Assembly (NCBI GenBank): GCA_014896355.1
Contig: JADBKO010000005.1
Location: 34,286 to 98,285 of the forward strand
Length of the DNA stretch: 64,000 bases
Direction of reading: 5' to 3'
Origin: Bacillota bacterium
GTDB taxonomy: Bacteria > Bacillota > UBA5301 > Bu52
A program made the translations under genes and the position numbers. Positions 1 through 64,000 of the stretch are shown here, in pieces. How positions within the stretch are numbered: position 1 is the first letter of the stretch; each line of letters starts with the position of its first letter. The notes under the pieces are model-generated. The model saw only the letters and a list, made by a program, of their open reading frames with translations, was not told the DNA's origin and ran no database searches.

Positions 1-1100
<1,100 letters not shown>

Positions 1101-1151
1101 TCACGTTTCTTCCGCTTCTTCGTTTTTTCTGCTTCCTTAAGCTATCATGCG

Positions 1152-2465
1152 CTACTCTGCTTCCTTATGCAGTACCTGCGAAAGAATGGCGGCCATCTTG
1201 CCCGAATCCACCAAGAAGCCATCATGCCCTACAGAGGAGTCCAGCTCGTGGTAATACGCCGGGACTCCGGCTCGTTGCAAGGCGGTGGCCAATTCGCGCA
1301 CCTGGTAGGGCGGGTAGAGGATGTCCGTGCGGATGCCCACCAAGTGAATCTGCGGCGGGGTGGGCGCCGTTTCGGACCGCGGTCCGGGTGCGCCGGCGGG
1401 TTCCTGGGATGCTCCGGGGCGGGAAGCCCACCCTGGCGTTGATGCCGGCTCCTCGGAGCTCCTGCCGGCGGCCAGCTCCCGAAAGGCCCGCTCCCACCCG
1501 CCCCGGCCGGAGCCGAGGTCGTAGCGGTCCATGGCCCGCGTCAGCACCACATAGGTGTTGGCATCGAAGCGTTGCACCAGTTTTCGACCCTGATAATGCA
1601 GGTAGTCGATGACGTTGCGGGCGGAATCCGCGGCGTTCTCGCGAAAGAACTTGCGCCGCATGGAGAGATCATTCTGGTAAGTGATCATCCCCAGCATGCG
1701 GGCCAGGGCCAGGCCGCCTGCAGGCCCTGCGCCCGGGGCATAATGCCCGCCGCGCCATTCCGGGTCCGTCTGGATGGCCAGGCGCATGACCTCGTTGTAG
1801 GCCACGGCCTGCGGATAGCTGCGCCCTGGCGCCCCGATGGCCACCACCTGCTCCACCAGGCCCGGGTACATCAGAGCCCATTCCAGGGCCTGCATCCCGC
1901 CCATGGAGCCGCCGATGACCGCGGCCACCCGGCGCACACCCAAGGCGGCCAGCAGGTGGCGCTGCACCCGCACCATGTCACGGATGGAGATGTCGGGAAA
2001 ATCCGGCCCATAGGGCCGGCCCGTGGCCGGATTGAGGGACAGGGGGCCCGTGCTGCCCCGGCATCCGCCCAGCACGTTGCTGCAGACCACAAAGTGGCGG
2101 CGGGTATCGATGGCCGCCCCTGGCCCCACCAGGCCTTCCCACCAGCCGGCCCGGGGGTCCTCGGCGCCGCAGTCTTCCGGCGGGTGGTGGGCCACGTGGG
2201 CGTCCCCGGTCAAGGCGTGGGCGATGAGAATGCAGTTGCTCCCTTCCGCGTTGAGGCGGCCCCAGGTCTCATACCCCACAGTGACGAACGCCAGCTCCGC
2301 ACCGCTGTCCAGGCGCAGGGTGTGGGGAGGATGGAACAGGGAGATTTGCCGTAGGGTCCGGCGCCAATCTGTCCGGTCGTGATCCCAGGCCAGCAGCTGC
2401 TCAGCGGGGAACGCATCCCTGTTCGAGCGGCGATCCGGAGGGGAATATGGCAGCGGCACGTTCAC
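1152..2465 (-). CDS. metX: Homoserine O-acetyltransferase (alpha/beta hydrolase, MetX family)
   Basis: 437-aa ORF with strong MetX-type similarity (GGSMGGMQALEWA nucleophile elbow, C-terminal HDGFLVD). It lies upstream of metY in the same orientation. Confidence 0.9.
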   Translation of the reverse strand: MNVPLPYSPPDRRSNRDAFPAEQLLAWDHDRTDWRRTLRQISLFHPPHTLRLDSGAELAFVTVGYETWGRLNAEGSNCILIAHALTGDAHVAHHPPEDCGAEDPRAGWWEGLVGPGAAIDTRRHFVVCSNVLGGCRGSTGPLSLNPATGRPYGPDFPDISIRDMVRVQRHLLAALGVRRVAAVIGGSMGGMQALEWALMYPGLVEQVVAIGAPGRSYPQAVAYNEVMRLAIQTDPEWRGGHYAPGAGPAGGLALARMLGMITYQNDLSMRRKFFRENAADSARNVIDYLHYQGRKLVQRFDANTYVVLTRAMDRYDLGSGRGGWERAFRELAAGRSSEEPASTPGWASRPGASQEPAGAPGPRSETAPTPPQIHLVGIRTDILYPPYQVRELATALQRAGVPAYYHELDSSVGHDGFLVDSGKMAAILSQVLHKEAE

Positions 2466-2516
2466 GCATCCTGCCCTCCCTTCGAGTTAACGAAGCGAGC
2501 TACCGAAACAAGGCAT

Positions 2517-2695
2517 CAAAAAACCCTCTCCGAGAGAGGGCAAGATAAGCGAACGCGGCATCCAGCCTCTCTCATCTCTCAGGTGCCGGGTCGCACCTGC
2601 AGGAATTGGCACCACTGCAGCAAATGGGCTGCCGGTTGCCGCGACTTCATCGGGCCAGTCCCTCAGCCGACTCTGGATAAGAGGGTTTATTTATT
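2517..2695 (-). ncRNA. SAM-I (S-box) riboswitch with intrinsic terminator as expression platform, leader of metX-metY
   Basis: On the minus strand the aptamer reads CUCUUAUCCAGAGUCGGCUGAGGGACUGGCCCGAUGAAGUCGCGGCAACC...GGUGCCAAUUCCUGCAGG, matching the SAM-I consensus cores. It is followed by a CCCUCUCUCGGAGAGGG hairpin plus U6 (plus-strand 2517-2541) immediately before the metX start. Confidence 0.8.
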
Positions 2696-2732
2696 CAGTT
2701 TGGTGTATATTACACCGGGTCCACGGCGGGTG

Positions 2733-3119
2733 TCAATGGGTTTCTTTGCGGTCCATCCCCATGTGTCTGTGGGGATGAACCGGGCCGGGAGGGTGTTCGC
2801 CGGCCAGCGGGTGGCGGGGGGCGTCCACCACCGTGATGCTGCTGAGAATAATCTCCTCCCGCCAACCGGCCGGACCACGCCCGCAGCCTTTGCGGATCTC
2901 CACCCGGGGCAGGATGACATGCAGCTCGTGAGGGGTGGGGTCCGCGGTGATGCGGCGCACGCTGACGCGGACGCCGGGAAAAGTGAGTTCAATGCGGTCT
3001 TCCAGGCGTGCCTGCCAGATTTTGCCCCACTTTCCGGCCACAGCCCGCCGCAACGGGGAAAACCAGCCCGTCATCCCCCAGGGCAGGAAGCGCCGGACCA
3101 GGTTCCCGAACGCCTGCAT
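2733..3119 (-). CDS. Hypothetical protein (128 aa)
   Basis: The ORF has the genome-typical high GC3 and a GGGGGA Shine-Dalgarno about 9 nt upstream of its ATG. I recognise no family. Confidence 0.45.
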   Translation of the reverse strand: MQAFGNLVRRFLPWGMTGWFSPLRRAVAGKWGKIWQARLEDRIELTFPGVRVSVRRITADPTPHELHVILPRVEIRKGCGRGPAGWREEIILSSITVVDAPRHPLAGEHPPGPVHPHRHMGMDRKETH

Positions 3120-3302
3120 GCCGCCCCTGTCCCCCTTTCCTTCAGAGCATCTTATGCTCCCGGCGCCTCAGTGGTTTGGACGGCCCCTGGCCGCCGGAAG
3201 AGGAAATTCCGGCCTGAGGGCGAACCTTTTCGCAGTTTCACTTTCTTTGTTCCCGGGACTCTGCCCCAGGGGTTGAATCTCTGCGCAGGGGGGATCCGGC
3301 AA

Positions 3303-4436
3303 GTGCGAGTGTTGGTGACCGGCGGGGCCGGGTTTATCGGCAGCAATTTCATACATTATGCGTTGGCGCAGCACCCAGACTGGCAGATCCTCAACCTGGA
3401 CAAGCTGACCTATGCCGGCAATTTGGAGAACCTCCGGGACGTGGAGGATGACCCGCGCTATGCCTTTGTCCGGGCCGACGTGGCCGACGCGGAGGCCGTG
3501 GAGGACGTGTTCCGCCGGTTCGCCCCGGACTGGGTGGTCCATTTTGCCGCCGAGTCCCACGTGGACCGCAGCATTATGGACGCCGGCCCCTTCGTGGAGA
3601 CCAACGTCAAAGGCACGCAAGTGCTGCTCGACGCGGCCCGGCGTCATGCGGTCCAGCGGTTTGTGCAGATCTCCACCGACGAGGTCTACGGGTCCCTTCC
3701 GCTCCCGGAGCCAGGGGGCGAAGGCGGTGGAGCCGGTACCGCGCACAGGGCCGGCGGCGCGTGCGGGGCCGATGAGAACGCAGGGGACCAGGACGAGCGG
3801 GGCCAGGCCGATACCGGCGCCTTCACCGAGGAGAGCCCCCTGAAGCCCAACAGCCCTTATGCGGCCAGCAAAGCGGCGGCAGATCTGCTGGCCCGCGCCT
3901 ATTATCACACCTATGGCCTGCCGGTGCTGATCACGCGCTGCTCCAACAACTACGGGCCCTATCAGTTTCCCGAGAAGCTCATTCCGCTGATGATCACCAA
4001 CGCCATGGAGGGGCGGCCTTTGCCGGTTTACGGCGACGGCCGCAACGTACGGGATTGGATCCATGTGGAAGACCACTGCCGGGCCATCGACTTGGTCTTG
4101 CAGAAAGGCCGCCCGGGCCAGGTCTACAACATCGGCGCGTCCAGCGAGATGGCCAATCTGGATGTGGTACGCCTGGTGCTCAAGACCCTGGGGAAGCCTG
4201 AATCCCTGATCACGTTTGTGGCGGACCGGCCTGGCCACGACCGGCGCTACGCCATCGATGCCGGCAAGATCCGCCGCGAGCTGGGCTGGACGCCGCAGCA
4301 CCGCTTTGCCGAGGCTCTGCCGGCCTTGGTGCGTTGGTACCAGGACAACGAGGCGTGGTGGCGCCGCATCAAGGCCGGGGAGTACAGGAGCTATTATGAG
4401 AGAATGTACCGGGACCGCGGCGTGGTCCGGTTCTGA
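3303..4436 (+). CDS. rmlB: dTDP-glucose 4,6-dehydratase carrying an internal ~35-aa Gly/Ala/Asp-rich insertion
   Basis: VLVTGGAGFIGSNF Rossmann motif, DEVYG...SPYAASKAA (the YxxxK catalytic region) and a C-terminal RmlB-like tail. I place the start at GTG 3303 with a GGGGGA SD; the track ORF begins upstream at 2379 with non-coding-looking sequence. Confidence 0.88.
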   Translation: MRVLVTGGAGFIGSNFIHYALAQHPDWQILNLDKLTYAGNLENLRDVEDDPRYAFVRADVADAEAVEDVFRRFAPDWVVHFAAESHVDRSIMDAGPFVETNVKGTQVLLDAARRHAVQRFVQISTDEVYGSLPLPEPGGEGGGAGTAHRAGGACGADENAGDQDERGQADTGAFTEESPLKPNSPYAASKAAADLLARAYYHTYGLPVLITRCSNNYGPYQFPEKLIPLMITNAMEGRPLPVYGDGRNVRDWIHVEDHCRAIDLVLQKGRPGQVYNIGASSEMANLDVVRLVLKTLGKPESLITFVADRPGHDRRYAIDAGKIRRELGWTPQHRFAEALPALVRWYQDNEAWWRRIKAGEYRSYYERMYRDRGVVRF

Positions 4437-4505
4437 AGGGGCACGGCAGGCGGGGCGGATCTGGCACAGGTCCGGCGGGAGGCGCCGCCATCGGGAGGCA
4501 TCGGG

Positions 4506-5597
4506 ATGAAAGCGCTGATTTTGTCAGGAGGCAAGGGCACGCGCCTGCGTCCCCTCACCTACACCACGGCCAAACAGCTGTTGCCCGTGGCCAACAAGCC
4601 CATTCTGTTTTTTGTGGCGGATCAGATCGTCCAGGCCGGCATCCGGGAGATCGGCGTCATCATCAGCCCGGAGACCGGAGAGAGCATCCGGGCGGCCCTG
4701 GGGGACGGGCAGCGCTGGGGAGCCAGCATCCGCTACATCCTGCAAGACCGTCCCGGGGGTCTGGCCCACGCAGTGAAGACTGCCCAGCCGTTTTTGGGGG
4801 AGGATCCCTTTTTGATGTTCCTGGGCGACAATCTGATCCAGGGCGGGGTGTCGGATCTGGTGCAGGATTTCGTGGAGGCACGGGCCGGCGGCGGCAGTGC
4901 GGCGCCCGATGCCGCCATTCTGCTGAAACCTGTGCCCGACCCGCGCCAGTTCGGTGTGGCGGTGTTGGATTCCGCCAGCGGCCGGGTGGAGCGTCTGGTG
5001 GAAAAACCGAAAGATCCGCCCAGCAATCTGGCCCTGGTGGGGGTTTATCTGTTTTCGCCCCGGATCCACCAAGCCATCGCCCGCATCCAGCCCTCCTGGC
5101 GCGGGGAGCTGGAGATCACCGACGCCATCCAGGAGCTTCTGGACATGGGGGCCCGGGTGGACGCCCGGGTGTTGGCAGGCTGGTGGCTGGATACCGGCAA
5201 GAAGGACGACATCCTGGAGGCCAACCGGGTGGTCTTGGATGAGTATTGCCGGCAGTCCATCCAGGGCGAGGTGGACGCCGAGAGCCACATCGTGGGCAGG
5301 GTGGAGGTGGCAGCGGGCGCCCGGATCATCCGCAGCACGGTGCGGGGGCCGGCGGTCATCGGTGCCGGCGCCGTGGTGGAGGACTGCTTCGTGGGCCCGT
5401 TCAGCGCCATCGGGGCGGGGACCCACCTGTGCCACCTGTCTCTGGAGCATTCCGTGGTGCTGGAGGACTGTATGCTCTCCGGCGTGGGGCGCATCGAGGA
5501 CAGTCTGATCGGCCGCAATGTGCGGGTCACCCGGGCCGATGACGGGCGCCAGGCCTTGCGGCTGTTTTTGGGTGACGATTCGCAACTGGCGGTCTGA
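4506..5597 (+). CDS. rmlA: Glucose-1-phosphate thymidylyltransferase, long (~360 aa) form
   Basis: [28 protein letters not shown] nucleotidyltransferase signature followed by a C-terminal left-handed beta-helix extension. GGGAGG SD. Confidence 0.9.
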
Positions 5598-5645
5598 GGC
5601 AGGCATGGCTGCGGCCTGAAGCAAGTCTGGAGGCGGAGGATTGCG

Positions 5646-6101
5646 ATGATCGAAGGAGTAAAAGTCAAGAAACTGGTGCGCCATCCCGACGACCGCGGGT
5701 TCTTCCAAGAGATCCTGCGGGATGATGACGGGCTGTTGCAGCGCTTTGGCCAGGCGTCCATGGCCAAGACCTACCCCGGCGTCATCAAGGCATTCCACTA
5801 TCACGAGCGCCAGGATGACCTGTGGTTTTTTCCGGTGGGAAACGCCCAGGTGGTGCTGTACGACCTGCGGCCGCAATCCCCCACGCATGGGCAGACGGAT
5901 GTGTATTACATGGGGGAAGACAACCCGATTCTGCTGTTGATCCCCAAGGGTGTGGCCCACGGCTACCGCACTCTGGGAAACACCCCGGCGGTGATCATCT
6001 ATTTCACCACGCAGTCCTATAACCCCGCTGATCCCGACGAGAAGCGGCTGCCTTATAATGATCCCGGCATCGGTTTCGACTGGACCACCAAGATGCGCTA
6101 G
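5646..6101 (+). CDS. rmlC: dTDP-4-dehydrorhamnose 3,5-epimerase
   Basis: 151-aa cupin with the RHPDDRGFF...KAFHYH motif typical of short RmlC. Confidence 0.88.
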   Translation: MIEGVKVKKLVRHPDDRGFFQEILRDDDGLLQRFGQASMAKTYPGVIKAFHYHERQDDLWFFPVGNAQVVLYDLRPQSPTHGQTDVYYMGEDNPILLLIPKGVAHGYRTLGNTPAVIIYFTTQSYNPADPDEKRLPYNDPGIGFDWTTKMR

Positions 6102-6150
6102 CAATGGATGGGCGCAGAACGTGCCGCAGGCCCGGGCAGGAGATGAACAG

Positions 6151-7029
6151 ATGCACGAGGTCCGGCGGAAAGTGCTGATCACAGGCGCCCAGGGCATGCT
6201 GGGCCAGGACATGGCGGCAGAGTTCGCGGCGCGCGGCTGGGAGGTCCGGGCTGTGGGCCACCGGGACCTGGATGTCACCAATCTGCGGGCGGTGCGGGGG
6301 GCGGTGGCGGCTTACGGCCCGGAGCTGGTGGTGAACTGCGCGGCCTATACCAACGTGGACCGCGCCGAGAGCGAGCCTGCATTGGCCATGGCCGTAAACG
6401 CGCTGGGGCCGCGCAATCTGGCCCTGGCCTGCCTGGACACCGGTGCGGCCCTGCTGCACATCAGCACGGATTACGTGTTCAGCGGTGAGAAGGAGGAACC
6501 TTACGCCATATGGGACCCTGCCGCCCCTGTCAATGTGTACGGCCGCAGCAAGCTGTGGGGCGAGAACTACGTGCGTTCGCTGCTGCCGCGCCATTACGTG
6601 GTGCGCACCAGCTGGCTTTTCGGCCCGGGGGGCCGCAACTTTGTACGCACCCTGTTGAGCCTGGGGCGCCAGGCTGCGCCTTTGCGGGTGGTGGCGGATC
6701 AATGGGGCTGCCCAACCTACACGCCGGATCTGGCCGGGGCCTGCGCCGATCTGGCCGCCAGCGGGGCCTATGGCATCTACCACGTCACCAACCAGGGCCC
6801 CACCACATGGTATGATTTCGCCTGTGCCATCCTGGCCGGAGCCGGCCTGGTGGGCGTGCCTGTGCAGCCCGTGACCGCCTCGGAGTACCGGCGGCCCGCC
6901 CGGCGGCCGCGCAATTCCGTACTGGACCCTTACCCTTTGGCCGAGACCATCGGCCATTTGCTGCCGCCTTGGCCGGACGCCCTGAAGCGCTACCTCGTGC
7001 GGGAGCTCGCCGCGGCTTCGGAAACTTGA
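6151..7029 (+). CDS. rmlD: dTDP-4-dehydrorhamnose reductase
   Basis: KVLITGAQGMLG Rossmann motif and a YGRSK catalytic motif. The ATG at 6151 has an AGGAGA SD; the track ORF is extended upstream to 6058. Confidence 0.85.
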   Translation: MHEVRRKVLITGAQGMLGQDMAAEFAARGWEVRAVGHRDLDVTNLRAVRGAVAAYGPELVVNCAAYTNVDRAESEPALAMAVNALGPRNLALACLDTGAALLHISTDYVFSGEKEEPYAIWDPAAPVNVYGRSKLWGENYVRSLLPRHYVVRTSWLFGPGGRNFVRTLLSLGRQAAPLRVVADQWGCPTYTPDLAGACADLAASGAYGIYHVTNQGPTTWYDFACAILAGAGLVGVPVQPVTASEYRRPARRPRNSVLDPYPLAETIGHLLPPWPDALKRYLVRELAAASET

Positions 7030-7164
7030 TCCGCTCGGAGCGGCAGCCGTGCTCATATGTGGGCCGGTCGGCAGGAAGATCCCCAGTCTGCGACGAAATT
7101 ATTTGTGATGAAACTACTCGCAATGAACGGATGAGATCACCGGGGTACGGCGTGGCGGGACCGG

Positions 7165-7218
7165 AAAAGCCACGGCGGAGGGCGTAGGCGGCCTGCGCCC
7201 GGCCGTGGCTGTTTTCGT
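7165..7218 (+). terminator. Probable rho-independent terminator of the rml operon
   Basis: AGCCACGGC...GCCGTGGCT stem with an inner GGGCG/CGCCC helix, followed by GTTTTCGTC. Confidence 0.45.
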
Positions 7219-7250
7219 CTAACGCCGCCCCGGGGCGGGAGTGGACGGCA

Positions 7251-7955
7251 TTGATACGGCGGCTGAATGCGTACGACCGGGCCTTGCTGCAGATTGGCGA
7301 CCGGCTGCTGAACATGGGGGATCTGGTGGGCCGGCGCCTGGAGGATGCCCTGCGCTCGCTGACCAGGCAGGATCCGGACCTGGCCCGGCGGCTCCTGGCC
7401 AGCGACGAAGAAGTAGACAGCCTGGACGAGTCCCTGGAGATGGATTCCCTGGAGCTCATTTCCCTCCAGCAGCCCATGGATCAGGACCTGCGTTTCCTGG
7501 CGGCGGCCATGCGCATCAGCCGCGACCTGGAGCGCATCGGTGACTACGCCTGCGACATCGCCGAGGCGGCGTTGGCCCTGGCGGGCAGGGGCCCCTACTT
7601 CAAGCCTCTGGAGGACGTCCCACGCATGGGAGAGCTGGTGCAGGCCATGATGCGCAAAAGCCTCCGGGCTCACGTGGAGAAAGACCTGGCAGCTGCGCGC
7701 CAGCTGGACAGCGATGACGAGGCGGTGGACCAGCTGTTTCTGGCGCTTCAGGAGGAGCTGACGGATTACATGAAAAGGGGGCCCCAGTACGTGGACCAGG
7801 CCAGCAATCTGCTGCTGGTCGCCCGCTACCTGGAGCGCATCGGCGATCATGTGGTGAACATTTCCGAGATGACCATTTTCGCCGCCACCGGAGAGCGGCA
7901 TCCTTTTAAAAAGGCCAAGCAGGCCGGGAAGGGACAGGTCCCATGGAGGCAGTGA
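7251..7955 (+). CDS. phoU: Phosphate transport regulator PhoU (two PhoU repeats)
   Basis: Two PhoU-like repeats with the D-x-x-x-E-R-I-G-D motifs (DLERIGDYACDI, YLERIGDHVVNI). TTG start. Confidence 0.85.
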   Translation: MIRRLNAYDRALLQIGDRLLNMGDLVGRRLEDALRSLTRQDPDLARRLLASDEEVDSLDESLEMDSLELISLQQPMDQDLRFLAAAMRISRDLERIGDYACDIAEAALALAGRGPYFKPLEDVPRMGELVQAMMRKSLRAHVEKDLAAARQLDSDDEAVDQLFLALQEELTDYMKRGPQYVDQASNLLLVARYLERIGDHVVNISEMTIFAATGERHPFKKAKQAGKGQVPWRQ

Positions 7956-9556
7956 CCGTCCTGGTGGGGATCGCCGGGGGGCTGGGCCTTCTCGTCTTCG
8001 GGATGCAGGTGTGCTCCGAAGGGCTGCAAAAGATGGCCGCCGGCAGGCTCAAACGCATGGTGAAGGCTTTGACAGGCCGACCGTTGCTGGCTTTGTTGAG
8101 CGGGGCCCTCATCACGTTCGGCCTGCAGGGCAGTAACGCGACGGCCGCCTTGGTGGTGGGTCTTGTCAGCGCCAAGATGATGACTCTGGCCCAGGCATTG
8201 GGGGTGCTGCTGGGTTCCGCCATCGGGGGTTCCCTCACGGCGCAGCTCATCGCTTTCAAGATCACGAAGGTGGCCCTCGTCCTGCTGTTTGTCGGCGCCA
8301 TGCTTCATCTGTTCTCCCGGCGTTCGCGGCAACGCAGCCTGGGGCAGGCGATCCTGGGTTTTGGCCTGCTGTTTTACGGCATGTCGGTGATGTCCGCGGC
8401 AGTGGCGCCGTTGGGTGGATATCCCGCCGTGGCGGAGGCGCTGGTGCGCCTGGAGAGGGTTCCCCTCCTGGAATTCCTGGTGGGCGCCGTGGGGACGGCG
8501 GTGATTCAGTCCAGCACGGCGTTTCTGGCCCTGCTGATGACGTTGGCCTCCGAGGGGCTGCTGGGTCCGTACGCCATCGTGCCGTTCGTCCTTGGCGCCC
8601 ATGTGGGCGGGACCATCGGCGGCGTGCTGTCCAGCCTGGGGGCCCCGGGCCGGGAAGCCAAGCGGGCGGCTCTGGCCAATCTCGCCTTCAAGCTGGCCAA
8701 TGGCCTGGTCTTCCTGCCCCTGTACCGCCCGCTGACAGAGCTGGTGCTGGCCACCTCGGGGGATGTGAGCCGCCAAGTGGCCAACGCCCATACGCTGTTC
8801 TCCCTGGCCATGGCAGTGGCTTTCCTGCCGCTGAGCGGCCGCATTGCCCGTTTTATGGAATGGGCTTTCCCGGACCGCCACGCAGGCCTGGCCGAGGCCC
8901 GCTTCCTGGATGAGAGCCTCCTGGAGGTGCCGGAGCTGGCCGTGGATCAGGCCCACCGGCAGACCGTAGAGATGGGACGCGTCCTTCAGGAGGAAATGTT
9001 GGACCGGGTCCTGCCTGCCGTGCGCCTCGGGAGCGAAGAGGCATGGGACCGCATGGCCGAGGCGGAGCAGGCCATGGATACCTTGTACCGGAAAATCAGC
9101 CGTTATCTGGCCGGCTTGGGGGATACCAGCTTGCCGGATCCGCTTATGGAGCGCAGTATCCAGGTTTTGTATACCGCCAATGACCTGGAGCACGTGGGCG
9201 ATCTCCTCATGAACGTGACGCAGATGGCCCGTAAGATCCAACAGGATGATTTGGAACTCTCGCCGGAGGGCATGGAGGAGATCGAAGGCCTGTTCAACCA
9301 GATCCGGGACAGCCTCCGCCTGGCTCTGCAGGCGTTCGCCACCTTGGATCCGGGCCTGGCCAGCCGGGTCATCAAAGAACACCCGCGGATGCTGCGGTTG
9401 GAGCGGGAGCTGCGCTTCAGCCACTTCGGCCGTATGCAGTCCGGCAACGCCCGCACCATGGCCACCAGTTCCATCCACCTGGATCTGGTGGAGGCGTTCC
9501 TGCGCATCGAAGGCCACGCGGTGAACATCGCCCAGGTGGTGATGGGGATTGTTTGA
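7943..9556 (+). CDS. Na+/phosphate cotransporter (NptA / Na-Pi-II related) with a C-terminal PhoU-like domain
   Basis: Polytopic N-terminal half with duplicated QSSTA-type Na/Pi motifs (GSNATAALVVGL, IQSSTAFLALLM) and a soluble C-terminal PhoU-like domain. It overlaps the phoU stop. Confidence 0.85.
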   Translation: MEAVTVLVGIAGGLGLLVFGMQVCSEGLQKMAAGRLKRMVKALTGRPLLALLSGALITFGLQGSNATAALVVGLVSAKMMTLAQALGVLLGSAIGGSLTAQLIAFKITKVALVLLFVGAMLHLFSRRSRQRSLGQAILGFGLLFYGMSVMSAAVAPLGGYPAVAEALVRLERVPLLEFLVGAVGTAVIQSSTAFLALLMTLASEGLLGPYAIVPFVLGAHVGGTIGGVLSSLGAPGREAKRAALANLAFKLANGLVFLPLYRPLTELVLATSGDVSRQVANAHTLFSLAMAVAFLPLSGRIARFMEWAFPDRHAGLAEARFLDESLLEVPELAVDQAHRQTVEMGRVLQEEMLDRVLPAVRLGSEEAWDRMAEAEQAMDTLYRKISRYLAGLGDTSLPDPLMERSIQVLYTANDLEHVGDLLMNVTQMARKIQQDDLELSPEGMEEIEGLFNQIRDSLRLALQAFATLDPGLASRVIKEHPRMLRLERELRFSHFGRMQSGNARTMATSSIHLDLVEAFLRIEGHAVNIAQVVMGIV

Positions 9557-9664
9557 AACGGCAGGAGCGAGGGGGGGCACGGACTGGTCCAGGACGTACC
9601 CGCACGCACCCGATCCTGCGTGCCGGGAGCGCCCCGGAATCCACCCTTGCGACGGGAACTTTTC

Positions 9665-9687
9665 GCCCCGTTTGCGGGGTTATCTTT
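9665..9687 (+). terminator. Possible weak intrinsic terminator after the nptA-like gene
   Basis: GCCCCG-TTTG-CGGGG hairpin followed by TTATCTTT. Confidence 0.3.
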
Positions 9688-9730
9688 AGTGTTTGGGGAT
9701 GATTTTTGCTTCCAGAAGGGAGGAGCCACA

Positions 9731-10882
9731 TTGGTAGGGGACGATACACACAATCTCACCATTGAAGTCCACAACCTGACCAAGGTGTACGTAGGCGGCA
9801 GGCCTCCGGCGCCGGGGCTACGGCAAAAGGCCGTCCCGGACGGGGAGGAACCCCACACCGGCAGGCCGGCTGCGGCCGCCCGGGGGATCTACGACCTGAC
9901 CTTCTCGGTGCAGAAGGGGGAGATCTTGGGCTTTTTGGGCCCCAACGGCGCCGGGAAGACCACCACGATGCGCATCCTGACGGGGTATATGCCTCCCACG
10001 TCCGGGACGGCGCGGGTGGCGGGCTTCGACATCTTTGAACAGCCGGCGGAGGCCAAACGCCGCATCGGCTACTTGCCCGAGATTCCGCCGTTATATCCGG
10101 AGATGACGGTCAAAGCCCAGCTGTCCTTTGTGGCGGACCTGAAAGGTGTTCCCCGCGCCTCTCGCAAAGCCGCCATCGCCAGAGTGGTGGAAGCCACGAA
10201 CCTGGGGCCGGTGTACAACCGGTTGGTGAAAAACCTCTCCCGGGGCTACAAGCAGCGGGTGGGCTTGGCCCAAGCCCTGCTGGGGGATCCGGAGGTCCTG
10301 ATCTTGGACGAGCCCACCGTGGGCCTGGATCCGAAGCAGATCATCGAGATCCGTCAACTCATCCGCAGCCTGGGAGGGAAGCACACCGTGATCCTGAGCT
10401 CCCATATTTTGCCCGAGGTCAGCATGGTGTGCGAGCGGGTGGCCATCATCAATCACGGCCGGCTGGTGGGCATGGATACGCCTGAGGGGCTGGCCCGTAA
10501 ACTGAGCCATTCCCAGCAGCTGCTGGTGGCCATCAAGGGGCCCCAGGCCCAGGTGGAGGCGCAGATTGCTTCCCTGCCCGGCATGGCTTCCTGGCGCCCA
10601 GCGGAAGGGGAAGGCGCCGCCCAAGGGGCGACAGGGGCGGCGGGGGCGGGAAGCCGCCCGGCGCAGACGGGCCCCGTGCTCCGGTACCACTTGGAGGCCC
10701 AGCCTGACGTGGATCTACGTGAACCCCTCTTCTTCCAGATGGCCCGGGCCGGCTATCCCATCCTGGAGATGCGCCAGGTCAGCCTAAGCCTGGAGGATGT
10801 GTTCCTGCAGCTGACCACGGAGGAGAACACGGAGCCAGGGGATGGACAGGAAGGGCCGAAGGAGGGGGCACAGCATGTCTAA
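9731..10882 (+). CDS. ABC transporter ATP-binding protein (ABC-2 / GldA-like)
   Basis: Walker A GPNGAGKTTT, signature LSRGYKQRV and Walker B ILDEPT. TTG start with a GAAGGGAGGA SD. There is an N-terminal loop insertion and a C-terminal G/A-rich tract. Confidence 0.85.
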   Translation: MVGDDTHNLTIEVHNLTKVYVGGRPPAPGLRQKAVPDGEEPHTGRPAAAARGIYDLTFSVQKGEILGFLGPNGAGKTTTMRILTGYMPPTSGTARVAGFDIFEQPAEAKRRIGYLPEIPPLYPEMTVKAQLSFVADLKGVPRASRKAAIARVVEATNLGPVYNRLVKNLSRGYKQRVGLAQALLGDPEVLILDEPTVGLDPKQIIEIRQLIRSLGGKHTVILSSHILPEVSMVCERVAIINHGRLVGMDTPEGLARKLSHSQQLLVAIKGPQAQVEAQIASLPGMASWRPAEGEGAAQGATGAAGAGSRPAQTGPVLRYHLEAQPDVDLREPLFFQMARAGYPILEMRQVSLSLEDVFLQLTTEENTEPGDGQEGPKEGAQHV

Positions 10883-11585
10883 TGTGGCAGTCATCTTCCG
10901 GCGGGAAGTTTCCGGGTATTTCGTCACTCCCGTGGCGTATGTGGTTTTCGCCGTTTTTCTGGTCTTGTCCGGCTATTTCTTCACCATGTCCCTGTTTGCC
11001 ACGCAGACTGCGGACATGAGCATTACTTTCGGAAACATGTCGGTGACGTTGCTCTTCGTGGCTCCGGTCCTCACCATGAAAATGCTGGCTGAGGAGGGCC
11101 GCCAGGGTACCATGGAGCTTCTGCTGACCAGCCCTGCCAGCCTCACCTCCATCGTGGTGGGCAAGTACCTGGCCGCCGTGTTCACGTTCCTGGTGCTTTT
11201 GCTGGTGACGGCGCTCTATCCGATCAGCCTGTTCTGGGTGAGCAAGCCGGATCTAGGGCCCATCCTCAGCGGGTACCTGGGGATTCTGCTGTTGGGCGCT
11301 GCCTGCCTGGCCGTGGGCATGTTCGCCTCGTCTTTGACGGAGAGCCAGGTGGTGGCAGGCATGCTGGGCTTCGGTCTGCTCCTGCTGTTCTGGGTGCTGG
11401 GATGGGCCAGCGGGAATGTCACCGGCGTGGCGGGAGAGGTCTTGGGCGCCCTGTCGTTGCTGAACCGCCTGGATGGATTCACCCGTGGCATCATCAACGG
11501 GGCCGATGTCCTTTATTATTTGAGTTTTGCCTTTGCCTTCGTCTTTTTGACCGTGCGGGTTGTGGACGCCAGGAGGTGGAGCTGA
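10875..11585 (+). CDS. ABC-2 family transporter permease (GldF-like)
   Basis: Six-TM hydrophobic profile typical of ABC-2 permeases. The ATG at 10875 has a GGAGGGGG SD and overlaps the ATPase stop. Confidence 0.8.
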   Translation: MSNVAVIFRREVSGYFVTPVAYVVFAVFLVLSGYFFTMSLFATQTADMSITFGNMSVTLLFVAPVLTMKMLAEEGRQGTMELLLTSPASLTSIVVGKYLAAVFTFLVLLLVTALYPISLFWVSKPDLGPILSGYLGILLLGAACLAVGMFASSLTESQVVAGMLGFGLLLLFWVLGWASGNVTGVAGEVLGALSLLNRLDGFTRGIINGADVLYYLSFAFAFVFLTVRVVDARRWS

Positions 11586-13228
11586 TGGCAGTGCGCAGAC
11601 AGCTGGACGCCGCTGCCGGCATCGCCGGAGCCCTGCTGGTGCTGGCGGCGCTGTTGTACTACGGGATCATGGCGGCCGCCCCGGTCTGGTTGTATGGAAT
11701 GGCAGCCCTAGGCGTGGTGCTGCTGGTTTACTACGTGGCTGTGAACGGACGGGCGCTGTGGCGGTTTCTGAGCGGACGGACCTTCCGCTATGGCAGTCAC
11801 GCGCTTCTCTTGACCGTGGCGGTTTTGGGCATCGTGGTGCTGGCCAATGTGGTGGTGGCCCGCCATCCCTGGCGGCTGGACACCACCCGCAACAAGCTCT
11901 ACACGCTGAGCCCGCAGACTGTCCAGGTGTTGCGGGGCCTGCAACAGGACGTCACGATCACCGCCTTTTTCAAGAGCGGCACGGATCAGGAGCAGATGGT
12001 ACGCAATCTGCTGAAGGAATACTCGTACCAGACGCGCCATCTCAAGGTCCGCTTCGTCGACCCGGTGAAGGAGCCGGCCTTGGCGCGCCAATACCAAATC
12101 AGCACGGATGGTACGTCGGTAGTGGCCAACGGGCCCCGCACCAAGACCGTGTATCCCTACGACGTCTTCAATTACTCGTACGACGCATATGGGCAGCCAC
12201 AGAGCCAGTTTCAGGGCGAGCAGGCCTTCACCCGGGCCATTCTGGACGTGACGGCGGGGAAACAACGCCTGGCCTACTTCACCTCCGGACACGGCGAGCG
12301 CAGCCCGGATCGGGATTACAGCCGGGCAGAGGGTTTCCTGACCGGTGAAGGGTATACGGTCAAGACGGTCAACATTGCGCAGGACGGCAAAATCCCGGCG
12401 GATGCGGCGCTTTTGATCATCGCCGGGCCCAGCCGCGATTTCACCCCGCAGGAGACGGCGCAGTTGACCGCCTACCTGAACCAGGGTGGCAAAATGCTGG
12501 TGCTGTTGGATCCCACGCTACAGAAAGGCACGCTCAGCAATCTGGACGGCTTCCTGGCCCAGTGGGGGGTGCGGCCCGACCATGACGTGGTGGTGGACCC
12601 GGCCCGCCATTACTTCGTGGATGCGGTGAGCCCCATCCCGGTGTATGAGGATCACGACATCACCCGCAAGCTCATGGAGGACAACCTCGGGATCGTCCTG
12701 CCCCAGAGCCGCAGCCTGAGCCAGGCCAGCCCGGTGCCAGCCGGGCTCAGCGTGGCCGCGCTGCTGAAGACCAGTGACCAGGCCTGGGGTGAGACGAATC
12801 TGCAGCAAAAACAGGCCAAATTCGACGCTGCGGACCTGAAGGGGCCTTTAACGCTGGCCTACGCGGTGACAAAAGACGTGCAGCCCCCATCGAACGCCGG
12901 GTCCAAGGGCGCGCCGAAGGCTCAGAGCCAGGCGAAAGCGCCGGGCGCGGAGACGGCCCAGGCCCGCCTGGTGGTGGTGGGCAATGCCGCGTTCCTGGAT
13001 AACGATGTGCTGACCTTCCAGGGGAACGTGGACTTCTTCATGAATGCCGCCAACTGGCTGACGGGCAAACAGAGTATGATCACCATCCGGCCCAAGACGG
13101 CAGAGTTCGCCCAGGTTTACCTCAGCGGCACCCAGGCCAAGACCCTCTTTTACGGGCTGGTGCTGATCCTGCCGCTGCTGTTCTTGTTGGCAGGCGGGGT
13201 GGTCTTCTGGAGGAGGCGGGCCCTGTGA
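11585..13228 (+). CDS. GldG-like ABC-transport auxiliary component
   Basis: N- and C-terminal TM helices flank a large extracytoplasmic domain, the Gldg-family architecture. TGATG overlap with the upstream permease and an AGGAGG SD. Confidence 0.75.
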   Translation: MAVRRQLDAAAGIAGALLVLAALLYYGIMAAAPVWLYGMAALGVVLLVYYVAVNGRALWRFLSGRTFRYGSHALLLTVAVLGIVVLANVVVARHPWRLDTTRNKLYTLSPQTVQVLRGLQQDVTITAFFKSGTDQEQMVRNLLKEYSYQTRHLKVRFVDPVKEPALARQYQISTDGTSVVANGPRTKTVYPYDVFNYSYDAYGQPQSQFQGEQAFTRAILDVTAGKQRLAYFTSGHGERSPDRDYSRAEGFLTGEGYTVKTVNIAQDGKIPADAALLIIAGPSRDFTPQETAQLTAYLNQGGKMLVLLDPTLQKGTLSNLDGFLAQWGVRPDHDVVVDPARHYFVDAVSPIPVYEDHDITRKLMEDNLGIVLPQSRSLSQASPVPAGLSVAALLKTSDQAWGETNLQQKQAKFDAADLKGPLTLAYAVTKDVQPPSNAGSKGAPKAQSQAKAPGAETAQARLVVVGNAAFLDNDVLTFQGNVDFFMNAANWLTGKQSMITIRPKTAEFAQVYLSGTQAKTLFYGLVLILPLLFLLAGGVVFWRRRAL

Positions 13229-14445
13229 AGAAGTTCTGGCTCACCTACCTTCTGTTGGCCGTGTTCGTGGCGCTGGGGGCGTACGTCTACCTGAGCAGGC
13301 CGGCGACGTCTGAGAACGGTCAAGGTGCGGCAGCCGGGGCGCAGATCCTGAAATTGAAGCAGCAGGACGTGGTGCAGATCAGCCTGGCCTGGGATGGCCA
13401 ATCTGCGGAACTGCGGCGGGCGGCCGGCCGCGGCAAGGCCACGGGCGCGCCGGGAGCCTCGTCCCGGATCCCTGCCGGGGCTGCCGGCGGGGCCTCCGCG
13501 GGGACGGAAACAGGCTGGCGGCTGGTGAAACCCGTCGACGCCCGGGCCGACGAGACGGTGGTCGGGTCCCTGCTCAGCACGTTCACGGATCTGAAAGCCA
13601 GCGACAAGGTGGCGGAGAAGGCCGGCAATCTGGCCCAATATGGGCTGAACGCACCGCAGCGCAGCCTCACGCTGCGCCTGCGCAGCGGGAAGACGTATAC
13701 CCTCTTGGTGGGTGGCCAGAGCCCCCTGGGGACCGACTATTACGTCATGTTGAAGGGGAGCAGCCCGGTGTATACCCTTCCCGGTTCGGACCTGGACGTT
13801 TGGCCCAAGGATACGGCAGGCCTGCGGGACCATCGGGTGGTGATGGCCAACGCGGATCAAGTCACGGCGTTGGATGTCACCTACAACGGCCGGCGCCTGG
13901 TCATGAGTAAGGGCAAGGACGGGGTCTGGGTCGTGAAGGAGCCTTATCCCGGGAAGAAACCTTCGTCCACCGATGTCCAGAGCCTGCTGTGGGACTTGAC
14001 TTGGTTGAACGCCGACGGGTTTGTGAACGATCACCCCAGCGCCGCGGATTTGCATCGCTATGGGCTGGACCAGCCGTGGCTGGCTGCGGACGTAAGCCTG
14101 CCGGGCGGCGGGGCGGCTGCCGGCAGAGTCCGTGTCCTGGTGGGCAAGCAGCTGTCTGCTTCGGCGGCAGCCGCGCTGGGGACAGGCTCCGCCGGGACGG
14201 CAAAATACTACTACGTGAAAAACAGCTCGGACCCGACGGTCTACGCCGTCAGCACCATTTCCTCCATCACGGGGGATCTGGACCGGTTGCTGAAGCCTCC
14301 GGCTCCGGCCACGAAGAAGGAGGCTTCCTCGAAGGAAGCCCCGGCGAAGGGGGCCTCTGGGGCGGCGCCGGGGCAGGCCACGGGGAAGGGCCGCCAGGTA
14401 ACCCAGCAGGGACCGCCGGCGACCGCGGCGAACCCCGCACATTAA
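13225..14445 (+). CDS. DUF4340-like protein, the usual partner of GldG
   Basis: N-terminal signal anchor MKKFWLTYLLLAVFVALGAYVY, and the standard position after GldG in ABC-2/GldG operons. GTGA overlap. Internal G/A-rich tracts. Confidence 0.65.
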   Translation: MKKFWLTYLLLAVFVALGAYVYLSRPATSENGQGAAAGAQILKLKQQDVVQISLAWDGQSAELRRAAGRGKATGAPGASSRIPAGAAGGASAGTETGWRLVKPVDARADETVVGSLLSTFTDLKASDKVAEKAGNLAQYGLNAPQRSLTLRLRSGKTYTLLVGGQSPLGTDYYVMLKGSSPVYTLPGSDLDVWPKDTAGLRDHRVVMANADQVTALDVTYNGRRLVMSKGKDGVWVVKEPYPGKKPSSTDVQSLLWDLTWLNADGFVNDHPSAADLHRYGLDQPWLAADVSLPGGGAAAGRVRVLVGKQLSASAAAALGTGSAGTAKYYYVKNSSDPTVYAVSTISSITGDLDRLLKPPAPATKKEASSKEAPAKGASGAAPGQATGKGRQVTQQGPPATAANPAH

Positions 14446-14545
14446 CCCTGCGGGGGGGACGGTAGGGAATCTGCGGCGCAGAAGGAGCTCAGTGATGGCG
14501 ACTGCTGTAGTGAACGCCGGGGTGTGCGGCTTGAGCGCAGCGGGC

Positions 14546-14586
14546 GGAGCGGGCCGGCCACGGGGCTGACCTGCTCCGTTTTTTGT
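14546..14586 (+). terminator. Possible intrinsic terminator after the ABC-2/GldG/DUF4340 operon
   Basis: GGAGCGGGCCGGCC...GCTCC stem followed by GTTTTTTG. Confidence 0.35.
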
Positions 14587-14622
14587 ATGCATGTGTCTGA
14601 TGTGTGTGATGCCTGTTTTCGG

Positions 14623-14665
14623 AGGATAGATCCTGCTTGTGTATAGCACAGGGAGGATATGTCCA
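14623..14665 (+). promoter_or_regulatory. Operator pair A: two 12-bp imperfect palindromes (AGGATAGATCCT and AGGATATGTCCA), 31 bp centre-to-centre, upstream of the CE7 esterase gene
   Basis: Near-identical architecture and sequence to pair B at 16871-16913 (GGAGGATA..TCCT ... GGAGGATAT.TCCACC ... GCGAAT). The intervening TTGTGT/TTTGTT could be a -35. Confidence 0.45.
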
Positions 14666-14761
14666 CCCAAGAGCGAATAGAGCTTAACAAGATTGCGGGT
14701 TTCAGTGCAAACGTGTACTTGGGAGCACCCTACACCCTGAAAAAAAGGGGGCCTTGCTTTA

Positions 14762-15745
14762 GTGGCTGGAATAGATATGGGGCCGGAACAGCTGCGGCAG
14801 TATAAACCGGCGCTGACGCGCGAGCCCGACTTTGACCAGTTCTGGGCGGACGCCCTGGAGGAGTCGAACCGGGAGCCGCTGGCGGCGGAGCTGACCCCGC
14901 TGCCGTACAGCGTGCCCGGCCCGCGCATCTACCGCCTATCCCTGGCTGGGCTGGGCAGAGTCCGGCTGGCCGGATATTATCTGGTTCCGCCGGGGACCGG
15001 CCCCTTTCCAGCCCTGGTCTTCTATCACGGCTACGGGATGGACAAAGGCGCCATTGCCGATTACTTGATGTGGCTGTGCCAGGGCTATGTCGTGGCAGTG
15101 CTGGATGTGCGCGGCCAGGGCGAAAGCCAGGATTCCGGAACCAGCCCAGTGGGCGGCGGAAATGTGGCGGGCTATATGGCCAAGGGGATCGAGAGCCCAG
15201 CCAGCTACTACTATCGCGGGGTCTATGTGGACACTGTGCGCCTGGTGCGTTTTGTCCAGCAACGCCCGGAGGTGGATCCCGTCCGAATCGGCGTGACCGG
15301 CGGCAGCCAGGGCGGCGGTTTGGCTTTGGTGGCAGCGGCCCTGAGCGGCGCAGCGGCTGTGGCCGTGAGCGAGGAGCCATTTCTGTGTCATTTTCAGCGT
15401 GCCATCGACATCGCCTTGCAGGGGCCGTACCTGGAACTCCAGGAGTACCTGCGCCGCCACCCTGAGCGTACGGAAGCCACCCTGCGGACCCTGAGCTATT
15501 TCGACGTGATGAACTTGGCGGAGCGGGTTCAGTGTCCGGTGCGGATGTGCGTGGGTCAGATGGACGACGTCTGCCCTCCGTCCACCGCTGCTGCCGCTTT
15601 TAACCACTTGGGCGGCGCCGGGGAGAACGTCCTGGATATCTATCCCTTCAACCGGCACGACGTGTGGGGTTACCCCGCCAGCAAGGAGGCAAACATCGTT
15701 TTTCTGCAGCGCCATCTGCATCCACAGGGAGCCTGGGCGCGCTGA
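14762..15745 (+). CDS. Acetyl xylan esterase / cephalosporin-C deacetylase (CE7, Axe1 family)
   Basis: N-terminal FDL-like MAGIDMGPEQLRQYKP, GxSQGG nucleophile (GGSQGGGLAL) and a C-terminal H in FNRHDV, consistent with the CE7 catalytic triad. Confidence 0.85.
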   Translation: MAGIDMGPEQLRQYKPALTREPDFDQFWADALEESNREPLAAELTPLPYSVPGPRIYRLSLAGLGRVRLAGYYLVPPGTGPFPALVFYHGYGMDKGAIADYLMWLCQGYVVAVLDVRGQGESQDSGTSPVGGGNVAGYMAKGIESPASYYYRGVYVDTVRLVRFVQQRPEVDPVRIGVTGGSQGGGLALVAAALSGAAAVAVSEEPFLCHFQRAIDIALQGPYLELQEYLRRHPERTEATLRTLSYFDVMNLAERVQCPVRMCVGQMDDVCPPSTAAAAFNHLGGAGENVLDIYPFNRHDVWGYPASKEANIVFLQRHLHPQGAWAR

Positions 15746-15787
15746 AGTACGGCGCAATGTCACATGACTGCGGAGGGGGCGTTTGGC

Positions 15788-16762
15788 ATGCCTCGAGGGC
15801 GTATATCGACTGAGGACATCCTTGCGGAGGCGGCGGAGAAAACCGTCCGCGCCCGGCCGCTGCTGGCCCGCATCCCTAGCCATTTGGCTGGTTTGACGGG
15901 TTCCGAGCGCAAAGTGGCGCAGGTGGTGATTCGCCAGCCGCAGCAGGTGGTCTATAGTTCCGTTACGGAGTTGGCTGCTCTGGCGGAAGTCGGGGAGACT
16001 ACAGTCTTGCGGTTTGCTCGCAAGCTCGGCTACCGGAACTACCAGGATTTCAAGATGGACCTGGCGCGGGATGTCTTTTCTGAACCCTCCGCCAACGGGA
16101 TCGGCATGTTGGCGGGCGAGTCTGCGGCTGGGGGCCCGGCGCATCAAGGCGGCGAGGCGGTTCCGGGGCAGGGGGGCGCGGCGGAAGCCGGAACGGTGGA
16201 TGTCCTGGCCAAGGCCACGGAACGGAATCAGCGGGTCATCATGGATACTTTCCGCGTCCTGGACCGCGCTGCTTTCAACCGCGCAGTACAGATCCTGGCC
16301 GGTGCCCACCATATCCATTTCTATGGGGTGGGGCATTCCGGGATCACCGCGCACGATGCGCATTACCGGTTTCTCCGTTTGGGCTTCCCGGTGAGCTCCT
16401 TTTCCGACCCTCACTTTCAGACCATGGCCGCGGCCACTCTGGCCGAGGGGGACGCCGCTGTGGGGCTTTCCGTCTCCGGCAGCACGAAAGACACGGTGGA
16501 ATGCCTCCAGATTGCCAGGCGGCATGGAGCCAAGACCATCGCCATCACCGGCTATGCCCAGGCTCCCATTGTGCGGGAAGCGGACGTGGTATTGCTGACC
16601 GCCACGCGGGAGTCGCCCCTGGAATCGGGATCCTTTACCTCCAAGATCGGCCAGCTGCACATGCTGGACCTTCTTTGCGTCGCCCTGGTGGGGCTGCACC
16701 CGGATGCAGTTCGCCGCCAGCAAGAGAACGTGGCAGAGGCCATTTCGTCCAAGCTTTTCTAA
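15788..16762 (+). CDS. RpiR/MurR-family transcriptional regulator (HTH_6 + SIS domain)
   Basis: N-terminal HTH (LTGSERKVAQVV...SVTELAALAEVGETTVLRFARKLGY) and a C-terminal SIS domain (FYGVGHSG). ATG 15788 has a GGAGGGGG SD; an alternative ATG lies at 15764. Confidence 0.85.
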   Translation: MPRGRISTEDILAEAAEKTVRARPLLARIPSHLAGLTGSERKVAQVVIRQPQQVVYSSVTELAALAEVGETTVLRFARKLGYRNYQDFKMDLARDVFSEPSANGIGMLAGESAAGGPAHQGGEAVPGQGGAAEAGTVDVLAKATERNQRVIMDTFRVLDRAAFNRAVQILAGAHHIHFYGVGHSGITAHDAHYRFLRLGFPVSSFSDPHFQTMAAATLAEGDAAVGLSVSGSTKDTVECLQIARRHGAKTIAITGYAQAPIVREADVVLLTATRESPLESGSFTSKIGQLHMLDLLCVALVGLHPDAVRRQQENVAEAISSKLF

Positions 16763-16870
16763 GGCCCCGCTTGGCCGTATAGACCCTGGTTCATAGACGG
16801 CACTGTGTACGCACGGCTGTGGCGGCGGCGGGGGTGGGACCCAGGGGGAAAGCACTCTGTTTGCTGCTGG

Positions 16871-16913
16871 AGGATAACTCCTACATTTGTTAGGAAGCAG
16901 GAGGATATATCCA
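16871..16913 (+). promoter_or_regulatory. Operator pair B: AGGATAACTCCT and AGGATATATCCA (contains the perfect palindrome GGATATATCC), 31 bp centre-to-centre, between rpiR and nanE
   Basis: Same two half-site pairs, spacing and flanking GCGAAT as pair A. It lies in the rpiR-nanE intergenic region. Confidence 0.45.
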
Positions 16914-17000
16914 CCTGGATGGCGAATCTATCTCGCGTAGCGGAGTCTCAAAGCGGATAGGAGGCAGCAGACAACGAACTCAGCTTCCTTCGGCCCAACG

Positions 17001-17849
17001 TTGGGCGGCGGGAAAACACAGCAGACGCTGAAACTCTCCCTTGCGAAATCCTCTGCCGCCGCGGCAGCTTCGTCCCCGGGACAGGGCTCGCCTTTCCCGG
17101 CCGCTCACGTCCGGGTGGCGCCGGGACTGGAGCCGCTTAGGGGCGGGCTCATCGTGTCTTGCCAGGCACTGCCGGACGAGCCCCTGCATAGTTCGGCAAC
17201 CATGGCGCAGATGGCCGTGGCGGCTTGGCAAGGCGGAGCCGCAGGCATCCGGGCCAATTCCGCGGTGGACATCGCGGCCATCCGCCAGGTGATGCCTTTG
17301 CCGGTCATCGGGATCGTGAAGCGCGACTATCCGGATTCGCCGGTGTACATTACTCCCACCTTCGCTGAGGCGCGGGAAGTGGTGGAATCCGGAGCGCACA
17401 TCCTGGCCGTGGATGCCACGCAGCGGCCCCGGCCGGGAGGATTGTCGCTGGCTGACTTGGTGGCCCAGATCCGCCGGCACTTTGCCATCCCTCTGATGGC
17501 GGACGTGAGTTCCGTGAGCGAGGGAATCGCCGCGGCGCAATTAGGGTTTGATGTGGTATCCACCACGCTGGTGGGCTATGCCGGCGATCACGAACCACTC
17601 GGTTACGAGCCGGATTTTGCCCTGATCCGGGAGATGGTGGAAGCGGTCACCGGCCGCTACGGCACTCCGGTCATCGCCGAGGGCCACATCTGGGAGCCGG
17701 TGCAGGCCCGGCGGTGCCTGGAACTGGGCGCCTATGCCGTGGTGGTGGGAAGCGCCATCACGCGGCCGCAATTGATCACGGAGCGGTTTGTCCGGGAGAT
17801 GCAGGGAAAGGCGGGAGCCGGGCGCCCCTCTGAGTGTCGCGAGGCGTGA
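17001..17849 (+). CDS. nanE: N-acylmannosamine-6-phosphate 2-epimerase
   Basis: LEPLRGGLIVSCQALPDEPLH...GIRANS, typical NanE. The first ~38 codons from the TTG at 17001 are low-complexity, so the true start may be near GTG 17115. Confidence 0.8.
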   Translation: MGGGKTQQTLKLSLAKSSAAAAASSPGQGSPFPAAHVRVAPGLEPLRGGLIVSCQALPDEPLHSSATMAQMAVAAWQGGAAGIRANSAVDIAAIRQVMPLPVIGIVKRDYPDSPVYITPTFAEAREVVESGAHILAVDATQRPRPGGLSLADLVAQIRRHFAIPLMADVSSVSEGIAAAQLGFDVVSTTLVGYAGDHEPLGYEPDFALIREMVEAVTGRYGTPVIAEGHIWEPVQARRCLELGAYAVVVGSAITRPQLITERFVREMQGKAGAGRPSECREA

Positions 17850-17959
17850 AGCAGGCGGCGGGCGTTGCGTAGGGCGGTGCGGGTGCGTCCGGGCGGACCA
17901 TCCCGGCTACGGGCGGTGCAGACGCATCCGGAAGCGTTCGGCCAAGGGGGGTTTGACAC

Positions 17960-18970
17960 ATGGGACGCTGTGCTGTGGGGCTGGATATCGGTGGCACGAA
18001 GATCGCTGTTGGAGTGGTGACGTTGGACGGACAGATCTTCTGGCGCAGCCGCCGCGAGACCCCGGTGCGGCTGGGAGCCGAGGCTGTGGCACAGGCTGTC
18101 TGTTCGGCCGCGGAAGAGGCGGTACGGGCCGCCGGCGCTGCCGGCCTGCAGCCTGAGGCCGTGGGAATCGCCACAGGCGGCCAGGTGGACCGGCTCCAGG
18201 GCAGAGTGGTCAGTTCCACCCGCGTCTTGCCGGGATGGGAAGCCATTGACCTGCGCACCCGCGTGGCAGAGGCCGTGGGGCTGCCGGTGCAGATCGACAA
18301 CGACGCCAAGGCCATGGCCCGGGCGGAGCTGGCCTGGGGTGCCGCCCGCGGAGCGCAGACCGCTGTGTTCTTGACGCTGGGCACAGGAGTGGGCGGTGCG
18401 CTGGCGGTGAACGGTCGCGTGGTCGACGGCCAGCGGGGTTTTGCCGGGCATCTTGGGCATATCCCGGTCACTTCGGTCACTTCGGACGGCCCGGTCTGCA
18501 GCTGCGGAAACCGCGGCTGTTTGGAAGCCTACGCCTCCGGCACGGCCATCGCCGCCCTGGCCCGGGCCCGTCTGGCAACCGAACGGCCCCCGGCGGCGGC
18601 GACACCGGAGCCGGCCCCGGACGCCAGCGCGGTTTTCGCCGCGGCGGCGCAGGGGGCCCCCTGGGCCCGTTGGGCGCTGGATCAGGCCCTGGCAGCCCTG
18701 GGCGCGGCTTTGGCCGGACTGGTCCATGCCCTCAATCCCGAAGTGATCGTGATCGGCGGCGGGCTCAGTAGCCAGGGCGAGCCGTGGCGCCGGTCCATAG
18801 AAGACGCCGTCTTTCGCCGCGTCATGCCCGCCTTCCGGAGCGGGCTCTCCATCCGGCTGGCGGCGCTGGGCGGCGACGCAGGCTTGGCCGGGGCGGCACT
18901 GCTGGGAGCTGGGTGGGATCGGGTGGATGCACCGGATCCCGGGAATTCCGGAAAGGAGTGGCGCGGATGA
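17960..18970 (+). CDS. ROK-family sugar kinase (N-acetylmannosamine / N-acetylglucosamine kinase-like)
   Basis: GLDIGGTKIAVGVV ATP motif, and a ROK signature with the zinc motif CSCGNRGCLE. Confidence 0.85.
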   Translation: MGRCAVGLDIGGTKIAVGVVTLDGQIFWRSRRETPVRLGAEAVAQAVCSAAEEAVRAAGAAGLQPEAVGIATGGQVDRLQGRVVSSTRVLPGWEAIDLRTRVAEAVGLPVQIDNDAKAMARAELAWGAARGAQTAVFLTLGTGVGGALAVNGRVVDGQRGFAGHLGHIPVTSVTSDGPVCSCGNRGCLEAYASGTAIAALARARLATERPPAAATPEPAPDASAVFAAAAQGAPWARWALDQALAALGAALAGLVHALNPEVIVIGGGLSSQGEPWRRSIEDAVFRRVMPAFRSGLSIRLAALGGDAGLAGAALLGAGWDRVDAPDPGNSGKEWRG

Positions 18971-20517
18971 AGCCACTGGAACAGGCCGCAGATGGCGGCA
19001 CCTATCCCGTCATCGTGGTGGGCGGCGGGACTGCCGGAGCGATGGCGGCTGTGGCTGCCGCCCGCGGTGGAGCCCGAACTCTACTGATCGAGGAGAACGG
19101 CTATCTCGGCGGGACAGCCACCGGAGGGTTGGTGACGCCGTTCATGTCCAACCGGATCCCGGCGCGATCGTTGCCAGCGGCGGAGCGAGCTGCGCAGAGA
19201 GATGCCGGCGGCTCCGGCCCCTCCCCGGCGGATGACGGCGCGGTCAACCTCAATCGCGGCCTTACCGACGAGCTGAAGGCCAGGTTGGCGGCGATCCAGG
19301 CCGGGGCCGCCACACCCGACAACGATGGCTGGTTCGACCCGGAGGGAATGAAGTTCGTATTGGAGGACATGGCCCTGGAGGCCGGTGTCCAGCTCCTCTA
19401 TTACACGCGCTTTGTGGATGTTTTGACCGCTCCTGCGGCCGCAGAGGCGGGGACCGCCTCCGGAGCGGGGGAGCAGAGGCGTCGTATCACCGGGATCGTG
19501 GCGCACACCCCCGCGGGGTTCGTGCGATTCGGGGCGCAAGTGGTCATCGACGCCAGCGGTGATGCGGACGTGGCCGTGGCTGCCGGTGTTCCTTGGCGTT
19601 GCGGAGGCCCATCCGGGCAGAGACAGGCCCTCTCCGTGCGCTTTATCGCCGGCGGAGTGGATCTAGAGGCGCTGGCCCGGTTCCTGCGAGAATTGGGCGA
19701 TCCTGCTTGGCCTGATGGCTTTCTGGAAATGGCCATGGTCTGGGGGCGCGGCTTCAAACTGGAGCCCCTCTTCCGCCGGGCCGTGGAGGCCGGTGACCTA
19801 CTAGAATCTGATGGGGATTACTTCCAATGTTTTACGCTGCCGGGCCGCCCCGGACAGCTGGCTTTCAACTGCCCCCGCATCGCCACGCAGGTGGATGGCA
19901 CCAACCCCTGGGATCTGACCCACGCCCAGATCGAGGGGCGTCAGGCCATCCGGCGGTTGATGAGCTTTCTGCGCAAGTATCTGCCCGGATGCCAGCAGGC
20001 GCATGTCCTCGAGGTGGCACCCATGGTCGGGGTGCGGGAGAGCCGGCGGATTGTGGGCGATTATGTGCTGACCCTGCAGGATGTGCTGCAGGCTCGTAAG
20101 TTTTCCGATGCAGTGCTGCGCAACCGGTACCCCGTTGACATCCATTGGGTCCAGAATTCGCCAGCGGGGAAAGCCTCGGAGACTGTGGACTCGGCGCTGC
20201 AGACTGCGGGCCGGGTCCCGGAGCCGGAGGAGCCGGAAGTGTTCCACCACCCGGGTTTTCTCCCCGAAGGCGCGTACCACGAGGTACCGTATCGCTGCTT
20301 GCTGCCCCGGGGCATCGAAGGCCTGCTGGTGACAGGGCGGTGCATTTCCGCCACTTTTGCGGCCCAGTCCGCCATTCGTATTCAGCCGAACTGCCATTCC
20401 CTGGGGCAGGCGGCCGGGACAGCGGCCGCGTTGGCCGTAGAGGCCGGCATCACACCGCGGCAAGTGGACGGCGTCCATTTGCGGGAAGTTTTACGGTCAC
20501 AGGGGGCCTGTCTATGA
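18967..20517 (+). CDS. FAD-dependent oxidoreductase (pfam12831-like), copy 1
   Basis: YPVIVVGGGTAGAMAAVAAARGGARTLLIEENGYLGG dinucleotide-binding motif. ATGA overlap with the ROK gene and an AAAGGAG SD. Paralog of 33268-34770. Confidence 0.8.
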   Translation: MKPLEQAADGGTYPVIVVGGGTAGAMAAVAAARGGARTLLIEENGYLGGTATGGLVTPFMSNRIPARSLPAAERAAQRDAGGSGPSPADDGAVNLNRGLTDELKARLAAIQAGAATPDNDGWFDPEGMKFVLEDMALEAGVQLLYYTRFVDVLTAPAAAEAGTASGAGEQRRRITGIVAHTPAGFVRFGAQVVIDASGDADVAVAAGVPWRCGGPSGQRQALSVRFIAGGVDLEALARFLRELGDPAWPDGFLEMAMVWGRGFKLEPLFRRAVEAGDLLESDGDYFQCFTLPGRPGQLAFNCPRIATQVDGTNPWDLTHAQIEGRQAIRRLMSFLRKYLPGCQQAHVLEVAPMVGVRESRRIVGDYVLTLQDVLQARKFSDAVLRNRYPVDIHWVQNSPAGKASETVDSALQTAGRVPEPEEPEVFHHPGFLPEGAYHEVPYRCLLPRGIEGLLVTGRCISATFAAQSAIRIQPNCHSLGQAAGTAAALAVEAGITPRQVDGVHLREVLRSQGACL

Positions 20518-22076
20518 CGGCAGAAATGGTGGTGGCGGAAGCGGGAAAACGGTTCCCGCGCCGCAACATTCTCTGGATCGATGCCACGGCCAATCTGCCC
20601 ACCACTCATCATCGGGACGGTATGGCGGCGCTTTTGGACCGGGCTGCAACAGCCGGCTTTACGACTGTGGTGGTGGATGTCAAGCCGCCCAGCGGCGAAG
20701 TTTTATACGCCAGCCGGCTGGCCCCTCGTCTGGAACAGTGGGAGCCCGGAGTTGAGCTTCCCCGCGGCTATGACCTGCTGGCCGTGGCTGTGGAAGAGGC
20801 GCGGAGCCGTGGACTGGAGGTCCTGGCGAGCCTGAATGTTTTTTCGGAGGGCTATCGGCAGCATGGGCGTCTGCGCGGAGCCCTCGTGGCAGATCCTGCC
20901 CGGGCGGGCTGGGAATGCGTGGCTTACTCTGCTGCCGGTTTGCGGGACGCGGCGGATGCAGGGCTGCCCGGGGCCGTGGACGGCGGTACGCAAGGCGGAA
21001 TCCAGCCGGCAATGGCGCCCGCGTTGGCTCCCATGACCCGGTTCCACGGCAAGGACTGGGCTTTCGTGAATCCTGCCTTGCCCGAAGTCCAGGGGTACGA
21101 GCTGGCGTTGCTGGAGGAAGTGGCCAGGGGCTATCCGGTGGATGGCGTGATTCTGGATCGGGCGCGCTATACCGGACTGGATACGGATTTCAGCCCTGCC
21201 AGCCATGCCGCGTTTTGCCGCTTTGTGGGGACGCACGCGAAGCGCTGGCCGGAAGACGTTTATGAGATTGTGCCGGCACCTCATGCTTTCCACGCCGGGG
21301 CGGGGGACGGCCAAGGGAAGCCGGAACGTGAAACGGAGGAGGGGGCGCTGCTACGCACCTCGGAGGGCGTTTGGATCCGCCCTGGGCCTTTGTTCGGCCC
21401 CTGGCTTCTTTGGCGGGCTCAGGTGATCCATGATTTCGTGGCTGCCGCCCGCCGGCGGGTCAAGGCTGCCCGGGCCGACGCCTTGTTCGGCATCTATGCG
21501 GGCTCTTGGTTCCCCTCCTACTACGAGTTGGGCGTGAACTGGGCCAGCAGCCGTTTCCGCCGGGATGCGGTGGCTTCGCCCGGTCCTGTGCCGCCGGGCT
21601 ACGAGGCCACGGGCTACGCGGAGGAGCTGGACCTGTTCCTATCTGGCAACTACTACCCGGAGGTTTGGGAGGAAGAGGTCACCCAAGGCCTGCCTGAGAC
21701 GGCGCAGCGGGAGCCCGGACAGCCGCCTCAGCGCACCTGGTGGTATTCTGTGGCGGGCGCGGCCCGGATGGTGCGCCACGTGACCGGGCATGTGCGGCCA
21801 ACCTACGGGAGCCTTTATCTGGTGCAGTATGAGGATCATCCTGAGCGCTTGGGCGAGGCCGTCCGGGCTTGCCAGGAAGGCAGCGATGGCGTCATGATCT
21901 TCGATTCCAGCCACCTGGATCGGTTGCAATGGTGGGAGGCTTTAGGTGCCGCGATCCGCGCCGGTCTGGGGGCCGGAGCGCCAGGCGGCAGCGGTGAGGG
22001 TCGGGACGGAGGCTCCCAGGGCAGCCATACGGGCGGTACAGCCCAAGGAGGCGCAGAATATGCCCCAGCGAGATGA
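20514..22076 (+). CDS. Putative glycoside-hydrolase-like protein (GHL10/DUF4015-like TIM barrel) with a Gly-rich C-terminal tail
   Basis: The N-terminal pattern ILWIDATANL...AGFTTVVVDVKPPSGEV resembles the YngK/GHL10 family. ATGA overlap with the upstream FAD gene. The track ORF is extended upstream to 20145 in the same frame. Confidence 0.65.
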   Translation: MTAEMVVAEAGKRFPRRNILWIDATANLPTTHHRDGMAALLDRAATAGFTTVVVDVKPPSGEVLYASRLAPRLEQWEPGVELPRGYDLLAVAVEEARSRGLEVLASLNVFSEGYRQHGRLRGALVADPARAGWECVAYSAAGLRDAADAGLPGAVDGGTQGGIQPAMAPALAPMTRFHGKDWAFVNPALPEVQGYELALLEEVARGYPVDGVILDRARYTGLDTDFSPASHAAFCRFVGTHAKRWPEDVYEIVPAPHAFHAGAGDGQGKPERETEEGALLRTSEGVWIRPGPLFGPWLLWRAQVIHDFVAAARRRVKAARADALFGIYAGSWFPSYYELGVNWASSRFRRDAVASPGPVPPGYEATGYAEELDLFLSGNYYPEVWEEEVTQGLPETAQREPGQPPQRTWWYSVAGAARMVRHVTGHVRPTYGSLYLVQYEDHPERLGEAVRACQEGSDGVMIFDSSHLDRLQWWEALGAAIRAGLGAGAPGGSGEGRDGGSQGSHTGGTAQGGAEYAPAR

Positions 22077-24018
22077 AGGAAGCACAAGGGGCATCTGTGG
22101 GCAGCTCCGGCGCGTGGCGCTGCTGCCGCTGGATGAACGCCCCTGCAACAGCGTCTATCCGGCCTTGGTGGGACGGGTCGCCGGGGTGGAGGTGGTCGTG
22201 CCGCCGCGCTCCCTGCTGGGGCTGAAGAAGCGTGCCGGAGATCCCCGGGCTCTGGGGGAGTGGCTCAAGGAGCAAGCACAGACCGCCGACGCGCTGGTGG
22301 TGGCTGCCGATACTTTGGCGTTCGGCGGCCTGATACCGTCACGGGTCAGCGACCTGACGCAGGAGGAGGCTTTGGCCAATCTACAGGTCCTGCCTGCAAT
22401 CCACGCGGCGCGCCCAGAGCTGCCCATCTATGCGCACAGCGTGATCATGCGTCTGCCGGCGTACAACAGCGCCGACGAGGAGCCCGATTACTGGGACGAT
22501 TTTGGCGCCCGCCTGCATCTGTACTCGACTCTGCTGGATGCCCTGGACCAGGGCTCACAGGCCTGGGACTCCCTGCGCCAGGCAGGGCTGCTGGCCGGCG
22601 TTGAACAGTGGGCCGCGGCAGCCGGTGCGGGTGCAGGAGGTGCGGAGGCCGCCCGCGGCGGGTGCACCTTCGACCAAGCCCGTAATCTGCGCAGCCGGTT
22701 GGAAGCAGAGATCCCGGCGGAGATCCGCAAGGATTGGCAGTGGCGGCGGCAACGCAACCATGCCCTCAACGAAGTGATGGTCCGCTGGGCCGCAGCTGGC
22801 GTCGTGCAGTTTCTGGCCCTCACCCAGGACGATAGTTCCCCAGTGGGGCTGCCTGCGCGGGAGCAGAGAGCCTTGACGCGGCTTATAGCGGAGACCGGGG
22901 CGTATCGGCGCGTTTTGCTCTATCCCGGCGCCGACGAAGTCGGTATGGTGCTGGTGGCGCGCCTTGTGAACCGGGCCGCCGGCTGGAGGCCCCGTTTCTG
23001 GCTGCGCTTTTCCTCGACCCTGGGGCCTACCGTGGTGCCCCGTTACGAAGACCGGCCGCTGCTGGAAGGGATCAAAGGGCAGGTCCTGGCTGTAGGGGGC
23101 CGGCTGGCAGCGGCACCCCAGGACGCGGATATCCACTTGTTTGTCAACAGCCCCGGCCGCTGGCAGGGTGAAGCGCCGGAGCAGGACCAGCCGGGCGCCG
23201 ACCACGGCGGATGGCGAAACCTGCCGGAATTCCTGCAAAGCCTGGCGGATACGTTGGGCGGAAGCACTCTGGGCGGCCACGAAGGCGCGCACCCGGGGCC
23301 GGCGGATGACGGGCATCCCGCCGCGGTTCCAGAACGTCCGGATGGCCCGGGCCGTTGCCCGCTGGTGGCCCTGGCCGACGTGGCCTATGCCAACGGAGCC
23401 GACCGCGCCCTGGTGGAGATGCTGCCCAGCTATATCTGGCCCCTGGACCTGGCGGCCTATGCGGGCTGGAATACCGCCGGCAACACCCTGGGCACCGTGC
23501 TGGCACATTCCTGTCTGCGACGGGCGGGCCTGAACCTGCCTGCAGGGCTCGAACGCGATGCCGCGGATCAGGCCCACAGGGAGTTTCTGCTGCTCCGTTT
23601 TGCTGAAGACTGGGCCTACCAGGCGGATGTCCGCCAAAAGATGGCGGCGGGCCCAGTGGCGCAGCTGGGAATCTCCCCGTATGAGTTGGGTGCGCATGCA
23701 ACCGCCATTGCGCGGCAGGCTATGGATTCCCTCAACGCTGCTTTGCAGCGTTGGGTGGCGCGGTGGCAGGAGGATAGGACTGTGGGGCCGTTAGGCAGCA
23801 CGGCCGAGCTTGGGATTCAAGCAGGCCAGGGTGCATGGAAAGGAGGGGATGCTGCGCCGGAACGGCAGGGGACGCCGGCGCCAGCCAGGCGTTGCGGACC
23901 GTCCGTTTCGGTGACCGTGGAGGATCTGCAGTTTCCCTGGAACCGCCTGTTTGAGGTTCAACTGAGGGTGCGCGTGGATTCTCAGCATGATCAGAATTCA
24001 ACTACTAAGGAGGAGTAA
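22060..24018 (+). CDS. DUF4127-family protein, copy 1
   Basis: N-terminal LPLDERPCN motif as in DUF4127. Paralogous to 30870-32543 (VPLDDRPCT). AGGAG SD 9 nt before the ATG; the track ORF is extended upstream to 21946. Confidence 0.7.
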   Translation: MPQRDEGSTRGICGQLRRVALLPLDERPCNSVYPALVGRVAGVEVVVPPRSLLGLKKRAGDPRALGEWLKEQAQTADALVVAADTLAFGGLIPSRVSDLTQEEALANLQVLPAIHAARPELPIYAHSVIMRLPAYNSADEEPDYWDDFGARLHLYSTLLDALDQGSQAWDSLRQAGLLAGVEQWAAAAGAGAGGAEAARGGCTFDQARNLRSRLEAEIPAEIRKDWQWRRQRNHALNEVMVRWAAAGVVQFLALTQDDSSPVGLPAREQRALTRLIAETGAYRRVLLYPGADEVGMVLVARLVNRAAGWRPRFWLRFSSTLGPTVVPRYEDRPLLEGIKGQVLAVGGRLAAAPQDADIHLFVNSPGRWQGEAPEQDQPGADHGGWRNLPEFLQSLADTLGGSTLGGHEGAHPGPADDGHPAAVPERPDGPGRCPLVALADVAYANGADRALVEMLPSYIWPLDLAAYAGWNTAGNTLGTVLAHSCLRRAGLNLPAGLERDAADQAHREFLLLRFAEDWAYQADVRQKMAAGPVAQLGISPYELGAHATAIARQAMDSLNAALQRWVARWQEDRTVGPLGSTAELGIQAGQGAWKGGDAAPERQGTPAPARRCGPSVSVTVEDLQFPWNRLFEVQLRVRVDSQHDQNSTTKEE

Positions 24019-24021
24019 AGT

Positions 24022-25284
24022 ATGCGTAAGCTCACCGTAAGGGTTCTCTTGTCGGCAGCGTTGGTTCTGGCTCTCCTGGCCGCCATGGTGCCAACGGGGG
24101 TTCTGGCTGCCGGGAAGACACTGGAGTTTTGGACCATCTCGTTAAGCCCGTTTTTTGACACCCAGATGAAGCAGCTGGCTGCAGACTATGAGAAGGCCAA
24201 CCCCGGCGTCACGGTAAAGTGGGTGGATGTGCCCTATGCGGCCATCCAGCAGAAGTTGCTGTCGGCCATTGCGGCCGGCAATCCGCCCGATGTGGTGAAT
24301 CTGAGCTCGGACATGACCGTCCAACTGTACCAGCAAGGAGCCCTCGCCCCCCTGAGTGATTACGCGCCGGCCAGTGCCTTCAAGGTCTATTTCCCGAAGG
24401 CATTGGATACTTTCAAATTCAACGGCAAGATCTATGGGACCCCGTGGTACTGGGCGCCGAAAGTGTTGGCCTACAACACCGACATTTACAAGAAGGCAGG
24501 GCTGGATCCCAATAAGCCGCCCCGCACTGTGGCAGAGATGATTGCCCAGGCCAAGCAGATCAAAGATAAGACGGGCATGTACGGTTTTATGCCCAACGTG
24601 AACGGGATCAACTTCCTCACCATCTTTCAGGAAGCTGGGCTGCCGATCTTTGACAAGAGTGGGAAAAAGGCGGTTTTCAACTCTCCTGCCCATGTGAAGC
24701 TCCTGCAGGAGTATGTGGATCTGTATAAGCACGACTACTTCCCTGAGGACACTCTGCGCCGAGGCTACCTGGGCGCCACGGAGCTTTACAGCGAAGGAAA
24801 GCTTGGGATGCTGCTGACGGGGCCGCAGTTCCTGATCCGGGTGGAGAAGGACAACAAGGCCGTCTATGACGAGACCCGGGTGGCGGCCTATCCTCTGGAC
24901 AAGGGCCAAGTCACGCATACACCCCTGATGGGCCTCTCGGTCCCCGCCAACGTGCGTGACAAGAAAGAAGCCGCGAAGTTCGCGCTGTTTGCCACAAACG
25001 ACGCAAATCAGCTGGCCTTCGCCAAGGCTTCCAACACGTTCCCCAGCACCATCGCAGCGGCCAACGATCCCTTCTTTACCACGGGTGGGCCTACAGCGGC
25101 GGACCAGGCCCGCATCGTAGATGCAAAGCAGTTGAAGCATGCCAAGGATTTGACAGTGGTGGTTCCGGATGCCTCCAACCTGTTCAAAGCCTTCAAGGAC
25201 AACATCGAGGCAGCTTTCTTTGGCTCCAAGTCGCCGAAGCAGGCTCTGGATGACATTGTACGGGTGTGGAATGCCAGTCTGTGA
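24022..25284 (+). CDS. ABC transporter substrate-binding protein (CUT1, extracellular solute-binding family 1)
   Basis: Signal peptide MRKLTVRVLLSAALVLALLAAM, and an SBP_bac_1-like sequence with GTPWYWAPKVLAYN. Confidence 0.9.
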   Translation: MRKLTVRVLLSAALVLALLAAMVPTGVLAAGKTLEFWTISLSPFFDTQMKQLAADYEKANPGVTVKWVDVPYAAIQQKLLSAIAAGNPPDVVNLSSDMTVQLYQQGALAPLSDYAPASAFKVYFPKALDTFKFNGKIYGTPWYWAPKVLAYNTDIYKKAGLDPNKPPRTVAEMIAQAKQIKDKTGMYGFMPNVNGINFLTIFQEAGLPIFDKSGKKAVFNSPAHVKLLQEYVDLYKHDYFPEDTLRRGYLGATELYSEGKLGMLLTGPQFLIRVEKDNKAVYDETRVAAYPLDKGQVTHTPLMGLSVPANVRDKKEAAKFALFATNDANQLAFAKASNTFPSTIAAANDPFFTTGGPTAADQARIVDAKQLKHAKDLTVVVPDASNLFKAFKDNIEAAFFGSKSPKQALDDIVRVWNASL

Positions 25285-25425
25285 CCACCGAGTTAGCGGA
25301 GGGCCCTGAAGCACGGGCGACCCGAAGAAAGGCGTACAAAGGTTTAGGGGCCGGGCACTCGGCTGCCCGCCTTGGGAGCCGGGGGATGCTCCGGCCCCAG
25401 ACACCCCGGTTGGAGGAAGACGGCC

Positions 25426-27642
25426 ATGAAAATGAAAAAGGGGCAGGTCGAGGCCCTTCTGGTATGGCTTGCCATGATGACGGGTCTAGCCTTTTCTGCG
25501 GGCACATCCCTGGCGGCGGCTGGAGGCGCATCAGCGCCGGCCCCCCTAACGTACGTACCGGCGGCTTACCAGATGCTGCCCCAGCCGGATGTTTGGCCTG
25601 TGCCGCAACGGGCCGTCTATCCTTCGGGGATCCTCCCACTGGCGAGCCTGCGCCTGGAAACTGTGGGGAATGCCCCTCAGATCGGCTACGCCGTGCGGGA
25701 TTTGCAGGACGAACTAAAGGTCAGGTTTGGGACCACACTTCCTGTATTCAATGTCACGAGGCTTGCTACTGCTGAGTCCGGTGCGGCGGGAGCGGTAGAC
25801 CTCGGTAGGGAGGAGTCCGGTTCCACCAGGCCAGGCGCTGCAAAGCCTCTTCCACTCATCATCGGAACCCGGGCGGACGCGGCGTTGGCGGCCAAAGCCG
25901 ATGCGGCCGGCCTCAAGGTGACGCATCCGGAAGGCTATGCCCTCCATGTGGGCCCCGACGGTGCCTGGATCGTGGGGGCTGATCCCCAGGGGGCCTACTG
26001 GGGTGTGCAGACTCTGCGGCAGCTTCTGGCCGTGGATCCGGCAGGTTTCCGTTATGCAGATATCGCGGACTGGCCGGCCTTTCCTCTACGCATGGCCATG
26101 ATCTATTTGGATGCCTATTCGCGCGGGATCAATGACCGGCTCATCCCCATACTGGCGCAATACAAGTTCAACACCGTGCTGATCATGTGCGATTACGTGC
26201 AGTGGGATTCGACGCCCAACATTTGGAATCCGCAGGGGGCCAGCAAGGCGGAAGCCCGGCGGGTGGCGGAGCTGATCCGTTCTTATGGCATGGAGCCGGT
26301 GCCGCTTATTGAGCTGTTGGGCCATGTCCAGTGGATGTTCTATAATGGCCAAAACCAGGACCTGTACCAAGACCCGGAGGCCAGCGAGCCCTTTGCCTAT
26401 GACACCCTGAACCCACGGACGTATGCGGTGGTCGAGGCGGTCCTCCAGGAGGCCGTCGACGTCTTCAAGCCCCGCTGGGTGCATATCGGTCACGATGAAG
26501 TGCGCAACGTGAACCGTTTCCCTGCCCGGCCCAACGGGAAGGCCTTAGGGTTTGAGAGACTTTTCTATGACGACGTCGTCAGACTGCATGATTTCCTGAA
26601 ATCCCGGGGTGTAGCGACCATGATGTGGCAGGATGTGGTTTTCAGCGGGGCCACCCTGCCGCTGGCCCGCGAATTACCGAAAGACATCGTGTTCACCGAC
26701 TGGCACTACACGGCGGCTGAGGATTATCCGTCCATCCGGCAAATCCGGAGTTACGGTTTCCAGGTTGTGGGAGCCAGCTGGGACGGAGAAGACAATCCGG
26801 AGACCTTTGCCCGCAGTGCCCTTAGGGACGGCGCTTTGGGCATGCTACAGACCCGTTGGACTGGATATTTCGGTAATCCCAGCATCGTCGATGGACAAGC
26901 TCAGCAGGCCATCGCTTATTTGCGGGCTGGAGCGGCCTTTTGGAATCCGGACGTGGCGCGGGCCCGTGAGGAAGCCATGGCTGTATCGGCACCCGCCCGC
27001 TATTATGATGCTTGGCTGCCTACGCCCTACCGGCCCATTCCCGGCCGCCTGGTGAACCTGAGCGGTTATGCCACCCGGTCCCTGGTGGACCCGGGCGACT
27101 CTGGATGGATCGGCAAAGGCCCAGATTACGACCTGTCCGGCCTGATGCCGCCCAGGGGCACGACCACCGTACGGCTGGGACCCTACCTGTTTCATATTAG
27201 CGGGGCCGTGATGACCCGGGCTGACCGGGGCGTTGCCCGTTCGCTGCCGGCGCGCGTCACAATCCCTTTGCACGCCAAAGCCGCTGCGTTGGCGGCCCTG
27301 AATACGACGGCTTGGGCAGCGCCCGCCGATGGGATGCCGGTTGGGCGGTATGTGCTGACTTATGCAGGCGGCTCGACGCTGGCCGTTCCCCTGACCTATC
27401 AGCGCCAGATCGCAGCCTGGACGGATCCAGTGTTGAAATCCCTGGTACGCTACCCCGCCTGGCGTGGGACGGCCCGAAGCGGTTTGCCCGTGGGAGCCGA
27501 TGTTTTTGTGATCCGGAACCCTCATCCTGAAGAAGAGATTGCATCGTTTACGGTGGAAAGCGCCGGCAATGATGCCAATCCGACGATGCTTGGCTTGACA
27601 CTGCTAGATGCGGCCCCCGTGCCGAAGGAGGTTACACCGTGA
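25426..27642 (+). CDS. GH20-like beta-N-acetylhexosaminidase-family protein (secreted or lipoprotein)
   Basis: Signal peptide MKMKKGQVEALLVWLAMMTGLAFSAG. A GH20b-like N-terminal domain, then a TIM barrel carrying HIGHDEV, a variant of the GH20 H-x-G-G-D-E catalytic motif. ATG 25426 has a GGAGGAAG SD. Confidence 0.6.
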   Translation: MKMKKGQVEALLVWLAMMTGLAFSAGTSLAAAGGASAPAPLTYVPAAYQMLPQPDVWPVPQRAVYPSGILPLASLRLETVGNAPQIGYAVRDLQDELKVRFGTTLPVFNVTRLATAESGAAGAVDLGREESGSTRPGAAKPLPLIIGTRADAALAAKADAAGLKVTHPEGYALHVGPDGAWIVGADPQGAYWGVQTLRQLLAVDPAGFRYADIADWPAFPLRMAMIYLDAYSRGINDRLIPILAQYKFNTVLIMCDYVQWDSTPNIWNPQGASKAEARRVAELIRSYGMEPVPLIELLGHVQWMFYNGQNQDLYQDPEASEPFAYDTLNPRTYAVVEAVLQEAVDVFKPRWVHIGHDEVRNVNRFPARPNGKALGFERLFYDDVVRLHDFLKSRGVATMMWQDVVFSGATLPLARELPKDIVFTDWHYTAAEDYPSIRQIRSYGFQVVGASWDGEDNPETFARSALRDGALGMLQTRWTGYFGNPSIVDGQAQQAIAYLRAGAAFWNPDVARAREEAMAVSAPARYYDAWLPTPYRPIPGRLVNLSGYATRSLVDPGDSGWIGKGPDYDLSGLMPPRGTTTVRLGPYLFHISGAVMTRADRGVARSLPARVTIPLHAKAAALAALNTTAWAAPADGMPVGRYVLTYAGGSTLAVPLTYQRQIAAWTDPVLKSLVRYPAWRGTARSGLPVGADVFVIRNPHPEEEIASFTVESAGNDANPTMLGLTLLDAAPVPKEVTP

Positions 27643-28505
27643 AGCTCCGCAATACCCTGATCGCGTATGGGTTTCTGCTTCCGGCCCTGGTATTGATGGG
27701 GATCTATACGTTTTTCCCCATTGTTTTTGGCACCTATCTCGGCTTTACTGAGTACAACGTCATCACTCCGCCCAGATTTGTGGGCCTGGAGAACTTCCGC
27801 ACCCTTCTTGGCGAAAGCTATTTTTGGTCCGGGCTGTGGAACTCCATCCGCTACATCCTGGTAGTGCCCGTGATTCAGCTGGTATCCATTGCCGTGGCCA
27901 TGCTGGTTAACCGCCAATTACCGGGCATCGGGGGATTTCGGACGGCTTACTACATCCCGGTGGTCAGCAGTTTTGCAGTGGTGGGACTCATGTGGGGATG
28001 GATGTATGACCAGTTCGGTCCGGTGAACTTTGTGCTGAAGACTCTGGGCCTCGTGAAGAATCCAACAAATCTACTGCTTAACCCGGCGCTGGCCTTGTAC
28101 GCGGTCATGTTTGTTACTCTTTGGAAAGGCATTGGGTACTACATGGTTCTGTATCTGGCGGGCCTTCAAAGCATTGACCGGTCGTACGAAGAGGCGGCTC
28201 TGATCGACGGAGCAAACCGCTGGCAGGTGTTCTGGAATGTGACCTTGCCACTGCTGCGCCCCATCATCCTGATCTGCAGCCTGCTTTCTACCATCAGCGC
28301 CATCAAGGTTTTCGAGGAGATCTTCGTGATGACAGGAGGCGGACCGGCAGGCTCTACTTACACCGCCTTGTATTTCATTTATTCTAAGGCCTTCCAGGAC
28401 TTCAAATATGGTGAAGCCGCCGCCGCAGGTTTGGTGGTGGCTGTCGTGAGTTTGTTCTTCAGCATTCTGAACTTCAAGTACACGCGGGGAGGGCAGATAT
28501 CGTGA
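27639..28505 (+). CDS. ABC sugar transporter permease (MalF/UgpA-like)
   Basis: Six TM segments and an EAA-type loop (EAALIDGANRWQVFWNVTLP). Confidence 0.9.
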   Translation: MKLRNTLIAYGFLLPALVLMGIYTFFPIVFGTYLGFTEYNVITPPRFVGLENFRTLLGESYFWSGLWNSIRYILVVPVIQLVSIAVAMLVNRQLPGIGGFRTAYYIPVVSSFAVVGLMWGWMYDQFGPVNFVLKTLGLVKNPTNLLLNPALALYAVMFVTLWKGIGYYMVLYLAGLQSIDRSYEEAALIDGANRWQVFWNVTLPLLRPIILICSLLSTISAIKVFEEIFVMTGGGPAGSTYTALYFIYSKAFQDFKYGEAAAAGLVVAVVSLFFSILNFKYTRGGQIS

Positions 28506-29356
28506 ACGCCAAGGCAATTCGTCGCGCTCGCAAATCCGTACAGACTATCGGCGTATATGCCCTCTTGATCGTTATCGCCGTCATCACGATTTACCCGTTC
28601 TTTTGGACCGTGATCACGAGCTTCAGCGGTTCCGGCGGGATCTTCAAGTTCCCTCCGCCGTTGTGGCCAACGAGTCCAACGCTGGAGAACTATGTCTACG
28701 TAGTGCAAAACGTGCCGTTGGTGCGTTACATTGTCAATAGTGTGATTATTTGCTTCTTCGGGGTCGCTGGCAGTATTTTGGTGGCGACGTTGGGCGGGTA
28801 CCCTTTGGCAAAGATGGAGTTTCCCGGGCGGGATTTCATCTTCGGAGCCATATTGGCTACGCTCATTCTGCCTAACGAGGCGGGTCTGATCGTCAACTAC
28901 ATTACCACCATCAAGCTAGGGCTGTTGAAGTCCGGGCCGGGGCAATATGCGGCCATCATTCTGCCAAGCCTGGCTTCCACCATCGGGATCTTTCTGATGC
29001 GGCAGGCCTACCTGGCCATCCCGAAGGAGCTCCTGGAAGCCGCCCGGGTGGACGGGGCCTCAGAATGGCGGATCTGGTGGCAAATCATGATTCCGCTCAC
29101 AGCTCCCACTGTGGCCGCGTTTGCTATCCTGCAATTCGTGGCCTTTTGGAACTCGTTCCTGTGGCCCATCATTGTCCTGACAGATAAGAGCTACTATCCG
29201 TTGGCCTCCGGCTTGTTGGATCTACAGGGGCAGTTTGCCACCAATACCCGGGCCGTGGCTTCGGGGACCGTCATCGCCATGCTTCCCATCCTGGTCGTCT
29301 TTCTCTTCGGCCAACGCTACTTTATGCGGGGCCTGGAGGGAGCTGTGAAGCAGTAA
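28502..29356 (+). CDS. ABC sugar transporter permease (MalG/UgpE-like)
   Basis: EAA loop EAARVDGASEWRIWWQIMIPL. Confidence 0.9.
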   Translation: MNAKAIRRARKSVQTIGVYALLIVIAVITIYPFFWTVITSFSGSGGIFKFPPPLWPTSPTLENYVYVVQNVPLVRYIVNSVIICFFGVAGSILVATLGGYPLAKMEFPGRDFIFGAILATLILPNEAGLIVNYITTIKLGLLKSGPGQYAAIILPSLASTIGIFLMRQAYLAIPKELLEAARVDGASEWRIWWQIMIPLTAPTVAAFAILQFVAFWNSFLWPIIVLTDKSYYPLASGLLDLQGQFATNTRAVASGTVIAMLPILVVFLFGQRYFMRGLEGAVKQ

Positions 29357-29420
29357 GGCGAGGATCGTGGGGCCTCACGGAGGCTATAAGACCCGGTAAG
29401 GTGGCCTCGAGGCCGAGTTA

Positions 29421-29480
29421 GCCGCAGCCTATCGCCAGGCGCAGCCGTTCGTGCCGGGCATAGGCTGCGGCTTTCTTATT
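29421..29480 (+). terminator. Rho-independent terminator closing the first carbohydrate operon
   Basis: GCCGCAGCCTAT...ATAGGCTGCGGC 12-bp stem followed by TTTCTTATT. Confidence 0.6.
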
Positions 29481-29490
29481 GTCAGGAACC

Positions 29491-29700
29491 GTTGCGTTTC
29501 TGTGCGCAACATGCGCAACGAATTCAGTCTACTTTACGGGCCCAGGAACGCGAGCTTAAATGGCGAAGAAGGAATTACTTCGAGACTGAAGAATATATAC
29601 TGCCGAAGAGACCGGTGGGCGAAGAGTGTTGCTCTGTTGCGCAATAGGTGCATTTGCTTACCCGGGCATGCTTGGGTAGTGCAACAGCCGCGCAACGCAT
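29491..29700 (+). promoter_or_regulatory. Cluster of TTGCGCAA-type palindromic repeats (candidate LacI-family operators) upstream of the LacI regulator gene
   Basis: GTTGCG-N8-CGCAAC at 29491-29510, ATGCGCAAC at 29511-29519, the perfect palindrome TTGCGCAA at 29637-29644, and GCAACAGCCGCGCAACG at 29683-29698. Confidence 0.3.
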
Positions 29701-29729
29701 ACGGCTGGTCTAGGGTTGGAGGTCTGAAG

Positions 29730-30815
29730 GTGCCAAAGCCGAGCCTGCGAAGCATCGCACACGCGATGGGTGTATCTCCCTCTACTGTCAGCCGGGCTCT
29801 ACGGAATAGCCCTCGGATCAGTGAATCCCGCAAGCGACAGGTGCGGGAGATGCTGGCCGTCTACGGTTATCCCCTAGACCCTGCGGCAGGGGAACGTACA
29901 GATGAGCGGGAACGCAGCGCTGTTGCGTTTCTGATCGCCAATCCGCAGGGAAACCTGAATTCGGACAGTTTCTTCACGGAGGTTATCCGAGGGGCGGTTC
30001 GTTTCCTAAACGAAGCAGGCCGATCGCTGTTGGTAGATACGTTGGCCGAGGGGGAGGGGGACCTGACCCGTCAGCTGGAGTCTTTGCTTGCTTCACAGCG
30101 GGTATCGGCGCTGGTGGTCGGCGGCATTCCGCTTCCCGACAGGTGCGTGGAGACCCTGGCCAATGCTTCTGTTCCGGCGGTTTTCATCGGGAAGTACACT
30201 CAGAACCCGTTTCGATTCAACGCCGTTCTTCCCGATAACGTAGAGGGAGGCAGGCTGGTGGGCCTGCACTTGACTGCGTGCGGTTACGAAGAATTCTATT
30301 ATTTCGGCGGCGACCTGCACATCCACACGTTTTCGGACCGGCTAAACGGATACCAACAAGGCTTGAAAGAGTCCGGCGCCCGGCTGCCGGCGGAGAATGT
30401 GCTCATTAGCCCCAGGATCGACCAGGCAGCAGGATACCGGCTGGCCAAGATGCTTCTTAGCCGCCTGACACCGGGCGTGCCTGGGCAGAACCCCGCAAGG
30501 CGCGCCATCTTCGCGGCTACCGACTGGATGGCCGCCGGAGTGCTGCGCGCGTTGGCCGAGGAAGGACGGGCAGTGCCGGAGGAATTTGGGGTCGTCGGAT
30601 ACAGCGACCTGGAGCTGGCTTCGCACATTATCCCTGCCTTAACCACCGTTCGGGTGAACATGGATCAGCTGGGTTACCTAGCGGCTCGGACCGCTGTAGA
30701 CCTGGCCAGCCTGACCCTTGCCGGGCCGATCCAGATCGTCCAGCAACCTGTTTTGGCGATCCGGGAGTCCTCCGCACAGTCCCAGGGCACCGGGAACGTC
30801 CAGGCAGGGGCTTGA
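29730..30815 (+). CDS. LacI-family transcriptional regulator
   Basis: N-terminal HTH (SLRSIAHAMGVSPSTVSRALRN) and a periplasmic-binding-like effector domain. GTG 29730 has a GGAGG SD; the track ORF is extended upstream to 29451. Confidence 0.85.
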   Translation: MPKPSLRSIAHAMGVSPSTVSRALRNSPRISESRKRQVREMLAVYGYPLDPAAGERTDERERSAVAFLIANPQGNLNSDSFFTEVIRGAVRFLNEAGRSLLVDTLAEGEGDLTRQLESLLASQRVSALVVGGIPLPDRCVETLANASVPAVFIGKYTQNPFRFNAVLPDNVEGGRLVGLHLTACGYEEFYYFGGDLHIHTFSDRLNGYQQGLKESGARLPAENVLISPRIDQAAGYRLAKMLLSRLTPGVPGQNPARRAIFAATDWMAAGVLRALAEEGRAVPEEFGVVGYSDLELASHIIPALTTVRVNMDQLGYLAARTAVDLASLTLAGPIQIVQQPVLAIRESSAQSQGTGNVQAGA

Positions 30816-30869
30816 AGACCAGTTGGCTGCTGCGGCCGAAGTGCCACGGCGGGAAGGTGAGATGGGCCT

Positions 30870-32543
30870 TTGCATATCGGCTTTGTTCCCTTAGACGACC
30901 GGCCATGTACAAGCCGGTTCGCTCCGGAGATTGCTGGGTTGGTGGGGGAGCGCCTGTTTCTTCCACCTCGGGAACTACTGGGGCATTTCCAAACTCCTGG
31001 AGACCGTGATGGCGTGATGGAGTGGCTGCATGATGTTTCGCCGCAGCTGGATGCATTGATTGTCAGCTGCGACATGCTGGCGTTCGGCGGGCTGGTTGCT
31101 TCACGGACGCCGGCGGTTCCTCTCGAAGAAGCGCTGGAACGGCTCAGGTGGCTCCACGATCTGAAGCGTGCGAACAGGGGGCTGACAATCCTAGGGTGGA
31201 GTGTGATCACACGGTTGTCCATCACTGCCCAGGACCGTCGCTCGGCACGCTACTGGCAGTACCTCCACGAGTACAACCAACTTCCGGGCGCCCGCACCGC
31301 TGGATGCTTGGACTCGGCCCCGGAGAAAGGCTTGGATTCTGTTGAACCGCTCGGCACCAGCGCGGCAAGCGCCCGCCTTCGGCACCTGGAACAGATAATT
31401 CCGGCAACCATTCTTCAGGCCTACCGGCAAGTCCGGCGGCGCAACCATGCAGTGAATCGGCTCGCCGTCGAATTGGCGGCGGACGGCACTTTCGATTACC
31501 TCTGTCTGTGCCAGGAAGACGCGGCGGTCAATGGCCCCCATAAAGCGGAGCAGGCGGCCCTGCTGAAGTTGGCTGAGGAGACGGGGGCGAGGCCGCGGGT
31601 AAACGTTTATCCGGGCGCGGACGAAGCAGGGATGGTTTTGTTGACCCGGGCTTTGCTTGGAGCCGCTGGCCGAACTCCTCAGGCTCTGTTTTTGTGTCTG
31701 CCTACGGCAGGCGCCGGCATAGTGCCGGAATATGAAGACCGCCCCTTGCGGGAAAACCTGCTCGCTCAGGCTGCCGCCGCCGGGATGAGGGGCAGGATCG
31801 TCTGTTCGGACCAGCTTCAGCGGGGCCTGCCGGAAGAAAGCCTGCTTTTCTGGGTCAACTGTCCGGATCCACCCTGCCTGGGCCCTCCCAGCTCATGCGC
31901 TCCACCCGTAGATCTCCAAACGCAGCGGGAGCAGGAATTCGAAACGCAGCTGGATTTGGTCCGAGGTGTGCTGGGGCGAAGCAGGTACGCGCTGCGTGGC
32001 TTCGGACCAGCCTCCGTTGTGGACGTGCGGGTTGCCAACGGGGGCGAGGATGCTTTCGTACGACGGCTCCTGCAAAAGGGGCTCGCGGGCCAGCTGGCGG
32101 CCTACGCCGGCTGGAATACGGCGGGGAATTCCATTGGCACCGCTCTGGCCATGGCCGGAATTGCGTGGCTGGGGGTCCGGGGCCGGCGCATCCCCGGCCG
32201 GCCTTCTGAATGGGATGGAGCCCTCCTGCATCGGCAGTTGCTGTGGCAACGCTTTACAGACGACTGGCTGTACCAGACAGTGGTGCGCCCGCGCCTTATG
32301 CGGTTCGTGGAGGAGCTCCATGACGATCCTTACCACCTGTCCAGTCGGGGCGCCACTCTGGTCGAAGAAAGATTGGCACGAGAATTGATTCCGTTAAGCC
32401 AGCAATGGTACCGTGTGTTTGCCGGAGAGACGTCGGCTGGTGGGAATGAGGCCGTCTCCGGCGTTCTGCCTCAAATCTGTTGTCGCCTGCCTTGGGGCCG
32501 CCTTTTCGAAGTGGAACTCAGCGTGCGCCTGGCTAGCGGTTAG
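30870..32543 (+). CDS. DUF4127-family protein, copy 2
   Basis: HIGFVPLDDRPCTSRF. Collinear similarity with copy 1 throughout (LAFGGL, NHA(L/V)N, YPGADE, LAAYAGWNTAGN, LFEV). TTG start with a GAAGGTGA SD. Confidence 0.7.
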   Translation: MHIGFVPLDDRPCTSRFAPEIAGLVGERLFLPPRELLGHFQTPGDRDGVMEWLHDVSPQLDALIVSCDMLAFGGLVASRTPAVPLEEALERLRWLHDLKRANRGLTILGWSVITRLSITAQDRRSARYWQYLHEYNQLPGARTAGCLDSAPEKGLDSVEPLGTSAASARLRHLEQIIPATILQAYRQVRRRNHAVNRLAVELAADGTFDYLCLCQEDAAVNGPHKAEQAALLKLAEETGARPRVNVYPGADEAGMVLLTRALLGAAGRTPQALFLCLPTAGAGIVPEYEDRPLRENLLAQAAAAGMRGRIVCSDQLQRGLPEESLLFWVNCPDPPCLGPPSSCAPPVDLQTQREQEFETQLDLVRGVLGRSRYALRGFGPASVVDVRVANGGEDAFVRRLLQKGLAGQLAAYAGWNTAGNSIGTALAMAGIAWLGVRGRRIPGRPSEWDGALLHRQLLWQRFTDDWLYQTVVRPRLMRFVEELHDDPYHLSSRGATLVEERLARELIPLSQQWYRVFAGETSAGGNEAVSGVLPQICCRLPWGRLFEVELSVRLASG

Positions 32544-32553
32544 GGGGATAATC

Positions 32554-33255
32554 ATGGGATCCTACGCTACCGTTTTTTCGCAAAAGGCTTTTGTTCTCAT
32601 TGCTTCGTTGCCTGCCAACGATCCAATCATTGCAAAGGAGGCTTTGAACGCGGGTGCGGATGTGCTGAAGGTGCACATCAACCTACACCACCGTGCCAGC
32701 GGCCAGCAGTTCGGCTCTCTCCACGAAGAGCAGAGCCGTCTGGTGGAGATCCTGCGCCTGGCCAGGGCCAAGGGGGTTCCCGTCGGGATCGTGCCTGGCG
32801 CCGAACCTGTTGTAAACCTTGGCCTGCTGACAGAGCTGCGGGACATGGGATTTTCCTTCATATCCGCTTATGCGCAACATCTTGGGCCCGAGGCTCTAAC
32901 CCTGACTGGAATCGACCGCATGATTGCCCCGGATTATACCTATTCCATACCGGAGGTCACGGCGCTGGGAACTTTGGGATTCGAGGTGCTGGAGGCTTCC
33001 GTGATTCCCCCGGACCGGTACGGGGCTCCCTTGAGCCTTCGTGATCTGGCTAGATACCATGCCATTGCTACGGCTGTCCCCATGCCCGTCGTGGTTCCCA
33101 CGCAGCTGCGGATCCAGCCGGAGGAAGTTTCGTTTCTGCGACAGGCCGGGGTCAGAGGCGTAATGATTGGGGCTGTGGTGACGGGCAGGGACGCGGCGGG
33201 GATGGCCCGGGCTACCCAGGCATTCCGCCGTGCCATCGACGGGTCCAGGCTGTGA
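32554..33255 (+). CDS. NanE-like TIM-barrel protein (putative sugar-phosphate epimerase, distant paralog of nanE)
   Basis: VLIASLPANDPIIAKEALNAGADVLKVHINL parallels the NanE stretch LIVSCQALPDEPLH..MAQMAVAAWQGGAAGIRANS. ATG 32554 has a GGGGGA SD, immediately after the DUF4127 stop. Confidence 0.45.
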   Translation: MGSYATVFSQKAFVLIASLPANDPIIAKEALNAGADVLKVHINLHHRASGQQFGSLHEEQSRLVEILRLARAKGVPVGIVPGAEPVVNLGLLTELRDMGFSFISAYAQHLGPEALTLTGIDRMIAPDYTYSIPEVTALGTLGFEVLEASVIPPDRYGAPLSLRDLARYHAIATAVPMPVVVPTQLRIQPEEVSFLRQAGVRGVMIGAVVTGRDAAGMARATQAFRRAIDGSRL

Positions 33256-33267
33256 CGGAGGAAGATC

Positions 33268-34770
33268 ATGGGCCGAGATATAGCTCCAGTTGCGGGTCAA
33301 TCAGATCATCCAGCCCCATCGAGCGAGGCTTTGCATCCGGACGTCCTTGTGGTAGGCGGAGGCCCAGCGGGCCTGGCTGCCGCTGTAGCCGCCGCCCGCC
33401 AGGGATGTTCCACGATGCTGCTGGAGCGTTATGGATTTGTGGGCGGGACTCCGGTGGCGGCTCTGGTGGGTCCCATGATGACTTTTCATGCAGGTAGCCG
33501 CGCTGTGGTGGGCGGCATCGGCCAGGAAATCGTTGACAAGCTGGTACAGATGGAGGCTTCCCCTGGTCACGTGCCGGACATGATCGGCTTTGTCCCCTCC
33601 TTGACGCCCTTTGACCCGGAAGCGTTAAAAGATGTTGCACTAGATCTCGTACTGGGGTCCGGGGTGCAGCTTTGCCTGCATTGTTGTGCTGCCTCGGTGC
33701 AGGTGGACCGCGGCCGGATCGAATCTGTGCGGGCCTTTGGGCGCTGGGGCGAACTGGAGATTCATCCTGCCTTCGTGGTGGACGCCACCGGCGACGCCGA
33801 CATTGCGGCCCGTGGAGGCTTCTCCTTTGAGATCGGACGCCCAGGCGACGGTCTTGTTCAGCCAGCAACTTTGATCCTTCGCGTGGGTGGAGTGGACCTC
33901 GCGGAGCTGAGGCAGTATGTGGCGGATCATCCGGACGACTTCGTGCTGGGTTGTGCACCTGGCGAGATCATGGAATTTCCATGGCTGTCCGTGGCGGGCT
34001 TTTTCTCCATTGTCAAGAAAGCCCGCGAGCGGGGGGAATTCGGTGTTCCCAGGGACAGGGTGCTGGCATTTCAGGGTATCCACCCTGGGGAGATGCTGAT
34101 CAACATGACGCGGGTCCACGTCCGCCCTGGCTCCCTGCAGGAGCTAACCCGCGCGGAAGTGGAGGGCCGGCGGCAGAGCCAGGAGGTCCTGCGTTTTTTG
34201 CGGCGGTACGTGCCCGGATTCCGGCAAGCGTATCTCATGCAGTCCGGCGTTCAAGTGGGGTTCCGCGAGTCGCGGAGAATTGTGGGGCACTACGTACTCA
34301 CCGCCCGGGATGTGGTGCAGGGAAGCCGCCTGCCCGATGCCGTGGCCATGGGAGGGTTCCCCATCGACATCCATTCGCCGGCGGGTAAGGGCCTGGGGGC
34401 CTACCAGCCGGCGGCACCGCTGGGCTATGAGATTCCCCTGCGGGCCCTGATCCCGGCAGGGGCGAAGAACTTACTGGTGGCGGGGCGATGCATCTCCAGC
34501 ACCCATGAGGCCCATGCCTCAGTGCGGGCGACGCCGACCTGCTTCGCCACAGGCCAGGCGGCAGGGACCGCAGCGGCTGTGGCCGCGAAGGAAGGGATCC
34601 TGGACCTCTCAAGCGTTGCTGACCTGCAGGCAGTACAGGTTGGCACAGCGGCGGCAACGGGAGGAGCGAAGCTGATCCGTCTTGTTCAGGAAGCCTTGCT
34701 TTCCGCCGGCGCCATCTTTAACAGCAGTCTAGTGAGAAAGGAGGACGCGCATATGCGTGCGTCTCGCTAG
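33268..34770 (+). CDS. FAD-dependent oxidoreductase (pfam12831-like), copy 2
   Basis: DVLVVGGGPAGLAAAVAAARQGCSTMLLERYGFVGG. Collinear with copy 1 (VVDATGDADIA, GFRESRRIVG, C-terminal GRCIS..H..A..R..P.C...GQAAGTAAA). Confidence 0.8.
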   Translation: MGRDIAPVAGQSDHPAPSSEALHPDVLVVGGGPAGLAAAVAAARQGCSTMLLERYGFVGGTPVAALVGPMMTFHAGSRAVVGGIGQEIVDKLVQMEASPGHVPDMIGFVPSLTPFDPEALKDVALDLVLGSGVQLCLHCCAASVQVDRGRIESVRAFGRWGELEIHPAFVVDATGDADIAARGGFSFEIGRPGDGLVQPATLILRVGGVDLAELRQYVADHPDDFVLGCAPGEIMEFPWLSVAGFFSIVKKARERGEFGVPRDRVLAFQGIHPGEMLINMTRVHVRPGSLQELTRAEVEGRRQSQEVLRFLRRYVPGFRQAYLMQSGVQVGFRESRRIVGHYVLTARDVVQGSRLPDAVAMGGFPIDIHSPAGKGLGAYQPAAPLGYEIPLRALIPAGAKNLLVAGRCISSTHEAHASVRATPTCFATGQAAGTAAAVAAKEGILDLSSVADLQAVQVGTAAATGGAKLIRLVQEALLSAGAIFNSSLVRKEDAHMRASR

Positions 34771-34855
34771 AGCTCTGGTAACCCTATTGCGGTCCGCGTT
34801 CAGCGCTACGTAGAGATCAACCGGGAAAACTCATTTGATGAGGGAGGCTTTATCC

Positions 34856-36178
34856 ATGTTTCGAAGGATGTTCAATCTAGAACGTGCACAGTCCCGGCTG
34901 GCTACGCCAGGCGGGGGCCTGCGGATGGCCTTGATAATACTCGCCGTAGCCGCCTGTCTTTCTGCCGTTACGCCTTCTGCCTGGGCGGCTTCCCGGACCA
35001 CGGTGACTTTTTGGATGGCTGGCAATGACCAGAAATTCATGGATACCGTCAACACCCAGCTTCTCCCTGCCTTTGAGAAGAAGTATCCCAAAATCGATCT
35101 CCAGATCACGTTCGTGCCGTGGGAAACTCTCTCTGTGAAGCTGGCAACGGCATTCGCCGGAGGCATGGCGCCGGACGTCTTTATGCACGGGGCAGCCGCC
35201 ACTGCTGGCTTTGCCGCAACGGGCCGCGTGGAGCCTTTGGATTCCTTGATCGCCAAGATGCCGGACGCCAGGGACTTCGGCAGCACCCTGGAGCAAGGTA
35301 ACTACTACGGAAAGCATTACATGATCCCCGTCTTCGGCGCCGGCCGGCTTCTGATGTATCGAGCTGACGAATTCAAGGAAGCGGGCCTCAATCCCGATGA
35401 GCCTCCGGCCACATGGGAGGAGTTCCGGAATGCAGCGATAAAACTCGCGATCCGCCGGGGAAATCAGATTGTTCGCGAAGGTATTGATCTCCCCACATCC
35501 GGCATCGATGCCCAGCAGATCTTTGCCTGCTTCCTGTGGCAGGCAGGAGGCAGCTTCTTCAACCGTGATTACACGCGGGTGACATTCAACGATGCCCACG
35601 GCGTGGAGGCCCTACAGTTTCTGGCGAATCTGATCCAAAAGGATAAGGTCGCAGATACTAGCATTAATCTGGGGCAGGGTAACGTGCCGCCTATCGCCAC
35701 CAACCAGGTTGCCATGCTTTTCGCCGTGCCGGGAGATGTGGCCCAAGTGAAAACCTACGCTCCCGGAATTTATAAGGAGATCCGGGTCGCACCGCCGCTA
35801 AAGAACAAAGAACAATGGACTTTCTACAGCTTCTCAGGGATGTTCATGTCCAAGACCAGCAAACATAAAGAAGACGCCTGGAAAGTCATGGAGTTCTTCT
35901 CCAGCCCCGAAGCTTTGGAGAAGATCAACGCATCCATGGGCACCCTTCCGCCGCGCCGTTCGCTGGCCAAGGCTCCGGCCTTCGCATCCGATCCGAACAT
36001 CCGGGCCTTTGTGGAAAGCATGCAATACGCAAGGGGAAACCCAAACATCGCCCAGTGGGTGCAGATCCGAGACATCCTGTCCCGGTACCTGGAGCAGGCG
36101 TTGTATGGCCGAATGACGCCGAAAGCTGCACTGGACCAGGCGGCCAAAGAGGCAGACGCCCTGCTGAGCAACCGCTAA
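34856..36178 (+). CDS. ABC transporter substrate-binding protein (CUT1 family)
   Basis: Signal peptide and SBP_bac_1-like sequence. ATG 34856 has a GAGGGAGG SD; the track ORF starts at 34835. Confidence 0.85.
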   Translation: MFRRMFNLERAQSRLATPGGGLRMALIILAVAACLSAVTPSAWAASRTTVTFWMAGNDQKFMDTVNTQLLPAFEKKYPKIDLQITFVPWETLSVKLATAFAGGMAPDVFMHGAAATAGFAATGRVEPLDSLIAKMPDARDFGSTLEQGNYYGKHYMIPVFGAGRLLMYRADEFKEAGLNPDEPPATWEEFRNAAIKLAIRRGNQIVREGIDLPTSGIDAQQIFACFLWQAGGSFFNRDYTRVTFNDAHGVEALQFLANLIQKDKVADTSINLGQGNVPPIATNQVAMLFAVPGDVAQVKTYAPGIYKEIRVAPPLKNKEQWTFYSFSGMFMSKTSKHKEDAWKVMEFFSSPEALEKINASMGTLPPRRSLAKAPAFASDPNIRAFVESMQYARGNPNIAQWVQIRDILSRYLEQALYGRMTPKAALDQAAKEADALLSNR

Positions 36179-36332
36179 GGGCTGCGCCTCAGGTAAAAGC
36201 CAGTAGTGAGAGTGGGCAAAATGCGGGAGAGGCGGGGCCAGGGGCGTGCGGGCCCCTACCTCTCCTACACGCCGCTCCGGTGCCTCCGAAGTCCCCTGTG
36301 GTTCCAGATCGACGCAGCTGGAGGGTTATTGT

Positions 36333-37229
36333 ATGTCATCATTATCTGCTTATTGGCGCAACAGGACACGCCGTGAACAGATGCTCACAGGGTACGCTTT
36401 TGTGGCACCCATTGTCCTATACACCCTAGTCACCGGGTTCATCCCCGTTGTAAGCTCGCTGTATCTGAGCTTCACAAACTACAACATGATGACGCCCGCG
36501 CGTTGGATTGGCCTCCAGAACTACGTTCAGGTCCTCTTCCACGACTCGCTCTTTTGGAGAGCCATGCTCAATACTGCCCAGTACTCTCTGGAGGTCCTTC
36601 CCCTCAATGTTCTTTTTTCCTTGTGCTTGGCCTTGTTGGTGAACCAAAAGCTGCGGGGAATTACAATCTTCCGTACGCTTTACTACCTGCCCGTGGTCAC
36701 CTCCAGCATTGCTGTGAGTATGATCTGGCTCTGGTTATACAACAAGAACTCAGGGCTGATCAACTTGTTTCTGGGGCTTTTCGGGTTGGGGCCTGTCGAC
36801 TGGCTGGGGACGCCGGGCCTGGCGCTGCATTCGCTCGTCTTGATGCGGGTCTGGAAAGGGATCGGCTGGAACATGGTGATCTATCTGGCGGGCCTCCAGG
36901 GGATTCCGAAATACCTGTACGAAGCCGCGGACATCGACGGGGCCTCCGGCTGGAAGAAATTCTCCCAAGTTACCTGGCCTTCGTTGCGTCCGGTGACCTA
37001 CTATATCGTGGTGATGGGGCTTATCAGCACCTTCCAAACCTTTGCCGAAATCTACGCCATGACCAACGGGGGGCCGCTAGGATCCACCACAACCGTGGCT
37101 TATCTGATCTATCAGCGTGCCTTCGGAGCCTTTGACATGGGCAATGCATCGGCTGTGTCTTTCATTCTGTTCGTGGTGATTTTCGGGCTGTCGCTGGTGA
37201 ACGTGAAGTACTTCCAGCCGCAAGACTAA
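36333..37229 (+). CDS. ABC sugar transporter permease (MalF-like)
   Basis: EAA loop EAADIDGASGWKKFSQVTWP. ATG 36333 has a GGAGGG SD. Confidence 0.85.
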   Translation: MSSLSAYWRNRTRREQMLTGYAFVAPIVLYTLVTGFIPVVSSLYLSFTNYNMMTPARWIGLQNYVQVLFHDSLFWRAMLNTAQYSLEVLPLNVLFSLCLALLVNQKLRGITIFRTLYYLPVVTSSIAVSMIWLWLYNKNSGLINLFLGLFGLGPVDWLGTPGLALHSLVLMRVWKGIGWNMVIYLAGLQGIPKYLYEAADIDGASGWKKFSQVTWPSLRPVTYYIVVMGLISTFQTFAEIYAMTNGGPLGSTTTVAYLIYQRAFGAFDMGNASAVSFILFVVIFGLSLVNVKYFQPQD

Positions 37230-38156
37230 TGGTTACTGGGGGCGAAAATGTGGCACAGACAGTGGTCTACGGACGGCTCGCCGGGCGCGAATTCCGGTTT
37301 GCCGTTCGCAAGCTGGGCACTTACCTGGTTTTGACATGTGTGGCGGTGGTGATGGCGGCGCCGTTCCTCTGGATGCTGCTCAGTTCGTTCAAACCAGACG
37401 CCGAACTCTTTGCCTATCCGCCGGTATGGCTGCCCAGGCACGTGACACTTCAACACTATATCGACGCCTTCTCGCATTCCTTGTTCGCTCGCTATTTCTT
37501 CAATAGCCTGGTGGTGACGGGATTGGCGACTGTGGCAAACCTGTTCTTTTGTGCCCTGGCCGGGTATGCCTTCGCCCGCCTGGACTTTCCCGGGCGAGAT
37601 GTGATCTTTTACGCTCTACTGGGGACCATGATGATCCCGGGTTATGTTACGCTGATCCCCCTGTTCATCATCGTCAAGAGCATTCCTTTCGCCGGGGGGA
37701 ATAACTGGTTAGGGCAGGGCGGGACGGGTTGGGTGAACACCTTGCCGGGCCTCGCGTTTCCTTACCTGATGAGTGTTTTCGGGGTTTTTCTTGTCCGCCA
37801 GTTCTTTCGGACGATACCTACGGATCTTAAACGACGCAGCACGTATTGATGGTGCCTCGGAGTTTACGATTTTCTGGCGTATCTACGTACCGCTGAGCCG
37901 CCCGGCGCTGATGACTCTGGGTATTTTCAGCTTCACCTCCGTGTGGGATGATTTTCTTTGGCCACTGGTCATCACGAATACAGAAGCCATGCGCACAGTC
38001 CAACTGGGGCTTCAGACGTTCCAGAGCCAGTTCTTTACAAATTGGGGAGGGCTGATGGCTGCCACATTGGTGGTGACGGTGCCAACTTTGTTGATTTTCA
38101 TATTCGGCCAGAAGTACTTCATTGAGGGAATTGCTACCGGCGGCATCAAGGGCTAA
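37229..38156 (+). pseudogene. ABC sugar transporter permease (MalG-like) broken by a +1 frameshift near 37829-37831
   Basis: Track ORFs 37229-37849 and 37773-38156 are two halves of one permease. The EAA loop reads ...FFRTIPTDLK|RRSTY* in frame 1 and continues ...LNDAARIDGASEF in the other frame. An extra A in the run cttAAAcgac explains it. Confidence 0.7.
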
Positions 38157-38204
38157 CGAAGAAGTACCAGCCTTCGGCCGTACTGTGCCCCGGAGGTCCC
38201 GGGG

Positions 38205-40043
38205 TTACTTGTCGCTGACCTCCTGCCGTCCAGAAGGAGTGAGCAGCGTCGGTACAAGCTGCACGAACGCTTGCACCAGCTCCGGGTCGAACTGCGTGCC
38301 GGCGTTGGCCAGCAGCTCTGCTTGCGCTTCAGCGAACGTGAGGCCGGGGCGGTACGGCCTGCTGGTGGTCATTGCGTCGAAAGAGTCGGCGATGGCCAGA
38401 ATCCGGGCCACGACCGGTATTTGCCGGCCTTTGAGCCCAGCGGGATAACCCCGGCCGTCAAAACGCTCGTGGTGGTGTCGGATGGCTGGCACCAAAGCTT
38501 GTAGCTCCGCCACATGACCTACGATACTGACACCCCGGTCTGGGTGGGTGCGCACGATCTCCCACTCTTCAGCCGAAAGCCGCCCTGGCTTGCCCAAAAC
38601 ATGGTCCGGGACTGCCAGCTTGCCGATATCATGCAGCAGCCCGGCGGCAAAGACCTGGCGCACGAGCTCCGGTTTCCATCCCAGGGCCTGTGCCAGGCGG
38701 CGGGCGTAACGCGCCACACGCTGAGAGTGGCCGCGGGTGTAAGGGTCGCGAGCATCGATGGCCGCCGCCAGGGCAGCCACGGTCCGGGTGTGCAGACGCC
38801 ATAGATTGTTGCTTAGCAGCGAGGCGCCCAGGGAGGCGCCGCTTAAAATCGCCAGGGACCGCAGGAACCGTTGCTGATTCTCGGAAAACGGCCGCCCGTC
38901 CCGGCGGATGGCTTGAAGCACGCCTAGCCGGCGGGGGCCGGAGGACATGGATATGCTGAGGGCCGCGAAAGAGGGGTCAAGGATTGGTTCGCCCGATTCC
39001 AGCGCCCGCTGAGCCTGAGCCAAGAGCGCATCGCGGGCGGGTGCTTCCGGGAATGAGCCGGGCCGCGCCTCGTCCGGCGTCTTGGATCGTGGGGCGCCCA
39101 TCCCACGCCATGCCTTCAGGGCCACCGTGGTATCCGGCCCATGAAGTGGCCCGGCCGGTCCGCCCGGCCCCTCCACGACAGGCAGTCCCGTTTGCCGGGC
39201 CACCGTTTCGTCCAAATAGATTGCAGCCTCGTCGGCGCCGGCCAAGCCAGCCACCGCATCCACGGTGAATTGTAGAATTTGGGAAGGAGTTAGACCTGTG
39301 ACCGCCTCCGCCAGGCTCTCCAACGCCGCTGCCGTGGCTTCGGATTCCTGGCGCTTCATGCGGTCCCGAAAGTGCGTCCAAAGCCACGCTGCTTCGCGTC
39401 CCACCACAAGAAGGAGCTCCAGCAGAGAGTTTGCCGGGGGTACCGGGTCTTCCGGCCCCTGCAGCACCAGGAACAGACGGGCGGGCGGGGACCCGCCAGG
39501 GCCGTGAAAAGGGACGCTGTACAGCCTGGCCGGCGGTCCGGCTGGCAGCAGCTCCCGCAGCTCTCCCCCAAGGGGTTGCCGGGCCAGCCGCGTACCCGGA
39601 CCAAAATGAGACGGGTTGGCCAGGCTTTGCACCACCGCTGGCGGCAGGTTCCAGACGCTCACCGCCACACCGGCAGGGATTTCCGCCGCGTGGCCTTCTG
39701 CCGCGTAGTCTTCTGCCGCGTGGCCGGTTAAAAAAGGCCCCCCAGCCCGGTCCATTTCATCGGACCACGCTGCTTGGTCCTGGCCGTACAAGGCGAGCAG
39801 CGCGCCGCAGGAACTGGATCTGGGGATGAGTCCGCTTTCCTGTGCAAAGCGACAGAACTGCTCGAGGAGCCATGCGACGGCCCGCTCCCCCATAGACGAG
39901 CGTTGGATTGCAGTGGCGGTCCACTCCTCCAGACGGGGAAGACTCCGGGTCAATCCCACCGTCTCAACCTGAGCTCCAAAGGGGGCTGGAGTTTGCCCGC
40001 CGCCCATGGAACGCTCGTCTCCGCTCGTGGAAGCTCGCAGCAC
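38205..40043 (-). CDS. GAF-domain HD-GYP phosphodiesterase-like signalling protein
   Basis: C-terminal HD-GYP domain (LLHDIGKLAVP, HHERFDGRGYPAGL). The start is uncertain. Confidence 0.8.
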   Translation of the reverse strand: MLRASTSGDERSMGGGQTPAPFGAQVETVGLTRSLPRLEEWTATAIQRSSMGERAVAWLLEQFCRFAQESGLIPRSSSCGALLALYGQDQAAWSDEMDRAGGPFLTGHAAEDYAAEGHAAEIPAGVAVSVWNLPPAVVQSLANPSHFGPGTRLARQPLGGELRELLPAGPPARLYSVPFHGPGGSPPARLFLVLQGPEDPVPPANSLLELLLVVGREAAWLWTHFRDRMKRQESEATAAALESLAEAVTGLTPSQILQFTVDAVAGLAGADEAAIYLDETVARQTGLPVVEGPGGPAGPLHGPDTTVALKAWRGMGAPRSKTPDEARPGSFPEAPARDALLAQAQRALESGEPILDPSFAALSISMSSGPRRLGVLQAIRRDGRPFSENQQRFLRSLAILSGASLGASLLSNNLWRLHTRTVAALAAAIDARDPYTRGHSQRVARYARRLAQALGWKPELVRQVFAAGLLHDIGKLAVPDHVLGKPGRLSAEEWEIVRTHPDRGVSIVGHVAELQALVPAIRHHHERFDGRGYPAGLKGRQIPVVARILAIADSFDAMTTSRPYRPGLTFAEAQAELLANAGTQFDPELVQAFVQLVPTLLTPSGRQEVSDK

Positions 40044-40107
40044 GTTTGTCGAGGCCCCGATCTGCGGGTGGACATTCGCGGTGGAAGGCCTCTTCCTCCC
40101 TTACCGA

Positions 40108-40470
40108 TCAAAGGTGTGGCGAGCCCAGGCTTTGAGCGCCATCCGTTTCTTCGTCCGCGGTTTCGGCCTCCTCCTCGTCGGCGGCAGGCCCGATGGGCTG
40201 CACCACCGGCGGGGAATAACGATAGACCGCACTGCGGCGCGGCGCTGCCTTAGGCAGCCCCTGGCTTTCGCCCTGCTTGGTCAAGATGCCCCGCTCCACC
40301 AGCCTCTGAACCGCCAACGCCACAAGCCCCGGGTCACGGCCCACCCGCGACGCAATGCCAGGCAGAGTGTCGGCCAAGCCCACGTTCCGCTGGAACAGCG
40401 CCATGACCTCCACCTGCACGCGGGTAAGGAGGGCTTCATCCTCCGTGGCCAGGCTCGGTGTCCCCTCCAA
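40108..40470 (-). CDS. Small winged-helix protein (120 aa), hypothetical regulator
   Basis: High-GC3 ORF with an AAGGAG SD. Helix-turn-helix-like TLPGIASRVGRDPGLVALAVQRLVERGIL and an acidic tail. It lies immediately upstream of and co-oriented with the HD-GYP gene. Confidence 0.5.
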   Translation of the reverse strand: MEGTPSLATEDEALLTRVQVEVMALFQRNVGLADTLPGIASRVGRDPGLVALAVQRLVERGILTKQGESQGLPKAAPRRSAVYRYSPPVVQPIGPAADEEEAETADEETDGAQSLGSPHL

Positions 40471-40684
40471 CTCCTGCTCGCTCCTTTCTACGTCGTGGCG
40501 GGATACGCGGCGCTTGCCCTCGCGCTTGCCCTACACGTGCTCTGTAGAAATGATTCCAGCTGTCGATAGCAGAATCCTTCCACGGCAGGAAATCCTTGGA
40601 AATCCCAGAAAATTATCTAGCAGGACGCCGCGGACGGGGGAAGGGACGTCCGGGTGAGGCGAAATCTGGAGGTGCAAGCCCAAA

Positions 40685-42418
40685 GTGTCAGCCAGTGAAC
40701 GTGTGACCACCGGCGTGCCTCAACTGGATGAGGTCCTGGAAGGAGGCATTCCCCGGAACTCTCTCGTTTTGGTGTATGGCGGTCCCGGCACGGGCAAAAC
40801 CACCCTGGGCCTGCAATTCCTGGTGGAGGGCACCCGCCGCGGTGAGCCGGGGTTATTGGTGACCTTCGAGCAAATGCCGGAGCAGCTCTACCGGGATTTC
40901 GCACCCTTCGGATGGGATCTTCCGGGCCTGGTGCGGCAAAAACGCCTACAGATCCTTTGCACTTCCCCGGGCACGCTTTGGGAGGACCTCCTGAGCCCCG
41001 GCGGGATGGTGGAGGAAGCGTTCCGCCAACTGCGCGTGCAGCGCCTGGTCATCGACCCCATCACCTTGTTGGCCTGTGCCGGGGCTGTGGATGCGGGCTG
41101 GGCCCCGGCCGCCGGGGCGGCCCCAGGGTCCCCAGGGCTGGCAGCGGAGGCAGCGGCTGAAATCGCGGCCACGGGGCCTGCGCCAGCGGCGGAGGCCACG
41201 CCGTTGGCAGGAAGGGGCGCAGCCGCGGGGCTGGGCGCACCGTCTCCGGCCGGCGCGCACCCCTGGGCCAGCTCGCGCACGCGTATGTACGCAGTTTTCA
41301 ATGCCCTGCGCCGCCTGGGGGCCACTGCGCTTCTGTTGGCGGAGGCCCCGATGGCCGGCTGGGCCGGCGATGCGGGGCTCTCGGGCAGGAGTGGGCCGGA
41401 CGGGGGAGATCCCGGCGTGGCCGGTTTCCTGGCAGACGGCATCCTGGAACTGAGTTTCCCCTATGTGGATGTAGGCAGGAGCAGCCGTAGCCAGGAGACG
41501 GGCCTGGATGCGCAGGCGGCGGGCGGCGGCGCCATGGCCAGCCTGGCTGCCAACAGACGCAGGTTTGTGGAGGTGTTGAAGATGCGGGGCAGCGGCTTCG
41601 TGCCAGGCCGGCATCTAATGCGGTTTGATATCACTGGCTTGGCGTTGGTGCGGCCCCTGACCCGCATGCAGTCCGGGCGACGGGCGGCGCTGGAGAGCCC
41701 CGCCGCGGCGATCCCAACGGGCCTGCCGCTGTTGGACGACGCTCTGGGCGGGGGATTCCCGCGCGGGGCCACAGTTTTGTTGGACGTGAACGGCAAGGCC
41801 GACTATTATGATCTGGTGGGCCTGCTGATCCATCGCTGGTATGCCGCCGGGGCCAACCTCTACCTGCAGCCGTCCAGCCTGGTGGGCCCCATCGAGATTG
41901 TGGAAAATGTGCGGCGCCAGGGCAGCGATTTGCTGGAAGGCGCAGCCCAGGGGCGGATCCTGCTGGCGGAATACTTCAGGCGCCCGCTGCTGCCGGAACT
42001 GGAGAAATGCCTGATCCGCGGCTGGGAGATGAGCGACCGGGAGGCTTTGTCGTGGGTGCGGCAGTTCTTCGCCGAGTACATGGAGCCCGATGCACAGCGG
42101 GGACGGCCCTGGCTGATCTATCGGGATCTCAACACCCTGGCCGTGGCGCGGGGCAGCAAATACCTGGTGCAGGATTTCGCCGCTGCCACTTCCTGGGTTC
42201 GCGCCTGCCGCGGCGGTTATTTGGCCTTGGTGAACATGGAGGAGATCAGTCCTCATCTGGGGTCGTTTTTGGAGCGTACGGCCTCCGTGGTGGTGCGCAC
42301 GTGGCGGACCCAGCGTTATCAGTTTCTCCAGGTGGTCAAAGCCTTGGACGGACATGTAACGGATGCTCTGGTGGTGGAGCACCAGCCCGACCCGCCATAT
42401 ATCCGGCTCCTGGACTAA
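40685..42418 (+). CDS. KaiC-like RecA-superfamily ATPase with an intact N-terminal KaiC domain and a degenerate second domain
   Basis: Domain 1 has GVPQLDEVLEGGIPRNSLVLVYGGPGTGKTTLGLQF and Walker B LVIDPI. Domain 2 (LPLLDDALGGGFPRGATVLLDVNGKADYY) has lost the P-loop. A long Ala/Gly/Pro-rich linker lies between them. GTG start with a GGAGGTG SD. Confidence 0.8.
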   Translation: MSASERVTTGVPQLDEVLEGGIPRNSLVLVYGGPGTGKTTLGLQFLVEGTRRGEPGLLVTFEQMPEQLYRDFAPFGWDLPGLVRQKRLQILCTSPGTLWEDLLSPGGMVEEAFRQLRVQRLVIDPITLLACAGAVDAGWAPAAGAAPGSPGLAAEAAAEIAATGPAPAAEATPLAGRGAAAGLGAPSPAGAHPWASSRTRMYAVFNALRRLGATALLLAEAPMAGWAGDAGLSGRSGPDGGDPGVAGFLADGILELSFPYVDVGRSSRSQETGLDAQAAGGGAMASLAANRRRFVEVLKMRGSGFVPGRHLMRFDITGLALVRPLTRMQSGRRAALESPAAAIPTGLPLLDDALGGGFPRGATVLLDVNGKADYYDLVGLLIHRWYAAGANLYLQPSSLVGPIEIVENVRRQGSDLLEGAAQGRILLAEYFRRPLLPELEKCLIRGWEMSDREALSWVRQFFAEYMEPDAQRGRPWLIYRDLNTLAVARGSKYLVQDFAAATSWVRACRGGYLALVNMEEISPHLGSFLERTASVVVRTWRTQRYQFLQVVKALDGHVTDALVVEHQPDPPYIRLLD

Positions 42419-42675
42419 GGATTTTGGCCGGACTTTACCCGCGCTGCGAAAAGGGATATGATCCAGGTAGGAACGGAGAACCCCCCGGGGTACATTCTTT
42501 GCAGTGGACTCCCCGGCAGGTACGCCTCCTCCCGGGGGCGGCGGGTGGTCTGTTGATGCTTTGCGGCCGGTGCGTGGGCATACTAGGCCCGGCCAAGCAG
42601 CAGGTCCAAGCAGCCGGCCCGGCGCAGGACCCGGTCCGGCAAGGGGCAGGGAGAGTTTCTTGGAGGGATTGGAGC

Positions 42676-43605
42676 ATGCAAGTGGGTTTGATTGGTCTGG
42701 GGCGGATGGGCTACAATTTGGCGCTGAACATGCGCGATAAGGGCCACCAGGTGGTGGCGTTCAACCGTTCCCCGGAGAAGGTACGCCAGATCGAGGCGGA
42801 AGGGGGCATCACCGGCGCCTACACACTGGAGGAGCTGGTGCAGAAGCTGGCGCCTCCTCGTACAATCTGGATGATGATTCCTGCCGGCGAGGCCGTGGAG
42901 GAGATGATCCGCCGCCTGACCCCCCTGCTTTCGCGCGGCGATCTGCTGATCGACGGGGGCAATTCCTTCTACCAGGATACGCTGCGGCGGGCGGAACAGC
43001 TGCGTCCCACGGGCATCCATTTCATGGACGTGGGTACCAGCGGCGGCATTGAGGGCGCCCGGTACGGGGCGTGCACCATGGCCGGCGGCGACGACGAGGA
43101 CTTCGCGCGCGTCGAGCCACTTTTGCGCGACATCAGCGTGGCGCAGGGGTATATCCACGCGGGCCCGGTGGGCAGCGGCCATTTCGTCAAAATGGTGCAC
43201 AACGGCATTGAGTACGGAATGATGCAGGCCATGGGCGAAGGCTTCGAGGTGCTGGCCAAAGGGCCGTTTTCGCTCAATCTGAAAGAAGTGGCCAGGGTCT
43301 GGAATCACGGCTCCGTGATCCGGGGTTGGCTCATGGAGCTGGCGGAGAGCGCGTTTGCCAAGGATCCCCGGCTGGAGGCCATCCGTGGCGTGATGCACTC
43401 GTCGGGCGAGGGCTTGTGGACGGCGCAGACCGCTTTGAACCTGGGGATCCCGGCGCCGATCATCGCATTGTCGGTCATGATGCGGCACCGCTCGGAGCAG
43501 GACGAGAGTTTTGCCGGCAAGGTGGTGGCCGCCTTGCGCAACGAATTCGGGGGCCACGCCGTGGAGAAAGCGCCGGGGAAAGAGCCAGGGCCTGCGTCCC
43601 ACTGA
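42676..43605 (+). CDS. gnd: 6-phosphogluconate dehydrogenase, short (~300 aa) decarboxylating form
   Basis: MQVGLIGLGRMGYNLALNM Rossmann motif, and a 6PGD C-terminal domain with GHFVKMVHNGIEYGMMQ. The track ORF is extended upstream to 42007. Confidence 0.85.
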   Translation: MQVGLIGLGRMGYNLALNMRDKGHQVVAFNRSPEKVRQIEAEGGITGAYTLEELVQKLAPPRTIWMMIPAGEAVEEMIRRLTPLLSRGDLLIDGGNSFYQDTLRRAEQLRPTGIHFMDVGTSGGIEGARYGACTMAGGDDEDFARVEPLLRDISVAQGYIHAGPVGSGHFVKMVHNGIEYGMMQAMGEGFEVLAKGPFSLNLKEVARVWNHGSVIRGWLMELAESAFAKDPRLEAIRGVMHSSGEGLWTAQTALNLGIPAPIIALSVMMRHRSEQDESFAGKVVAALRNEFGGHAVEKAPGKEPGPASH

Positions 43606-43611
43606 GGGGCT

Positions 43612-45339
43612 GTGTCGAAGACCAAGCCGTGGCAGGATGGAGTCATTGGGATGGGATTGCAGCAAATGGAACAAAGCAGGATCATGCGGGCGGAGGCCGG
43701 CAGGACCGGGCAAGACGCCGGCGCTGCGGCCAATGCTGCGGCCAATGAGGGTCCGGGCGCTGCCGCAGGGGCTGCGCCTCCGTGCACGGTGGTGATTTTC
43801 GGGGCTACCGGAGATTTGGCCCAGCGCAAGTTGTTTCCAGCCTTGTACGGTCTCCATCGGGACGGCCTGCTGGATCCGCGCACGCAGGTCGTGGGCGTAG
43901 GGCGCCGGGAGAAAACCCCTGAGCAGTTCCGCTGTGAATTGCAGGAGTACGTGTGGCGGTTTTCGCGCCTGGCTGCGCCGGCGCGCCAGGCTCAGAGTCC
44001 AGGCGTGGGCGTCCTGCCGCAATGGGAGGATTTCGCCCGCCGCTTCCACTATTTCCGGCTGGAGATGCACGACGCTGAAGGGTATGGCCGGCTGCAGTCC
44101 TTTCTGGAAGAGCTGGAGCAGGCTGCAGGGGTCGGCCGCCGGCGCATCTTTTATTTGGCCGTGATGCCGGATCTCTTCGGCATCGTGACGGGCAACCTGC
44201 GCCAGGCAGGGCTGCTGGAAGCGCCAACACCCGCCCCGGACCCGGCGGCGGCACACGGGGCCGGAAAGGCGAACGGCACCGCAGGTTTGTGGCCGCGGTT
44301 GGTCATCGAGAAACCTTTCGGCTACGACCTGGAATCCGCCGCTCGCCTGAACCGGGAGATCCGCCAGGCTTTCCCGGAGGACGCAATCTATCGCATCGAC
44401 CACTACCTGGGCAAGGAGATGACGCAGAACATCAGCGTCATTCGCTTTGCCAATACCATCTTCGAGCCGGTCTGGAACCGCAACTACATCGACCACATTC
44501 AGATCATGTCCACCGAGACGGTGGGGGTGGAAAACCGGGGTGAGTACTATGATCGCGCCGGCGCACTGCGCGATATGGTGCAGAACCACATGCTCCAGCT
44601 GGTGGCCCTGGTGGCCATGGAGCCGCCCAGCAGCCTGGAATCGGAGGCCGTGCGCGACGAGAAGGTGAAAATCCTCCGTTCCCTGGTTCGTTGGCAGACC
44701 CCACGGGAGGTGGCCCGCAATGCCGTCCGCGGACAGTACGGGCCGGGGCGTGTGGCCGGGCAGGATGTCCCTGGATACCGCTCCGAGCCGGAGGTGCGCC
44801 CCGATTCCCGCACAGAGACTTTCGCCGCCATGCGGCTTTTCGTGGACAACTTCCGTTGGGCGGATGTGCCCTTCTATCTGCGCACCGGCAAACGGCTGGG
44901 GTACAAAGCCACGGAGATCGCCATCCAGTTCAAGCAGCTGCCGCGCATTCTGTATTTCCACGACTACGGCGGCCTGCAGCCCAACCGCCTGGTGATCCGC
45001 ATCCAGCCCGTCGAAGGTGTGTACTTTCAGATCAACGCCAAACAGACCGGCACCCAGACGGAGATGATGCCCGTGGCGATGGATTTCTGCCGCAATTGCG
45101 GCACCACGGCCAACTCTCCGGAGGCGTACGAGCGCCTGCTTTTCGATGTGATGCGGGGCGATGCCACGCTGTTCACCCGCTGGGATGAGGTCTCCCTGGC
45201 CTGGGAATTCGTGGACCCCATTGCCCGGGCTTGGGAGCAGACTACACCGGACTTCCCCAACTACCCGGCGGGATCCTGGGGGCCGGAGGCGGCTCGCAAT
45301 CTGCTGCACCAGGACGGGCGCTCGTGGTGGCCAGAATGA
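43612..45339 (+). CDS. zwf: Glucose-6-phosphate 1-dehydrogenase
   Basis: IFGATGDLAQRKL, RIDHYLGKE, EKPFG and a C-terminal G6PD domain. The real start is probably an internal ATG (43642-43684); the N-terminal ~40 aa are low-complexity. Confidence 0.85.
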   Translation: MSKTKPWQDGVIGMGLQQMEQSRIMRAEAGRTGQDAGAAANAAANEGPGAAAGAAPPCTVVIFGATGDLAQRKLFPALYGLHRDGLLDPRTQVVGVGRREKTPEQFRCELQEYVWRFSRLAAPARQAQSPGVGVLPQWEDFARRFHYFRLEMHDAEGYGRLQSFLEELEQAAGVGRRRIFYLAVMPDLFGIVTGNLRQAGLLEAPTPAPDPAAAHGAGKANGTAGLWPRLVIEKPFGYDLESAARLNREIRQAFPEDAIYRIDHYLGKEMTQNISVIRFANTIFEPVWNRNYIDHIQIMSTETVGVENRGEYYDRAGALRDMVQNHMLQLVALVAMEPPSSLESEAVRDEKVKILRSLVRWQTPREVARNAVRGQYGPGRVAGQDVPGYRSEPEVRPDSRTETFAAMRLFVDNFRWADVPFYLRTGKRLGYKATEIAIQFKQLPRILYFHDYGGLQPNRLVIRIQPVEGVYFQINAKQTGTQTEMMPVAMDFCRNCGTTANSPEAYERLLFDVMRGDATLFTRWDEVSLAWEFVDPIARAWEQTTPDFPNYPAGSWGPEAARNLLHQDGRSWWPE

Positions 45340-45408
45340 CAGCATGCTCCGCTCCGGGCTGGCCGGCCTAGCCGGGGTAGAGCGCGAGACAGGAAGGAAG
45401 GAAGCCTC

Positions 45409-46077
45409 ATGCTCCAGGTGTTCGATATCTCCCTACTCATCTATCCCGGGATGGCAGTATGGAAGGACCGGCAGGAGAAACGTCCCTCTGTGCGGATCAC
45501 GCGGGATTTCGCCGCAGACGGCATTCGGGAGTCCCGGCTGGAGCTGGACTCCCATACGGGCACTCACGTGGATGCGCCCCTGCACATGATGCCTGGCGGA
45601 TCCAGCATTGACCAGCTTTCCGGGCCGCAGCTGGTGGGTCCCGGCCGGGTGCTGGACCTGACGGCTGTGCAAGACCACATCGGCCGGACGGACCTGGAGC
45701 CCTATGCTCGCGTGATTCAGCCGGGTGAATTCGTACTCCTGAAGACCGCCAACTCTCCCGGTCCCCCCTTTGACCCGCACTTTGTCTTCCTGGCGGAGGA
45801 TGGGGCGGCGTTCCTGGCCGGCCTGGGCGTGCGGGGCGTGGGCATTGACGCCCTGGGCATCGAGCGGGATCAGCCCGGACACCCCACCCATCGCATCCTT
45901 TTCCAGCACGGCGTCACCATCCTGGAGGGGCTGCGCCTGCGCCATGTGCCGGCCGGGTCTTACCTGTTGGTGGCTGCGCCCTTGTTGGTGGCTGGAGGAG
46001 ACGCGGCTCCTGCCCGGGTGTTCCTCCTGGGCGAAGGGGCAAAGGAAGGGAGGATTCCCCAGGAAATAGTCGAATAA
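45409..46077 (+). CDS. Cyclase-family protein (kynurenine formamidase-like, pfam04199)
   Basis: HTGTHVDAPLH metal-binding motif. Confidence 0.8.
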   Translation: MLQVFDISLLIYPGMAVWKDRQEKRPSVRITRDFAADGIRESRLELDSHTGTHVDAPLHMMPGGSSIDQLSGPQLVGPGRVLDLTAVQDHIGRTDLEPYARVIQPGEFVLLKTANSPGPPFDPHFVFLAEDGAAFLAGLGVRGVGIDALGIERDQPGHPTHRILFQHGVTILEGLRLRHVPAGSYLLVAAPLLVAGGDAAPARVFLLGEGAKEGRIPQEIVE

Positions 46078-46157
46078 GGGAACTAAAAGACGGATGCCGA
46101 CAGATTACGTCCGGTAGGGTCCAGAGCGAGGGGGTTATCCGGAAAGGCGGGCTAGCC

Positions 46158-47339
46158 TTGCGGGTAGTCATCCGAGTGGATGCGCTGGTCCCCGGCTCCA
46201 GGCTGCTCAGGGATGTATATTCCCAGCACGGAGCCTTGCTCCTGCGTAAAGGGACCATTCTCACCCAGGAGCATGTCCAGACATTGCGGGACCAGCATCT
46301 GGACGAGGTCGTTATCGAACTGGAGGACGGGGGGAACCAGACTCCCCTTTCTGTCGGCGGAGTAGCCCCGGGGGACCCGTCGGCTTCCCTTGCGAGCCTG
46401 GGGCACTCCGGAAGGGTGGCTGTGGCCCGGAGGCCCGGCGGAGCAGCGGCCCCGGCGGCCGACCCGGGCTGGGCGGCGGCACGGTCCAGATCCGAGGCCT
46501 TGCGCCCTTACGAGAATGCCCTGGCTGTGATCCGCCAGGCCACGGAAACCCTGCGGACCAGCGGCGGCCAGGCGTTCCCCGCCCAAGAAGTCGACGCCGT
46601 GGCCGTATTCGTGGTGCAGGAGGCGCGGCGGACCTATCGGGTCCTCTCCCTCTTGGTGCAGTTGCGCCAGGCCAGCGATCCTACTTTTATCCACTCTTTG
46701 AATGTGGCTTTGGTGGCGGGGCTCATTGCCCGCTGGATGGGATGGGGTAAGGACGGCATGCACCAGGCGGTGCAGGCGGGTCTCCTCCATGATGTGGGCA
46801 AGAGCCTGGTGGCACCGGAGATTTTGAACAAACCGGAGCCGCTGACTCCTGCGGAAAGGGCTCAGATGCAGGAGCACGTGCGGGCCGGCTATGAGCTGGT
46901 GCGGAACGCCTCCGAAGTCTCCCAGGACATCGCCCTGGCGGTGCTGCAGCATCACGAGAGGATGGACGGCAGCGGCTATCCCCAGGGCTTGGTGGGCGAG
47001 GAAGCCACCTTTCTCAGCCGGTTGGTGGCAGTGGCGGATGTATACGCCGCCATGATGGCAGACCGGGCCTACCGCAGGCGTCTGGGGCCGTTCCGGGCTG
47101 CAGAGGAGCTGGAAGATGAGTCGTTCAGCCGGCTGGATCCCCAGATCACCCGGGTCTTTCTGGATCGCGTGGCTGCTTTTTATGTGGGTAGTACCGTGGT
47201 ATTGAGCGATGGCCGCGTGGGCCAGGTGGTGTTCATGGATCCGCGCGAGCCCAGCCGGCCGTTGGTCCGGGTCGAAAAGGAGTTCATTGACCTCAGCCGC
47301 CGCCATGAGCTGGAGATCAACGACATCTTGATGCTGTGA
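46158..47339 (+). CDS. HD-GYP domain phosphodiesterase-like protein
   Basis: LLHDVGKSLV, HHERMDGSGYPQGL. Confidence 0.85.
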   Translation: MRVVIRVDALVPGSRLLRDVYSQHGALLLRKGTILTQEHVQTLRDQHLDEVVIELEDGGNQTPLSVGGVAPGDPSASLASLGHSGRVAVARRPGGAAAPAADPGWAAARSRSEALRPYENALAVIRQATETLRTSGGQAFPAQEVDAVAVFVVQEARRTYRVLSLLVQLRQASDPTFIHSLNVALVAGLIARWMGWGKDGMHQAVQAGLLHDVGKSLVAPEILNKPEPLTPAERAQMQEHVRAGYELVRNASEVSQDIALAVLQHHERMDGSGYPQGLVGEEATFLSRLVAVADVYAAMMADRAYRRRLGPFRAAEELEDESFSRLDPQITRVFLDRVAAFYVGSTVVLSDGRVGQVVFMDPREPSRPLVRVEKEFIDLSRRHELEINDILML

Positions 47340-47431
47340 TGCGGCCGGTCGTGACTTATTCTGAGACGGCGGCACGGGGAACAGGAGATATAGCACAGGG
47401 CTTGCACGGGACGGCCAATTGCGGAGGTGAG

Positions 47432-48475
47432 TTAGGGGCGCGTACTGCGGCGTTTCACCAATTTGCAGATGAAAAAGCCTTCCATGAGCCGCGAGGGAAG
47501 AATGCGGATAGCCTGGGCCACCCCCGGCAGAAAGCGGGGATTCGGCTGGCAGGAATCTCGTCCGGCAGCGGGCGCCGGGAGCCTGGGCAGCCAGTCTGTG
47601 GCGGGCGAGGCGCCCGGCAGATCAAGACCCACCGGAACGGCAGCCAGCGCGCCTGGCCACTGGCGTAAGGCCCAGTCCACCACCGCCTCGTTCTCCTCCG
47701 GCGACAGGGTGCAGGTGGAATACACCAGCACCCCGCCGGGCTTGAGGGCCTGGACGGCACTGGCCAGCAGGCGCCTTTGCTCGGAGGCCAGGCGGTGTAC
47801 CCTTGGCAGGGACCAGGGGCGGTAGGTGCGGGGATCGCTCAGGCAAAAAAGCCCTTCACCGCTGCAAGGAGCGTCCAACAGCACCCGGTCGAAGGCTTCC
47901 GGGCGCTCCTCCCCCACGGTTTTCCCATCCCCCACCCGCACCTCGGCCAGTGTGACGCCCTGCAGCCGCAGATTGTATTCCAGCCGTTGGGCCCGGATCG
48001 GGTTCAGTTCATTGGCCAGGAGGCTCCCCGTGTTTTCCATGAGGGCCGCAATCTGGGTGGTTTTGCTGCCCGGCGCGGCAGTGAGATCCAGCACCGCCTC
48101 ACCGGGTTGCGGGTTCAGTACCAAGGGGGGCACCATGCTGGAGAGGCTTTGTAGATAAACCAATCCCCGGGAGTAGAGGGAGGTCTCCTGCATCTCTTTT
48201 TCCCGGGCATCTTTCAGGATCAGGGCGTCCTTGTACCACAACACGCGCTCGAAACGCAAGCCCAGGCGTTTCAGCTCCTCCATAACGGTCCGGACATCGG
48301 CCTTGAGCGTATTCACCCGCAGGGTCACCGGGCGCCGATCCGCCTCGCGCAGCCCAAAAAGGACGCGTTCTCCCCATGGAGCGGCAAACAAGGTACGGAT
48401 CCGCTCAACGAAAACCGCAGGCAGGGCGGATTCCAGTTCCCTCCTGGAGTGAACCGTTGGTCTGGAGCGGGCCAC
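47432..48475 (-). CDS. rRNA cytosine-C5 methyltransferase (RsmB/RsmF, NOL1/NOP2/Sun family)
   Basis: LDLTAAPGSKTTQIA SAM motif, and DAPCSGEG / TCTLSPEENE catalytic-cysteine motifs. I place the start at GTG 48475 with a GAGGAGG SD; the track ORF extends to 48670 with low-complexity sequence. Confidence 0.75.
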   Translation of the reverse strand: MARSRPTVHSRRELESALPAVFVERIRTLFAAPWGERVLFGLREADRRPVTLRVNTLKADVRTVMEELKRLGLRFERVLWYKDALILKDAREKEMQETSLYSRGLVYLQSLSSMVPPLVLNPQPGEAVLDLTAAPGSKTTQIAALMENTGSLLANELNPIRAQRLEYNLRLQGVTLAEVRVGDGKTVGEERPEAFDRVLLDAPCSGEGLFCLSDPRTYRPWSLPRVHRLASEQRRLLASAVQALKPGGVLVYSTCTLSPEENEAVVDWALRQWPGALAAVPVGLDLPGASPATDWLPRLPAPAAGRDSCQPNPRFLPGVAQAIRILPSRLMEGFFICKLVKRRSTRP

Positions 48476-48548
48476 GGGCGGCCTCCTCTCTGGTCGCTGC
48501 TGAAGGCCATTATACCGCAAAGGCCGGATGGGTGCCGGCGCACTTCTT

Positions 48549-48630
48549 GCCGGAAGGATTCCGGCAGAAGATGGCGAAACTACAGACAGTCCAGAGGACG
48601 CCCGCCGGGCGCAGGGCGTCTTTTTTCGAG
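48549..48630 (+). promoter_or_regulatory. Structured leader upstream of treT: a GCCGGAA/TTCCGGC hairpin followed by a terminator-like GACGCCC..GGGCGUC-U6 hairpin
   Basis: gccggaaggattccggc (48549-48565); gacgcccgccgggcgcagggcgtctttttt (48598-48630). No plus-strand gene lies upstream. Confidence 0.3.
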
Positions 48631-48687
48631 GCGGGAATACAACCGGTTGCAAAACATCCGGGAGCGACATGGAGGGAGGACCGCGCC

Positions 48688-49950
48688 ATGCTGCAGGAGG
48701 TCCCTGTGAAGGAGAAACGGCTGAAAGACTATGCCGCTGTGGCGGGGGAGGACGTTGTGGATGAGATCCTGCAATCCGTGCGCCCGTTGAAAGGAGCGCG
48801 GGTGCTGCACGTGAACGCCACCGCCTTCGGCGGCGGCGTGGCGGAGCTTCTGGCGACGCTGGTACCGCTGATGCGCGACGCCGGGCTGGACGCGCATTGG
48901 CAGGTCATCGAGGGGGCGCCGGAGTTCTTTCAGGTCACCAAGGCGTTCCATAACGGGCTGCAGGGAATGGATGTCTCCCTGACCCAGCGGGACTTCGACA
49001 CGTTTTTGCACTATAACCGTCTGAACGCCGAGCGGCTTTCCACAGATTGGGATTTCATCATCTTGCACGACCCCCAGCCTGCCGCCATGGCCCGGCTTGT
49101 GCAGGAGCGGGAACAGCGGCCGGCCGGCGCTGCGGCAGGCAAACCCCGCTGGATCTGGCGTTGTCACATCGACCTCTCCTCCCCCAATCCTGTGGTGCGT
49201 GACTTTCTGCGACCTTGGCTGGAAGCGTACGACGCCGGGATTTTCACTTTGCGCCGCTACGCGGGCACGGGGCTGCAGCTTCCCATCATCGCGGAGATTC
49301 CGCCCTCCATTGATCCGTTGAGTCCCAAGAACGCCGCCATGTCGGAAGAAGAAGCCCGCGGGATTGTGGGCCGCCTGGGTGTCGACACGGGGCGCCCGCT
49401 GATCACCCAGGTCTCCCGTTTCGATCCCTGGAAAGACCCGCTGGGCGTCATCGACGCCTTCCGCCTGGTCCGGGAAAGGGTCCCGGGTGTGCAGCTAGCC
49501 ATGGTGGGGAGCCTGGCCCACGACGATCCGGAAGGCCAGCTCTACTACGACAAAACCAAGGACCATGCCGGCGGTGATCCGGACATTCATCTCTACACCA
49601 ATCTGGATGGCGTGGCAGACCGCGAAGTGAATGCGTTCCAGCGGGTGTCCCAGGTCATCCTGCAGAAATCCTTGCGGGAAGGGTTTGGCCTCACGGTCAG
49701 TGAAGCCCTATGGAAAGGCACGCCGGTGGTCGGCGGCAATGCCGGCGGCATCCCCATCCAGATCGACGACGGGGTATGCGGTTACCTGGTGGAAAGCGTC
49801 CAGGAGGCTGCAGAGCGGGCCACCTACCTGCTGCAGCATCCCGGTGAGGCGGCCGAGATGGGCAGGGCGGGCCAGGAAAAGGTGCGCAGGCGGTTTCTGT
49901 CCACCCGCAACCTGCTGGATTACCTGCACCTGTTTCAGCGGCTGGCCTAG
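48688..49950 (+). CDS. treT: Trehalose glycosyltransferring synthase-like GT4 glycosyltransferase
   Basis: LKDYAAVAGEDV...VLHVNATAFGGGVAELL, WRCHIDLSSPN, ITQVSRFDPWKD and AHDDPEG agree closely with what I recall of archaeal/Thermotoga TreT. GGAGGGAGGA SD. The track ORF is extended upstream to 48376. Confidence 0.7.
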   Translation: MLQEVPVKEKRLKDYAAVAGEDVVDEILQSVRPLKGARVLHVNATAFGGGVAELLATLVPLMRDAGLDAHWQVIEGAPEFFQVTKAFHNGLQGMDVSLTQRDFDTFLHYNRLNAERLSTDWDFIILHDPQPAAMARLVQEREQRPAGAAAGKPRWIWRCHIDLSSPNPVVRDFLRPWLEAYDAGIFTLRRYAGTGLQLPIIAEIPPSIDPLSPKNAAMSEEEARGIVGRLGVDTGRPLITQVSRFDPWKDPLGVIDAFRLVRERVPGVQLAMVGSLAHDDPEGQLYYDKTKDHAGGDPDIHLYTNLDGVADREVNAFQRVSQVILQKSLREGFGLTVSEALWKGTPVVGGNAGGIPIQIDDGVCGYLVESVQEAAERATYLLQHPGEAAEMGRAGQEKVRRRFLSTRNLLDYLHLFQRLA

Positions 49951-50008
49951 GGGCGGCCGGGTGGGTAGCGCGGCCTCAGTCCCTTCAGTCCTTGGCGTCG
50001 CCGGGGTC

Positions 50009-50234
50009 TCAGTCCTTGGTGTCCCCGCCGTCGTGTTCCAGGTGCTCCAAAACCTCGGCGTATTTGTTCCAGTCGGGGGTGGAGCGGTTGCCTTCCCCGA
50101 AGATGCCGCGGGAAACGATACGGTCGCCAGGTTCCAGGCGGGCCACCACCTGGCGCTGTTCCAGCACGTTGACCACCCGGCGCACGGATTCTTCGTCCAG
50201 GCCGCTGGAATGCGAGATTTCGTGGATGGTCACT
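50009..50234 (-). CDS. Small winged-helix protein (~75 aa), hypothetical
   Basis: GTG start with a GGAG SD. High GC3. HTH-like IHEISHSSGLDEESVRRVVNVLEQRQVVARLEPGDRIV. Confidence 0.4.
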
Positions 50235-50583
50235 GCGGGCTCCCGAACGCCCTTCGGGGGCTCGTTGCTTCCTGGGGAGCTGGATGGGCCGCGCCCGCCG
50301 AGGTCCGGCGCAAAGTGTCGGCAGGAAGCCGGCCACAGCGGGGAGAATGGGTGAAAGAGCATCAGAGTGCGCCTCCTCAGGCAGTAGTGTGTCCGGGCCA
50401 GGCTGCCGGCTATTCGGGGGCGGCCAGGCTTGGTGCGTGCTGCCGGGTGTCGGATTCGCCAGGCCGGTCCTTCGGGGCCGGCGTAGAAAGGATGCTGCGA
50501 GGATGGATTCCCCCTCGGTGGATTCGGATCGCGGGGTCTCGGTGCCGGAAGCGGGAGATGGCGGCGCCTGCACAGGAGGATCC

Positions 50584-51558
50584 TTGAATAGGCTCAAGAT
50601 AGAGCCCCGGGGGAAGCGGGTGCTGGCTGTGTGCGCCCATCCGGATGATCTCGAGTTCTACTGCGGCGGAACCATGGCCCGGCTGGCGGCGGCCGGCGCC
50701 GAGATCGTTCTGCTCCTGGCCACAGCCGGGGATAAAGGAAGTTTTGACCCTGGCATGCCAGGAGCGCGTTTGGCTGAGCTACGGCTTGAGGAGGCCCTGC
50801 GGGGGGCGCACGTGATGGGCCTTTCGTCCGTCTACTGCCTGGGGTACCCGGACGGGGAGCTGGCATACGGGGTGTCCGCCGCTGAGCTGCGCTGCCGGAT
50901 TGCCGGCGTCATGCGGGCCGTGCGGCCGAATTTGCTGGTGACCTTCGACCCCTGGAAGCGTTACGAGCTGCACCCGGACCACCGGCGCGTCGGGCAGGTC
51001 ACCCTGGATGCCCGGTTGGCGGCGAAGCTGCCGCTTTACCCAGTGGAGGCCCGGCTGCCGCGGCGGCTGCCTGTGGCCGGTGGGGCCGGCGAGGGGGCTT
51101 CGGACGGTGGGGCGGGTGTCCGCCGCGTGGGAGGCGGCGCGCCGGGCATTGAGCAGCCTGCCGCGGCCCAGCCCTCGCCGGGCTTGCGGCCCTGGGCCAT
51201 TCCGGAAATATGGCTGTTTCAGCCAGAAGAAGCCAACCTACTGGCGGAAATCGGCCCTTTCTTCCCCGCCAAACTGGCGGCGCTGCAGGCCCATGCCAGC
51301 CAATTCCTGGAGGAGAAGGACACCCTGGCCGCCCAGCTGCGCTCGGAGGCGGCGGAAGAGGGCCGGCGCTGGCTGGGAAAGGCGGATGCCTGGAACCTGG
51401 CGCCGCAGGTCCTTTCCGTCCCGGTTTCTGCCGCTGGCCTTGCGCCAGCCGGGGGCCCGGCGGTGGATCCGGCGGGAGGCAGCGCCGGGCTCTATGAGGC
51501 CTTCCGGCGCATCATGATCGTGGGTTCAACAGCTTTCTCGGGGCAGAGTGCCCAGTAG
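50584..51558 (+). CDS. PIG-L / LmbE-family N-acetylglucosaminyl deacetylase (BshB/MshB-like)
   Basis: VLAVCAHPDDLEF hallmark and the HPDH motif (YELHPDHRRVG). TTG 50584 with a perfect AGGAGG SD 5 nt upstream; the track ORF is extended upstream to 50284. Confidence 0.75.
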   Translation: MNRLKIEPRGKRVLAVCAHPDDLEFYCGGTMARLAAAGAEIVLLLATAGDKGSFDPGMPGARLAELRLEEALRGAHVMGLSSVYCLGYPDGELAYGVSAAELRCRIAGVMRAVRPNLLVTFDPWKRYELHPDHRRVGQVTLDARLAAKLPLYPVEARLPRRLPVAGGAGEGASDGGAGVRRVGGGAPGIEQPAAAQPSPGLRPWAIPEIWLFQPEEANLLAEIGPFFPAKLAALQAHASQFLEEKDTLAAQLRSEAAEEGRRWLGKADAWNLAPQVLSVPVSAAGLAPAGGPAVDPAGGSAGLYEAFRRIMIVGSTAFSGQSAQ

Positions 51559-52416
51559 GCGCCGGGCATTGGCTGCGAAAAGCTGCGCCTGCCGGTCTGC
51601 ATCCAGGCCTGCGCTTTGCACGTGGCGGACCGCCCGCGGCCAGGAGACCAGTGGATAGTCCGTGGCAAACAAAAGCTTCTCCCACACCCCTGCCGCCGCC
51701 GCGGCTTCGTAAATGGCCGGTCGGTAGAGCAGCGGGGCTGCGGCGGTGTCGTAGTAAACGTTTTTGAGAGCCTGCTGCAGCTCCGGCATGAGTTCGTAAA
51801 ACAGCAGCCCGCCGCCGAAATGCGCCAGCACGAGCTTCAGGCGGGGAAAGGCCTGGGCCAGCGCCACCGCGGCTTGCAGGGGTGTTGGAACCTTGCCGGG
51901 ATAGAGATGTCCCACAGGCTCGTTGAGGTGCAGGATCAGCGGCCATCCCCATTCCTGGCAGGCCTCCGCCACCGGGCCCATCTGATGCGGGTCCCCAGGA
52001 TCAAATCCCTGCCCATAGGCGAAAAGCTCGCCCACCCCTCGTAGCCCCAGGGACCGGCAGCGTTCCAGCTCTGCCACGGCACCCTCCAGCCTGGGGTTGA
52101 CCACGGCGAAGCCCACCAGTTGGGGATAGCGGCGCACTGCTTCCAGGGTATATTCATTCGCCTCCCGGCACAGCCCCTGGTCCCGGAACGCGAAGCCAAA
52201 GACCACCGCCTGCCGCACCCCGTGGGCCTCCATGTCCGCCACCAGTTCCGGGGCGGTAGCATAGCGGTTGTTGGGTGTATGGGCCAGGAGGGAAAAGTAC
52301 GGGTCACGGTCTGCGTAACGGTCCGCCTGGGCTTTGATGGCTGGTGAGGTCAGGTGGACGTGGAAATCCACCAAGCCTGCGGCATCACGTTCCCAACTAT
52401 CTGCCGGAGTTGCCAT
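51526..52416 (-). CDS. Amidohydrolase-2 family metal-dependent hydrolase (TIM barrel)
   Basis: VDFHVHL metal-binding start, and HxH...H...D-like residues (LVLAHFGGG, ATDYP). Confidence 0.75.
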   Translation of the reverse strand: MATPADSWERDAAGLVDFHVHLTSPAIKAQADRYADRDPYFSLLAHTPNNRYATAPELVADMEAHGVRQAVVFGFAFRDQGLCREANEYTLEAVRRYPQLVGFAVVNPRLEGAVAELERCRSLGLRGVGELFAYGQGFDPGDPHQMGPVAEACQEWGWPLILHLNEPVGHLYPGKVPTPLQAAVALAQAFPRLKLVLAHFGGGLLFYELMPELQQALKNVYYDTAAAPLLYRPAIYEAAAAAGVWEKLLFATDYPLVSWPRAVRHVQSAGLDADRQAQLFAANARRLLGTLPRESC

Positions 52417-52618
52417 TTTGTTGCCTTCTTTCCAGCCTGACTATATCCTGTCTGCCAATTGGTGGCAAGGCTGTGTCCATACCTTGGCGCCCATCAGGCT
52501 GGGGATACTAGGCGCAAAGATGCCCGTTTTCCTCTGGGATGAAGAGCCCTGGTTGGGACGGGAATTCCCCCGGCACGCCGAAGGTGCCGGGAGAGGGAGA
52601 GGCCCGAGCCGACAACCC

Positions 52619-54715
52619 ATGGGAAGCAGCGGCCGGAATCAAGATCATCATCTTCGATCTGTCTGGAAACAGGCCCTGGCCTGGATCGTACTGGCTTTGG
52701 CGCTGACGGCGGCTGCGCTGTTGCTGGCAGGGTGTCCTGAGCGCGGCAAGAAGGGCCAGAAGGCGGCGGCGCCCCCGGGCACCGTGATCGCCGTTTCCCT
52801 GGCCAATGGACAAAGCCTTTGGTCCCAGGAGATTCGCCTGGCCATGGAAAGTGCTGCCAAGGGCGCGGGCGGAGCCGGCAGTGCGGGCGGAGCCGGCGGG
52901 GCCGGCAGGGCCGGGGCTGCGGGCGGCAGTGCGGGTGGAGGCGGACAGGCCGGGGCCGGCGGGGGAGCTGCCGGGCAGGGGAGCCAGGCTGGGCAGGTCA
53001 GGCTCATGTGGCTGGATGCCAAAGGAGACGCCAGCAAGCAGGCTCAGGATTTGCAGCGCCTGACCACCGGTGGGACAAAGCCCAAGGCCGTGGTGGTGGA
53101 CCCCGTCAACAGCGCCTTACTGGCGGGGCCCCTGGCCGCCCTGGAAGGGGTTGGAGTCCATGTGCTGCTGCTGCGGGACATGCCCAAAGGCGCCTGGGTT
53201 GACGGCGTCATTGCGCCGGACTTCCGCTTGGCCGGGGAGCTGGCTGGCGAAGCCATCGGGCGCATCTGGCAAGGGCGGCCGCCGTGGTCCGGCCCGGGCT
53301 TGGCCGGGCCCGGTGCCGGGGGTGCTGGAGGTGGCGTAGCTGCGGCGGGATGGTCCGCATTGCCCCGCAAGGGACGTACTGTGTATTTCGTAGACGGACA
53401 GAGTCTGGCCGTAGCAGGTGTCACCGGCGGTGTGGCCACGGGCGGCGGCGCAGGCAGCACGGGGGGTGGCGGTGCTGGAGGTGCCGCCGGGGGTGCTGCG
53501 GGCGGGGCCGGTGGCCAAGGCGCGGGTGGCGCCGGGGGCGGGGGGAGTACCTCCGCCGGCGCTGCGCCGCCTGCCGTCCCGGCGGGCTCCTGGGCGGTAG
53601 GACGCCTGCTGGAAGGTTTGCAGGCTGCGCTGAGCCCTGCCGCCGGGCAAGCCCGGATAGCTCCGCTGGGAGCCGTGGACCCGGCCAGACTTCCGGCGCT
53701 GGGTGCCCTGGCCGTCTATGGGCCAGAGGCAGCCCAGATGTACCTGCCAGGGGCTGGAACAACGCCCTTGGCGGCCACAGGGGGCGGCGCCGGGGGTGGC
53801 GGTGGCACCAGCGAGGGTGGGGCCGGTGGTGCGGGCGGCGGTGGCGGTGGACCAGGCGGCGGTGGGGCTGCCGGGAGGCCGGGTGGGGCCGGTGGGCAGT
53901 CCACAGCTGCGGGAGCAGCGCCCGCCGGCATGCTTCCCCCGCCTCCGGTGCTGGCGGTCTTTGGCGCGGCGCCGGCAGTCATTTCCGCGGCGCTTGCCGG
54001 CCAACCCGTGGCAGTCATCGATCTGCGCCCGGATCTGGTGGGAGCCCACGCGTTTGCTGCAGCCCGGGATTTGGCGCAGACGGGGCGCTGGGCCTACGGC
54101 GAAATGGCGCGGGTGGACAATGGCTACATCCCTTTGCAGCGGGTTCCTGTGAGCCTGGTCTCCCCTCAGGACGCGCCGGCGGTCACCAACCGTGTCCGCA
54201 AGGTCTGGCAGCGCATTCAGCCCGCCGCAGGGCAGGCGCGCGCAGCCGGGGGCGTCACCCACCCCTTTGGGCGCCAGACAGCGGCCGGCCGTGCAGGGGG
54301 TCAGGGCGGGCAGCAGGGAGGCGGGGGCTCCAGTCAAGGCGGCGGTGGGTCGGGAGGTTCAGGCGCGGGTGGATCCGCCGGCGGCACGTCCCAAGCCGGT
54401 ACCGGCAAGCAGCCGCCGCTGCAGTTGCTGGAGCTGTCTTTGGCCAGCGGCAAGGTGCTGACGCTCAGCATTCCCCATCCTGTGGGGGGCGTCCGTATTG
54501 TGGGGGGATCCCTTCTCATCGAGGCTCCCGACCTGCCTGTACCCATGACCCTGCAGAGCCCCGCTGATCCTGTGCGCAGTGTGCGGCTGCTGCTGGCCCG
54601 CGGCGCTCAGGCGGCGGGCGGTGCGGGCCAGGGCCAGGCTGGAGGAGGAGCCGGCGGGGCAGAAGGCGGCGGTCCGGGCGGTGGAGCCGGCGGGGGTGGA
54701 GGAGGTGGCATGTGA
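52619..54715 (+). CDS. Lipoprotein with a type-I periplasmic-binding-protein (sugar-binding-like) fold interrupted by long Gly/Ala-rich low-complexity tracts
   Basis: Lipobox LLLAGC. PBP-I N-lobe segments (GTVIAVSLANGQS, VRLMWLDAKGDASKQAQDLQRL, KPKAVVVDPVNSALLAGP, VHVLLL) are separated by (G/A)n tracts such as GAGGAGSAGGAGGAGRAGAAGGSAGGGGQAGAGGGAAG. ATG 52619; the track ORF starts at 52334. Confidence 0.6.
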   Translation: MGSSGRNQDHHLRSVWKQALAWIVLALALTAAALLLAGCPERGKKGQKAAAPPGTVIAVSLANGQSLWSQEIRLAMESAAKGAGGAGSAGGAGGAGRAGAAGGSAGGGGQAGAGGGAAGQGSQAGQVRLMWLDAKGDASKQAQDLQRLTTGGTKPKAVVVDPVNSALLAGPLAALEGVGVHVLLLRDMPKGAWVDGVIAPDFRLAGELAGEAIGRIWQGRPPWSGPGLAGPGAGGAGGGVAAAGWSALPRKGRTVYFVDGQSLAVAGVTGGVATGGGAGSTGGGGAGGAAGGAAGGAGGQGAGGAGGGGSTSAGAAPPAVPAGSWAVGRLLEGLQAALSPAAGQARIAPLGAVDPARLPALGALAVYGPEAAQMYLPGAGTTPLAATGGGAGGGGGTSEGGAGGAGGGGGGPGGGGAAGRPGGAGGQSTAAGAAPAGMLPPPPVLAVFGAAPAVISAALAGQPVAVIDLRPDLVGAHAFAAARDLAQTGRWAYGEMARVDNGYIPLQRVPVSLVSPQDAPAVTNRVRKVWQRIQPAAGQARAAGGVTHPFGRQTAAGRAGGQGGQQGGGGSSQGGGGSGGSGAGGSAGGTSQAGTGKQPPLQLLELSLASGKVLTLSIPHPVGGVRIVGGSLLIEAPDLPVPMTLQSPADPVRSVRLLLARGAQAAGGAGQGQAGGGAGGAEGGGPGGGAGGGGGGGM
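52860..54715 (+). repeat. Multiple imperfect GGN/GCN simple-sequence tracts inside the lipoprotein gene
   Basis: Runs such as ggcgcgggcggagccggcagtgcgggcggagccggcggggccggcagggccggggctgcgggcggc recur at least six times along the gene. They also create long spurious ORFs on the opposite strand. Confidence 0.7.
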
Positions 54716-54837
54716 AACCGCCGGCCGTGGCATCCGGTCCGTGGGCGGGCGACCGCCCCGAATTTCCGGCGGCTGCGTCCCGGCGTGATCCTGTTATAAT
54801 AGTTGAGCGGGATCCAGAGGCGCGGGGAGGGAAAATT

Positions 54838-56328
54838 TTGCATTCTGGAAGCGGCCAGCGGGTCATCATCGTGGGAGCGGGCCCTGCCGGCGTTTTTACT
54901 GCATTGCGCCTGGCGGCCACCGGGGGATTTCAGGTCACCATCATGGACAAGGGACGGGATCTTTCCCACCGTTCCTGCCCCTCCATCGAGCGCAACGCGG
55001 GCTGCGTCAACTGCCCCACCTGCTCCGTGATCTCCGGGTGGGGCGGCGCCGGGGCGTTCAGCGACGGCAAGCTTACCCTCTCGCCGGAAATCGGCGGCCA
55101 TCTGGGCGAATACGTGGGTCAGGAGAAACTTGCTGGCCTACTGGAGGAAGCGGACCGGATCTATCTTCAGTTCGGGGCACCGCCCCGCGTTTACGGGGAG
55201 GTTACGCCGGAGGTGGAGGAGCTGATCCGCAAGGCTCGCATGGCGGACCTGACCATGATTCCTACGCGCATTCGCCATCTGGGTACCGGATACAGCAAGC
55301 AGGTGCTGGCTGCCATGGAGTCACATTTGCGCCAGCTTGGCGTCGATATCCGCATGGGGGTGGAGGTGGAATCCATCCTCAGCCGGCCGGCGGAAGGCCA
55401 TGGTGGTTCCGGCCCGGCGAAGGATGCAGGCCAGGTGCCGGCGGAGGAAGTCTGGGGCGTTCGTACAGCCAAAGGGGAAGAGGTCCCTGCAGACTACGTC
55501 GTGGTGGCCCCGGGCCGCGAAGGGGCGGAGTGGTTGCGGGGTGAGGCGGAACGCCTGAAGATTCCTCTGGCCACCAACCCCGTGGATATCGGCGTGCGGG
55601 TGGAAACTGCGGCGGAGGTGCTCGAGCACATCACCAGTAAGGTCTATGAGGCGAAGCTCATATTCTACTCCAAGACGTTCGAGGACAAAGTGCGCACTTT
55701 CTGCATGTGCCCCCACGGGGAAGTGGTAACGGAGAACCTGGATGGCCTCATCACGGTGAACGGGCATAGTCACGCGGAGATCAAGACCGAAAACACGAAT
55801 TTCGCCCTGCTGGTGAGCAAGACCTTCACTCAGCCCTTCAAGGATCCCATTACCTACGGCAAGCATATTGCCGGCTTGGCCAATTTGTTGGGGGGCGGTG
55901 TTTTGGTGCAGCGGCTGGGTGATCTTTTGACGGGACATCGTTCCACGGAGGAACGGATCCACAAGGGCACCATCCGGCCTACCCTGCACGATGCCACGCC
56001 GGGGGATCTGAGTCTGGTCCTTCCCTACCGCTATTTGCAGGCGCTGGTGGAGATGCTGCAGGCTTTGGACCGCATTGCACCGGGAATCTATTCGCGTAAC
56101 ACCCTGCTTTACGGGGTAGAGGTCAAATTCTACTCGTCCCGCCTGCAGCTTTCGGCCGAACTGGAAACCCCCGTACGCAATCTGTTTGCCACCGGGGACG
56201 GAGCGGGGGTTACCCGCGGCTTGATGCAGGCTTCGGCCTCCGGGCTGGTGGTGGCCGAAGCCATTCGAAAGCGCGCGGCTCTGGCCTTGCTCCCTGCCGC
56301 CTGCGGGCACTCACGAGACCGCCAGTGA
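54838..56328 (+). CDS. FAD-dependent dehydrogenase of the COG2509 family (N-terminally short form)
   Basis: VIIVGAGPAGVFTALRLA dinucleotide motif, and a C-terminal FAD-dependent-protein domain with GDGAGVTRG. TTG 54838 with a GGGGAGGG SD; the track ORF starts at 54712. Confidence 0.75.
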   Translation: MHSGSGQRVIIVGAGPAGVFTALRLAATGGFQVTIMDKGRDLSHRSCPSIERNAGCVNCPTCSVISGWGGAGAFSDGKLTLSPEIGGHLGEYVGQEKLAGLLEEADRIYLQFGAPPRVYGEVTPEVEELIRKARMADLTMIPTRIRHLGTGYSKQVLAAMESHLRQLGVDIRMGVEVESILSRPAEGHGGSGPAKDAGQVPAEEVWGVRTAKGEEVPADYVVVAPGREGAEWLRGEAERLKIPLATNPVDIGVRVETAAEVLEHITSKVYEAKLIFYSKTFEDKVRTFCMCPHGEVVTENLDGLITVNGHSHAEIKTENTNFALLVSKTFTQPFKDPITYGKHIAGLANLLGGGVLVQRLGDLLTGHRSTEERIHKGTIRPTLHDATPGDLSLVLPYRYLQALVEMLQALDRIAPGIYSRNTLLYGVEVKFYSSRLQLSAELETPVRNLFATGDGAGVTRGLMQASASGLVVAEAIRKRAALALLPAACGHSRDRQ

Positions 56329-56342
56329 TACTCTGGTGAAGG

Positions 56343-56375
56343 AGGCGGCCCCGGCCGCCTCTTATTCCCGGGAGG
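56343..56375 (+). terminator. Terminator-like hairpin between convergent genes
   Basis: AGGCGGCC-CCG-GCCGCCT followed by CTTATTCCC. Confidence 0.35.
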
Positions 56376-56432
56376 TAGCCGGGGCCGCCGGTTGAGTCAC
56401 TTCCTTGCTTTTTATAACACTTGCTGTTCAGG

Positions 56433-57380
56433 TCATTTCCCGCCCTTGCCGCTGGCACCCTGGCTGGAGGAACCTCCGGCACCAGAGCCTCCGGAGCCGG
56501 CGCCACTGCCGGAGCTGTTCCCGTTCCCGTTGCTGCCCCCGTTGCCGTGGGTGGACTGATGGGTGCGATCGCGGTCACGGTCCTGATTCTGCGTGCGATC
56601 CTGGTTGCGGTCCTGATCCTCGACTTGGTTTCCATCCTGACCCTGCTGGCGGTCCTGAACCTCCTGGCCGTCGCCGGCCTTGCCGCCCGCCGCCGCTTTC
56701 AGCTGCTCCTGGACCCGTTGGCGGATCTGAGCAGCCAGCTTTTCGCCCCGGGCCCCGGAGGCCAGGGCCTCTCGGATGGCGTTCCGCACAGCGTAGCCGT
56801 TGGTCGCCTGCACTTGGGCCGGTTGGCCCGTAGGTTCCGTTTCCTGGCCATACACCATGTCGCGTAGATCATGAAGCAACTTCTCCAAATCTGCCGGGGA
56901 GAGCTTGCCGCTCAAAGCCAGATCCTGCAGCTCACCGCCTAGCCCGGCCGCAGCCAGCTCCGTCAGGGTCAGCGCCAGCTTTTTGGCCTGGCCTGGAGGG
57001 GTTTCTACGCCCGCCACCGTGTCGCTGACGGCCTTCAGATCCGCCAGGGGAATCACCAATTCGCCGGTTTCACTGATTGCCAGCAACTGCTGCAGTCTGG
57101 CGGTGAGCTGCTGCTTGAGGCCGGCGGCCTCCTGCGGAGACAGGTTGGCCGCCACTTGCGCGAGAATGGCATCGACGCTGCTGTCCAGATTATCCATGGT
57201 CACCGTGAGAGCCTCTGGGGGCTCCGTGGATGGCACGGTCCCTTCGTCTGCCGCCAGCGCTGCAGGGGAAACGGTTCCCAGGAGGAGCAAAGCTGCAAAT
57301 ACGATTACGACGGCGAGGGTGGCCGTGATGGCGATCCCAGCTGACGTGGAGGACAGGCGCTTCCATGCACCTTTCATCAT
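56433..57380 (-). CDS. Secreted or membrane-anchored hypothetical protein with a coiled-coil-like middle and a Q/D/R/N/G-rich tail
   Basis: Signal anchor MMKGAWKRLSSTSAGIAITATLAVVIVFAALLLLG. The ATG at 57380 has an AAGGAG SD 6 nt upstream. The C-terminus contains repeated DRNQDRTQNQDRDRDR and GNGGSNGNGNSSGSGAGSGGSG. Confidence 0.55.
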   Translation of the reverse strand: MMKGAWKRLSSTSAGIAITATLAVVIVFAALLLLGTVSPAALAADEGTVPSTEPPEALTVTMDNLDSSVDAILAQVAANLSPQEAAGLKQQLTARLQQLLAISETGELVIPLADLKAVSDTVAGVETPPGQAKKLALTLTELAAAGLGGELQDLALSGKLSPADLEKLLHDLRDMVYGQETEPTGQPAQVQATNGYAVRNAIREALASGARGEKLAAQIRQRVQEQLKAAAGGKAGDGQEVQDRQQGQDGNQVEDQDRNQDRTQNQDRDRDRTHQSTHGNGGSNGNGNSSGSGAGSGGSGAGGSSSQGASGKGGK

Positions 57381-57462
57381 AGGCAACTCCTTTCTGATCT
57401 CTCTAGGTTTTGGGCCCTCTTTGAACCGCTTACGAATGCTTGGGTCATAACGGACCCAAGAG

Positions 57463-57501
57463 CTGTTGCTCCCGACTGACTTCTGTTGCTCCCGACTGAC
57501 T
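57463..57501. repeat. Perfect 19-bp tandem direct repeat (ctgttgctcccgactgact x2, period 20)
   Basis: Seen directly at 57463-57481 and 57483-57501, in the gap between selA and the downstream minus-strand gene. Confidence 0.8.
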
Positions 57502-57873
57502 CAGGTTTCCTTCGCGAAGGGCCGGCCAGTTCAAGTGTTCCACTCGTCGCGGCCCCGCCGGCCATCTTCCAGCCCCTGGCTCCGGGTTACCTGCCCTTCG
57601 GCTTGGTGCCTGCCGTTTGGGGGCACCCCGCGGGCCTCTTCGGCCCTTGGGGCGCCACCCGCGACAGGCAGTGAGGGCGGAAGCCGGGGCCCCGGGTGGG
57701 GGCCGGGGCCCTTGATCGTGGGGATACTGGCTCCGGCACTTTCAGAGTACCAGATCCGGGCGGAGGGTGTCGTGACTGGAGTCACACTTGACGAAATTGG
57801 GATGGAAACGCGGGTCAGGCTGCCACCCGAGAGGAGGATGCCGCCCTGCACCCCGGAACAGGGTTTGTGGCCT

Positions 57874-59409
57874 TTAGTTGTCGGCTTCCGGAGCCGGGCC
57901 GTCATAGGCCTTGCGTGCCAGCGCCTGCAAGGCCTCGGCGATCACTGCGTCATCGCCCGGCAGGAGGGTGCGGACGTCCAGCAAGACCTGATCTCCTTGG
58001 ACTCTGGCGATGACCGGGACATGCCAGTTGCGCAGCCAGTTCTCCAACGCCGCCGCGGAGGTGTTCCGCGGGCTCAGCACCACCAGTTGGGTCGGAAGAT
58101 CCTGGGCGGGCAAGGCCCCACCGCCCACCTGGGAGGAGCCAGGCCGGACCTCCACCGACAGAACCGGCGCTTCCGGCGCCCAGCCGGGCTCGCTCTCTGC
58201 ATCCGCCCGGGCCGCCGGGTCGGGCGGGATCTGGCCCACGGCCTGCCGGAGGCGCTGAGCCAGGTCCGCCGCCCGCCGGCGCAGGTCTTCCGGCGTGAGA
58301 GTCAGCATGCGCAAAGTGGGGATCTCGCTGCGGGCCAGATCCGGGTTGCGGTAGAGGCGGAGAGTGGCTTCCAGGGCAGCCAAGGTCATCTTGTCGATGC
58401 GCACAGCCCGGTTCAGCGGGTGGCGCGCCAGGCGCTCGACGGTTGCCCGTGTACCGACGATGATTCCGGCCTGGGGACCACCCAGGAGTTTATCTCCGCT
58501 GAACGTCACCACGTCCGCGCCGGCGGCTACGGTCTGTTGCACTGTCGGCTCATCGGTGATATGGTATTGCCGCAGATCCAGAAGAAATCCACTGCCCAGA
58601 TCGCTCATGACGGGAAGGTTGTGCCGCCTTCCCAATTGGACGAGCTCCTTCAGGGGTACCGTCTCGCTGAAGCCGATGATCCGGAAATTACTGGTATGGA
58701 CGTGAAGGAGCAGCGCGGTCTCCGGTCCGATGGCTGCCTCATAATCGCGCAGGTGCGTCTTGTTGGTGGTACCCACCTCCACCAGGCGGACGCCGCTCTG
58801 GGCCATGATGTCGGGGATGCGGAAAGACCCGCCGATTTCCACCAGTTGGCCCCGCGATACCACGGCCTCCTTGCCAGCTGCCAGGCTGCTCAGGGCCAGG
58901 AGGACGGCGGCGGCGTTGTTGTTCACCGCCATGGCCGCCTCGGCGCCGGTCAGCTCGCAAAGAAGGCTGGCCACGTGCTCATAGCGCGACCCCCGCTGCC
59001 CGCTGCCCAGGTCGAATTCGAGATTGGAGTAGCCTGTTGCGATGCGCTCCACAGCATCGATGGCGGCTTGGGCCAGGGGCGAGCGACCCAGATTGGTGTG
59101 CAAGACGATCCCCGTGGCGTTCACCACCCGGCGAAGCGAGGGCGCGGCGGCGGAAGCCAGGCGGCCGGTCACCCAGTGAACCAAAGCCTCCGGCGTGCTG
59201 GCCGCCGAAGCGTGCGCCAAGCCCGGCCAGTCCGTGGCGCCCAGGAGGGCGTTACGGGCGGCGTCTGTGGCCTGCTGTACCACGGCGGCCACGTAGGCAT
59301 GGCCCAGCTGCGGCTCAAAGGAGGCAATCTCCGGCACCGCCAGCAACCGGCTTACCGAGGGAAGAGAACGGAGAAGCTCCCGGCGCCGCTCTTCCAACGT
59401 ACCAGGCAT
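57874..59409 (-). CDS. selA: L-seryl-tRNA(Sec) selenium transferase
   Basis: SelA family with FSGDKLLGGPQAGIIVG (PLP lysine). ATG 59409 has an AAGGAGGG SD; the track ORF starts 19 codons further upstream. Confidence 0.88.
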   Translation of the reverse strand: MPGTLEERRRELLRSLPSVSRLLAVPEIASFEPQLGHAYVAAVVQQATDAARNALLGATDWPGLAHASAASTPEALVHWVTGRLASAAAPSLRRVVNATGIVLHTNLGRSPLAQAAIDAVERIATGYSNLEFDLGSGQRGSRYEHVASLLCELTGAEAAMAVNNNAAAVLLALSSLAAGKEAVVSRGQLVEIGGSFRIPDIMAQSGVRLVEVGTTNKTHLRDYEAAIGPETALLLHVHTSNFRIIGFSETVPLKELVQLGRRHNLPVMSDLGSGFLLDLRQYHITDEPTVQQTVAAGADVVTFSGDKLLGGPQAGIIVGTRATVERLARHPLNRAVRIDKMTLAALEATLRLYRNPDLARSEIPTLRMLTLTPEDLRRRAADLAQRLRQAVGQIPPDPAARADAESEPGWAPEAPVLSVEVRPGSSQVGGGALPAQDLPTQLVVLSPRNTSAAALENWLRNWHVPVIARVQGDQVLLDVRTLLPGDDAVIAEALQALARKAYDGPAPEADN

Positions 59410-59683
59410 AGGCCCTCCTTGGAAAGAGAGAGTTTCAAGGGTTTTTTCGTTTGTTGCCAGGCCCATTCCTGCCTGGGCTCTTCACATAAGGAATGCGAGA
59501 AGGGTTATGAGATTGAGACTTTTTCGACCTCCTTCGAGATTTTCTTTGCCCCGGGCTTCTTGGAGCTATTAAGTTTAGCTCCACTTGCGCCGAAACTAGT
59601 AATGGCCGGAGAAAATGCCGGCTAGGCCCGAGGCAAGGCCTACATAACTACCCCTGACGGGGCGCGGAGACAGGAATACACGT

Positions 59684-59995
59684 CTACTGCGCCCCGCCCC
59701 CCAAGAGCCCCGTCTTGAGAATCATCGGAAAAGCTGCGTAGTCCAGGGCCGCCCATGTGACCGGGTACCGGCCCACGATTTGATCCCGTCGCACCTTCCG
59801 GCCTGCACCTGTAGCACGGTTGTCTCCCCAGACATAGTATTCGCCGGGCACGGTCGTATCATCGTGAATCCGGGCCGCATACGCTATGGATACCCATCTG
59901 CGGGCAGGGTGCGTGACGATGCCGGGAGGAAGAGACCAATGCGGAAAGGATCCATGGGAGAAGCGTTCGACATCCGGGCCGCAGGCGTGGACCAA
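59684..59995 (-). pseudogene. Possible remnant of a type-I signal peptidase gene (C-terminal ~55 aa only)
   Basis: VPGEYYVWGDNRATGAGRKVRRDQIVGRYPV aligns with the SPase I C-terminal box (VP..YFVMGDNR...DSR..G......I.GK). The catalytic Ser/Lys region is missing. Local GC3 is lower. Its 5' end is overlapped by the start of the plus-strand gene at 59939. Confidence 0.3.
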
Positions 59996-60739
59996 AAGGG
60001 TGGCGGAGGTGCCCGGCTGGGCCGCGGTTTATGGGTCTGGTACCTTTCCAAGGCGGAAGGTGGAGACTTGGGGCGCATGGTGGAACGGGCGCGGGCTGCT
60101 CACCTGGACTGGGTGGCCATCAAAGGCGGGGACGGAGTGCGCATCTGGAAGCAGTTGACCCCGGCCGTGGTGCAGGCTTTCCGCGCCGCTGGGATCAAAG
60201 TCCTGGGCTGGGTGTTTGTATATGGCAATGCGCCGGCCGGCGAGGCCCGGGTGGCCTCGGCGGTGCTGGCCACCGGCTGCGACGGCCTTATCGTGGATGC
60301 GGAGCAGGCTTACGAAGGCAAGCCGGACCAAGCAACCGCCTACCTGGCCCAAGTGCGGGCCCAGTTTCCGCAAGCCTTTATCGCATACAGCACCTTCCCG
60401 CTGATTTCCCTTCACCCCGGCTTTCCCTACCGGGAATTCGGACGTTACTGCGACGCCGCCATGCCCCAGTGCTATTGGCAGGACATTGGGATGAGCGTGG
60501 CGGCCATGTTCGAGCGCACGCGGCGGGAATGGTCGACGTGGGCCAAGGAGGCCTGCGCCTCCGGCTGGGGAGAGTCGGTCAAACCGGTCCTCCCCGTGGG
60601 GCAAGGCTACGGTGGCGTAGACGGACCGGCCATCCAGGAGTTCTTGCGCCTCACGGCCGAGGAACCGGGCGTCAGCCTGTGGGAATGGTCCCAGCTGAGC
60701 CCGGGCGTGTGGGAGGTCCTGGAGGCCTTTGCGGGCTGA
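59939..60739 (+). CDS. Hypothetical TIM-barrel protein (possible glycoside-hydrolase-like fold)
   Basis: ATG 59939 with a GGGAGGAAG SD. Alternating beta/alpha pattern (GLWVWYL, VAIKGGDG, IKVLGWVFVY, GLIVDAEQ). I recognise no confident family. The track ORF starts at 59780. Confidence 0.5.
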   Translation: MRKGSMGEAFDIRAAGVDQKGGGGARLGRGLWVWYLSKAEGGDLGRMVERARAAHLDWVAIKGGDGVRIWKQLTPAVVQAFRAAGIKVLGWVFVYGNAPAGEARVASAVLATGCDGLIVDAEQAYEGKPDQATAYLAQVRAQFPQAFIAYSTFPLISLHPGFPYREFGRYCDAAMPQCYWQDIGMSVAAMFERTRREWSTWAKEACASGWGESVKPVLPVGQGYGGVDGPAIQEFLRLTAEEPGVSLWEWSQLSPGVWEVLEAFAG

Positions 60740-60779
60740 CGCATGAAGCCAGCGCACGGTACGCCCTTCCTGTGCTGGG

Positions 60780-61562
60780 CTAGAGCTCCTGCCTCCTGAA
60801 GACCACCACGGACAGGGCCACCATGAGGCCTGCCAGAGCCAACGTGATACCCAGCGCCGGCACCGCGTCGGCAAAGGCGCGGGTGGGGGCCAGGTTCGCC
60901 CCACTGGCCAGAAGGGCATTCTCGTATCGGACCAGGGCCCCTGGCGTGTAGCGGGCCAGCCACGGATGCAGCGAGGGCAGCACCGACAGCACGATGAATG
61001 CGCCTACAGCCAGGCCTCCGGCCGCAGCCGAAGAGCGGCAGAGGGTGCTCGCCAGTAATGTGACGGCCGAGATCAGGAGGTAATAGGCCGAGGCCAGCAG
61101 CAATGCCAGGGCGGAGGCTGCAAACAAGGCTTCCCTAAACAGGATTACCGTGTAGTAAAGGCTTGCCAGATATGCGAGAAGGATGGACCCCAAGACCAAC
61201 ACGGCAGTGGCCACGTATTTACTGACGATGAAGGCGGTGCGCGTCAGGGGCTTGACCGTCATCAGCGCCGCCGTGCCCCGCGCTTTTTCCTCGGCCACGA
61301 GGCCCGTGGAAGTGAAAATGACGGCCAGCACCCCCAGCTGGTTAAGGTTTTTGAACAGCTGTAGGTACGCATCGGCGGCCACGGGGGGCGGGATCTGGAT
61401 CGTCAGGCCCTGAGCCATGGATTTCACCAAGTCCGGCGCCAGTTTGGCCAGAATTGGGCTCATCAGGCCAATGAGCAGGAAAAGCCCGGGGATCACGTAG
61501 ATCTTATAGGTTTTGGCGATCTCCAAGAATTCTTTTTCCAGAAAGGCTGTCTGTCCCTTCAC
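60780..61562 (-). CDS. ABC-2 family transporter permease (YxlG-like)
   Basis: Six-TM profile. GTG 61562 has an AGGAGG SD. It overlaps the ATPase stop by 4 nt. Confidence 0.7.
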   Translation of the reverse strand: MKGQTAFLEKEFLEIAKTYKIYVIPGLFLLIGLMSPILAKLAPDLVKSMAQGLTIQIPPPVAADAYLQLFKNLNQLGVLAVIFTSTGLVAEEKARGTAALMTVKPLTRTAFIVSKYVATAVLVLGSILLAYLASLYYTVILFREALFAASALALLLASAYYLLISAVTLLASTLCRSSAAAGGLAVGAFIVLSVLPSLHPWLARYTPGALVRYENALLASGANLAPTRAFADAVPALGITLALAGLMVALSVVVFRRQEL

Positions 61563-62572
61563 CGGCCATCCTCCTGCCTTCCGTTGGCGTCTCTCCCGGC
61601 GGCGTCCGGCTCCGCGACGCCCTGCGGAGAGGGCTTGCCGTGGATGAGTTCCACGAAAATATCCTCCAGCGATGGCTCCCGCAGCTCGAAGCGGCGCAGC
61701 GCCAGATTGTGGGCGGCCAGCAACGCTGGCAGTTGGTGTTGCGCCGTTGCCAGGTCCCGGGGCAGGACGCGCCACCCCTGCTGATAAACCTCCACGCGGT
61801 CCACCCAGGGCTGGGAGCGGATCGCGGCGATGAAATCACGGCCGTCCTGGCCCCCCTCCACTTCCAGATAGGCCCAATGGGAGGCGTGCGATTGCCGGAG
61901 GCTGCGGATGCTCTGCTGGGTGACCAGCCGCCCTTTGTTGAGGATCGCCACCGTATCGCAAACCCGTTCCGCATCACTCAAGATGTGGGTGGAGAAAAAG
62001 ATCGTCGTCTGTCCAGCCAAGGCGGCAATGGCCTCCAGCGTCTCTTTGCGGCCCATGGGGTCCAGGGCCGAGGTGGGCTCGTCCAGGAAGAGAAGCTCCG
62101 GCTTGTTGATGAGGGCCTGGGCTAAGCCGAGACGCTGTTTCATGCCCCGGGAGAAGCCGCCGATCCGGGTCTTGACACCTGCCAGGCCCGTGAGCTGCAG
62201 GACTTCCTCCACGCGCAGCCGGAGGTTCCGGCCGGACAGGCCGAAAATCTGCCCCGCCAGAGTGAGAAACTCGCCGGCCCGCATCCAGCTGTAGAACTCC
62301 GGCACATCCGGCAGGAAGCCAATGCGGCGCAGATAGGACTGGCGGGGATCTGCGGGCGGCCGCAAGATATCCTGCCCCAACACCGTGGCCCGGCCGGACG
62401 TGGGGCGAGCGAGGCCCACCAGCATGCGCAGCGTGGTGGTTTTGCCTGCTCCATTGGGGCCCAGGAAGCCGAAGACCGATCCTTTGGGGACACACAGCGA
62501 CAGTCCATCCACGGCCATGTGGCCGGCGAAGGCTTTGCTCAGCTGCTGGGTTTCGATGGCTGCGTCTGGCAT
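61559..62572 (-). CDS. ABC transporter ATP-binding protein (YxlF-like)
   Basis: Walker A GPNGAGKTTT, signature FSRGMKQRL and Walker B LFLDEPT. ATG 62572 has a GGGAGAAAGGA SD. Confidence 0.85.
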   Translation of the reverse strand: MPDAAIETQQLSKAFAGHMAVDGLSLCVPKGSVFGFLGPNGAGKTTTLRMLVGLARPTSGRATVLGQDILRPPADPRQSYLRRIGFLPDVPEFYSWMRAGEFLTLAGQIFGLSGRNLRLRVEEVLQLTGLAGVKTRIGGFSRGMKQRLGLAQALINKPELLFLDEPTSALDPMGRKETLEAIAALAGQTTIFFSTHILSDAERVCDTVAILNKGRLVTQQSIRSLRQSHASHWAYLEVEGGQDGRDFIAAIRSQPWVDRVEVYQQGWRVLPRDLATAQHQLPALLAAHNLALRRFELREPSLEDIFVELIHGKPSPQGVAEPDAAGRDANGRQEDGR

Positions 62573-62576
62573 GGAG

Positions 62577-62783
62577 TCAGTCCTTTCTCCCGAAGGCAAA
62601 ATAGGCCAGCGGGCCGATAATATTAAGGAAAAGCGCGATGACCCAGGGCCATTTTGCCCCGCCTGTGACCTGCTCCGGCCGGCGCCGCAAAAGGTCCACG
62701 AGACCGGCGGCGAACAGCGCCACCTGCAGCAGGAGGAGCGGAATCAACAACTGCCAGTGTTCGCGAAGAACATCCACAGGCAT
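62577..62783 (-). CDS. PLDc_N-type small membrane protein (YxlE-like, 68 aa)
   Basis: Single TM followed by RRRPEQVTGGAKWPWVIALFLNIIGPLAYFAFGRK, a PLD-nuclease-N-terminal-like pattern. It sits immediately upstream of the ABC ATPase gene. Confidence 0.55.
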   Translation of the reverse strand: MPVDVLREHWQLLIPLLLLQVALFAAGLVDLLRRRPEQVTGGAKWPWVIALFLNIIGPLAYFAFGRKD

Positions 62784-62796
62784 CCCTCCCGTATGT

Positions 62797-62832
62797 TCGG
62801 AGATTCATCTGTAGTCGGAGATCCATCTGTAG
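62797..62832. repeat. Tandem 18-bp direct repeat (tcggagattcatctgtag / tcggagatccatctgtag)
   Basis: Two adjacent copies with one mismatch, in the intergenic space between the two PLDc_N mini-genes. Confidence 0.8.
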
Positions 62833-62875
62833 ATTAAACGGGCGCACCCGTCGTACTCATGGCCTCTTCCCTCCC

Positions 62876-63100
62876 TCATCTCCTTTTCCCTCCCCGCGGC
62901 CTGCGCCGCGTGACCAAAAGGTAGACGATCAGGGAGGACGGCACGTTCAGCAGGCCGAAAGCCCCCCATAGCCAGCGGTTTTCGCCGCGCGCAGCCGCGT
63001 CCCGGAAAATCCAATATGCCTGGCTCACGAGAAGGATACAAAGCACGACCAGCGCCCGTGGATCATGCCCCCAAGCCTCCAGGCTGTCCGGGAATTTCAT
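62876..63100 (-). CDS. Second PLDc_N-type small membrane protein (74 aa)
   Basis: ILLVSQAYWIFRDAAARGENRWLWGAFGLLNVPSSLIVYLL. Confidence 0.5.
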   Translation of the reverse strand: MKFPDSLEAWGHDPRALVVLCILLVSQAYWIFRDAAARGENRWLWGAFGLLNVPSSLIVYLLVTRRRPRGGKRR

Positions 63101-63104
63101 GGGA

Positions 63105-63728
63105 TCACCTCCGCTTCACAGGCGTGGCATCCGGGACAGCGGGCCCGCCCGGTCCATCCGGCCCGTCCGGTCCGTCCGGTCCGCCGGTGCTGAAGAGCAC
63201 CAGCGTCCAGGGCATCAGGGAGTAAAGAAGCATCTGGGCCGCCAAGAGCCCCTGCGAGCCCCAGCGCCACCAGACCAAGGCGTGCAGGCTCAAAACCGCG
63301 GCACAGAGCAAGGCAAAGGACACGTTGTCGAGGATCTGCCGTCTTTTTTGGGCCCGCTGCTGCCGTAGACTCTCCGCCCGGTCCAGAATGGCCAGGATCA
63401 TGGCCTGTTCCGGCGGAGCCAGGCGCGAGAAAGCGCCGGGCCCGCCGGCGGGCCCCCATCCTTGCGCGGCTGCGCCGCTGCCGGCCTGCCTGCCGCCGGC
63501 CCGTCCGCCGCCGGTTTGGCTGCGGGGCGCATCCGGGGCGTGCCTCAAGGCCTGCAGATCCTCCCAGAAGGCCTGGCACTCCGGGCACGCCCGCCAGTGG
63601 GCAGACAGGGCCGGGGCCAACGAATCCATCTCGCCGTACCAGAAGTCCGTCAAGGCAGCCTGGACGGCGGCGCAACGGCGTTTCATTTTCATATGGTTGG
63701 CCTGTGGTCGGAGGGCGTTATTCTTCAT
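63105..63728 (-). CDS. Zinc-dependent (ZAS-type) anti-sigma factor with a C-terminal transmembrane segment
   Basis: HWRACPEC (H-x3-C-x2-C) motif and a hydrophobic C-terminal helix. The start may be ATG 63692 rather than 63728. The tail contains GPDGPDGPDGPGGP. Confidence 0.65.
   Translation of the reverse strand: MKNNALRPQANHMKMKRRCAAVQAALTDFWYGEMDSLAPALSAHWRACPECQAFWEDLQALRHAPDAPRSQTGGGRAGGRQAGSGAAAQGWGPAGGPGAFSRLAPPEQAMILAILDRAESLRQQRAQKRRQILDNVSFALLCAAVLSLHALVWWRWGSQGLLAAQMLLYSLMPWTLVLFSTGGPDGPDGPDGPGGPAVPDATPVKRR
63139..63174. repeat. 9-bp x4 tandem repeat (ccggtccat / ccggcccgt / ccggtccgt / ccggtccgc) inside the anti-sigma gene
   Basis: Seen directly. It encodes the GPDGPDGPDGPGGP tract near the anti-sigma C-terminus. 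Confidence 0.75.
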
Positions 63729-64000
63729 AGGATCGCCTCGTTTTGAGAAAACGCCGGATCTCCTGAACGGCTTGATGCAGCCGTGATTTCACGGTCCCAT
63801 CCGGGCAATGCAGCAAGCCGGCGATTTCCTGGTAGCGCAGGCCGTAGTAGTGTTTCAGGATGAAGACCGCCCGCTTCTCGGGCGCCAGCGTCGCCAGGGC
63901 CTGCAAGACCTCCCCGCATTGGATATGCCGCAGGGCAGCGCCCTCCACATCTGCTGCGGACGAGTCTGCCGGCAGGGAAGCACCTGCGGATCCTACGCCG
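63718..64000 (-). CDS. ECF (sigma-70 family, SigY-like) RNA polymerase sigma factor. Only the C-terminal region-4 part is in the window
   Basis: Region 4.2 HTH LRYQEIAGLLHCPDGTVKSRLHQA. The ORF is open to the window end. It overlaps the anti-sigma start. Confidence 0.75.
   Translation of the reverse strand, partial: GVGSAGASLPADSSAADVEGAALRHIQCGEVLQALATLAPEKRAVFILKHYYGLRYQEIAGLLHCPDGTVKSRLHQAVQEIRRFLKTRRSYEE

Follow-up and report, generated by a model that had tools for sequence, protein, structure and literature searches.

The RpiR family of regulators, whose known effectors are phosphosugars (PMC13635753; PMC9177960), offers the closest described parallels to the locus reported here. According to secondary sources, the E. 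coli MurR tetramer has been proposed to bridge two sites 17 bp apart, 47 bp in total (PMC13635753, summarising Jaeger & Mayer 2008), and the proposed MurR sites overlap the -35 and -10 elements (PMC13635753; PMC9177960). V. vulnificus NanR binds two adjacent sites (PMC13635753; PMC9177960), and S. pneumoniae NanR acts as an activator whose effector leaves DNA affinity unchanged (PMC13635753). A repeat finder applied to the K-12 murR-murQ intergenic region returned no obvious repeats.

The window analysed here, a stretch of 64 kb taken as a whole, encodes an RpiR regulator whose nearest solved relatives are, in this order, V. vulnificus NanR (4IVN, E = 2e-32; SIS loop SxSGSTK conserved) and P. 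aeruginosa RccR (8JU9, E = 5.5e-32). MurR is only distantly related to it (E = 4.5e-24 to the MurR SIS domain). The window protein carries a 30-aa linker insertion. Two 47-bp modules, A (14621-14667) and B (16869-16915), were recognised around the regulator gene, each composed of two palindromic sites with a 31-bp spacing. The site scores in bits given below were obtained with a weight matrix derived from orthologous loci only.

14560..14579, + strand: terminator-like hairpin with a 7-pair stem, then a T-run (TTTTTTG)
14621..14636, + strand: site A1, the distal and weaker palindrome of module A, GGAGGATAGATCCTGC (14.5 bits)
14652..14667, + strand: site A2, the proximal palindrome of module A, 31 bp from A1, GGAGGATATGTCCACC (20.2 bits)
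14673..14678, + strand: GCGAAT box, 5 nt 3' of A2, its GAA kept at one constant offset across all loci
14777..15745, + strand: CE7/AXE1-family acetyl esterase gene, first in the module-A unit (PF05448, E = 1e-91)
15788..16762, + strand: rpiR, encoding an HTH_6 plus SIS regulator of 324 aa, the candidate binder (PF01418 HTH_6, E = 7e-20; PF01380 SIS, E = 9e-22)
16869..16884, + strand: site B1, site 1 of module B, GGAGGATAACTCCTAC (20.7 bits)
16900..16915, + strand: site B2, site 2 of module B, GGAGGATATATCCACC (24.0 bits, the highest in 64 kb)
16922..16927, + strand: GCGAAT box, 6 nt 3' of B2, conserved
17115..17849, + strand: nanE (ManNAc-6-P 2-epimerase), first gene of the long module-B operon (NF002231, 293 bits versus a cut-off of 189)
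17960..18970, + strand: ROK-family sugar kinase gene, NanK-like and without an HTH domain by domain search, second in the nanE operon

The gene context is the one given in a first-pass annotation of this DNA, with module A preceding the CE7 esterase gene, module B lying 3' of rpiR and 5' of nanE, and rpiR in between. The hairpin at 14560..14579 ends the upstream ABC-transporter/DUF4340 operon, so that module A opens a new transcription unit. Within this unit, the esterase gene is followed after 42 nt by rpiR; the two are probably co-transcribed, and rpiR would then be autoregulated. The start codon of nanE is ambiguous (GTG at 17115 or TTG at 17001), and beyond the ROK kinase gene its operon continues with FAD_oxidored, GHL10, DUF4127, SBP, a GH20-like gene and two permeases, to ~29356.

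The four sites had originally been read as 12-bp cores, namely AGGATAGATCCT (14623-14634) and AGGATATGTCCA (14654-14665) in module A and AGGATAACTCCT (16871-16882) and AGGATATATCCA (16902-16913) in module B, with a 19-nt gap between the cores of each pair and hence starts 31 bp apart, and the sequence reads exactly so. Both copies also have in common the GG 5' flank, the ACC 3' flank and the downstream GCGAAT that had been described. The sites are thus real, but each is properly a 16-bp palindrome, GGAGGAnATnTCCnCC, which starts 2 nt earlier and takes in the GG/ACC 'flanks', giving a module layout of 16 + 15 + 16 = 47 bp. Similarly, the AGGATA-TATCCT consensus of the first-pass annotation holds within the window, but the cross-species consensus is GGAGGAnATnTCCnCC, and most relatives carry GGAGA/TCTCC cores. 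The best dyad of the window is B2, symmetric at 7/8 half-site positions; B2 and A1 are the only good dyads in the window, A2 and B1 being imperfect.

Exact matches to AGGATANNTCCW on both strands of the 64-kb window were confined to these four sites, in agreement with the claim of just two module copies. The composite 47-bp pattern GGAGGATANNTCC-N18-GGAGGATATNTCCACC occurred twice versus 0.00 expected (100 dinucleotide-preserving shuffles), and GGAGGATA six times versus 1.05 expected, 4/6 of these occurrences being module sites. When the window was scored with a symmetrised 16-bp weight matrix built solely from the sites of other organisms, the module sites took the top four places (24.0, 20.7, 20.2 and 14.5 bits); the highest value that 100 shuffles yielded was 18.6 bits. 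The frequency of the motif, which had been proposed as a genome-wide check, is non-random within the window. The same matrix scan, searched for further regulon members in the window, gave lone weak matches only, none of them with a 31-bp partner: those at 3662 and 9697 (both probably intragenic) and at 29588 (upstream of a LacI gene) were treated as chance. Modules A and B have their sites in common, yet their spacers are identical at only 6/15 positions, which points to selection and not to recent copying, and a recent duplication was rejected as the source of their likeness on the same grounds. A small ORF starting from an ATG inside A2 (14659) was also rejected, being unconserved in module B and in the orthologs.

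Across relatives, the module was found in ~12 independent Limnochordia-type lineages, with RpiR proteins 49-76% identical to that of the window (~12 and not 17, because several loci, such as the Geochorda group, are close kin). Contig scans contributed 5 loci from genomes and 12 from metagenomes, and most of the informative loci came from a search for encoding contigs. Both sites in the 31-bp register are present in L019/20/21 (RpiR 76% identical), in the Geochorda group (L002/L008/L018/L026, ~64-65%), in L022, L023, L013 and L011, and in L025 (51%). The module is also present in L003 and L007 with a degenerate site 1, and in L029 (50%) with a weak site 1; L027, where rpiR stands beside a GH4 gene with no nanE, has a degenerate copy. 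The comparison of orthologous nanE-rpiR loci that the first-pass annotation had suggested thus found the motif with its 31-bp spacing and orientation kept in ~12 lineages.

The 31-bp start-to-start distance and the 47-bp span are common to both window modules and to every orthologous locus with two sites. A MAFFT alignment of 12 loci extended over 75 columns without a gap, and the conserved columns were the two sites and the GAA box only, with variation in the 15-bp spacer and the outer flanks. The order of elements is likewise kept (first a weaker site 1, then the 15-bp unconserved spacer, the stronger site 2 and, last, a GCGAAT/GTCGAA box), in a single register and a single orientation at all loci. 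In L002, L008 and L026, site 2 forms a perfect 16-bp palindrome, GGAGGAGATCTCCTCC, from which that of L022 (GGAGGATATCTCCTCC) differs at one position. A concerted change of dyad positions 7/10, considered as proof of dimer recognition, was dropped after the site-2 sequences were found inconsistent by eye.

In the window and at all related loci, the sites adjoin the gene of an HTH_6 plus SIS regulator, always an rpiR ortholog, and the module nearly always lies upstream of nanE-rpiR; in L025 it is located between rpiR and an SBP-DHDPS-nanE operon. The nanE gene adjoins rpiR in the window and in L018, L019, L022, L023, L024, L026 and L029. A ROK kinase is encoded in most loci, and a DHDPS (NanA-like) gene was seen only in more distant relatives (L024, L025, L028). 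The module is absent at loci with distant RpiR proteins (22-38% identity; L004, L005, L009, L010, L012), and no site was found in the short nanE upstream region of L024 (RpiR 54%), where the operon start falls outside the sequence. The HTH region is near-invariant across 25 RpiR orthologs (invariant columns 56-95), which fits a common DNA specificity.

Collectively, we estimate at roughly 80% the probability that each 47-bp module is an autoregulated operator of the adjacent NanR-like RpiR/MurR-family tetramer, acting as a repressor freed by a phosphosugar; with its recurrence at the corresponding place in about a dozen relatives, the module is almost certainly bound by this regulator. The dual dyad operator for the neighbouring RpiR/MurR regulator, with a dimer of dimers spanning three helical turns, as originally put forward, finds comparative sequence support in the ~12 lineages. 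One RpiR dimer would occupy each 16-bp palindrome, and the two palindromes, 31 bp centre to centre and so ~three helical turns apart on the same DNA face, could be bridged cooperatively by a single tetramer (dimer of dimers), with site 2 as the strong anchor and site 1 as a weaker auxiliary. Module A would govern the esterase-rpiR unit, resulting in autoregulation, and module B the operon of nanE, ROK kinase, FAD oxidoreductase, GHL10, DUF4127 and ABC importer. The predicted ligand of the SIS domain is a phosphorylated amino sugar arising in the pathway, ManNAc-6-P being the likeliest, and its binding would lift repression.

A strict sigma-70 scan returned no promoter-like site in 14580-14776 or 16763-17115. 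The TTGTGT/TTTGTT hexamer of the spacer, suggested earlier as a -35, did not stand up, as the spacer is unconserved and has no acceptable -10 at 16-18 nt. From TTGTGT or TTGTTA, the sole A/T-rich hexamer (TATGTC/TATATC) is 13-15 nt away, and attempts by hand to fit a -35 into the spacer, or a -10 into site 2, were rejected, with spacings of 13-15 nt only. The GCGAAT/GTCGAA box, which in the majority of loci has no A at -11, where one is usual, may represent a -10-like promoter element or an additional point of protein contact. In L023 and L007, site 2 ends just 38 and 36 nt, respectively, from a start codon with a good Shine-Dalgarno sequence, which would put site 2 within ~35 nt of the transcription start in these two loci; judging by these distances, site 2 would overlap or abut the putative core promoter. 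The promoter position, and hence the choice between repression and activation, is a guess. The repressor role proposed at the outset is the most likely one, and its most likely mode would be promoter occlusion, given the closeness of site 2 to the start codons in some relatives.

No DHDPS/NanA gene was found among the scanned ORFs of the window (7943-34770) or in the Geochorda locus L018; with no nanA in the window operon, its substrate may not be sialic acid. Genes that could be assigned to a ManNAc-glycan pathway include nanE and those for the ROK kinase, the PF12831 FAD oxidoreductase, GHL10/DUF4985, DUF4127, the GH20-like protein, the ABC importer and the CE7 esterase. Two palindromes and a GTCGAAT box in fixed register would make up a three-part architecture on such a reading. 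Only tentatively do we suggest, as a less probable proposal, that the locus represents the regulon of an uncharacterised Limnochordia ManNAc-glycan pathway, distinct from sialic acid, and that its rigid three-part architecture reflects contact between an RpiR tetramer and RNA polymerase at an atypical promoter without a -35.

The same operator might also serve an RpiR that activates. The tetramer would then bring RNA polymerase to a weak promoter, or hold it there, with GCGAAT/GTCGAA serving as a poor -10; the effect of the phosphosugar would be to stabilise the tetramer instead of releasing it, in the manner of S. pneumoniae NanR, an RpiR-family activator that tetramerises with ManNAc-6-P (PMC13635753). 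The lack of a good sigma-70 promoter detectable by the scan, a conserved box resembling the poor -10 typical of activator-dependent promoters, and the fixed polarity of the module relative to the downstream gene would all be compatible with this mode. Nevertheless, we regard activation as unlikely, since all other characterised RpiR regulators are repressors (PMC13635753), among them V. vulnificus NanR, the solved protein closest in sequence. In addition, ~55 bp separate the S. pneumoniae NanR sites from the -35 downstream of them, and no more than a degenerate half-site is found close by, whereas the two full palindromes described here fall within 36-38 nt of the start codons of L007 and L023, nearer than activator positions allow.

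Binding of the module by some other factor, for instance the LacI-family protein encoded at ~29730-30815 or a global regulator, or its use as an alternative-sigma promoter, would make the proximity of rpiR incidental. The link between RpiR and this DNA is drawn from gene position and conservation, and the window does encode a second sugar regulator in the LacI-family protein. However, rpiR is, besides nanE, the only gene family at every locus with a strong module, no LacI gene occurs in L018, L019, L023, L025 and L029, and the palindromic words upstream of the window's LacI gene are different ones. The ROK protein lacks an HTH domain, the motif is unlike the CcpA cre consensus as quoted in PMC13635753, and dyad symmetry speaks against a sigma-factor element, all of which makes this possibility highly improbable.

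Least credible is a cis-regulatory RNA acting on the mRNA (a leader or riboswitch-like element, or a GGAGG...CCTCC Shine-Dalgarno/anti-Shine-Dalgarno hairpin), for although GGAGG and CCNCC/CCTCC in the sites could pair as short hairpins and the leaders in the window are long (~110 and ~200 nt), Rfam at E<=1 yielded only an irrelevant snoRNA match inside the esterase gene, the RNAalifold consensus of 12 loci reached only -2.8 kcal/mol, its covariation term being 0.03, and a single pair showed a compensatory change, both halves of both sites hold the same consensus, as for protein recognition, without compensatory variation, no terminator follows the module, and perfect palindromes leave a centre of 0-2 nt, unfit as an RNA loop unless pairs are lost.

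With the repressor-operator reading preferred, the module appears to be an ordinary kind of switch. The first-pass annotation had been unable to match the motif to any known operator, and a description of GGAGGAnATnTCCnCC was indeed not found in the searched literature, but this concerns the sequence only, the kind of element being known. No general concept is altered by these results, as the recognition of regulator-adjacent palindromic operators by comparative genomics is routine. Limnochordia are a poorly studied class of high-GC Firmicutes. In this class, the module, 47 bp in the form GGAGGAnATnTCCnCC-N15-GGAGGAnATnTCCnCC, constitutes a concrete operator candidate for NanR-like RpiR regulators that form an uncharacterised clade. 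It also provides a clean natural case of the two-site, three-turn geometry that has been proposed, but is structurally unresolved, for tetrameric RpiR/MurR repressors, and structural studies of a tetramer-DNA complex could make use of it as a defined substrate. Lastly, it could help to delimit a regulon that takes in several domains of unknown function (DUF4127, DUF4985 and PF12831 oxidoreductases).

Among the known systems, P. aeruginosa RccR and Pseudomonas/Shewanella HexR, both RpiR-family repressors of central carbon metabolism, resemble the window regulator in domain architecture and in having a phosphosugar effector, RccR being tetrameric as well. They differ from it in their KDPG/Entner-Doudoroff/glyoxylate regulon, their operator sequence and the absence of nanE linkage. 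The MurR operator, as summarised in PMC13635753 and PMC9177960, is also served by an RpiR/MurR-family regulator (HTH_6 plus SIS) and has the same 47-bp two-site span, with a gap of 17 bp in MurR and 15 bp here; both systems would combine autoregulation with control of an amino-sugar catabolic operon, and the effector of MurR is a phosphosugar. In contrast, the operator sequence is different, the targets here are nanE/ROK kinase/DUF4127 instead of murQP, and the module occurs twice and co-directionally, unlike the single MurR operator in a divergent intergenic region.

RpiR-type NanR of V. vulnificus, S. pneumoniae and C. perfringens shares with this locus the linkage of the regulator gene to nanE, and in some relatives also to nanK and a DHDPS/NanA-like gene, whereas the window operon is without nanA. 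The NanR operators are near-palindromes of 13-18 bp, compared with 16 bp here. V. vulnificus NanR, the best solved relative, is similar in that two adjacent sites are bound, and the effector is ManNAc-6-P in both V. vulnificus and S. pneumoniae. At the level of sequence, GGAGGAnATnTCCnCC matches neither of the published NanR boxes, TCTGAAASTACTTTCARA of S. pneumoniae and GAAAAATATTTTC of C. perfringens. The latter nonetheless has the purine-run/ATAT/pyrimidine-run layout of GGAGGATATCTCC, with which, as its consensus is quoted, it is identical at 8/13 positions, all differences being transitions. While S. pneumoniae NanR activates from single full sites, the modules described here consist of two full sites in a rigid 31-bp register, followed by a conserved downstream box.

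The window holds two copies of a module in which a 16-bp palindrome (site 1), a 15-bp spacer and a second 16-bp palindrome (site 2) follow one another. Gene content around them was taken from Pfam and NCBIfam scans, and all genes listed lie on the + strand.

Modules and genes around them in the window
Ending at 14560–14579 (hairpin), + strand: ABC-transporter/DUF4340 operon, upstream of module A
14621–14667, + strand: module A, upstream of the esterase gene
14777–15745, + strand: CE7/AXE1 esterase gene
15788–16762, + strand: rpiR regulator gene (HTH_6 + SIS), beginning 42 nt past the esterase gene
16869–16915, + strand: module B, between rpiR and nanE
~17115 (start uncertain) to 17849, + strand: nanE
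After nanE, + strand: in order, ROK kinase, PF12831 FAD oxidoreductase, GHL10/DUF4985, DUF4127
After DUF4127, + strand: in order, solute-binding protein (SBP), GH20-like protein, two permeases
~29730–34770, + strand, after the permeases: LacI-family regulator, followed by a second DUF4127/FAD-oxidoreductase set paralogous to the first

The four site sequences and 31-bp pair spacing reported by the first-pass annotation were recovered from the window sequence: core words AGGATAGATCCT (14623) and AGGATATGTCCA (14654) in module A, AGGATAACTCCT (16871) and AGGATATATCCA (16902) in module B, starting 31 bp apart in each pair. Exact matches to AGGATANNTCCW in the whole 64-kb window were these four sites only. 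Nor did the arrangement occur at random frequency on the scale of the window, where the composite GGAGGATANNTCC-N18-GGAGGATATNTCCACC was found twice and not once in 100 dinucleotide-preserving shuffles; GGAGGATA occurred six times against 1.05 expected, four of the six being the module sites. The GG and ACC that had been described as flanks are present, but both belong inside the 16-bp palindrome GGAGGAnATnTCCnCC, which is the actual unit. The inner GGATA/TATCC of the window sites is a local variant, GGAGA/TCTCC being commoner. Recent duplication as the source of the likeness between modules A and B was rejected: the sites are shared, whereas the spacers match at just 6 of 15 positions, so the modules have been kept by selection. 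A terminator-like hairpin with a T-run (14560–14579) lies directly 5′ of module A and parts the ABC-transporter/DUF4340 operon from the esterase-rpiR unit.

Loci encoding RpiR orthologs (49–76% identity) were searched by pattern scan and then by weight matrix. The module, whose presence at such loci the first-pass annotation had left to be checked, was found there in the same register in ~12 independent lineages, a figure that reflects near-identity within the Geochorda group (loci L002, L008, L018 and L026). Nearly all of these loci have the order nanE-rpiR-(ROK...), unlike the window, and the module lies 5′ of nanE in most; in locus L025 it stands between rpiR and an SBP...DHDPS-nanE operon. 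Anchored on site 1, the copies share a single fixed architecture: a weaker site 1 (e.g. GGAGCATTTCTCCAAC), a spacer whose sequence is not conserved across loci, a stronger site 2 (e.g. the perfect palindrome GGAGGAGATCTCCTCC in L002, L008 and L026) and, 5–6 nt past it at a fixed offset in every locus, a box reading GCGAAT, GTCGAA(G/T) or TAGAAT (window 14673–14678 and 16922–16927). A MAFFT alignment of 12 regions spanned 75 columns with zero gaps, and nothing outside the two sites and the box was conserved. With a matrix built from non-window sites alone, the four window sites outranked every other position in the 64 kb, and three of them outscored the best of 100 shuffles. No such site was found at loci of distant RpiR proteins (22–38% identity). 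At locus L027, where the RpiR ortholog (65% identity) adjoins a GH4 glycosidase gene without nanE, a degenerate whole module (GGAGCGAACCTCCCGC-N15-GAAGGACGGCTCCGTA, then GTCGAAT; 1350–1440) retains the register and may be an operator in decay or one that has been retargeted.

The host is an uncultured Firmicute of Limnochordia type. Its RpiR is 100% identical to a protein annotated 'MAG: Firmicutes bacterium' and 64% identical to that of Geochorda subterranea, the best solved relatives being Vibrio vulnificus NanR (4IVN, E = 2e-32), Pseudomonas aeruginosa RccR and Escherichia coli MurR. The HTH region is almost invariant among 25 orthologs, and the protein has the conserved SxSGSTK phosphate loop of the SIS domain. 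The window protein is 324 aa long, compared with 281–298 aa in orthologs; its HTH-SIS linker carries a Gly/Ala-rich insertion of ~30 residues (~100–135), with no counterpart in alignments with V. vulnificus NanR and P. aeruginosa RccR.

Our best model, in which we infer binding, oligomeric state, sign of regulation and effector alike, is a site-bridging tetrameric repressor released by a phosphosugar. The module spans exactly 47 bp with site centres 31 bp (~three helical turns) apart, and an RpiR tetramer (dimer of dimers) would bridge both palindromes, repressing the esterase-rpiR unit from module A and the nanE operon from module B until released, probably by ManNAc-6-P. In the window rpiR has become separated from nanE and lies downstream of the esterase gene; the second module would restore control over rpiR itself, as autoregulation, and so account for two modules here against one at each related locus examined.

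That RpiR acts on the same operator as an activator is unlikely. No consensus promoter was detectable by scan and the conserved box makes a poor −10, as an activated promoter might; however, site 2 ends 38 nt (locus L023) and 36 nt (locus L007) before start codons with good Shine-Dalgarno sequences and therefore probably lies inside the core-promoter region, a position more in keeping with repression by occlusion than with activation from upstream. The box may be a weak −10 element or an additional regulator contact, most copies being without A at −11. The −35 (TTGTGT/TTTGTT) proposed earlier within the spacer was not upheld, as the spacer is unconserved and any A/T-rich hexamer lies 13–15 nt away. 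A different transcription factor or a sigma-factor element is very improbable, since rpiR is, besides nanE, the sole gene family in all strong-module loci and the sites are dyads. An RNA element is more improbable still, given no relevant Rfam match, a consensus fold of −2.8 kcal/mol with essentially nil covariation, and no terminator 3′ of the module.

The window and G. subterranea share nanE, rpiR, ROK kinase, PF12831 FAD oxidoreductase, SBP, permease and DUF4127 genes, the window additionally having GHL10/DUF4985 and GH20-like genes. As nanA lyase is absent from this set (window 17115–34770; G. subterranea-group locus L018, 9207–18202), the label 'sialic acid regulon' lacks a firm basis; the set is more accurately described as a ManNAc-type pathway that includes DUF4127 and FAD-oxidoreductase genes, whose substrate may be not sialic acid but a glycan containing ManNAc. 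The nanE leader past module B is unusually long (~200 nt, 16916–17115) if translation starts at ~17115; an alternative TTG at 17001 would add a low-complexity Ala/Ser-rich N-terminal extension, and neither candidate has a good Shine-Dalgarno sequence. Palindromic words repeated 5′ of the LacI-family gene (29490–29700; CGTTGCG...GTGCGCAACATGCGCAACG, TGTTGCGCAATA and GCAACAGCCGCGCAACG) resemble one or more operators for that regulator itself, and a lone weak RpiR-matrix match there (GAAGAATATATACTGC, 29588) lacks a partner at 31 bp.

The operator prediction is sound, well conserved and of potential use for experiments, if unsurprising to a specialist. In E. coli, tetrameric MurR represses both murQP and its own gene until MurNAc-6-P releases it (PMC9177960); MurR has been proposed to bridge two sites 17 bp apart, in a 47-bp span over the −35 and −10 (PMC13635753). 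V. vulnificus NanR binds two adjacent regions and responds to ManNAc-6-P, while the only activator known is Streptococcus pneumoniae NanR, whose effector stabilises the tetramer (PMC13635753). The module resembles MurR/NanR-class RpiR operators in its adjacent HTH_6 + SIS gene, dyad sites and nanE linkage, and MurR in two-site 47-bp geometry, and is predicted to function like them. Its sequence differs from the published NanR boxes: the palindrome matches neither that of S. pneumoniae (TCTGAAASTACTTTCARA) nor that of Clostridium perfringens (GAAAAATATTTTC), although it shares with the latter a purine-run/ATAT/pyrimidine-run layout and 8 of 13 positions, the differences all being transitions.

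Follow-up and report, generated by a model that had tools for sequence, protein, structure and literature searches.

A conserved sugar-uptake operon in the window, the whole 64,000-nucleotide stretch of DNA analysed here, ends in a gene with an ordinary +1-base frameshift, which is probably a genuine, very recent loss-of-function allele of the population that was sampled. The gene is predicted from its sequence to encode the second (MalG-type) transmembrane subunit of a CUT1 sugar importer, with a BPD_transp_1 domain, and as sequenced it is a pseudogene of the MalG-type family and not a working member. The lesion, its position relative to the EAA motif, the intact orthologues and the presence of a single lesion are directly observed, as is a locus tag without a protein in the public record. 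The features discussed below are collected in Table 1.

Table 1. Features of the window and independent contigs that cover parts of it (positions are those of the window).
Feature	Position	Strand	Accession or source	Remarks
SAM riboswitch RF00162	2569-2683	-		86 bits
Locus 1	15764-29356			adjoins locus 2
Locus 2	29451-38156			
LacI-family regulator	within 29451-34770	+		intact; first of the upstream locus 2 genes
DUF4127 protein	30870-32543	+		intact
233-aa protein	32554-33255	+	MBE3574250 / IMW99_02135	intact; no Pfam match
PF12831 FAD-dependent oxidoreductase	33268-34770	+	MBE3574251	intact
Solute-binding protein	35015-36178	+	MBE3574252	387 aa (NCBI annotation); intact; SBP_bac_1
MalF-type permease	36333-37229	+	MBE3574253	298 aa; intact; BPD_transp_1; TAA stop overlaps ATG of broken gene
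MalG-type (CUT1 family) ABC permease	37229-38156	+		one extra base; from repair, Pfam, SugB/MalG alignment and locus-tag arithmetic
5' fragment, frame 0	37229-37849	+		206 aa; TM1-TM4, then six out-of-frame residues KRRSTY and TGA
Insertion site TTAAA	37827-37831	+		relatives read CTT/CTC/CTG AAC GAY
3' part, +1 frame	37830-38156	+		N201-G308 and stop; EAA loop, TM5, TM6
EAA coupling motif	37833-37895	+		DAARIDGASEFTIFWRIYVPL; residues 202-222 of repaired protein; starts one codon past the break
GAF-HD-GYP protein	38205-39953	-	MBE3574254	downstream of the broken gene
Next hypothetical protein			MBE3574255 / IMW99_02165	
KaiC-like ATPase	40685-42418	+		domain interrupted by Ala/Gly-rich insert
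765-aa ORF	52418-54715	+		as called on independent contig L084
SelA (selenocysteine synthase)	57874-59346	-		
Contig L001	29503-37249		SRR24392716	99.95% identity, 0 gaps
Contig L082	34949-37570		ERR3971599	98.6% identity, 0 gaps
Further contigs	39995-41448, 44412-55169, 59287-62086		SRR24392716	

Frame 0 of the broken gene, read from the ATG at 37229, gives ...RQFFRTIPTDLKRRSTY* and terminates at the TGA codon at 37847-37849; another excerpt upstream of this codon is ...VRQFFRTIPTDLKRRSTY. The +1 frame is open from 37773 onward, where it reads ...LNDAARIDGASEF... and, in a second excerpt, ...LNDAARIDGASEFTIFWRIYVPL... up to the stop codon at 38154-38156. The break falls at CTT-AAA-C, the AAA run occupying 37829-37831. 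Removal of one A from this run, which the preliminary description had noted to restore a full-length permease, gives an uninterrupted 308-aa ORF. Removal of one T from the adjacent TT (37827-37828) yields the identical 308-aa protein with the codons CTA AAC, so more than one base can be taken as the extra one. An insertion converting AA to AAA at 37829-37831 is the most parsimonious reading, with TT 37827-37828 as the equivalent alternative. The intact site would read GGATCTTAACGACGCAGC (AA) and the frameshifted site reads GGATCTTAAACGACGCAGC (AAA). The AAA at the break is nothing special, being one of 274 A3 runs in the window; the non-random aspect of the lesion is the splitting of a conserved domain and not the run itself. 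In Pfam, the repaired protein aligns with positions 4-178 of the 184 in the BPD_transp_1 profile (E = 1.9e-18). Of the two pieces taken singly, the 3' one is limited to positions 84-178 and the 5' one has no Pfam match. As the domain is complete only in the repaired protein, the two pieces represent one gene split in two and not two genes.

The identity of the repaired protein agrees with the earlier assignment as a MalG-type permease. It satisfies the whole BPD_transp_1 profile (PF00528) of MalG-type subunits and aligns end to end with the structurally solved subunits SugB (E = 1.6e-32) and MalG (E = 1.1e-20). Among NCBIfam models it matches GlcU, UgpE and MalG, all far under the equivalog cut-offs, and since no such cut-off is reached the substrate is not assignable. 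Hydropathy places four segments 5' of the break (~28-52, 90-116, 125-158 and 171-193) and TM6 3' of it. The EAA-x3-G-x9-I-x-LP coupling motif of the cytoplasmic loop between TM4 and TM5 is present and aligns with the SugB motif; within it the repaired protein holds the invariant residues A203, A204, D207, G208, P221 and L222. The preliminary description had put the break at the start of the EAA loop, and the lesion indeed lies one codon 5' of DAARIDGASEFTIFWRIYVPL. The reading frame itself is not continuous, as frame 0 ends at 37849 and the EAA motif, TM5 and TM6 are all in the +1 frame.

Comparison with the E. coli MalFGK2 (PDB 2r6g) and mycobacterial LpqY-SugABC (PDB 7cad/8ja7) importers reveals both similarities and differences. 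The repaired protein shares with them the EAA motif and six hydrophobic segments, and the operon likewise holds a family-1 solute-binding protein and a MalF-type partner, as is characteristic of CUT1 operons. In contrast to MalG and SugB, the reading frame here is broken 5' of the EAA motif, and the subfamily has a further conserved loop, FAGGNNWLGQGGTGW, with no counterpart in SugB or MalG. The locus also differs from both systems in having no ATPase gene. In MalFGK2, the EAA loop docks into the ATPase subunit.

Seventeen intact homologues, mostly from Limnochordia-like Bacillota MAGs, were aligned with the repaired protein (50-69% identity over the full alignment). The alignment is ungapped across the junction, as with homologue P0001 (IPTELNDAARIDGASEF), and all 65 invariant columns are kept in the window sequence, many of them 3' of the break. 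At the DNA level, the relatives read CTT/CTC/CTG AAC GAY at the site, versus CTT AAA CGA C in the window. The ungapped alignment and the retention of all invariant residues indicate that the lesion is single and recent, and the sequence comparison points to a lineage-specific one-base insertion with no second lesion. Signs of secondary decay, such as more stops or indels, loss of invariant residues or relaxed dN/dS, were not found, and there is no further lesion. Between the window and the strain at 98.6% identity there are three synonymous and three non-synonymous changes in the 5' third of the gene, compared with 21 synonymous and 6 non-synonymous changes in the two upstream genes, numbers too few for significance. 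The earlier suggestion of ongoing decay does not hold, as the other genes of locus 2 are intact and the broken gene has a single lesion and all of its invariant residues.

Independent copies of the site were sought in several collections. Homology searches with the repaired protein, and separately with its C-terminal 194 aa, returned nothing above 78% identity. The best match in a scan of GTDB representatives was 70%, so the source species is absent from the representatives. Two scans of JGI metagenome DNA with either AA or AAA permitted at the site gave 0 matches. Neither fragment (206 aa or 127 aa) was found by exact-protein look-up, nor was the repaired 308-aa protein or any of eight variants with alternative starts; these absences say little, because partial proteins cut at contig edges are missing from the protein collection (the 114-aa partial from L082 is itself absent).

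If the extra base is real, the effect on the protein can be predicted from the position of the lesion. Insertion would have converted the ancestral CTT AAC GAC to CTT AAA CGA C, one codon 5' of the EAA motif, after which translation would continue through six out-of-frame codons to the TGA. The truncated product would keep TM1-TM4 and would lack the EAA coupling helix required for ATPase docking, TM5 and TM6. Without these elements, the heterodimeric importer would presumably be unable to form or to couple to ATP hydrolysis. We infer that the lesion is in the organism's DNA and not in the consensus only, and that the transporter is hence null. The position of the gene at the end of the operon means that its loss carries no polar cost, such that the allele would be easily tolerated.

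The gene also appears to have been noticed in the public record. The locus tags of the source MAG from IMW99_02135 to IMW99_02165 span six steps for five proteins, with a gap between MBE3574253 and MBE3574254, and this arithmetic indicates a protein-less gene in the record at the broken permease. PGAP records a pseudogene as a locus tag without a protein. Most likely, the broken permease is the protein-less tag IMW99_02155, and the lesion was most likely already flagged as a pseudogene by the depositor's annotation. Like other frameshifted pseudogenes that NCBI PGAP calls in bacterial genomes and MAGs, it has a one-base indel within a short mononucleotide tract, orthologues that are intact and a tag without a protein. 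Set against typical members of that class nothing about it is distinctive; it has one lesion only and no further decay, and is therefore indistinguishable from a consensus error. Accession and locus-tag arithmetic finds no protein-less tags in 40.1-50.2 kb and 56.4-60.7 kb, and one more somewhere in 50.2-56.4 kb. This second tag may be the 765-aa ORF, which has a lipoprotein-type signal (…LLLAGC), a partial Peripla_BP_4 match and long Gly/Ala-rich low-complexity inserts, and which has the same length in the independent assembly.

The quality of the consensus was assessed using independent assemblies. The Logan contigs of SRR24392716, L001 included, overlap the window over 22,759 nt and differ from it there by 10 substitutions and 0 indels; each of the 1,322 homopolymer runs of at least 3 bases in this 22.8 kb is equally long in the window and the independent assembly. 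These results indicate that the contig is not indel-prone and speak against a noisy long-read consensus. The absence of indels in 22.8 kb limits the indel error rate to at most ~1e-4 per base, a ceiling that still exceeds the density at which real frameshifts are expected. A survey of ~50 ORFs that combined a codon-usage gene call with Pfam coverage revealed no further split gene, the GC3 frame plot being too noisy for detecting frameshifts. The few differences from SRR24392716 are clustered, with three synonymous changes in 16 nt of the MalF-type gene (36350-36365) and three changes in 32 nt of the Gly/Ala-rich ORF (53788-53819); this clustering suggests small recombination tracts or microdiversity, not scattered mutation.

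The lesion itself falls outside this coverage. Contigs L001 and L082 both end short of 37830, L001 only 20 nt inside the broken gene, and no contig with complete genes across 37249-39995 was found in any sample searched. This interval is bordered in SRR24392716, whose strain is 99.95% identical, by contigs of 7.7 and 10.7 kb, and the gap could reflect strain variation or a drop in coverage. Comparison with related strains, as had been recommended, was thus informative in one respect, as the orthologues of relatives are intact with CTN AAC GAY at the site; it failed in the other, as the near-identical contigs end at 37249 and 37570. With no independent assembly at 37830, a genuine mutation and a consensus error were properly posed as the alternatives.

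An assembly or sequencing error in the consensus, with CTT AAC GAC and an intact, functional permease in the organism and an extra base confined to the deposited contig, is the less probable of these two alternatives and retains a substantial chance of being correct. The lesion is single, invariant residues and gene-like composition persist 3' of the break, and the other genes of the operon are intact and conserved, all as an error would leave them. Indeed, the total absence of secondary decay, which counts against a genuine allele, is equally expected from a consensus error. The products of a frameshifted copy (206, 199, 195, 127, 121 and 81 aa) are absent for SRR24392716, as expected if an intact gene had been cut by a contig edge, a result equally expected without any assembly of the region. 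Against an error are the lack of indels across 22,759 nt with 1,322 homopolymer runs, the lack of any other split gene, and the fact that a 3-base run is not error-prone in short-read data. Consequently, the homopolymer miscall envisaged in the preliminary description is weakened as the favoured mode by the 1,322 equal runs in 22.8 kb, while an error as such keeps the standing given above.

Explanations in which the frameshift has a function are far less probable. Programmed or leaky +1 ribosomal frameshifting at CUU-A-AAC would require the tRNA-Leu in the P site to move from CUU to UUA, giving the full-length permease. The yeast Ty1 +1 site is CUU-AGG-C, with the same slip of a P-site tRNA-Leu from CUU to UUA, and the bacterial prfB site is CUU-UGA-C. 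The CUU P-site codon and the +1 direction here are as in prfB and Ty1, the CUU/UUA pair is that of Ty1, and the repaired reading is perfectly conserved. Unlike at those sites, the A site has neither a stop nor a rare codon, AAA being frequent (8.7 per 1000 and 35% of Lys codons), no upstream Shine-Dalgarno-like stimulator was found, and the site is not conserved in orthologues, all relatives having a single frame. Downstream RNA folding is no better than that of shuffles (z = 0.24). Lacking a conserved site, a slow A-site codon and a stimulator, programmed frameshifting was rejected as a candidate and is very improbable. It is just as doubtful that a real frameshift is partly bypassed by a Ty1-like +1 tRNA-Leu slip at CUU-A-AAC with low-level production of full-length permease; if true, this bypass would be the first case of recoding in an ABC importer subunit. 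A phase-variable switch by slipped-strand mispairing in the A run, or a functional split into two half-permeases, is likewise highly unlikely. Either would accord with an indel in a mononucleotide run and with a 3' frame open from the GTG at 37773. Known phase-variation switches have homopolymer runs of ~7 or more, and the tract within this ORF is only 3 bases, one of the 274 A3 runs, so the phase variation raised in the preliminary description is abandoned. A functional split is opposed by the lack of a ribosome-binding site 5' of GTG 37773 or TTG 37791, by the wrong frame of the ATG overlapping the stop (37849), and by the position of the break, which parts TM4 from the EAA coupling helix. 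No sign of regulation, of recoding or of a locus in progressive decay emerged, and a genuine, very recent loss-of-function allele is retained as the probable reading.

Several features elsewhere in the window were also recorded. The SAM riboswitch is upstream of two genes in the usual S-box methionine arrangement, one for an alpha/beta-hydrolase that is probably a homoserine O-acetyltransferase and one for a Cys/Met PLP enzyme. The GAF-HD-GYP gene adjoins the KaiC-like ATPase gene, and the two are divergently transcribed around a gene for a 120-aa hypothetical protein. No tRNA genes were detected in the 64-kb window, despite the presence of a SelA gene.

The broken permease belongs to the second of two adjoining loci that each combine a DUF4127 protein, a PF12831 FAD-dependent oxidoreductase and a CUT1 ABC transporter. 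Locus 1 additionally contains RpiR, NanE, a ROK kinase, a GHL10/DUF4985 protein and a GH20-like protein, and locus 2 additionally contains LacI and the 233-aa protein. The gene order of locus 2 is LacI-DUF4127-p233-FAD oxidoreductase-SBP-MalF-MalG, with the broken gene last. In related MAGs, loci L002, L003 and L005-L007 contain this operon intact and in synteny, and synteny of locus 2 is seen in several Limnochordia-like MAGs. Proteins of the two loci share 25-42% identity (33% for MalG). Based on these sequence comparisons, loci 1 and 2 appear to be old paralogues, presumably with different substrates. A recent-paralogue reading of locus 2 was rejected on the low identity to locus 1 and the synteny in relatives, and the same observations, with the intact operons of related MAGs, contradict the earlier suggestion that locus 2 could be a decaying paralogue.

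A real lesion would mean that the strain has only just been deprived of uptake through one of two distantly related sugar loci, a routine case of loss-of-function variation at the strain level. In the case of an error, any metabolic reconstruction of this uncultured Limnochordia-like Bacillota lineage ought to treat the gene as intact. In either case, the frameshift matters little beyond bookkeeping, and the surrounding conserved and uncharacterised operon type, with its DUF4127 protein, PF12831 flavoprotein, 233-aa protein and CUT1 transporter, is of greater interest. A search for DUF4127 found no paper in the literature collection used, and the DUF4127/PF12831/CUT1 pathway consequently looks uncharacterised; possibly, it functions in the scavenging of amino sugars or glycans.

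What the first reader, a model, noticed from the sequence alone, without database searches (positions are those of the whole stretch)
38205..42418. Divergent signalling module: small winged-helix protein + GAF/HD-GYP protein opposite a KaiC-like ATPase with a dead second domain
The KaiC-like protein keeps Walker A/B in domain 1 but has no P-loop in domain 2, plus a ~90-aa Ala/Gly/Pro-rich linker. Such half-dead KaiC paralogs are proposed signalling scaffolds outside cyanobacteria. It is divergently transcribed from a 2-gene unit of a 120-aa wHTH protein and a GAF-HD-GYP c-di-GMP phosphodiesterase-like protein. The ~215-bp shared intergenic region (40471-40684) is AT-richer than its surroundings and carries direct repeats (GCGCTTGCCCT x2; GGAAATCC x2). 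A second HD-GYP protein and a cyclase-family protein follow at 45409-47339. This looks like an undescribed KaiC-linked second-messenger circuit.
Basis: partly seen in the sequence, partly recalled or inferred. Interest (0 to 1): 0.6.

Follow-up and report, generated by a model that had tools for sequence, protein, structure and literature searches.

The report
KaiC-like ATPase cassette tied to c-di-GMP
This locus is a divergent copy of a rare, uncharacterised gene cassette of Bacillota that combines a half-inactivated KaiC-like ATPase, a tiny winged-helix protein and a GAF sensor protein, and in nearly every copy examined it is fused or adjacent to enzymes of the second messenger c-di-GMP, so it probably works as one signalling unit.

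Summary
40685-42418(+) encodes a two-domain KaiC-like protein. Its N-domain passes Pfam KaiC and keeps the ATPase motifs. Its C-domain is a diverged duplicate without a P-loop. 40108-40470(-) encodes a 120-aa protein that folds as a winged helix. 38205-40043(-) encodes a GAF protein with an intact HD-GYP domain. The 214-bp intergenic region and both direct repeats are real.

Three corrections. The Ala/Gly/Pro-rich "linker" is one of three disordered insertions inside the N-domain. The "cyclase" at 45409-46077 resembles arylformamidase and is not a nucleotide cyclase. The second HD-GYP lies beyond two pentose-phosphate genes.

The adjacency is conserved. All 13 other distinct loci with enough flank carry KaiC-like, then small wHTH, then a multi-GAF protein, as one co-directional and mostly tightly spaced operon. 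In 11 of the 12 with readable downstream flank, an HD-GYP or GGDEF/EAL enzyme is fused or adjacent. One metagenomic lineage (L013/L015) has the window's GAF-HD-GYP architecture. Both protein families are small, with about 30 and 45-56 clusters. No paper I could search describes the cassette.

Best model: an ATP-driven KaiC-like ring controls, through the wHTH, a GAF-gated phosphodiesterase. The interactions and activities are inferred. I rate it a new variant of a known kind, of moderate to high interest.

The parts
40685..42418 (+). KaiC-like protein (577 aa) with two RecA/KaiC-type domains. It matches NCBI 'hypothetical protein IMW99_02170' of a Firmicutes MAG.
   Evidence: PF06745 1.4e-39. 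Identical to P0001. AF2 pLDDT 84, pTM 0.78, and Foldseek to KaiC structures at E~1e-31.
40685..41659 (+). N-terminal, apparently active ATPase domain (aa 1-~325). It has Walker A G32-T39, Glu62, Walker B Asp124 and Lys299/Arg301 of the K-x-R-G motif.
   Evidence: Invariant columns. Residue-by-residue alignment to KaiC CI (TFEQ against TFEE; LKMRG against LKFRG).
41075..41263 (+). Largest of three low-complexity insertions in the N-domain (aa 131-193, 73% Ala/Gly/Pro). The others are aa ~224-243 and ~262-291.
   Evidence: Absent from all homologs. pLDDT below 50 for residues 142-184, 227-240 and 264-283. Composition.
41693..42415 (+). C-terminal degenerate KaiC-like domain (aa 337-577). The P-loop is replaced by DVNGKADY. 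It carries the family hallmark RTW..-YQFLQVVK.
   Evidence: hhalign C-domain against N-domain gives 99.1%, E 5e-19. Fails Pfam KaiC alone. 56 relatives among 1.84e9 representative proteins, and nearly all of the ~45 full-length ones show the same loss. pLDDT 94-98.
40471..40684 (.). Shared 214-bp divergent intergenic region, modestly AT-richer than its surroundings.
   Evidence: GC 57.9% against 64.1% for the window. No hit in the sigma-70 consensus scan.
40510..40532 (.). Tandem direct repeat GCGCTTGCCCT x2 (period 12). Each copy contains a TTGCCC -35-like hexamer on the + strand.
   Evidence: P~0.001. The -35 reading is my own reading of the sequence.
40588..40607 (.). Direct repeat GGAAATCC x2 (period 10). 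This is a candidate operator and is untested.
   Evidence: The 8-mer occurs only once more in the 64-kb window on this strand, at 52362.
40108..40470 (-). Small winged-helix protein (120 aa). The window copy has an insert in the wing loop (aa 67-81) and an acidic disordered tail (aa 90-120).
   Evidence: 28-35% identical to the 79-85-aa genes that follow KaiC-like genes in relatives. AF2 and Foldseek. The family has ~30 clusters and no Pfam model.
38205..40043 (-). GAF / HD-GYP protein (612 aa from the GTG at 40043). NCBI aa, which implies a start at 39953, and an in-frame ATG at 40007 is also possible.
38838..39290 (-). GAF domain (aa 252-402). The region upstream (aa 1-250) has no detectable homolog or domain.
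   Evidence: No Pfam hit for aa 1-250. No homolog other than itself for aa 1-420.
38277..38771 (-). HD-GYP domain (aa 425-589) with intact HD (LLHDIGK) and HHERFDGRGYP motifs.
   Evidence: HD_5 148.7 bits. Alignments to V-cGAP3 5z7c, PmGH 4mcw and PA4781 4r8z. 47% identical over 204 aa to the third gene of L013.
46158..47339 (+). Second HD-GYP protein (393 aa, weak DUF3391-like N-terminus). It is only a possible accessory. It lies 3.7 kb downstream, beyond the 6PGDH-like, G6PDH and PF04199 genes.
   Evidence: The stand-alone HD-GYPs of relatives resemble the fused HD-GYP more than this one.

Best explanation
The three genes form one signalling cassette, a lineage-specific rearrangement of an operon conserved in a small set of Bacillota.

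- The KaiC-like protein most likely forms a ring. Its N-domain tier binds and hydrolyses ATP. Its C-domain tier is a pseudo-ATPase that serves as a structural or docking platform.
- The small winged-helix protein is its dedicated partner. I favour a role as an adaptor that couples the ring's nucleotide state to the third protein. In this high-GC subgroup it may also bind the repeats in the divergent promoter.
- The third protein is a GAF-sensor phosphodiesterase of the HD-GYP class. The output in this organism is therefore hydrolysis of c-di-GMP, or less likely 3'3'-cGAMP.
- In most relatives the homologous position holds a GAF-GAF-(degenerate HD-GYP)-LuxR/GerE regulator. There the output is transcription, and a separate c-di-GMP enzyme sits next door.

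Shown: the domain identities, the intact catalytic motifs, the loss of the second P-loop, the winged-helix fold, the conserved synteny and the recurrent c-di-GMP neighbourhood.

Inferred: ring formation, ATPase activity, physical contacts, the direction of control, the substrate and any DNA binding.
For: (1) Family and motifs.
- The N-domain keeps Walker A, Glu62, Walker B Asp124 and the Lys299/Arg301 fingers that act across subunits in KaiC.
- The C-domain is a true duplicate (hhalign 99.1%) with GKT lost in nearly all of the ~45 full-length relatives.

(2) Synteny.
- KaiC-like, then small protein, then multi-GAF protein in all 13 other distinct loci with enough flank: L001, L003, L005-L009, L011, L012, L013, L016, L019, L020. 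L018 has the same order, but its KaiC-like gene is called at 276 aa.
- In the six loci with called genes, gaps are 11-18 nt between the first two genes. The second and third genes lie between a 16-nt overlap and a 6-nt gap. This is typical of co-translated partners.

(3) c-di-GMP link in 11 of the 12 relatives with readable downstream flank, plus the window.
- It takes different forms: fused intact HD-GYP, stand-alone HD-GYP, PAS-GGDEF-EAL, GGDEF-EAL-PilZ. This argues for repeated recruitment and against a single inherited accident.
- L012 and L020 carry GAF-HD_5-GerE intermediates.

(4) L013/L015 have the window's architecture: GAF plus intact HD-GYP, 47% identity over 204 aa. They group with the window in a crude NJ tree of the KaiC-like proteins.

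(5) The HD-GYP catalytic motifs are intact against solved phosphodiesterases.

(6) Adaptor reading.
- The wHTH family is acidic, with median pI 4.8 and recognition-helix net charge 0 to -4.
- It lacks MarR-type dimerisation helices.
- In L011/L016/L017 a second paralog sits directly upstream of the GGDEF-EAL gene.

(7) Precedent: inactivated KaiC domains and KaiC-like ATPases as signalling hubs in Archaea (PMC5847659, citing Makarova et al. 2017), and the CirA/CsmR link in Haloferax (PMC13286277).
Against: - There is no experimental or structural evidence for any contact between the three proteins. I could not run complex prediction.
- In the window the KaiC-like gene is transcribed separately and divergently, so co-translation does not apply here.
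- The N-terminal 420 aa of the window's GAF-HD-GYP protein have no detectable homolog. BLASTP finds no similarity to the GerE-type third proteins. Orthology of the third gene therefore rests on the HD-GYP and second-GAF region and on position.
- The window's own wHTH core is basic (+6) with a basic wing, which fits DNA binding as well as it fits an adaptor role.
- Glu63 of the catalytic pair is Gln here.
- The three disordered insertions might impair the ATPase.
- The closest solved HD-GYP is specific for cGAMP.
- One locus (L006) has no c-di-GMP gene nearby.
- The loci are related by descent, so the counts overstate independence.
Confidence: 0.6

Rival explanations
1. This is a classical autoregulatory circuit. 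The winged-helix protein is a DNA-binding repressor or activator. It binds the direct repeats in the 214-bp divergent region and controls both transcription units. The KaiC-like ATPase modulates it, for example by sequestration or phosphorylation. The GAF-HD-GYP enzyme is simply co-expressed.
For: - Winged-helix fold with MarR/ArsR as nearest folds.
- The window copy has a net positive core (+6) and a basic wing.
- Two sets of close direct repeats occur more often than chance. The GGAAATCC pair lies just downstream of a GATAAT -10-like element on the minus strand (my reading).
- Precedent: haloarchaeal CirA/CsmR (PMC13286277).
Against: - Most family members are acidic and have no basic residue in the recognition helix.
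- The protein has no dimerisation helices.
- No shared motif was seen upstream of the operons in relatives.
- No promoter consensus was found in the region.
- Pfam HTH models are all below threshold.
Confidence: 0.25
2. The protein is a genuine KaiC-type timer, either a clock or an hourglass. Rhythmic autophosphorylation of the KaiC-like protein would gate c-di-GMP turnover daily.
For: - Best sequence and fold matches are cyanobacterial and designed KaiC structures.
- The N-domain ATPase motifs are intact.
Against: - The C-domain corresponds to CII, which holds the autokinase site and the phosphorylation sites in KaiC (my own knowledge). Here it has lost its P-loop and no longer matches KaiC by sequence.
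- No KaiA or KaiB gene adjoins the module in the window or in any relative.
- NCBIfam KaiC equivalog scores are far below cutoff (104 against 408 bits).
Confidence: 0.05
3. The neighbours are unrelated, and the juxtaposition of a RecA-superfamily protein with signalling genes is coincidental. The RecA-superfamily protein could, for example, have a RadA-like DNA-repair role.
For: - Weak hits to RecA, RadA and DnaB models through the shared P-loop region.
- In the window the genes lie on opposite strands.
Against: - The gene order is conserved across genomes ranging from 33% to 72% GC.
- The small-protein family was found only next to this KaiC-like family wherever flanks allow.
- All RecA, RadA and DnaB hits cover only aa ~4-70 and are far below cutoffs.
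Confidence: 0.05
4. The module is an anti-phage defence or cyclic-oligonucleotide system, with the HD-GYP acting on cGAMP-type signals.
For: The closest solved HD-GYP is the Vibrio cGAMP-specific phosphodiesterase V-cGAP3.
Against: - No meaningful PADLOC match. There are only HD-motif hits to Cas3 and weak P-loop hits.
- The neighbours are housekeeping genes.
- The relatives' neighbours are GGDEF, EAL and PilZ, which are c-di-GMP machinery.
- There are no mobile-element features.
Confidence: 0.03

Closest known systems
Cyanobacterial KaiC (KaiABC oscillator; e.g. PDB 2gbl, 1tf7, 7s65)
   Same: - Two tandem RecA-like KaiC domains.
- The N-domain aligns to CI and CII at 1e-23 to 1e-19, with Walker A, Glu, Walker B and the K-x-R-G motif conserved.
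- The whole model aligns with full-length KaiC.
   Different: - The second domain has no P-loop and is unrecognisable by sequence search.
- There are no KaiA or KaiB neighbours.
- There are three disordered inserts.
- It is far below the NCBIfam KaiC equivalog cutoffs.
- It is therefore not a member of the clock KaiC orthologous group.
Archaeal KaiC-like ATPases and 'iKaiC' inactivated domains, proposed as signal-transduction hubs (Makarova, Galperin & Koonin 2017, as cited in PMC5847659)
   Same: - A KaiC-superfamily ATPase combined with an inactivated KaiC-like domain.
- It is embedded among sensor and output domains.
- The proposed role is as a signalling hub and not a clock.
   Different: - This family is bacterial (Bacillota).
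- It has a fixed three-gene operon with a dedicated mini winged-helix partner.
- It is tied to c-di-GMP enzymes, and this messenger plays little part in the archaeal picture as I know it.
- I could not read the 2017 paper, so any overlap with bacterial families mentioned there is unchecked.
Haloferax volcanii CirA (KaiC-like) and the wHTH regulator CsmR; haloarchaeal GvpD (RecA/KaiC-like P-loop) acting on the activator GvpE
   Same: - A KaiC/RecA-like ATPase is functionally coupled to a transcription-factor-type partner (PMC13286277).
- The L013 KaiC-like protein reaches the Pfam GvpD_P-loop cutoff (26.8 against 24 bits).
- The GvpD-GvpE relation comes from my own knowledge.
   Different: - Those are archaeal and are not encoded as a fixed operon with GAF or HD-GYP proteins.
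- The partners are unrelated in sequence.
HD-GYP phosphodiesterases (RpfG type; PmGH 4mcw, PA4781 4r8z, V-cGAP3 5z7c)
   Same: - HD and HHExxDGxGYP motifs and the other aligned metal-ligand positions are conserved.
- E-values are 5e-45 to 3e-34.
   Different: - The sensor is GAF and not REC.
- The position of PmGH Glu185, the ligand of the third metal (my own knowledge), is Tyr here as in V-cGAP3. This points to a binuclear site.
- The substrate is untested.
KaiC-like proteins of Pseudomonas that affect stress resistance and biofilm (Terrettaz et al. 2023, cited in PMC13286277)
   Same: A non-cyanobacterial KaiC homolog linked to biofilm-type lifestyle decisions, which is the same physiology that c-di-GMP governs.
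   Different: - As far as I know those are KaiBC-type proteins with two active domains.
- No genomic link to HD-GYP or GGDEF genes was found in the literature search.

Membership tests
KaiC family (Pfam PF06745) | The profile score is above the gathering threshold. | tested here: met
   136.2 bits against 26.6, carried by the N-domain (aa 7-129 and ~200-320).
KaiC family (Pfam PF06745) | The N-domain has Walker A GxxGxGK[ST], a Walker B Asp, a catalytic Glu and a K-x-R-G finger motif. | tested here: met
   G32-T39, D124, E62 and K299/R301 are invariant or nearly so in the family. They align with KaiC CI residues. The second Glu of the EE pair is Gln.
Clock-type KaiC (NCBIfam TIGR02655 / NF006799 equivalogs) | The second (CII) domain has an ATP-binding P-loop that supports autophosphorylation. 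| tested here: not met
   The P-loop position reads DVNGKADY. Nearly all full-length relatives show the same loss. Equivalog scores are 104 against 408 bits and 78.5 against 546 bits.
Clock-type KaiC (NCBIfam TIGR02655 / NF006799 equivalogs) | KaiB (and KaiA) partner genes are present. | tested here: not met
   No such gene adjoins the KaiC-like gene in the window or in the related loci. All the neighbours are identified as other families. The rest of the genome was not available.
Two-domain KaiC architecture | The C-terminal half is a homologous RecA/KaiC-fold domain. | tested here: met
   hhalign C-domain against N-domain gives 99.1%, E 5e-19. The AF2 model has pLDDT 94-98 and aligns with full-length KaiC chains. 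It fails Pfam alone.
HD-GYP domain (Pfam PF13487 HD_5) | The profile score is above threshold, and the HD and HHExxDGxGYP motifs are present. | tested here: met
   148.7 bits against 27.2. LLHDIGK and HHERFDGRGYP are present, and the protein aligns to 4mcw, 4r8z and 5z7c.
HD-GYP domain (Pfam PF13487 HD_5) | The protein has cyclic dinucleotide phosphodiesterase activity with a defined substrate. | not testable with these tools
   This needs an enzyme assay. Sequence alone does not separate c-di-GMP from cGAMP specificity.
GAF domain | The profile score is above threshold. | tested here: met
   GAF_3 30.2 against 27 and GAF 26.0 against 22.4, at aa 252-402. The margin is small. A first GAF domain in aa 1-250 is not demonstrable.
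Winged helix-turn-helix (MarR/ArsR-like) | A sequence profile scores above threshold. | tested here: not met
   Best hit is MarR_2 at 15.6 bits against 27. There are no NCBIfam hits.
Winged helix-turn-helix (MarR/ArsR-like) | The fold has a1-b1-a2-a3-b2-wing-b3 topology. | tested here: met
   In the AF2 model the core has pLDDT 85-96, with H8-28, E33-35, H36-43, H47-59, E63-66 and E82-85. The top Foldseek matches are MarR/ArsR/Z-alpha proteins, though E is only ~2e-3.
Winged helix-turn-helix (MarR/ArsR-like) | The protein binds DNA through a basic recognition helix or wing. | tested here: inconclusive
   The family has median pI 4.8 and a recognition helix with net charge 0 to -4. The window copy has a +6 core and a +4 wing. 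Binding itself is not testable here.
Conserved Bacillota cassette (KaiC-like / small wHTH / multi-GAF protein) | All three gene families are adjacent. | tested here: met
   True for the window and for all 13 other distinct loci with flanks. The window differs in that the KaiC-like gene is divergent.
Conserved Bacillota cassette (KaiC-like / small wHTH / multi-GAF protein) | The third protein is homologous to the relatives' third protein. | tested here: inconclusive
   The HD-GYP and GAF-end regions are 47% identical to L013. hhalign to the high-GC relatives gives 99.5%, driven by the C-terminal half. The N-terminal ~230-420 aa have no detectable similarity.
Nucleotide cyclase (as implied by 'cyclase-family protein') | The protein has a GGDEF or class III cyclase domain. 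| tested here: not met
   45409-46077 hits only PF04199 'putative cyclase' and TIGR03035 arylformamidase, the latter below its cutoff.

The most novel reading that the evidence does not exclude
Bacillota possess a bacterial counterpart of the archaeal 'KaiC hub'. In this reading, a ring with one live and one dead ATPase tier uses dedicated mini winged-helix adaptors to dock interchangeable effectors: a GAF-HD-GYP phosphodiesterase, a GAF-LuxR regulator or GGDEF-EAL enzymes. Slow ATP turnover would then gate c-di-GMP signalling and transcription. It could act as a non-circadian timer or energy-state switch for lifestyle decisions such as biofilm formation, motility or sporulation.
Probability: 0.25. 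Interest if true: 0.8.

Novelty: new variant of a known kind. Interest (0 to 1): 0.6.

Why it matters
KaiC-superfamily ATPases outside cyanobacteria are widespread, and their functions are largely unknown. Inactivated KaiC domains have been noted mainly in Archaea.

This cassette gives a compact and testable case. It has one ATPase, one tiny partner and one sensor-effector. It has a readable output, either c-di-GMP hydrolysis or LuxR-type transcription. It also occurs in cultured Bacillota, including Effusibacillus, Mesobacillus harenae, Gordoniibacillus kamchatkensis and Neobacillus.

If the link is real, it adds a new kind of input to c-di-GMP networks in Gram-positive bacteria: nucleotide-state or time-dependent control by a KaiC-like ring. 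It would also show how a pseudo-ATPase tier and winged-helix adaptors are used in signalling.

For this window alone the value is more modest. It is a divergent and rearranged member from an uncultured organism.

Tried and rejected
- **N-terminal homolog search.** A search with the N-terminal 420 aa of the GAF-HD-GYP protein returned only the protein itself.
- **BLASTP to a GerE-type third protein.** The window's 612-aa protein against the L003 GerE-type third protein found nothing significant. I therefore do not claim full-length orthology.
- **Profile alignment of the N-terminus.** hhalign of the N-terminal ~230 aa to relatives gave only low-confidence columns. A first GAF domain remains a guess.
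- **Promoter scan.** The sigma-70 scan found no promoter in the intergenic region. My hand-read -35/-10 candidates match at best 8 of 12 positions.
- **Shared operator motif.** The regions upstream of the relatives' operons share no motif with the window's repeats. The repeats cannot be called a conserved operator.
- **Rfam and tRNA scans.** Neither found anything at the locus.
- **PADLOC.** It gave only generic HD and P-loop hits, so I rejected the defence-system reading.
- **GTDB genome scan.** The scan with the small-protein profile confirmed only 4 loci. Confirmation uses the divergent window sequence, and Effusibacillus and Mesobacillus had to be recovered by exact look-up. The family census is therefore a lower bound.
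- **Makarova et al. 2017.** The paper could not be read. Its content is cited only through papers that cite it.
- **Second HD-GYP and PF04199 gene.** I rejected them as core parts because housekeeping genes intervene. In addition, the stand-alone HD-GYPs of relatives resemble the fused domain more than this copy.
- **Insertions as an assembly artefact.** I considered this. The frame stays open, and the flanking structure is predicted with high confidence, so I treat the insertions as real low-complexity expansions.

Full report
**What is at the coordinates**

The three ORFs exist as described.

The + strand gene 40685-42418 encodes a 577-aa protein identical to a "hypothetical protein" (IMW99_02170) of an uncultured Firmicutes MAG.
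- It hits Pfam KaiC at 136 bits against a cutoff of 26.6.
- NCBIfam clock-KaiC equivalogs score far below their cutoffs.

On the - strand, 40108-40470 encodes a 120-aa protein with only sub-threshold HTH hits. 38205-40043 encodes a 612-aa protein.
- Its GAF domain (aa 252-402) is just above threshold.
- Its HD-GYP domain (aa 425-589) scores 149 bits.
- The start codon of the 612-aa gene is uncertain. The candidates are GTG 40043, ATG 40007 and the TTG at 39953 implied by NCBI's 582-aa call. The choice does not affect the domains.

**The KaiC-like protein**

The N-domain looks like a working ATPase.
- It aligns residue by residue with KaiC CI and CII.
- It keeps Walker A (GPGTGKT), Glu62 of the catalytic pair (the second Glu is Gln), Walker B Asp124 and the LKMRG Lys/Arg motif.

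The C-terminal half is a dead duplicate.
- It begins with the usual TGLPLLDDALGGGFPRGATVLLD lead-in, but has DVNGKADY where GxxGxGKT should be.
- On its own it fails Pfam KaiC (12 bits) and is not matched to KaiC by phmmer.
- A profile-profile comparison of the family's C-domains with its N-domains gives 99.1% probability (E 5e-19, 182 columns).
- The AF2 model (pLDDT 84, and 94-98 across the C-domain) aligns with full-length KaiC chains over ~590 columns.

The "~90-aa Ala/Gly/Pro linker" is not a linker.
- It is a 63-aa insertion (aa 131-193, 73% A/G/P) after the Walker B strand.
- Two smaller insertions lie at aa ~224-243 and ~262-291.
- All three are inside the N-domain, predicted disordered and absent from every homolog.

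**The family**

A full HMMER scan of 1.84 billion representative proteins with the C-domain found 56 relatives. About 45 are full-length proteins of 460-500 aa.
- Nearly all keep the N-domain Walker A and lack the C-domain GKT.
- They share the C-terminal hallmark RTWxDGxYQYLQVxKSPxG.
- The window protein is 33-38% identical to the family members that were aligned, and it is the only one listed with the long inserts.

**The small protein**

It is 28-35% identical to the 79-85-aa proteins encoded just downstream of the KaiC-like genes in relatives.
- A profile search of 5.8 billion proteins found only 30 clusters, and none has a Pfam domain. The named sources are Effusibacillus, Mesobacillus harenae and a Bacillaceae MAG.
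- The AF2 model shows a minimal winged helix. The nearest solved folds are MarR/ArsR proteins, at weak E-values.
- The window copy has an extra loop in the wing and an acidic disordered tail.
- The family as a whole is acidic. Median pI is 4.8, and the recognition helix carries no net positive charge. That is unusual for a DNA binder. The high-GC subgroup, which includes the window, has a basic core and wing.

**Conserved context**

I gathered 21 loci, which reduce to 14 distinct relatives with useful flanks. Every one has the order KaiC-like, small protein, large multi-GAF protein on one strand.
- In the six loci with called genes, the first two genes are 11-18 nt apart.
- The second and third genes lie between a 16-nt overlap and a 6-nt gap.

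The large protein is usually (PocR)-GAF-GAF-degenerate HD-GYP-GerE/LuxR.
- In L012 and L020 the HD_5 profile is still detectable between GAF and GerE.
- In L013/L015 the protein is GAF plus an intact HD-GYP without GerE. This is the window's architecture, at 47% identity over 204 aa.
- A crude NJ tree places the window's KaiC-like protein next to L013's, within the high-GC group. This grouping is weak.

Only the window has the KaiC-like gene inverted relative to the other two.

**The c-di-GMP link**

Besides the fused cases, a separate c-di-GMP enzyme lies immediately beside the triad:
- stand-alone HD-GYP in L003, L005, L007, L018 and L020;
- PAS-GGDEF-EAL in L001;
- PAS-GGDEF-EAL-histidine kinase in L008 and L009, with an additional PAS-GGDEF in L008;
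- GGDEF-EAL in L011 and L016/17;
- PAS-GGDEF-EAL-PilZ in L019.

Only L006 lacks one. It has a receiver-domain gene instead.

The enzyme type differs between lineages. The association therefore looks repeatedly selected, not inherited once by accident.

In L011/L016/L017 a second, divergent paralog of the small winged-helix protein sits directly upstream of the GGDEF-EAL gene. That is what one would expect if these small proteins are effector-specific adaptors.

**The HD-GYP domain**

It is closest to Vibrio V-cGAP3 (5e-45), then to PmGH and PA4781.
- The HD and HHERFDGRGYP motifs are intact.
- The other aligned ligand positions are conserved.
- The position of PmGH Glu185 is Tyr. From my own knowledge of these structures, that suggests a binuclear site.
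- The substrate cannot be read from sequence. The GGDEF/EAL/PilZ neighbours in relatives favour c-di-GMP.

**The intergenic region**

It is 214 bp at 57.9% GC. It is modestly AT-richer than the window (64.1%) and the flanking genes (66-67%), and 14% of same-size windows are as low or lower.
- Both direct repeats are present.
- Close repeats of this length are rare in Markov simulations (P~0.001 for the longest repeat, and P~0.0007 for the pair).
- The consensus scan found no promoter.
- The relatives' upstream regions share no motif with the repeats.
- The repeats are real, and their function is open.

**Neighbourhood**

Upstream is a sugar ABC transporter. Its second permease is split by a frameshift.

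Downstream are 6PGDH-like and G6PDH genes, then a PF04199 arylformamidase-like "putative cyclase", then a second HD-GYP protein.
- The "cyclase" is not a nucleotide cyclase.
- I see no reason to count these genes as part of the circuit.
- No other KaiC-like, GGDEF, EAL or GerE-type relative occurs in the 64-kb window.

**Mechanism**

Shown:
- a probably active ATPase tier plus a pseudo-ATPase tier;
- a dedicated winged-helix partner;
- a GAF-gated HD-GYP with intact catalytic motifs;
- conserved operon structure;
- a recurrent c-di-GMP neighbourhood.

Inferred:
- The KaiC-like protein forms a ring whose nucleotide state is relayed through the winged-helix protein to the GAF effector.
- The output is second-messenger hydrolysis here and transcription in most relatives.

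The main rival is that the winged-helix protein is an ordinary autoregulator acting on the repeats. The window copy's basic core keeps that rival alive.

I consider the following readings unlikely:
- clock-type timer, because the CII P-loop is lost and no KaiB is present;
- DNA repair;
- anti-phage defence;
- chance adjacency.

**Comparison with what is known**

The nearest concepts are the inactivated KaiC domains and KaiC-like signalling hubs described for Archaea (PMC5847659, citing Makarova et al. 2017, which I could not read). Another is the CirA/CsmR link in Haloferax (PMC13286277).

Literature searches for KaiC with c-di-GMP, HD-GYP, GGDEF or winged helix found nothing describing this cassette.

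I therefore rate it a new variant of a known kind. The window's copy is a rearranged and highly diverged member.

**Verdict**

- Confidence in a functional cassette is about 0.8. Confidence in the specific adaptor-to-phosphodiesterase mechanism is about 0.45-0.6.
- Interest is 0.6.

Noticed in passing
window 2569-2683 (-): SAM riboswitch (Rfam RF00162) at 86 bits against a gathering score of 44. It is the only Rfam hit in the window.
   Followed up: no
window 37229-37849 and 37773-38156 (+): The second permease of the sugar ABC transporter is split into two overlapping ORFs in different frames. Only the second ORF hits BPD_transp_1. This is a frameshift, a pseudogene or an assembly error.
   Followed up: partly
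window 39681-39725: A 15-bp unit is repeated three times inside the orphan N-terminal region of the GAF-HD-GYP gene. It encodes a GHAAE-type peptide repeat.
   Followed up: no
window 42583-45345 (-): A 920-aa ORF lies antisense to the 6PGDH-like and G6PDH genes. It has no coding signal of its own and is probably an artefact of high GC content.
   Followed up: no
L011 10390-10818, L016/L017 10500-10772: A second, divergent paralog of the small winged-helix protein lies directly upstream of, and overlaps, a GGDEF-EAL gene just after the triad. This hints that each effector has its own adaptor.
   Followed up: partly
L001, L003, L005-L009, L011, L016 third genes; L012 8185-10068; L020 7344-9116: The GAF...GerE regulators keep a degenerate HD-GYP remnant between GAF and GerE. 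The HD motif is lost, and HD_5 is still detectable in L012 and L020. This domain could be a c-di-GMP receptor.
   Followed up: partly
L007 7608-8375; L019 12072-12278; L018 12293-15735: Sporulation or partner-switch genes sit beside the cassette. L007 (Gordoniibacillus) has a Spo0E-like domain fused to the stand-alone HD-GYP. L019 (Mesobacillus harenae) has a Spo0E-like gene. L018 (Effusibacillus consociatus) has STAS-SpoIIE-FapA-STAS genes.
   Followed up: no
L018 8152-8982: In Effusibacillus consociatus the KaiC-like gene is called at only 276 aa. It may be truncated or frameshifted in that assembly.
   Followed up: no
window 40093-40103 (-): A strong Shine-Dalgarno-like AAGGGAGGAAG lies right after the stop codon of the small gene, with no start codon at a usable distance. 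The real start of the GAF-HD-GYP gene is therefore unclear.
   Followed up: partly
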